A DNA stretch of 20,000 bases from an uncultured virus (IMG/VR IMGVR_UViG_3300044212_000089). Taxonomy: Duplodnaviria; Heunggongvirae; Uroviricota; Caudoviricetes. Positions 1-20,000 of this stretch are shown here, one piece after another. Below the pieces are notes generated by a model. The model had not been told where the DNA came from. It did no database searches and saw only the letters and a program-made list of their open reading frames with translations. Location: IMG/VR virus record IMGVR_UViG_3300044212_000089; one strand, given 5' to 3'. The position numbers and the translations under genes are program-made. Each line of letters opens with the position of its first letter. Position 1 is the stretch's first letter.

Positions 1-24
1 ATCCATTTCTGCCATTTTTGACAT
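1..24 (-). CDS. 5' end of a phage-like hypothetical protein (MSKMAEMD...), runs off the left edge
   Basis: Minus-strand ATG at 24, preceded by AAGGAGG (33-39). Overlaps the end of the upstream small ORF. Only 8 codons are visible. Confidence 0.5.
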
Positions 25-166
25 TCTCTTTGCCTCCTTCCAATGGTTGTCTGTCTGCGGCAAGGATCGAGAGGTTCCTTGCCAGTCTTGCGGATACATG
101 GCTTATCGCGATAAGAACGGCGATAACCTCGGTGTCCGCGGGACTTCTGTTGCGTGTCGTGTTCAT
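1..166 (-). CDS. Small hypothetical protein (MNTTRNRSPADTEVIAVLIAISHVSARLARNLSILAADRQPLEGGKENVKNGRNG...), partial
   Basis: Not in the ORF track. Minus strand reads GGAGG-AAAC-GTG-ATG (ATG at 166) and is open to the window edge. It lies directly downstream of the sigma-like gene. Confidence 0.6.
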   Translation of the reverse strand, partial: MNTTRNRSPADTEVIAVLIAISHVSARLARNLSILAADRQPLEGGKENVKNGRNG

Positions 167-264
167 CACGTTTCCTCCAATCCGGAGCATCTGTTTTCGT
201 GCTCCTTACACTTCCCACTGGAGGCGGGCGGGCCGTTTTGACGAAGGGAAAAGAAGAATTTCAG

Positions 265-300
265 AAAAAAGCTCCGGCCACCACGATGGGCAGCCGGAGC
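265..300 (-). terminator. Intrinsic terminator after the sigma-factor-like gene
   Basis: Minus strand GCTCCGGCTGCC-CATCGT-GGTGGCCGGAGC followed by TTTTTT, 7 nt after the stop at 308. Confidence 0.7.
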
Positions 301-307
301 CGCATGA

Positions 308-808
308 TTAGAACCAGTCGGGGAACTCCTGAGACAGCTTCCCCTCGGCCTTCTTCAGACGGGACAGGAACGTCGTGCGCTTGATGCCGACGATGTCGGC
401 GATGGCCTCGTCGGAGAGGCCTTCCTCGCGGAGCTCTCCGATACGCTTGGCCTCCGGCATGAGCTCCTGCAGACGCTCGAACAGCTGGTCCAGCTCCGCC
501 TTCTCGGAAAGCACCTCTTCAATAAGAGGAGCGCCGTCCGGAACGTAATCGGCGAGCGTTCCTTCGCCGTCAGGCAGTGGATCGTCAAGAGAGACGGTCG
601 TGTTGTTGCGGAATTCGCAGTCGAGGCAGTTGCCGTCGCACAGCCACCATTTGCTGCGCGGGCAGAAGCACTCGCCGCGATACTGCATGCGTTTCCTCAG
701 CGCCGTGCGCCAGCGGTCGTACTCGCGATACTGGTCCTCCGGGATCTCGTACCACTGCTTGGTGGTCTTGTCGTAGATGCGTTTACTCTGATTGTCATTG
801 GTTTTCAT
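308..808 (-). CDS. Sigma-70 region 4-like / sigma-factor-like HTH protein of phage/ICE type (166 aa)
   Basis: C-terminal EGLSDEAIADIVGIKRTTFLSRLKKA is a sigma region-4-type HTH, preceded by VSLDDPL. Cys cluster CFCPRSKWWLCDGNCLDC. Start moved to ATG 808 (MKTNDN), which has GGAGGT upstream. Confidence 0.8.
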   Translation of the reverse strand: MKTNDNQSKRIYDKTTKQWYEIPEDQYREYDRWRTALRKRMQYRGECFCPRSKWWLCDGNCLDCEFRNNTTVSLDDPLPDGEGTLADYVPDGAPLIEEVLSEKAELDQLFERLQELMPEAKRIGELREEGLSDEAIADIVGIKRTTFLSRLKKAEGKLSQEFPDWF

Positions 809-850
809 GCGCGATACCTCCGTTCGCTTCTCCCGAACCGGAGGCCGCAC

Positions 851-915
851 AAAAAAGGAGCGTGACAGGCCAGACGGAACGGGAATTAACTCGTTTCGTT
901 CGGCCAGCCACGCTC
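851..915 (-). terminator. Long irregular hairpin plus U-tract in the leader of the sigma-like gene (possible attenuator)
   Basis: Minus strand GAGCGTGGCTGGCCG...CTGGCCTGTCACGCTC then CTTTTTT. Outer arms at 858-864 and 909-915 are perfectly complementary. Ends ~40 nt before ATG 808. Confidence 0.6.
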
Positions 916-1098
916 GTAGACTGGTTTTTTATTCATTTGTGACCGCTACAACTGCTCGAGCCACCTCTGTGCACCGGGGTGAACGGCTATGGCGGTGAGC
1001 CTTTTAACGCCTTGCTCAGGGCAAATCCGAACCTCCTAACATATGGAGCTCTGCGGGCTGTTTTGTAGCCCTTTTTCGATATGTTTCATAGGAGATTC

Positions 1099-1290
1099 TC
1101 AGTTGTCGTTAATCATCAGCTCCAGATCGCCGAACACTTCCTCGTAATAGGAAGGGCAGAGATCGTCGAAGCAGGTCGCGTCGTAGCGCTGAAACACGCC
1201 ATCGACAGCTGCCTCTCCGTAGATGGAGCAGACCTGGTCAGCATCGTTCTCGATATTGATGCGCCACATTTCTCTATCGTCGTGAGTCAC
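1099..1290 (-). CDS. Small acidic hypothetical protein (63 aa)
   Basis: GTG start with strong RBS (GGAGGTGA). First gene of the leftward unit. Confidence 0.7.
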   Translation of the reverse strand: MTHDDREMWRINIENDADQVCSIYGEAAVDGVFQRYDATCFDDLCPSYYEEVFGDLELMINDN

Positions 1291-1361
1291 TGTCTCACCT
1301 CCATTTGTTTGCCTGTATTTGTCGATTCATGTATGTTTGACGCTTCTGAAATCTGATACTG

Positions 1362-1390
1362 TTGATTTGTTTATAAAGAACTCGTATAAT
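1362..1390 (+). promoter_or_regulatory. Sigma70/SigA-type promoter for the rightward defence operon
   Basis: TTGATT (1362-1367), 17-nt spacer, TATAAT (1385-1390), in the AT-rich divergent intergenic region. Confidence 0.6.
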
Positions 1391-1440
1391 TAATTCCAGA
1401 GGTCTGTCTTTTGTTGTCTTCAGGGCCCGTTCGATCAACT

Positions 1441-1525
1441 GACCTTATTGTCGAATGACAGTTAGGTCCTGAAAAAGGGAGGCACGCAGCAAATCAGGTC
1501 TTGCAGGTCCTGAATCAGGTCCTGA
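1441..1525 (+). repeat. Operator-like (C)AGGTCCTGA direct repeats plus an inverted GACCT/AGGTC pair
   Basis: AGGTCCTGA 1464-1472, CAGGTCTTG 1495-1503, CAGGTCCTGA 1504-1513 and 1516-1525. Imperfect inverted repeat GACCT-TATTGTCGAATGACAGTT-AGGTC at 1441-1468. Confidence 0.6.
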
Positions 1526-1529
1526 GGAG

Positions 1530-2387
1530 GTGATCAGTATTAAGAGCAACGAATTTCTCAATAAGCTGTATGGCTTTTTAGATAATCAGCGGAATCAAGG
1601 AACCTATATCATCGAGTTCTTCAATGCTGCTGGAAGCCATTATTTTGTGATGCCTCTTGCATATAAGAACAGGACAAATGAAGCTCTTGAAGGCGAGAGG
1701 CATTATGCCAAGGACAGACCGCTCATCCCGGAAATAAAGGAGTCGTTCCCGAATCCGATTAACCTGGATGGGCTTGCTGCATTCATTGACAAGAACCTGC
1801 CCGCCAACAAGCTCACAGCCTGCATGGCGGAGTTCGGAATTCCTTCTGGAGCGCAACTGGACAAGGCCAAGTTCGCTCATGCTCTTGCAGCACAGTTCAG
1901 TCTGTTCGTGACAACTCCCGGTGACGACGTTGACAACGCAGTCTGGGAGATGTATCAGACGCTTCTGGCAGGGCAACCGATATCTGCAGATGACATAAGC
2001 GGCCCTCGGTATGCTGGCGATGATGTTATGGTTGAATTCGGCGGCAGGCGTCATGAAGCGGACTGCTATGAGATCATTCACCACGAATGGAAATTACAGA
2101 ACTGTGGAACATGTGAATGGCATGACCGGAAGCTGGTTCTGGCGAATCAGACAGAAATACATCCTCGGCCGGCTCAGACCGTTATTCCGGTACCGGATAC
2201 AGGGCCGGGCGAATTTACAAAAATAGCCACAGACATAGATGTCCGTGGCTTCGAGGGAAACTTCGAATGCAAGTGGGAAATGCAGGATGCTGATGGAGAG
2301 AACTGCTTTCCGAATAAGCGGTGGGATTTCAATATAAGGATTCAGGTGACGTTCCATACGTCGGACGAAGGAGACACGCGTGGATAA
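1530..2387 (+). CDS. Hypothetical protein with C-terminal NBR1-Ig-like (FW) domain
   Basis: C-terminal WKLQNCGTCEW...VPDTGPGE...EGNFECKWEMQDADGENCF fits the NBR1 Ig-like pattern (WxxxNxGxxxW...VPxxxPGE...GxY/FxxxW). N-terminal ~155 aa helical and unassigned. Exact start uncertain. Confidence 0.7.
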   Translation: MISIKSNEFLNKLYGFLDNQRNQGTYIIEFFNAAGSHYFVMPLAYKNRTNEALEGERHYAKDRPLIPEIKESFPNPINLDGLAAFIDKNLPANKLTACMAEFGIPSGAQLDKAKFAHALAAQFSLFVTTPGDDVDNAVWEMYQTLLAGQPISADDISGPRYAGDDVMVEFGGRRHEADCYEIIHHEWKLQNCGTCEWHDRKLVLANQTEIHPRPAQTVIPVPDTGPGEFTKIATDIDVRGFEGNFECKWEMQDADGENCFPNKRWDFNIRIQVTFHTSDEGDTRG

Positions 2388-2595
2388 GAATATAGAAAAA
2401 TGGTCAACGATGAAGGAAGTGCAGGAATACCTCGGGGTAGGCCGCGAAAGCATCATGCAATGGATCAACAAGCGCAACATGCCTGCATACAAAGTCGGGC
2501 GACTTTGGAAATTCAAACTGAGCGAAGTCGATGACTGGATTCGCTCCGGCGGAGCTGCCGAAGAAAACAGCGAAAAGGAAAACAAGGAAAACTGA
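2380..2595 (+). CDS. Excisionase-family (HTH_17) DNA-binding protein
   Basis: WSTMKEVQEYLGVGRESIMQWINKRNMPAYKVGRLWKFKLSEVDDWI is a classic Xis/HTH_17 winged helix. GTG start with AAGGAG RBS, 8-nt overlap with the upstream gene. Confidence 0.9.
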   Translation: MDKNIEKWSTMKEVQEYLGVGRESIMQWINKRNMPAYKVGRLWKFKLSEVDDWIRSGGAAEENSEKENKEN

Positions 2596-2685
2596 TCGGC
2601 GAAGTCCAGACTATTGGATAGCCGGTAATTCATAATAAATGAAAAAGGCCGCTGCGAAGAAACAGCGGTACGAAGGAGAAAATCA

Positions 2686-4692
2686 ATGGACAATCAGGAG
2701 TACAACTCGATAGTCAGCTTTATATGGGGAATCGCAGACGACTGCCTGCGCGACGTCTATGTCCGCGGCAAATACCGTGACGTTATTCTGCCGATGACGG
2801 TCATCCGCCGCCTTGATGCAATGCTGGAAGGGACGAAGGAAGCCGTTCTTACCATGAAGAAGCAGTTGGACACCGCCAAGATCGATAACCAGTGGCCTGC
2901 GCTCTGCAACACTGCCGGACAGGCGTTCTGCAATGCCTCGCCATTCCTTTTAAAGGATCTGACGAGCCGCTCGAAGAAGCAGACACTTGAAGCGGACTTC
3001 AAGGCATACCTGGACGGCTTCTCTCCGAACGTTCAGGAGATCCTCGACAAATTCAAGTTCCGCGACCAGATCAAGACGATGGTAGACGCGGACATTCTTG
3101 GCGCGGTCATCGACAAGTTCACATCATCGGATATCAACCTCAGCCCGAATCCTGTTTATAAGGACGCGGAGAAAAAGATCGTGAAGCTGCCGGGACTCGA
3201 TAACCACGGCATGGGAACGATCTTCGAGGAGTTAATCCGCCGATTTAACGAAGAAAACAATGAGGAAGCCGGAGAACACTGGACACCGAGGGACGTTGTC
3301 GAGCTCATGGCTGACCTTGCTTTCTATCCCGTTGAAGACCAGATCAAAGATGCAACATACTCCTGCTATGACGGTGCCTGTGGCACAGGAGGAATGCTTA
3401 CGGTTGCTCAGGCGCGACTCCTGACACTCGCGGGCCGTCGCGGAAAGAATGTCTCTATTCACCTGTTTGGTCAGGAGGTCCAGCCGGAAACGTACGCCAT
3501 CTGCAAAGCTGACATGCTGCTCAAGGGCGATGGCGAGGAAGCCGAACACATCTTCTATGGCTCAACGCTATCGCTGGATGGGAATCCGTCGCGGCAGTTC
3601 GACTTCATGCTTTCCAATCCACCGTATGGGAAAAGCTGGAAAACAGATGCAGACAAGATGGGTGGCAAGAGTGAAATCCTTGACACTCGTTTCAATGCAT
3701 ACCTTCCCGGCGGTGAGGAGCTAAAGATGATCCCGCGCACAAGCGACGGACAGCTTCTCTTCCTGCTTAACAATGTATCCAAGATGAAAACCGACACAGA
3801 ACTCGGGAGCCGCATCATCGAAGTACATAACGGCTCATCCCTGTTCACGGGCGATGCAGGAAGCGGTGAAAGCAATGCTCGCCGGTATATGATCGAGCGT
3901 GATCTGGTAGAGGCCATCATCGCATTGCCTGACAACATGTTCTACAACACAGGCATTGGCACATACATTTGGGTGCTTTCCAATAAGAAGGAAGAACGCC
4001 GCAAAGGCAAGATTCAGCTCATCGACGCGACAAATATGAAGTCCTCGCTGCGCAAGAACATGGGCAATAAGAACTGCGAATTCACGCCGGAAATCCGTAA
4101 GGAAATTGTCCGCATCTTCCTCGACATGGAGGAAAGCGACGTAAGCATGATATTCGATAACAGTGAGTTCGGCTACTGGAATGTAACTGTCGAGCGCCCG
4201 CTGCGCCTGCGCGTATTCCCGGAACGAGAAATCCCGGAAGATACGTTCAAGAAGCAGTCAGAGCTTGATGCAGTTCGTGAGGCCATCGCCAAGATTCCTG
4301 CGGGAACGCCGCTTGACGATTGGGACGCTTTTGCCAAGGCGACAAAGCTCAAAAAGACGCAGCTCAAGAAGATCCGTCCGTTTATCACGGAAACTGATCC
4401 ACATGCAAAAGAGGTTGAAGGCGAATCCGATCCGAACCTCCGCGACTCGGAAAACATTCCGTTCAACTACGATGGTGGGATCGATGCATTCATCGAAAAG
4501 GAAATCAAGCCATATGCACCGGACGCCTACGTGGATGAAAGCAAGACAAAGATCGGCTACGAGATCAGCTTCACGAAGTACTTCTACAAGCCGGTGCAAC
4601 TCCGTGATATGAAAGACATCCTTGCCTCGCTTGAGGAGCTCGAAAAGGAGTCTGATGGGGTCATGGATGAGATCGTGGAGGGACTGGAGTAA
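2686..4692 (+). CDS. hsdM: Type I R-M methyltransferase subunit M
   Basis: N-terminal FIWGIADDCLRDVY..GKYRDVILP, GEHWTPRDVV (motif X), YDGACGTGG (motif I), NPPYG (motif IV), FYNTGIGTY. RBS AAGGAG. Confidence 0.95.
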   Translation: MDNQEYNSIVSFIWGIADDCLRDVYVRGKYRDVILPMTVIRRLDAMLEGTKEAVLTMKKQLDTAKIDNQWPALCNTAGQAFCNASPFLLKDLTSRSKKQTLEADFKAYLDGFSPNVQEILDKFKFRDQIKTMVDADILGAVIDKFTSSDINLSPNPVYKDAEKKIVKLPGLDNHGMGTIFEELIRRFNEENNEEAGEHWTPRDVVELMADLAFYPVEDQIKDATYSCYDGACGTGGMLTVAQARLLTLAGRRGKNVSIHLFGQEVQPETYAICKADMLLKGDGEEAEHIFYGSTLSLDGNPSRQFDFMLSNPPYGKSWKTDADKMGGKSEILDTRFNAYLPGGEELKMIPRTSDGQLLFLLNNVSKMKTDTELGSRIIEVHNGSSLFTGDAGSGESNARRYMIERDLVEAIIALPDNMFYNTGIGTYIWVLSNKKEERRKGKIQLIDATNMKSSLRKNMGNKNCEFTPEIRKEIVRIFLDMEESDVSMIFDNSEFGYWNVTVERPLRLRVFPEREIPEDTFKKQSELDAVREAIAKIPAGTPLDDWDAFAKATKLKKTQLKKIRPFITETDPHAKEVEGESDPNLRDSENIPFNYDGGIDAFIEKEIKPYAPDAYVDESKTKIGYEISFTKYFYKPVQLRDMKDILASLEELEKESDGVMDEIVEGLE

Positions 4693-6074
4693 TGGTTGAA
4701 TACGAATCTTATAAGAGTTCGTTCTATGATTGGCTGGGGAAGATTCCTTCTCATTGGGAAGAAAAGTTTTTAGAGCAAACTGCCTCAGAAAAATGTGACA
4801 AGAATATTGGCAATACAGTTACTCAAGTTTTGTCTTTAAGTTATGGAGAAATCAAGAAAAAAGGCGATTTAAACAAAGGACTGATTGCACGAGATTTGTC
4901 GACATATCAAATAATAGCCCCAGGCAATATTGTCATGCGCCTTACAGATTTGCAGAATGATCATAAAAGCCTGCGTACTGGTCTGGTAAAGGACGACGGA
5001 ATTATTACGGCGGCGTATTTGTGTCTGGCTCCGAGAATCAGTTCGGAATATCTCCATTATTTGCTCCACGCTTATGATGTAAAGAAAGTTTTCTACGGTA
5101 TGGGTGGCGGCGTTCGGCAATCTATAGGTTTTAAGGATATACGGCACATGTATATTCCTGTTCCTCCCCGCGCCGAGCAGGATCAGATTGTGCGCTTCCT
5201 CGATTGGAAAGTCTCTGAGATCAACAAGCTGATCGGAATCCGCCGGAAGGAGATACAGGAACTGCGGGCCTTGAAATCAGCTGTCATCAACTCCGCAATT
5301 ACAAGAGGCATTGATGCAAATGTGGCCATGAAAAGGACAGGCGTTTATTATCTGCCTGAAGTTCCCGCTTCATGGAAAGTAACAAAGCTAAAGAGAATAT
5401 GCAAAGTTGGCGCATCGATTAATGATCTGATAAGGGAGCATTCAGATCAGGACGAGGTGGTTTTCTTGCCTATGGAAAATATTTCAGAAGATGGCGAGAT
5501 CGATTGCTCAATAAAGCAGCCTATTGCCAAAGTAAAAACTGGTTTCTCATCTTTTGCGAAAAATGATGTTGTAGTGGCAAAGATCACACCATGCTTTGAG
5601 AATGGCAAGGGTGCTTGTCTTGATAAACTTGAATCCGATATTGGGTACGGTACGACAGAACTGTTTAACTTAAGAGCTGGGAATGACGTCCTTCCAGAGT
5701 ATCTGTATTTCATTACAATGACTAAGCTGTTCCGCATTCTCGGAGAAGGTCAAATGACTGGGTCAGCGGGTCAAAAAAGGGTGCCTGCGGATTTTATCAG
5801 GGATTTCACTATAGGCCTGCCGCCCATAGATGAACAGCAGGAAATTGTCGATTACATTCGCTCCGAGAAGGGACGGATTAACAGACTTATAGCAACTAAG
5901 CATGAACAGCTAAGGGCTCTGACGGAATTTAAGTCTTCTGTTGTATCAGATGCTGTCACCGGAAAAATCGATGTCCGAAATGTCACTGTTCCTGAGTATG
6001 AACACGTAGATGACATCGTTGACGATGATTCGGAGAATAACGAAGAAACAGAGACCGACGGAGAGGAGGCTTGA
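4692..6074 (+). CDS. hsdS: Type I R-M specificity subunit S
   Basis: Two TRDs, each followed by a conserved helix (PVPPRAEQDQIVRFLD; LPPIDEQQEIVDYI...SDAVTGKIDVR). WLGKIPSHW at the N-terminus. TAATG coupling with hsdM. Confidence 0.95.
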   Translation: MVEYESYKSSFYDWLGKIPSHWEEKFLEQTASEKCDKNIGNTVTQVLSLSYGEIKKKGDLNKGLIARDLSTYQIIAPGNIVMRLTDLQNDHKSLRTGLVKDDGIITAAYLCLAPRISSEYLHYLLHAYDVKKVFYGMGGGVRQSIGFKDIRHMYIPVPPRAEQDQIVRFLDWKVSEINKLIGIRRKEIQELRALKSAVINSAITRGIDANVAMKRTGVYYLPEVPASWKVTKLKRICKVGASINDLIREHSDQDEVVFLPMENISEDGEIDCSIKQPIAKVKTGFSSFAKNDVVVAKITPCFENGKGACLDKLESDIGYGTTELFNLRAGNDVLPEYLYFITMTKLFRILGEGQMTGSAGQKRVPADFIRDFTIGLPPIDEQQEIVDYIRSEKGRINRLIATKHEQLRALTEFKSSVVSDAVTGKIDVRNVTVPEYEHVDDIVDDDSENNEETETDGEEA

Positions 6075-6076
6075 TC

Positions 6077-9000
6077 ATGGCTTTTACGGATAAAACCGAG
6101 AGGGGATTTGAGACGATCATCGTGAACTGGCTCGTGGAGCAGAATGGCTACGAGCAGGGAACGAATGACGACTACAGTAAGGAATACGCCGTAGACGAAA
6201 CCCGCCTCTTCCGGTTCCTGAATGATACGCAGCCGAGGGAAATGGCAAAGCTTGGTGTAAATAACAGCGATCAGAAGAAGCGGCAGTTCCTAAACCGCCT
6301 TTCCGGAGAGATTGCCAAGCGCGGCATTATTGATGTGTTGCGAAACGGTGTGAAAGCGTATCCGGCTGACCTCATCATGTTCTACTTCACGCCGACTGAG
6401 AACAACGAGAAGTCGAAGCAGATGTTTGAAAAGAATATCTTCAGTGTGACACGGCAGCTTCGCTATTCCATCGACGCTTCAAAGCTCGCACTCGACCTTT
6501 GCCTGTTCATCAACGGTCTTCCGGTCGTCACGATTGAGCTCAAGAATCATTTCACTGGTCAGTCGACAGCAGATGCCGTTGAGCAGTATAAGGAAGATCG
6601 CGATCCGCGGGACACGATGTTCTCGTTCAAACGGTGCATGGTGCATTTCGCAGTCGATGACCAGACCGTCATGTTCTGCACGAAGCTTGCTGGTAAAGAC
6701 AGCTGGTTCCTGCCATTCAACAAGGGCTATAACGATGGCGCGGGCAATCCGCCGAATCCGGACGGCATCATGACAGACTATCTGTGGAAGGACATTCTGA
6801 CGAAGTGGAAGCTCTCCCGCATTATCGAGAATTACGCTCAGGTCGTCGTTGACGAAGATCCGGACACGAAGAAGAAAACCGTGAAACAGATCTGGCCACG
6901 CTACCATCAGCTGGACTGCGTGGAGAAGCTGCTCACAGATGTGAAACAAAACGGTGTCGGTAAGCGCTATCTCATCCAGCACAGTGCAGGCTCCGGAAAG
7001 TCGAATTCTATCGCATGGCTTGCTCATCAGCTGATTGGATTGGAACAAGACGGCCATCCCATGATCGATTCCGTTATCGTCGTCACCGACCGCAGGATTC
7101 TGGACAAGCAGATCCGCGATACCATCAAGCAGTTCATGCAGGTGAAAAACACGGTCGTTTGGGCACAGCATTCCGGAGACCTGAAAAAGGCAATCCAGGA
7201 TGGCAAGCGGATCATTATAACCACGGTTGAGAAGTTCCCGTACATCTCGCAGGAAATCGGTCAGGAACATATCAATAATCATTTTGCCATTATCATCGAT
7301 GAGGCACACTCAGGCCAGAGCGGGCGCAATTCCGCGAATATGAATCTGGCGCTTTCCGGCATGGCTTCAGACAACGAAATGGACAATGAAGACAAGATCA
7401 ATGCGATTGTCGAGGGCCGGAAGCTCGTAAAGACCGCGAGCTATTTTGCGTTCACCGCGACCCCAAAGAACAAGACCGAGGAGGTTTTCGGAACGCCATA
7501 TGAAGAGGATGGCGAAATCAAGCACAGGCCTTTCCATGTTTACACCATGAAGCAGGCCATTCAGGAAGGCTTCATCCTTGACGTCTTGAAGAACTATACG
7601 GCGATCGACAGCTGGTACAAGATTGCCAAGAAGGTCGAGGACGATCCGATGTTCGACAAGAAGCGCGCCCAGAAAAAACTGCGTTCCTTTGTCGAGGGGA
7701 ATCCGGATGTCATCGCCAAGAAGGCTGCCATGATGGTGGATCACTTCCATGAGCAGATCATCGCTAAGAAGAAGCTGAACGGAAAGTCCCGCGCAATGGT
7801 GGTGACCGCGAGCATCCCACGCTGCATCGAGACCTACTATGCCATCAACAAGTGCCTTGCAGACAGACATAGTCCGTACAAGGCGATTATCGCTTTCTCC
7901 GGCGAGTGCAAATACAACGGACAGGAACCTGCCCTGACGTCGGCAGGACTGAACGGGTTCCCGGACGCCAAGATCCCGAAGGAGTTCAAGAAAGATCCGT
8001 ATCGTCTTCTGGTAGTTGCAGACATGTTCCAGACCGGATTTGATGAGCCACTTCTGCAGACCATGTACGTGGATAAGCCGCTTTATGACATTGCGGCAGT
8101 GCAGACGCTTTCCCGTCTGAACCGCGCGGCTCCCGGGAAGGACGAAGTCTATGTGCTGGACTTTGCAAACAAGACATCGACGATTCAGGACGCCTTCTCG
8201 AAGTTCTACAGGACAACGATACTGTCTGGAGAGACTGATCCGAACAAGCTTTACGACCTGATCACGCTCATGGAGAGCTATCAGGTATATGACGCTGACG
8301 ATGTAGAGCACGTAGTTGATTTGTTCCTTGGCGGAGCTGAGAGAGACAGGCTTGATCCGTTGCTTGATCCGTGCGTGGCTACCTACAACGAACTCGAAAC
8401 GGACGATCAGATCAAGTTCAAGAGCGCAGCAAAGTCATTTGTCCGTACATACGGTTTCCTTGGTTCCATTCTTCCCTATGGGAATGTGGACTGGGAAAAG
8501 TTGTCGATCTTCCTGAATCTGCTAATACCGAAACTTCCGTCACCTCGTGAGGATGATTTGTCAGAGGGCATTTTGTCTACGATTGATCTGGACAGTTATC
8601 GGAATGAAGCACAGGAGGCCGTGGCCATAAAACTGGAGGACGAGGAGGCCGAGATTGCTCCGGTCCCTGCCGGAAAGGTCGGCCATAACGTTGAGCCGGA
8701 ACTTGATCCGCTTTCCAAGATCATCATGGATTTCAACGATATGTTCGGAAACATCCAGTGGAATGACGCTGATAACGTACAGCGCCAGATCCTCCAGATT
8801 CCGGCGATGGTTTCTCGTGACGAGAAATACCAGAATGCCATGAAGAATTCTGATGAGCAGGAAGCCCGAACAGAAAGCGAGCGCGCCCTGCAGAAGGTCA
8901 TCTTCTCCATCATGGCGGACAACATGGAGCTCTTTAAGCAGTTTCAGGACAATCCGTCGTTCAAGAAGTGGCTTACGAATATGGTATTCAACATGACGTA

Positions 9001-9172
9001 CAACAAGGAGGGGAAACCGTATGAAGCACCAGACGATTTGGATTCTCCGAAAGTCGCCAGCGACAATTTCACAAGCTATCGATATCCAACAGAAGCGCCA
9101 AGAAGCGGAATGATGGTAGCCGATGGCAAAGTAACGTTCGGTGAAAAGAAGGACAGCGATTCTAAAAAGTAG
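6077..9172 (+). CDS. hsdR: Type I R-M restriction subunit R
   Basis: Nuclease motif DLCLFINGLPVVTIELKN, Walker A HSAGSGKS, IIIDEAH, FTATP, FQTGFDEP, QTLSRLNR. ATG 6077 follows GAGGAGG. Confidence 0.95.
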   Translation: MAFTDKTERGFETIIVNWLVEQNGYEQGTNDDYSKEYAVDETRLFRFLNDTQPREMAKLGVNNSDQKKRQFLNRLSGEIAKRGIIDVLRNGVKAYPADLIMFYFTPTENNEKSKQMFEKNIFSVTRQLRYSIDASKLALDLCLFINGLPVVTIELKNHFTGQSTADAVEQYKEDRDPRDTMFSFKRCMVHFAVDDQTVMFCTKLAGKDSWFLPFNKGYNDGAGNPPNPDGIMTDYLWKDILTKWKLSRIIENYAQVVVDEDPDTKKKTVKQIWPRYHQLDCVEKLLTDVKQNGVGKRYLIQHSAGSGKSNSIAWLAHQLIGLEQDGHPMIDSVIVVTDRRILDKQIRDTIKQFMQVKNTVVWAQHSGDLKKAIQDGKRIIITTVEKFPYISQEIGQEHINNHFAIIIDEAHSGQSGRNSANMNLALSGMASDNEMDNEDKINAIVEGRKLVKTASYFAFTATPKNKTEEVFGTPYEEDGEIKHRPFHVYTMKQAIQEGFILDVLKNYTAIDSWYKIAKKVEDDPMFDKKRAQKKLRSFVEGNPDVIAKKAAMMVDHFHEQIIAKKKLNGKSRAMVVTASIPRCIETYYAINKCLADRHSPYKAIIAFSGECKYNGQEPALTSAGLNGFPDAKIPKEFKKDPYRLLVVADMFQTGFDEPLLQTMYVDKPLYDIAAVQTLSRLNRAAPGKDEVYVLDFANKTSTIQDAFSKFYRTTILSGETDPNKLYDLITLMESYQVYDADDVEHVVDLFLGGAERDRLDPLLDPCVATYNELETDDQIKFKSAAKSFVRTYGFLGSILPYGNVDWEKLSIFLNLLIPKLPSPREDDLSEGILSTIDLDSYRNEAQEAVAIKLEDEEAEIAPVPAGKVGHNVEPELDPLSKIIMDFNDMFGNIQWNDADNVQRQILQIPAMVSRDEKYQNAMKNSDEQEARTESERALQKVIFSIMADNMELFKQFQDNPSFKKWLTNMVFNMTYNKEGKPYEAPDDLDSPKVASDNFTSYRYPTEAPRSGMMVADGKVTFGEKKDSDSKK

Positions 9173-9201
9173 ACAGACGCAAATGAAGGGAGGCAGCAAG
9201 C

Positions 9202-10131
9202 GTGGAGTTATCCAAAACTGTAAAGGACAAGACATTCGATGATTACTTTACAGAGGTGGAGCATTCCGAGACGATCAGCGGAATGGTACGCCCTGGTTCT
9301 CTGCGCCTTTTTTGCCTCAACGTCAGAAACGGAAACATCAAATCATCCGATCTTGAGAAATTTACCATGCTCAACATCGGGCAGTATGTGTTCTCTCGGG
9401 CAAAGCAGGAGAACTATCGGAATACAGGCAATTTCGACCTTGTGACACAGCAAGCCCTGAGAGCCATGAGAAAAAGCGCCAAGGCTCGAGACATTGATGC
9501 AGGAGAAACGCTCGGCGAGATCATGGTCTATGCTGTCATGGAAGAAAAGCTTAATGCTCATAAGCTCCTCAGCAAAATCGAACTCAGCGCAGATGCTGCG
9601 CAGTATGCGAGCGAGGCCGACGGCATTCATTTCCTGTGCAGGGACGGCAAAACGATCCTCTCCAATCAGATGGTATTCGGTGCGTCGAGCGTCACTGGAG
9701 ACATCAAGGACGCCATTGACATCGCTTTTGAGAAGATATCTCGTATTGCAAATCACGAGGATGAAGAGCTGCTTCTCGTAGAGAAAACAGCACTTGATCG
9801 CTTCTATGAAGAAGACGACCTGAAAGTCCTGACCAGCTACGTTATCCCGGAGGAGCACAAAAACGCTGCCTACGGTACATCCTTCGGAGTGTTCCTCGGA
9901 TATTCTCTTGGCCTGATCCCGGACGGCTATGACGATGACCAGTTCCGGGACCGCATGCATAAGAAAATGATTCGCGACATCAACGCGCACGAAGAATACA
10001 TAGCTCAAAAGATACGCGATGCAAAACTGCAGAATCACTCGTTCTATTTCTTCACGTTGCCTCTTAATCAGGCCAGGGAGGAAAGTGACTTGATCATGCA
10101 GCATGTTCTGGAAGGAGATGTCGACCTATGA
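9202..10131 (+). CDS. hamA: DUF1837 / Hachiman HamA-like protein (atypical active site)
   Basis: GETLGEIMVYAVME..LNAHKLLSKIEL...ADGIH...FGASS..GDIKDAIDIAF and the C-terminal FGVFLGY / HSFYFFTLP match DUF1837. ATGA overlap with the downstream Ski2-like helicase. Confidence 0.8.
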   Translation: MELSKTVKDKTFDDYFTEVEHSETISGMVRPGSLRLFCLNVRNGNIKSSDLEKFTMLNIGQYVFSRAKQENYRNTGNFDLVTQQALRAMRKSAKARDIDAGETLGEIMVYAVMEEKLNAHKLLSKIELSADAAQYASEADGIHFLCRDGKTILSNQMVFGASSVTGDIKDAIDIAFEKISRIANHEDEELLLVEKTALDRFYEEDDLKVLTSYVIPEEHKNAAYGTSFGVFLGYSLGLIPDGYDDDQFRDRMHKKMIRDINAHEEYIAQKIRDAKLQNHSFYFFTLPLNQAREESDLIMQHVLEGDVDL

Positions 10132-12861
10132 CCGTTGAAAAGAGAACACTTGGGTCGGTCATCTTCGCCGGCATCGACAGCAATCCATACCTTGGAACAC
10201 TGTATGCTCGGCTTCTGAAAGGCTATGGCTTGAGTCTCTTCAACTTGAATCAACGAAGCTCGACGGAGTTGTTCAACGCCAAGGAGAAAACCGACATTTT
10301 ACGGTTTGCCGACATTCTCTCCAAGTCGAATGATCCAGAGAAGGCAGACGCGCACAAGATATGGGCTCAGGAAATAGCCATACTGATGCATGAGATGTAT
10401 CCGCAGGATTCGCTCGTCAACCTTTACGCCGGAGACGTTTTCTCAAGCGTCGGTAACCACAAGGGACTCGAGCTTGTAAACAAGGACTATTCTGAGCCGC
10501 ATGCACTGGAAGAAATTTTCGCACAGTTCAGAGGCGATTACCTCACTATCCCCGCGGAACCTAGCCAGCGGTTCTTCGGAGAACAGAAGAACGCCTATGA
10601 CCATCTGACGGACGACTGCTTTAGCTACTCCGCGCCCACTTCGATGGGAAAATCCTTCATTATGAGGATGTTCATCAAGGACGAGATCATGCACGGGGCC
10701 CAGAAGAACTATGCGCTCATCGTCCCTACCAAGGCGCTGATAAACGAAGTCCGGGCAAAAGTCATAGACGATCTTGGCGGAGAAAAGAATACAGAGAAGG
10801 TCAACTACCTGAAGCTCCATAACTACAGCGTGGTGACAGCAGCAAGCGACATAGCTCTAGAGGACGATAACCGGAACTTCATCCTTGTCATGACGCCGGA
10901 GAGACTTCTTTACCTTCTGATAGCGAAGCCTCGCTTTGACCTGGATTATCTGTTCATCGACGAGGCCCACAAACTTTCAGGCAAGAACAGTCGAGCGCCT
11001 TTCTACTACAAAGTAGTCGACAAGCTCGTGCATCGCCAGAAGAAACCGCACTTCATCTTCGCATCGCCGAACATACCGAATCCGCAGGTCTATCTGAGAT
11101 TGATGCTCAATGCGGAGGAAGGCGATGAAGACGCTCTTGCAATCACATACTCGCCGGTTGTTCAGATCAAATTTCTTGTTGATCTGAAGAAAGGACGAAT
11201 CGAGGTTTATAACGACCACGCACTTGAAGATCAGTGCCGAATACTTCTCGCCAATGTGCGCGGCAGCGGTATTGAAGTGAATGACTTCCTGCTGGCTATC
11301 GAAACACAGAACAGGAAACTTTCCAAGGAAAAGCGTAAGCAGAGCATCGTTTACTACAACGGACGAGACAAGGCCATAAGGGCCGCCCACTCCTTCTATG
11401 AGCGGATAAAACCGAATGGCCCGAGAAATGATCCGCTTCTTGAGGCCTTGTCAAAGGACATTCAGGAAGAAGTCCATCAATGGTACTACCTCGCAGAAAT
11501 GGTACGTTATGGCATTGCTTACCACATCGGTTATCTTCCGGCATCAATAAGGGCACGGATCGAGGAGCTTTTTAAATCCGGGAACATCACGGTAATGTTC
11601 TGTACCAGTACGCTGTTGGAGGGCGTCAATCTCCCGGCGGACAATCTGTTCATCATGGAGAACAAGATATTCCTCAGCGAGATGAATACCATTGATTTCC
11701 GTAATCTCATAGGCCGAGTGGGCAGGATCAGCTTCAACCTCTTTGGGAATGTCTACTTTGTAGCGGAACGCAACAGCAAGATAACGACAGATGACTATGT
11801 ACGTATGCTTGGGCAGGAAATTCCAGAGCAGTCGCTTTCTATTGCTACTGATCCGAATGTGCTCAAGAAGGTCGAGAAACAGTATGTCGCCGATATTCTC
11901 AAAAGCGGGAAGTCGGAAATACCACGCCGTGTGAACGCTGATGGCAAAGCTATGCAGAGCGAGGAATCCTATGAGATGATGCGCAGATTCGCGACTATTC
12001 TTCAGGGAGACATTGTTCACGAGCGGGATACGCTGGTGCGTCGTGAATTCAAAGACTTCTTGACGCCAGCCGATGAGGAGTTCATCCGGGATACCTTCAA
12101 AGACGCCGAAGTCAAGCCTGATGACGACATCAATACGTCGGTAGATCAGACAACAAGCCTTATTGCAGCTATCCGAAGGGAGCGAAACCCGCTGCGTTAT
12201 CCAGATCTTGTTGATGGGAAGTTCGTATATGACGATGTGCTTGCTTTTCTCGACGAACTTGCAGAAGTGTTCAACTGGGAGGAGTACGAGGCCGGTACGC
12301 TCGGAAAACCATCACTGCGCAGATGGTACGCCGTGATCCTCTGCCAGTGGATGGACGGCGGCGGGTTGAAGTTCATCATGGACAGGGCTCTTGAATACCA
12401 TCAGAACCACCCATACCCATTCTGGATCAACAAGCATGGGTCTCCGATAACGTACAATTACCTTTCCGACGAGCCATCACAATGCCGTATTCGGAGACAC
12501 GCTTGAGGTTATTGAGAACATCATCCTTTACAGCATTTCGAACTATTTCCTTCGATTCTCCAACGAGTACAGGAAAATCAGAGGAGACGAGGCACTCAAC
12601 CGGAACGATTGGTATGAATACGTGGAATTCGGTACGACGAATCCGCTGACGATCCTGCTGCAGCGCAGCGGCTTTTCCAGAGAATCCGCTCGCTACATAA
12701 AAGAGCACCACGAGTATGTCATAAGGGACGGTAGCACAGGCCAGCTGAAACTTAGCCCTGCTCTTGCTCGGTGTGGTAATACGGATGTACGTAATGAAGT
12801 CATATACATACGGCAGAACTCACCGGAGATTTTTGAAGCCGATAATAATGATGAGGGATAA
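10128..12861 (+). pseudogene. hamB: Hachiman HamB-like DEAD/DEAH (Ski2-like) helicase with a +1 frameshift near 12474
   Basis: SAPTSMGKS, IVPTKALINE, TPER, IDEAH, YHIGYLP, STLLEGVNLP, GRVGR. Frame 1 stops at 12506, but the +1 frame from 12475 reads HHNAVFGDTLEVIENIILYSISNYFLRFSNEY...DWYEYVEFGTTNP to TAA 12861. Removing one base gives 910 aa. Confidence 0.8.
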
Positions 12862-12866
12862 AGACT

Positions 12867-15221
12867 ATGCAGAAAATTGACAAAACAGACACGCTCAAAA
12901 CAATCCTGAGTGGTCGCAAGTACACCGTCGATTATTTCCAGCGGGAATACCGGTGGGGGCAGAAGCAGATCGAGCAGATGCTCGCCGACTTCCAGAGCAC
13001 ATTTGAGGAATTTTATGATCCGGATGATCATGATACGCCGGAAGAAGTCATGAACTATGGCTTTTACTATATGGGATGCATTATCTGTACTGGCGGTTCC
13101 GTAAAGAAAATCATCGATGGCCAGCAGCGTCTGACCTCGCTAACACTTCTCATCATCTATCTGAACAACCTGCAAAAAGAAACTGTCAAGGATGAGAATC
13201 TCCTTGTCCCGCTGGATGACATGATCTATTCAAAGGCTTTCAGTAAGAAGAGCTTCAATATCGATGTGGCTGACCGTGGAACTTGCATGCAGGCTCTATT
13301 GCAAAAAGATGAGACTTATGTGCCAGTGAATGAGAGCTCACAGAATATGCTTGACCGGTATCAGGACATAGAGGACATCTTCCCTGACGAGCTGAAGGAG
13401 GAAGCGCTTCCTTACTTTATTAACTGGCTGATAGAGAAGGTCCTCCTTCTGGAGATCGACACACCGTCTGACGACGAAGCACACACGATTTTCCTGACAA
13501 TGAATGACCGAGGCCTGAGTCTGAACAGCGCCGAGATGATGAAGGCTTACATCATCCAGCAGGTTGAAGAAGCTGACCGCATTGAGGTAAATCGGAAGTG
13601 GCAGGACAACATCAACCGTATCAAGAACGCTTCTTCTTACGATACGAGCGGCATGGTGAATACGCAGGACGTTGAATTCATCTCTATCTGGCTTCGCGCA
13701 AAATATGCCAATTCCCTGCGAGATACCAAGCGCGGCGCTAAAGATGAGGATTACGAACTTCTCGGCGACAAGTTCCATACCTGGGTACGCAACAACGCCC
13801 GGACGGCGATGGGCCTTGTAAAGCCGAAGGACTACAAGGAATTTGTTCTCACTGAAATGACACGTGTCACTGATATCTATCTTCGGATGAAAGGCTATGG
13901 CAGCAAGCTGACGCCCGGATATGAAGAGGTCTTCTACAATGCAAACCGCGACCTGACCTACCAGACCATGCTTGCCATCGCTGCCATTAAAAATGACGAC
14001 ACGGACGACATCGTACAGAAGAAAATACAGATGACCGCAAAGTTCGTGGACGACTTTGCCACCATCCGAATCCTGAATTTCAAGAAGGTTAACTGGAACA
14101 CGAATAAGTATTTGCTGTTTCATGCGATGCAGGATATCCGCAATGAGGACTGTAAGACGATCGGCATGGTCTATGTCCGTACACTCCGCCGTATGGACGT
14201 GACCGTCGAGGGAATCACCAGGTTCAGTCTGAACCGGTTCTCCGGACGTTACATGCTTCACATCCTCGCGCGCTTCACTTCCTATGTGAATGTGCTGATG
14301 GGCAATCCGTCGCATTTCGAGGAGTACGTTGACCGCAAGCGTCAGGGAAACACTTACGATATTGAGCATATCCTTCCGGACAAGTACGAGGACTACGAGG
14401 ACAGCTTCACCGACTACGAGGATTTCGAATCCACCAGGAATCAGATCGGAAACCTGATCCTGCTCACCCGAGACAAGAACAGAAGCTATCAGGCAATGAA
14501 ATACTCCGAGAAGGTCCAGAAGTACATGGGAGACAACATCCTTGCTCAGGCGTTGAACGACACAGCTTACACGAACAATCCGAAATTCCTCACGGTCGTT
14601 AACGAGTACGGCTTTCATGCGATTCCTGACTTCAGTAAGCAAAGCATCGCAGACCGGGCTGAGATCTATCTGAGAATGGCAAGTGACATCTGGAATCCGG
14701 ATGCCATTAAGGAAATCGTTGGTGGATGGGCCGATGACGATGAGAAGGACTTCTTCAAGAACGAGAAGGGCCGTGAATTTACAGTCGGCTATGCAGAAAG
14801 AAGCTGGCCAGACGCGCTGAAATACGGATTCCTGTCCGCGAACCTTGGCGGCAGCGGGAAATCTATTTATAACGTTCAGGTCGGAGACACGGTTTATTGC
14901 CATATCGCTGGATATGGCTTTGTAGGTATTGGCGAATGCACATCAACCGCTGTGCCGATGAAGAACTTCAAGGTGATGGTCGACGGCACTTCAACTCCTG
15001 TTGCAGACGCGCCGTGGGAATCCGAGGAATCCAAGGAGAAACTCGATCCCAACAAGGAAGTATTTATCGGAGTTGCATGGAAGAAATATGTGACGGATAT
15101 TAATGGTGGCTACTGGGAGAAGGGAATGACGACAGTCCCGCTTGTAGCCTACATGCTTAATGATAAGACGACGCATCAGAAGGTCAGAGATCATTTCGGA
15201 TACACCGACAGTGCCGATTAA
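12867..15221 (+). CDS. GmrSD-family (DUF262 + DUF1524/HNH) modification-dependent restriction protein with an extra C-terminal domain
   Basis: DUF262 motifs FQREYRW, IIDGQQRLT, FLTMNDRGLSL. DUF1524 motifs DIEHILP...NQIGNLILL...N. Additional ~150-aa C-terminal domain. Confidence 0.88.
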   Translation: MQKIDKTDTLKTILSGRKYTVDYFQREYRWGQKQIEQMLADFQSTFEEFYDPDDHDTPEEVMNYGFYYMGCIICTGGSVKKIIDGQQRLTSLTLLIIYLNNLQKETVKDENLLVPLDDMIYSKAFSKKSFNIDVADRGTCMQALLQKDETYVPVNESSQNMLDRYQDIEDIFPDELKEEALPYFINWLIEKVLLLEIDTPSDDEAHTIFLTMNDRGLSLNSAEMMKAYIIQQVEEADRIEVNRKWQDNINRIKNASSYDTSGMVNTQDVEFISIWLRAKYANSLRDTKRGAKDEDYELLGDKFHTWVRNNARTAMGLVKPKDYKEFVLTEMTRVTDIYLRMKGYGSKLTPGYEEVFYNANRDLTYQTMLAIAAIKNDDTDDIVQKKIQMTAKFVDDFATIRILNFKKVNWNTNKYLLFHAMQDIRNEDCKTIGMVYVRTLRRMDVTVEGITRFSLNRFSGRYMLHILARFTSYVNVLMGNPSHFEEYVDRKRQGNTYDIEHILPDKYEDYEDSFTDYEDFESTRNQIGNLILLTRDKNRSYQAMKYSEKVQKYMGDNILAQALNDTAYTNNPKFLTVVNEYGFHAIPDFSKQSIADRAEIYLRMASDIWNPDAIKEIVGGWADDDEKDFFKNEKGREFTVGYAERSWPDALKYGFLSANLGGSGKSIYNVQVGDTVYCHIAGYGFVGIGECTSTAVPMKNFKVMVDGTSTPVADAPWESEESKEKLDPNKEVFIGVAWKKYVTDINGGYWEKGMTTVPLVAYMLNDKTTHQKVRDHFGYTDSAD

Positions 15222-15259
15222 ACCTTTCAACGATAGCCATACTTTTTAACGATTGCAGA

Positions 15260-16345
15260 ATGGGGGTGTCGCTTTTGACCACAGAAGCCACGGCAACATA
15301 TACATACAGGGCCACAGACGCGATCCCGCTCTATGCCCTGAAAAGCAGAAAAGCCCAGAAACAGCATGGTTTCCGGGCTAACAGCACGTACGGGCATTGT
15401 ATCAAAGATGAGGTCTTGATAGACCCTTGTTGCGGATCCGGCGCATTTCTAGTAAGAGCTATGACTGATGCAATGGATGATTGCGACACAGATTTTGAAC
15501 GCCGCCATGTCAAAGAACATCAAATTTATGGCATCGAATATGAAGAGGGCGCTTTCGGGCTTTCATCTACCAACATGCTTATTCATGGAGATGGAAACAG
15601 TAATGTCGTTAAAGATTCCATGTTTAACAGAGGAGACTGGATTCGTAATAAAAATATAGACATCGTGCTTATGAATCCTCCTTATAATGCCACGAAGAAT
15701 CAATGTGACCCAACTTATGTGAGGAAATGGAACTCCAAAAAGAAAGCTTCCGATCCCTCAAAAGGTTTCCACTATGTAGAGTGGGTAGCTCGACAGATCT
15801 CTACGAATGCAAAAGGAGGAGACGTTCCTACACATTGCCGTATGGCGGTGCTTCTTCCAATGCAATGCGCGATTGGTAATTCTACCGCAGTAAAAGATTT
15901 CAAAAAAAAGATGCTGAGCCATTATACCCTTGACGCCGTGTTTTCATTGCCAACAGAAGTATTTTATCCTGGTGCGTCAGCCGTTGCCTGCTGTATGATC
16001 TTTGACCTATCCCAAAAACATGAGCGAGCCGATCGAGACACTTTCTTCGGGTATTTTAAAAATGATGCTTTCATAAAACGAAAGGGAGTTGGACGTGTCG
16101 AGACGACGGATGAAAGCGGGAAAAGCAACTGGGAAGGAATTGAGCGAGAGTGGCTGTGGCTATATCGAAACAGATGTTCGAAACCAGGTTTGTCAATTAC
16201 CCATAAAGTGGGATGGGACGATGAATGGCTCGCCGAAGCATACATGCAAACCGATTACAGCACTCTTTCCATTTCTGATTTTCAACAAACAGTGAATGAC
16301 TATGTAGCATACCTTGTGCAAGAAGGTAAAATTTATGAAGATTAA
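15260..16345 (+). pseudogene. N-terminally truncated N6-adenine DNA methyltransferase (Type IIB/IIG, BcgI-alpha-like or HsdM-like)
   Basis: Motif I DPCCGSGAFL at residue 55, IYGIE, TNMLIHGDG, motif IV LMNPPY, SLPTEVFYPGA. The first ~50 aa show no MTase features, there is no motif X (GQxFTP) and ATG 15260 has no clear RBS. Confidence 0.75.
15398..15423. other. Putative att (recombination) junction
   Basis: Imperfect inverted repeat TATCAAAGA-TGAGG-TCTTGATA (15400-15421), exactly where recognisable MTase sequence (DPCCGSG, from 15422) begins. A second inverted repeat, AGCCCAGAAAC/GTTTCCGGGCT, lies at 15352-15379. Confidence 0.45.
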
Positions 16346-16835
16346 TATAGATGGATGGCTGGAATACACATTTGATTATCTTTTCCGCATCAAAAAGGGC
16401 AAGCGCCTTATCAAGGAGGATATGACTCCAGGGCCGTATAACTATTTAGGCGCGATAAGCTCAAATAACGGGGTGAGAGACCATATTCTGGTAGAGACCA
16501 AATCGCTTTTCCCTGAAAACTGTATAACGGTTAATTACAATGGAAGCGTCGGAGAAGCCTTCTACCAGTCTGAGCCTTTCTGGCCATCTGACGACGTCAA
16601 TATATTATACGCAAGAGATTGGTGGTCATTGGATCCCACACTTGCAATGTTCATAATCACCGTGATAAAGGCAAACAAATATAAATTCGATTATGGTCGA
16701 AAGTGGACAGTAGAAAAAATGAAGGATTCAACCCTTTTACTGCCAAGTAAAAATGGAGAGCCGGATTGGGATGCAATGAGAGAAATAATTCAAGCGCTAC
16801 ATAATCAAAGATTCCTAGAACAATCAGTCTCTTAA
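16335..16835 (+). CDS. Single-TRD restriction-modification specificity (S) subunit (166 aa)
   Basis: WLEYTFDYLFRIKKGKRL...SSNNGV...NGSVGEAFYQ...FDYGRKW...LLLPSKNGEPDWDAM resembles a BcgI-beta/HsdS TRD plus conserved helix. ATG 16335 overlaps the MTase end. Confidence 0.8.
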   Translation: MKINIDGWLEYTFDYLFRIKKGKRLIKEDMTPGPYNYLGAISSNNGVRDHILVETKSLFPENCITVNYNGSVGEAFYQSEPFWPSDDVNILYARDWWSLDPTLAMFIITVIKANKYKFDYGRKWTVEKMKDSTLLLPSKNGEPDWDAMREIIQALHNQRFLEQSVS

Positions 16836-16897
16836 ATCTTTTGCGTGCAAAGTCATGATCTTGAATCATCTCATCACGGAGTTCTATACTCAAAGTC

Positions 16898-17185
16898 ATG
16901 GCTTTGCATGTACAGTTAAATAGTTATCCAGAATGTTTCAAAACTTCATCTGTAGATTCATAAAAGAGTCTCAACTATGTATTCGGTAAAAATGGAAGCG
17001 GGAAAAGCGCTCTGGCAAAAGAGCTTATTGAACAAAATGGGAATGAATATAAAGCTTATTTATACGATGGATCAGATGGAGTCATCAAAGATAAAGAGGG
17101 AAAGGATAAAGCAGGGCTGAATTGCATCCTTCTCGGCAAAAAGAACGTCAAAATTGATGGGCTCATCGAAGAGCAACAGCAATGT
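16898..17185 (+). pseudogene. AAA_13 / RloC-like P-loop ATPase remnant (internal stop, 3' truncated)
   Basis: Not in the ORF track. ATG 16898 reads MALHVQLNSYPECFKTSSVDS*KSLNYVFGKNGSGKSALAKELIEQ...LNCILLGKKNVKIDGLIEEQQQ. TAA at 16961-16963, Walker A GKNGSGKS at 16985-17008. Plausible coding character ends at the GC shift near 17185. Confidence 0.7.
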
Positions 17186-17330
17186 AGAGCCGCGAAAAAA
17201 CGCCGAAAAACGCATACGGGTACTAGCCGGCGCATACGGCGCACATGTCATTTTCAGAGCAATAAAGTATCGATTCCGCTCTTCCTCGATGCACGGGCGG
17301 CATGCGTTCGCCCGACGCATATGCCCGTAT

Positions 17331-18704
17331 ATGACCTTCTCCCTCCATGAGTACCAGCAGGAGGCCGTGCGCTTCGCCTTCCGATCCTTCCGGGCCAACG
17401 GCGGCGCCGGCCTGTTCCTGGATATGGGCCTTGGCAAGACCCTGAGCTCGATTGCGGTCATGGACATCGCCCACAGGCTGGATCCATCCCTGCGCTTCCT
17501 GGTCGTCGCCCCGCTCCTTCCCGCATGGCAGACATGGCCCGACGAGCTGGAGAAGTTCGGGGACCTGCACTCCCTCGATTTCAGCGTCGCCTGCGGGCGG
17601 CGCATGACGGCGAAGCGGCGCATGAAGGCCATCGACGCGGGCGCGACGGTGACCATCATCAACCGGGAGAACCTGAGCTGGCTGGACGATGCCATGCCGC
17701 GCAAGTGGCCGTGGCGGGCGCTGGTCATCGACGAGCTGAGCTCGTACAAGAGCGCGAACACGAAGTCGTTCCGCGTATTGAAGCGCCATCGCGGCGGCTT
17801 CGACTGGGTGCTCGGGCTGACCGGCACGCCCGCGCCCAAAGGCCTGCTCGACCTGTACTCGGAGCTCTATCTGATCGACGGCGGGCAGGCCCTGGGCTCG
17901 ACCCTGACCTCCTACCGCAACCGCTGGTTCCATGCCACGCGCTGGAGCGGGGACACGGTGATCGAGCGCGAGCCGAACCCGGGCGCCTATCGCGAGATCA
18001 TGGATGCGATATCCCCCTCGTGCCTCACGATGCTGGCGCGGGACAAGCTGCCGAATCTGCCCCGAACCGTGGTCGTCGACCGCATGCTGGACATGCCCGG
18101 CGCCACGCGGGACGCCTACGACGAGTTTCGCCGCGAGATGGTCGTCGACCTGGGCGACGGGGACGTGTCTGCGGCGAACGCCGCGGTGCTCACGAACAAG
18201 CTCACCCAGTTCACCGCCGGGTGCCTGTACCCCGACGCGCAGGAGAATCCGGACGGAGAGGTAGTCCATCTGGACGACGCGAAGCTCGACGAGCTGGCGC
18301 GCGTCATCGAAGAGAATCCAGGGGAGCCGGTGCTGGTGTTTTATCAGTTCCAGGATGAACTCAGGCGCCTGAGAGAGCGGTGGCCGAACCTCAAGACGGT
18401 GAAGGATGCCGGGGTGTCCGAGGCGTGGAACGCGGGCGAGGTGCCGCTGCTCGTCGCGCACCCCGAGAGCGCGAAGTACGGCCTCAATCTGCAGAAGGGG
18501 GGCCATATCGTCGTATGGCTGACTTTGACATGGAGCGCGGAGTCCTACGCGCAGTCGAACGCCCGGCTGGCCCGGCAGGGGCAGAGCCGCCCCGTGCAGA
18601 TCGTTCGACTGATCGAGCGCGAGAGCGTGGATGAGAGGAAGCGGGATGTGCTGGCGGGGCGTGCGGCATTGGAGAGCGCCGTCATGGAGGAGCTGAAGAA
18701 GTGA
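17331..18704 (+). CDS. Phage-type SNF2-family helicase (457 aa)
   Basis: LHEYQQEA (Q motif), LFLDMGLGKT (Walker A), VIDELSSYK (Walker B), GLTGTP, YGLNLQKGG, QSNARLARQGQ. Start moved to ATG 17331 (MTFSLHEYQ). Confidence 0.9.
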   Translation: MTFSLHEYQQEAVRFAFRSFRANGGAGLFLDMGLGKTLSSIAVMDIAHRLDPSLRFLVVAPLLPAWQTWPDELEKFGDLHSLDFSVACGRRMTAKRRMKAIDAGATVTIINRENLSWLDDAMPRKWPWRALVIDELSSYKSANTKSFRVLKRHRGGFDWVLGLTGTPAPKGLLDLYSELYLIDGGQALGSTLTSYRNRWFHATRWSGDTVIEREPNPGAYREIMDAISPSCLTMLARDKLPNLPRTVVVDRMLDMPGATRDAYDEFRREMVVDLGDGDVSAANAAVLTNKLTQFTAGCLYPDAQENPDGEVVHLDDAKLDELARVIEENPGEPVLVFYQFQDELRRLRERWPNLKTVKDAGVSEAWNAGEVPLLVAHPESAKYGLNLQKGGHIVVWLTLTWSAESYAQSNARLARQGQSRPVQIVRLIERESVDERKRDVLAGRAALESAVMEELKK

Positions 18705-18772
18705 TGCGAGACGCATGAGACGCGCGCCGTCTCGCGCGGCCCGGAGGTCGCACGAATGACCGTGCTCGAATC

Positions 18773-18799
18773 GGCTGCGCCTTGCGCAGCCTCTTTTTT
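18773..18799 (+). terminator. Intrinsic terminator after the SNF2 gene
   Basis: GGCTGCGC-CTT-GCGCAGCC perfect 8-bp stem followed by TCTTTTTT. Confidence 0.6.
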
Positions 18800-18817
18800 C
18801 GGAAAGGAAGAATAGAC

Positions 18818-19189
18818 ATGGCGACGACACGCTACGTCATGACCATTGACGCACCGGAGGACGACCTCGAAGAGGATTTGCGGGAAGACCGCGACCTCAG
18901 GGAGGCGGTATATGATGCGCTGCCCGAGAGCGCCCATGTCCATTTCGTCGAGAGCGATGCGACGCAGCGCCCTGATGCCGCATGGTTCCACCGTCTGTGC
19001 GCGTGGATATGCGAGAGCGAGTTCGAGGAGCTCTCCGACAAGGCATGGGGATGGTTCGCGCTCGCTATCGACAGGAGGTGGAGCAACGCGGATCTATGGA
19101 AAGCCGTCTACCGCGCGGAGGGCCGTCCAGAGGAGGTCGTCGCCGAGCTGGATGGCTATATCGGCAAGCATGCGGGCGAGGTGTTCTGA
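18818..19189 (+). CDS. Hypothetical acidic protein (123 aa)
   Basis: ATG 18818 with AAAGGAAG RBS. GC-rich codon usage like the neighbouring genes. Confidence 0.7.
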   Translation: MATTRYVMTIDAPEDDLEEDLREDRDLREAVYDALPESAHVHFVESDATQRPDAAWFHRLCAWICESEFEELSDKAWGWFALAIDRRWSNADLWKAVYRAEGRPEEVVAELDGYIGKHAGEVF

Positions 19190-19254
19190 CGAAAGCGGGA
19201 CGCATTCCTCGGGCATAAGGCATCGTCATCAGCTACGAAAAAGGGAAACGAACA

Positions 19255-19806
19255 ATGATAATCACGAAAACAGAGCAGATTCTCGACGAAATGCGCGATT
19301 TCGTGCGCGAATATTTCGAGGAAGGGCGAAAGCCCTACGTGCTGAGGGAGCTAGACCGAGGGAATGCCTCTGTTTTCTTCGATATGCTCGGATTCTGGTT
19401 CCCCAGCCAGAAGGGCTTCGCCTCTTTCACGCCCACGAAACCCAGTCAGCTCTCGGCGGGCGACACTGTGGTGCTGAGGGACGGCAACCGCTACAAGGTA
19501 TCCGATCCGCATCCTGCATATGGGAAAGAGAATCATATCAGCGTCAACGGAATGGTGAATGTCGCGGACGTCCCTTTCTCGGACATAGCCTACGCGCTTC
19601 GTCCGGTGCATCCGCTCCCGACCGAGGACGGGCTGTACGGAATCGACATCGAGGGCGACCGGCAGGTATTCCAGCGCACGGACGGCGCGTGGCGCCGCCT
19701 CGTGGACTCGGATGGCGGAATGGATGGATTCATGTTCGACGACGAGAAGGATCTGGTGCACAAGCTGGGCGACGCGCGGCTCAAGCCCTACAGACTGGAT
19801 GTCTAG
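19255..19806 (+). CDS. Hypothetical protein, probably phage-related (183 aa)
   Basis: ATG with AAGGGA RBS. Central beta-rich stretch AGDTVVLRDGNRYKV and a PLPTEDGLY segment. No family assigned. Confidence 0.7.
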   Translation: MIITKTEQILDEMRDFVREYFEEGRKPYVLRELDRGNASVFFDMLGFWFPSQKGFASFTPTKPSQLSAGDTVVLRDGNRYKVSDPHPAYGKENHISVNGMVNVADVPFSDIAYALRPVHPLPTEDGLYGIDIEGDRQVFQRTDGAWRRLVDSDGGMDGFMFDDEKDLVHKLGDARLKPYRLDV

Positions 19807-20000
19807 CGATTCGCGAAAGCGATGATGTCGCTCACTATGACGACGGCAAGGAATATCACGAGCACGATGGCGAGCGGAGTGGCTGCAAGGACGATGGCGA
19901 TGACTGCGATGCAGCGGCTGCGCCCATCCTCGCGCAAGGCCACGATGCCGAGCGCTATGGAGATGACGGAGAGCGGCAGCGCCGCCGCGTAGAGCGGCAT
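19803..20000 (-). CDS. Small membrane protein, possibly 5'-partial
   Basis: Two hydrophobic segments (LPLSVISIALGIVAL; CIAVIAIVLAATPLAIVLVIFLAVVIV). Convergent, 4-nt overlap with the previous gene's stop. Confidence 0.6.
   Translation of the reverse strand: MPLYAAALPLSVISIALGIVALREDGRSRCIAVIAIVLAATPLAIVLVIFLAVVIVSDIIAFANR

What the first reader, a model, noticed from the sequence alone, without database searches (positions are those of the whole stretch)
1530..2595. NBR1-Ig-like domain protein plus Xis-like HTH heading a defence operon: candidate sensor/regulator module
Seen: the first two genes of the operon overlap by 8 nt. One has an unassigned helical N-terminus fused to an NBR1-type Ig fold, with no evident signal peptide or TM segment. 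The other is a 71-aa HTH_17. Known: the NBR1 FW domain is a protein-binding cargo-recognition module in eukaryotic autophagy receptors; I know of no established function for bacterial copies. Inference: a cytoplasmic protein-sensing module that controls the R-M/Hachiman/GmrSD operon or is itself a defence factor, analogous in position to WYL/BrxR or CapH-CapP regulators.
Basis: partly seen in the sequence, partly recalled or inferred. Interest (0 to 1): 0.7.

Follow-up and report, generated by a model that had tools for sequence, protein, structure and literature searches.

The report
Prophage regulator pair heading defence operon
Two small genes at the front of a gut-phage defence operon probably form a self-regulating switch: the first carries an undescribed domain that seems to recognise short repeated DNA sites beside its own gene, and the same domain turns up fused to other anti-phage proteins, but no binding has been tested in the laboratory.

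Summary
ORF1 is a helical N-terminal domain (NTD; no Pfam or solved-fold match) joined to a genuine NBR1/ILRUN FW domain; ORF2 is an HTH_17; they overlap by 8 nt. The likely start is ATT at 1539, not GTG 1530. The pair heads a defence operon of Heliusvirales-type prophages: HTH_17 follows in 44 of 45 loci, the reverse holds in 72 of 77, and R-M or Hachiman comes next in 44 of 44. New: the leader holds direct repeats (1464-1524; spacing 32, 9, 12). Such triplets precede 39 of 51 homologues (controls 1 of 37, 0 of 32), their sequence varies with the NTD (rho 0.52) and not with HTH_17 (0.04), and repeats plus the NTD's first ~80 codons recombine as one block. The NTD is homologous to N-terminal domains of Lamassu LmuA and of long HamA; short HamA travels with this pair (38 of 42), long HamA does not (0 of 40). 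Best reading: an autoregulatory, repeat-binding transcription factor with an FW sensor domain (0.55). DNA binding, the ligand and HTH_17's role are inferred; linkage alone could produce the covariation.

The parts
308..850 (-). Divergent sigma-70 region-4-like gene, start of the prophage early/replication module
   Evidence: TIGR02937 E 2.7e-6, below cut-off; relatives in PV0364xx phage records; in L001 (98% nt) it is followed by DUF2800, Enc34 SSB and PolA
1362..1390 (+). Candidate sigma-70-type promoter of the defence operon
   Evidence: 10 of 12 consensus, 4 hits vs 3.0 by chance; similar -10 offset in most homologues
1464..1524 (+). Four direct repeats AGGTC(C/T)TG at 1464, 1496, 1505, 1517 (spacing 32, 9, 12): candidate operator
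   Evidence: 3 exact copies, all here, vs 0.39 expected in 20 kb; same architecture in 39 of 51 homologues
1526..1541 (+). Shine-Dalgarno GGAGG and probable non-canonical ATT start at 1539
   Evidence: aligned position is NTG or ATH in 51 of 51 homologues, mostly 7-10 nt after an SD-like sequence
1539..1973 (+). ORF1 N-terminal helical domain (residues 4-148), candidate repeat-binding domain shared with LmuA and long HamA N-termini
   Evidence: pLDDT 94; best PDB Z 3.7; hhalign 96.5% to LmuA N-termini, 88% to long-HamA extension
1998..2363 (+). ORF1 FW (NBR1/ILRUN Ig-like) domain, residues 157-278
2380..2595 (+). HTH_17 (Xis/BldC/MAD1-like) protein
   Evidence: Pfam E 1.8e-13; MAD1 62.8 bits, below cut-off 80; mean column identity 75% across 16 loci
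2686..9172 (+). Type I R-M cassette hsdM, hsdS, hsdR (swappable cargo)
   Evidence: replaced by another HsdM family, type IIG, type III or nothing in relatives
9202..10131 (+). Short-form HamA (Hachiman nuclease), the constant partner of the pair
10128..12861 (+). HamB helicase, frameshifted near 12470 in this window
   Evidence: 792-aa ORF, remainder in another frame; single-base gap against 4 of 4 aligned relative loci, which are two contigs
12867..15221 (+). GmrSD-family gene

Best explanation
ORF1 is an autoregulatory transcription factor of a prophage defence operon. Shown: a two-domain cytoplasmic protein that heads the operon, always followed by HTH_17 and then R-M and/or Hachiman; an array of direct repeats about one helical turn apart beside its own start; repeat sequence that varies with its N-terminal domain. 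Inferred: the N-terminal domain binds the repeats head to tail on DNA between promoter and ribosome-binding site and holds the operon down (a weak ATT start keeps the protein scarce); the FW domain binds a protein ligand or mediates oligomerisation and so tunes or relieves repression, for instance on entry into a new host or on infection; HTH_17 is a second, architectural regulator that does not set the specificity. The same domain does the job in cis when fused to LmuA or to long HamA, which is why long HamA and this pair exclude each other.
For: Exact 5-mer triplets spaced 8-12 nt within 230 nt upstream: 39 of 51 dereplicated NTD-FW loci and 14 of 19 other NTD genes (shuffle means 0.07, 0.03) against 1 of 37 sigma-like genes and 0 of 32 internal short hamA genes. 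Repeat-core distance correlates with NTD distance (rho 0.52; 0.49 after removing FW), FW 0.22, HTH_17 0.04 (33 loci). One identical 27-residue HTH_17 segment goes with GGGAC, GGTAC and AACAC cores. In the window's clade LEGERHY goes with GGTC and all other motifs with GGTA in 24 of 24 tree rows. Window vs L005: promoter and early leader nearly identical, repeats through codon ~83 only 70-78%, then 97%. Repeats stand before LmuA-NTD genes in records with no HTH_17 (L203; L147, 91% complete) and, by eye, are absent where HTH_17 remains but ORF1 is gone (L048, L070, L072, L083). First 75 residues net basic, median +4. The slot holds WYL, XRE or antitoxin-like genes in sister elements. FW is fused to an XRE HTH in P0206.
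Against: No DNA-binding fold was recognised: best structural Z 3.7, NTD vs XRE profile 0.6-1.2% probability, long-HamA extension vs XRE 5.9%. The correlation falls with distance from the leader (0.47, 0.47, 0.38, 0.22, 0.04), as plain linkage with recombination would give; kin are not independent; two cores were read one base out of register; HTH_17 has little variance. The GGTC/LEGERHY cases share a recombined block, so they are not independent changes. 0 of 26 long hamA starts have repeats; they lie before the HTH_26 head in only 8 of 22. Repeats lie 70-130 nt downstream of the -10 box in most loci but about 100 nt upstream of the promoter in others, unusual for a simple repressor. Nothing shows what FW binds.
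Confidence: 0.55

Rival explanations
1. ORF1 is the prophage's master (immunity) repressor, standing in for CI: it binds the repeats in the divergent control region and also keeps the sigma-like early operon off; operator and reader diversify to give immunity types. Fusions of the domain to LmuA or HamA would then tie lysogeny control to DNA-damage or DNA-end sensing. Compatible with the best explanation, but wider.
For: First gene of the operon divergent from the early module in 40 of 48 loci with room. 0 of 5 near-complete prophages with the pair (3 rated 100% complete) encode HTH_3, HTH_26 or S24 peptidase, while 2 elements without an NTD-type head do carry HTH_3 (W02, G417). Operator plus reader recombine as a block. 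Elements that lost ORF1 but kept HTH_17 also lack the sigma-like gene (L070, L072, L083). PV036460 has a gene annotated as anti-repressor in the early operon.
Against: The repeats lie 170-230 nt from the nearest divergent ORF and inside the defence leader. Sister elements keep the sigma-like gene without any NTD gene at the slot (L048, L169, L183). The control is small: of 5 records one is 44% complete and one is a 214-kb record with host DNA. Tight coupling to HamA is not needed by this reading.
Confidence: 0.13
2. ORF1 is a working subunit or effector of the defence system: the N-terminal domain of long HamA supplied in trans (a third Hachiman gene), or a toxic domain activated by oligomerisation with FW as phage-protein sensor.
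For: Short HamA has the pair upstream in 38 of 42 loci (the other 4 had under 1.5 kb of upstream DNA), long HamA in 0 of 40. P0125 fuses NTD, FW and HamA. All 5 genomes of 401 with NTD-FW have this HamA clade within 8 kb downstream; 6 of 401 have it at all. 0 of 5 incomplete records with lost or broken ORF1 have HamA. The NTD sits at the effector position of LmuA and, in L204, carries a C-terminal motif matching the N-terminus of the next gene, the effector side in amyloid-signalling pairs (10.1101/2024.11.07.622273, passages). FW is also fused to a SMEK domain, a Lamassu effector type (P0190; PMC12663957, passages).
Against: No invariant catalytic-type residue in the NTD. NTD occurs in addition to an HNH-like motif in some LmuA (L157, L246, L249; motif recognised by eye). 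It does not explain the repeats or their covariation. The HamA alignment was built from loci holding the pair, and two of the five genomes match by construction.
Confidence: 0.15
3. HTH_17 reads the repeats as a BldC-like head-to-tail multimer and ORF1 is its partner or sensor.
For: BldC, an HTH_17 protein, binds 9-bp direct repeats (PMC11963761, passages); the 9+12 spacing is typical of HTH_17-bearing operons and 10+10 to 11+11 of HTH_26-bearing ones. FW and HTH_17 occur together in 51 of 51 dereplicated loci.
Against: HTH_17 does not covary with the core (rho 0.04); repeats are present without HTH_17 and absent with HTH_17 alone. Deleting the related mad1 had little effect on MADS defence (10.1101/2023.03.30.534895, passages).
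Confidence: 0.1
4. The NTD binds the repeats as RNA next to its own ribosome-binding site and represses translation or ends transcription.
For: In most loci the repeats are in the transcribed leader and abut the SD; the start codon is weak.
Against: In a group of about a dozen loci the same array, same strand and spacing, lies upstream of the -35 box. The leader folds no better than shuffles (z -0.85). Spacing near one DNA turn.
Confidence: 0.05

Closest known systems
Bacterial XRE-FW regulators (noted in PMC9233695, passages read; P0206 here)
   Same: N-terminal putative DNA-binding domain plus C-terminal FW domain, cytoplasmic
   Different: The N-terminal domain here is about 145 aa and does not match XRE significantly; tied to HTH_17, Hachiman and a direct-repeat array
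Eukaryotic NBR1 and ILRUN FW domains (PF16158; PDB 4OLE, 6VHI)
   Same: Same Ig-like fold; three tryptophans align
   Different: 14% identity; the Ams1-binding pocket residues were not checked; no ligand known
WYL/BrxR and CapH-CapP regulators, R-M C-proteins (mechanisms recalled, not from a call)
   Different: No WYL or peptidase domain; direct rather than inverted repeats; co-transcribed with the operon; same domain also fused into effector subunits
MAD1 of MADS, VrlI, BldC, RdfS (HTH_17 family)
   Same: Small wHTH near the head of a methyltransferase-containing defence operon
   Different: Below the MAD1 cut-off; no mad3-8 genes; second gene, not first
Hachiman HamAB (PMC12278908, passages read)
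   Same: HamA and HamB match PADLOC HamA1/HamB1
   Different: Described as a two-gene locus; here one clade comes with either an N-terminal extension or this upstream pair, with R-M inserted between
Lamassu LmuA family PDLC03857 (ABC-3C CTD6/CTD11)
   Same: Shares the N-terminal domain and the leader repeats
   Different: ORF1 has FW instead of the CTD and no LmuB/LmuC

Membership tests
FW / NBR1-Ig domain (PF16158) | Pfam score over gathering cut-off | tested here: inconclusive
   26.8 vs 28 bits for the window protein; 78 of 84 relatives hit at E<=0.05, best 3e-11
FW / NBR1-Ig domain (PF16158) | NBR1/ILRUN beta-sandwich fold | tested here: met
   top two structural hits 6VHI Z 12.1 and 4OLE Z 10.7; only PDB sequence hits of the profile
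FW / NBR1-Ig domain (PF16158) | Four conserved tryptophans | tested here: inconclusive
   W187, W197, W249 align with NBR1 tryptophans; the alignment ends before a fourth
FW / NBR1-Ig domain (PF16158) | Binds a protein cargo | not testable with these tools
   no ligand data
HTH_17 | Pfam PF12728 over cut-off | tested here: met
   50.9 vs 27 bits
MADS | MAD1 equivalog score and mad6-8 genes | tested here: not met
   62.8 vs 80 bits; downstream genes score best as type I R-M and Hachiman
XRE/Cro-CI repressors | HTH_3-type domain in ORF1 | tested here: inconclusive
   no Pfam hit; hhalign to an 8-sequence XRE alignment 0.6-1.2%, 5.9% for the long-HamA extension; Stl only at Z 2.7
WYL/BrxR regulators | wHTH plus WYL domain | tested here: not met
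   no WYL hit in either gene
CapH-CapP | XRE-type CapH plus metallopeptidase CapP | tested here: not met
   no capH or peptidase hit for either protein; C-terminal fold is FW
Lamassu LmuA | ABC-3C C-terminal domain with lmuB and lmuC neighbours | tested here: not met
   only the N-terminal domain is shared; no CTD, LmuB or LmuC in the window
Hachiman | HamA DUF1837 plus HamB helicase in the operon | tested here: met
   hamB frameshifted here
Ca. Heliusvirales prophage | Same gene order as records classed in the order | tested here: met
   PV036460 has the pair, type III R-M and HamAB divergent from the sigma-like gene; 3 of 3 PV records opened are labelled Ca. Heliusvirales
Ca. Heliusvirales prophage | Nine marker genes and TerL phylogeny | not tested
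   markers lie outside the window and its genome is not held

The most novel reading that the evidence does not exclude
The N-terminal domain is an undescribed DNA-binding fold that reads diversifying direct-repeat operators and is the missing lysogeny repressor of a large gut-phage order; it is used alone with an FW sensor, or fused to or amyloid-coupled with Lamassu and Hachiman subunits, so that defence sensors also control defence expression and prophage induction.
Probability: 0.15. Interest if true: 0.9.

Novelty: new variant of a known kind. Interest (0 to 1): 0.64.

Why it matters
How toxic defence operons (R-M, Hachiman, Lamassu) on gut prophages are held in check on arrival in a new host is largely unknown. 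This gives a candidate regulator, its candidate operator and natural specificity variants that differ by one base and a few residues, so the claim can be tested with one EMSA and one reporter swap. It would also assign a first function to a cytoplasmic bacterial FW domain in immunity, explain the unannotated N-termini of one HamA clade and one LmuA family, and perhaps identify the repressor of prophages that lack a CI.

Tried and rejected
NTD fold searches found nothing clear: PDB VIA-wide best Z 3.7, Foldseek PDB 0 hits at E<=0.001, BFVD best E 0.47, TM 0.54 to an uncharacterised 279-aa siphovirus protein, Atlas no usable hit, PDB sequences none; this does not show a new fold. XRE ancestry was suggested by eye but is not significant. 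Direct NTD vs gene-A-type domain comparison was negative (0.1-1.2%); the link is only through the long-HamA extension (92%). Two searches for longer fused forms gave only 294-335-aa family members or nothing (weak evidence), so P0125 is the single NTD-FW-HamA fusion seen and its context is unknown. Plasmids hold only FW-only matches, 3 records. Leader RNA structure is not above chance. An excisionase role for HTH_17 was considered and neither supported nor excluded; no att site was examined. Binding between ORF1 and HTH_17, oligomerisation and expression data remain open. Literature searches returned no description of this pair, the domain or the repeats; the library lacks most subscription papers, the original ABC-3C classification paper was not found or read, and no supplements were seen, so the domain may be named there. 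Earlier scan findings by sequence and by words gave nothing on this family.

Full report
Observation. Both ORFs, the 8-nt overlap and the downstream type I R-M, HamA, HamB and GmrSD genes are as described. The C-terminal domain of ORF1 is an FW domain: sub-threshold in Pfam for this protein (26.8 vs 28 bits), but hit in 78 of 84 relatives, and ILRUN and NBR1 are the top structural (Z 12.1, 10.7) and only sequence matches in the PDB. The N-terminal domain (NTD) folds confidently (pLDDT 94) with no clear solved match. The probable start is ATT at 1539: the GTG at 1530 is part of the Shine-Dalgarno sequence, and the aligned codon is NTG or ATH in 51 of 51 dereplicated homologues. hamB is frameshifted near 12470 in this window.

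Family and context. The two-domain protein is a family of about 265-300 aa (86 hits; 280 clusters at E<=0.001, some FW-only), found mostly in Bacillota with copies in Bifidobacterium, Synergistales and Alistipes records. HTH_17 follows directly in 44 of 45 loci found with ORF1 queries; the 45th ends just after the match. Starting from the HTH, 72 of 77 viral loci have ORF1 directly upstream (2 of them broken); 3 of 80 had no upstream DNA and were dropped. In a dereplicated set, the first assigned gene after the HTH was type I HsdM in 32, HamA in 8, type IIG in 2 and type III in 2 of 44 loci with room, and a divergent sigma-like or DUF2800 gene was present in 40 of 48. PV036460, labelled Ca. 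Heliusvirales, has the same arrangement. The two passages of the Heliusvirales paper that mention defence or restriction do not cover this cassette (PMC11283538). The slot is itself a hotspot: sister elements put Lamassu, a WYL gene, two XRE genes, an antitoxin-like gene or another three-gene head there, so defence adjacency alone is partly positional.

The constant partner is Hachiman. In 401 genomes (a sample of 400 plus the nearest genome), 5 hold ORF1 and 6 hold this HamA clade; all 5 have both on one contig within 8 kb (two of the five helped build the HamA alignment). Among 82 HamA loci, not dereplicated, short HamA has the pair upstream in 38 of 42 (the 4 others had under 1.5 kb upstream; two of them have it 7-8 kb away), and HamA with an N-terminal extension in 0 of 40. 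One of the 40 is a TIR fusion whose genome does have ORF1 7 kb upstream, outside the locus. The usual extension is homologous to the NTD (hhalign 88%, P 3e-6), as is the N-terminus of LmuA family PDLC03857 (96.5%, P 9e-10, 130 columns; controls at or under 1.2%). One protein fuses NTD, FW and HamA (P0125). FW in turn is fused to XRE, SMEK, DUF3102 and long-HamA-type N-termini. Both domains are therefore modules of this defence milieu.

The repeats. The leader carries AGGTC(C/T)TG at 1464, 1496, 1505 and 1517, ending at the SD. Exact 5-mer triplets spaced 8-12 nt occur upstream of 39 of 51 NTD-FW genes and 14 of 19 other NTD genes (4 broken NTD-FW loci removed from 23), against shuffle means under 0.1, 1 of 37 sigma-like genes and 0 of 32 internal hamA genes. 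The core differs between loci (GGTAC, GGGAC, GGTTC, GACAC, GCCTAC and others) but is uniform within a locus. Long hamA starts have none (0 of 26; 8 loci without the start motif were skipped); the HTH_26 gene that precedes 26 of 40 of them has triplets upstream in 8 of 22.

Which protein reads them. For the NTD: core distance tracks NTD distance (rho 0.52) more than FW (0.22) or HTH_17 (0.04) over 33 loci; identical HTH_17 segments go with different cores; LEGERHY pairs with GGTC and every other motif with GGTA in 24 of 24 rows; window and L005 differ in one block running from the first repeat to about codon 83 while sharing promoter, FW and HTH; repeats exist in records with no HTH_17 and, by eye, vanish where HTH_17 stands alone. 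Against: the correlation decays with distance from the leader, as linkage predicts; the GGTC cases share a recombined block; HTH_26 is present in Lamassu and long-HamA operons, though L251's contig lists neither small HTH; no DNA-binding fold is recognised; and an HTH_17 protein, BldC, is known to bind 9-bp direct repeats (PMC11963761, passages).

Mechanism. I give 0.55 to an autoregulatory transcription factor whose NTD binds the array on DNA and whose FW domain modulates it, with HTH_17 as a co-regulator. Position of the array upstream of the promoter in about a dozen loci argues for DNA over RNA. Rivals: a Hachiman subunit or effector supplied in trans (0.15), a CI substitute (0.13; 0 of 5 near-complete prophages with the pair have HTH_3, HTH_26 or S24, with a weak control), HTH_17 as reader (0.10), RNA binding (0.05). 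Gene order, domains, repeats and covariation are shown; binding, direction of control, the FW ligand and any ORF1-HTH_17 contact are inferred.

Comparison with what is known. It works like WYL/BrxR, CapH or C-protein regulators (recalled) but belongs to none by domain content. Bacterial FW domains on XRE regulators are already noted (PMC9233695, passages). The HTH resembles MAD1 below its cut-off; mad1 deletion had little effect on MADS (10.1101/2023.03.30.534895, passages; PMC13662399, two passages). Hachiman is described as two genes, and the passages read mention no such accessory (PMC12278908). Lamassu effector lists read do not include this domain (PMC12663957, passages). Ten literature searches found no description; subscription papers and supplements were not seen. 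Verdict: new variant of a known kind, interest 0.64.

Noticed in passing
L204:1620-3055; L047:14086-15681; L049:10391-11976; also L138, L149, L150, L205, L208: Adjacent head genes share short Q/N/G-rich motifs, C-terminal in the first and N-terminal in the second, that co-vary by locus (cognate pair top-scoring or within the same motif group in an 8 x 8 comparison). This resembles amyloid-signalling pairs. In L204-L210 the second gene is an LmuA with only this motif plus CTD6, which may explain the 'effector-less' Lamassu clade O of PMC12663957.
   Followed up: partly
window 12470-12861: hamB is frameshifted near its 3' end relative to close relatives; real inactivation or assembly error not resolved.
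   Followed up: partly
window 15260-16835: A type IIG methyltransferase that looks 5'-truncated (361 aa) plus a specificity subunit follow GmrSD; similarity to close relatives ends near 15430.
   Followed up: no
window 17000-20000: GC rises from about 0.40 to 0.66 and an SNF2-family helicase begins, suggesting the end of the element or a junction with host or another phage DNA.
   Followed up: no
window 1099-1290: A 63-aa minus-strand ORF with a good SD lies between the sigma-like gene and the defence promoter; no family hit.
   Followed up: no
L343:904-2409: TIR_2 domain fused to HamA in an operon headed by the pair.
   Followed up: partly
L070:3980-4207, L072, L083: Elements that keep the promoter and HTH_17 but lack ORF1, the repeats and the sigma-like gene; an inverted repeat lies before the HTH instead.
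   Followed up: partly
P0223; L251:1021-1857: The NTD is also fused to unassigned C-terminal domains (P0223 looks acetyltransferase-like by eye, no Pfam hit; L251 no hit, four leader repeats).
   Followed up: no
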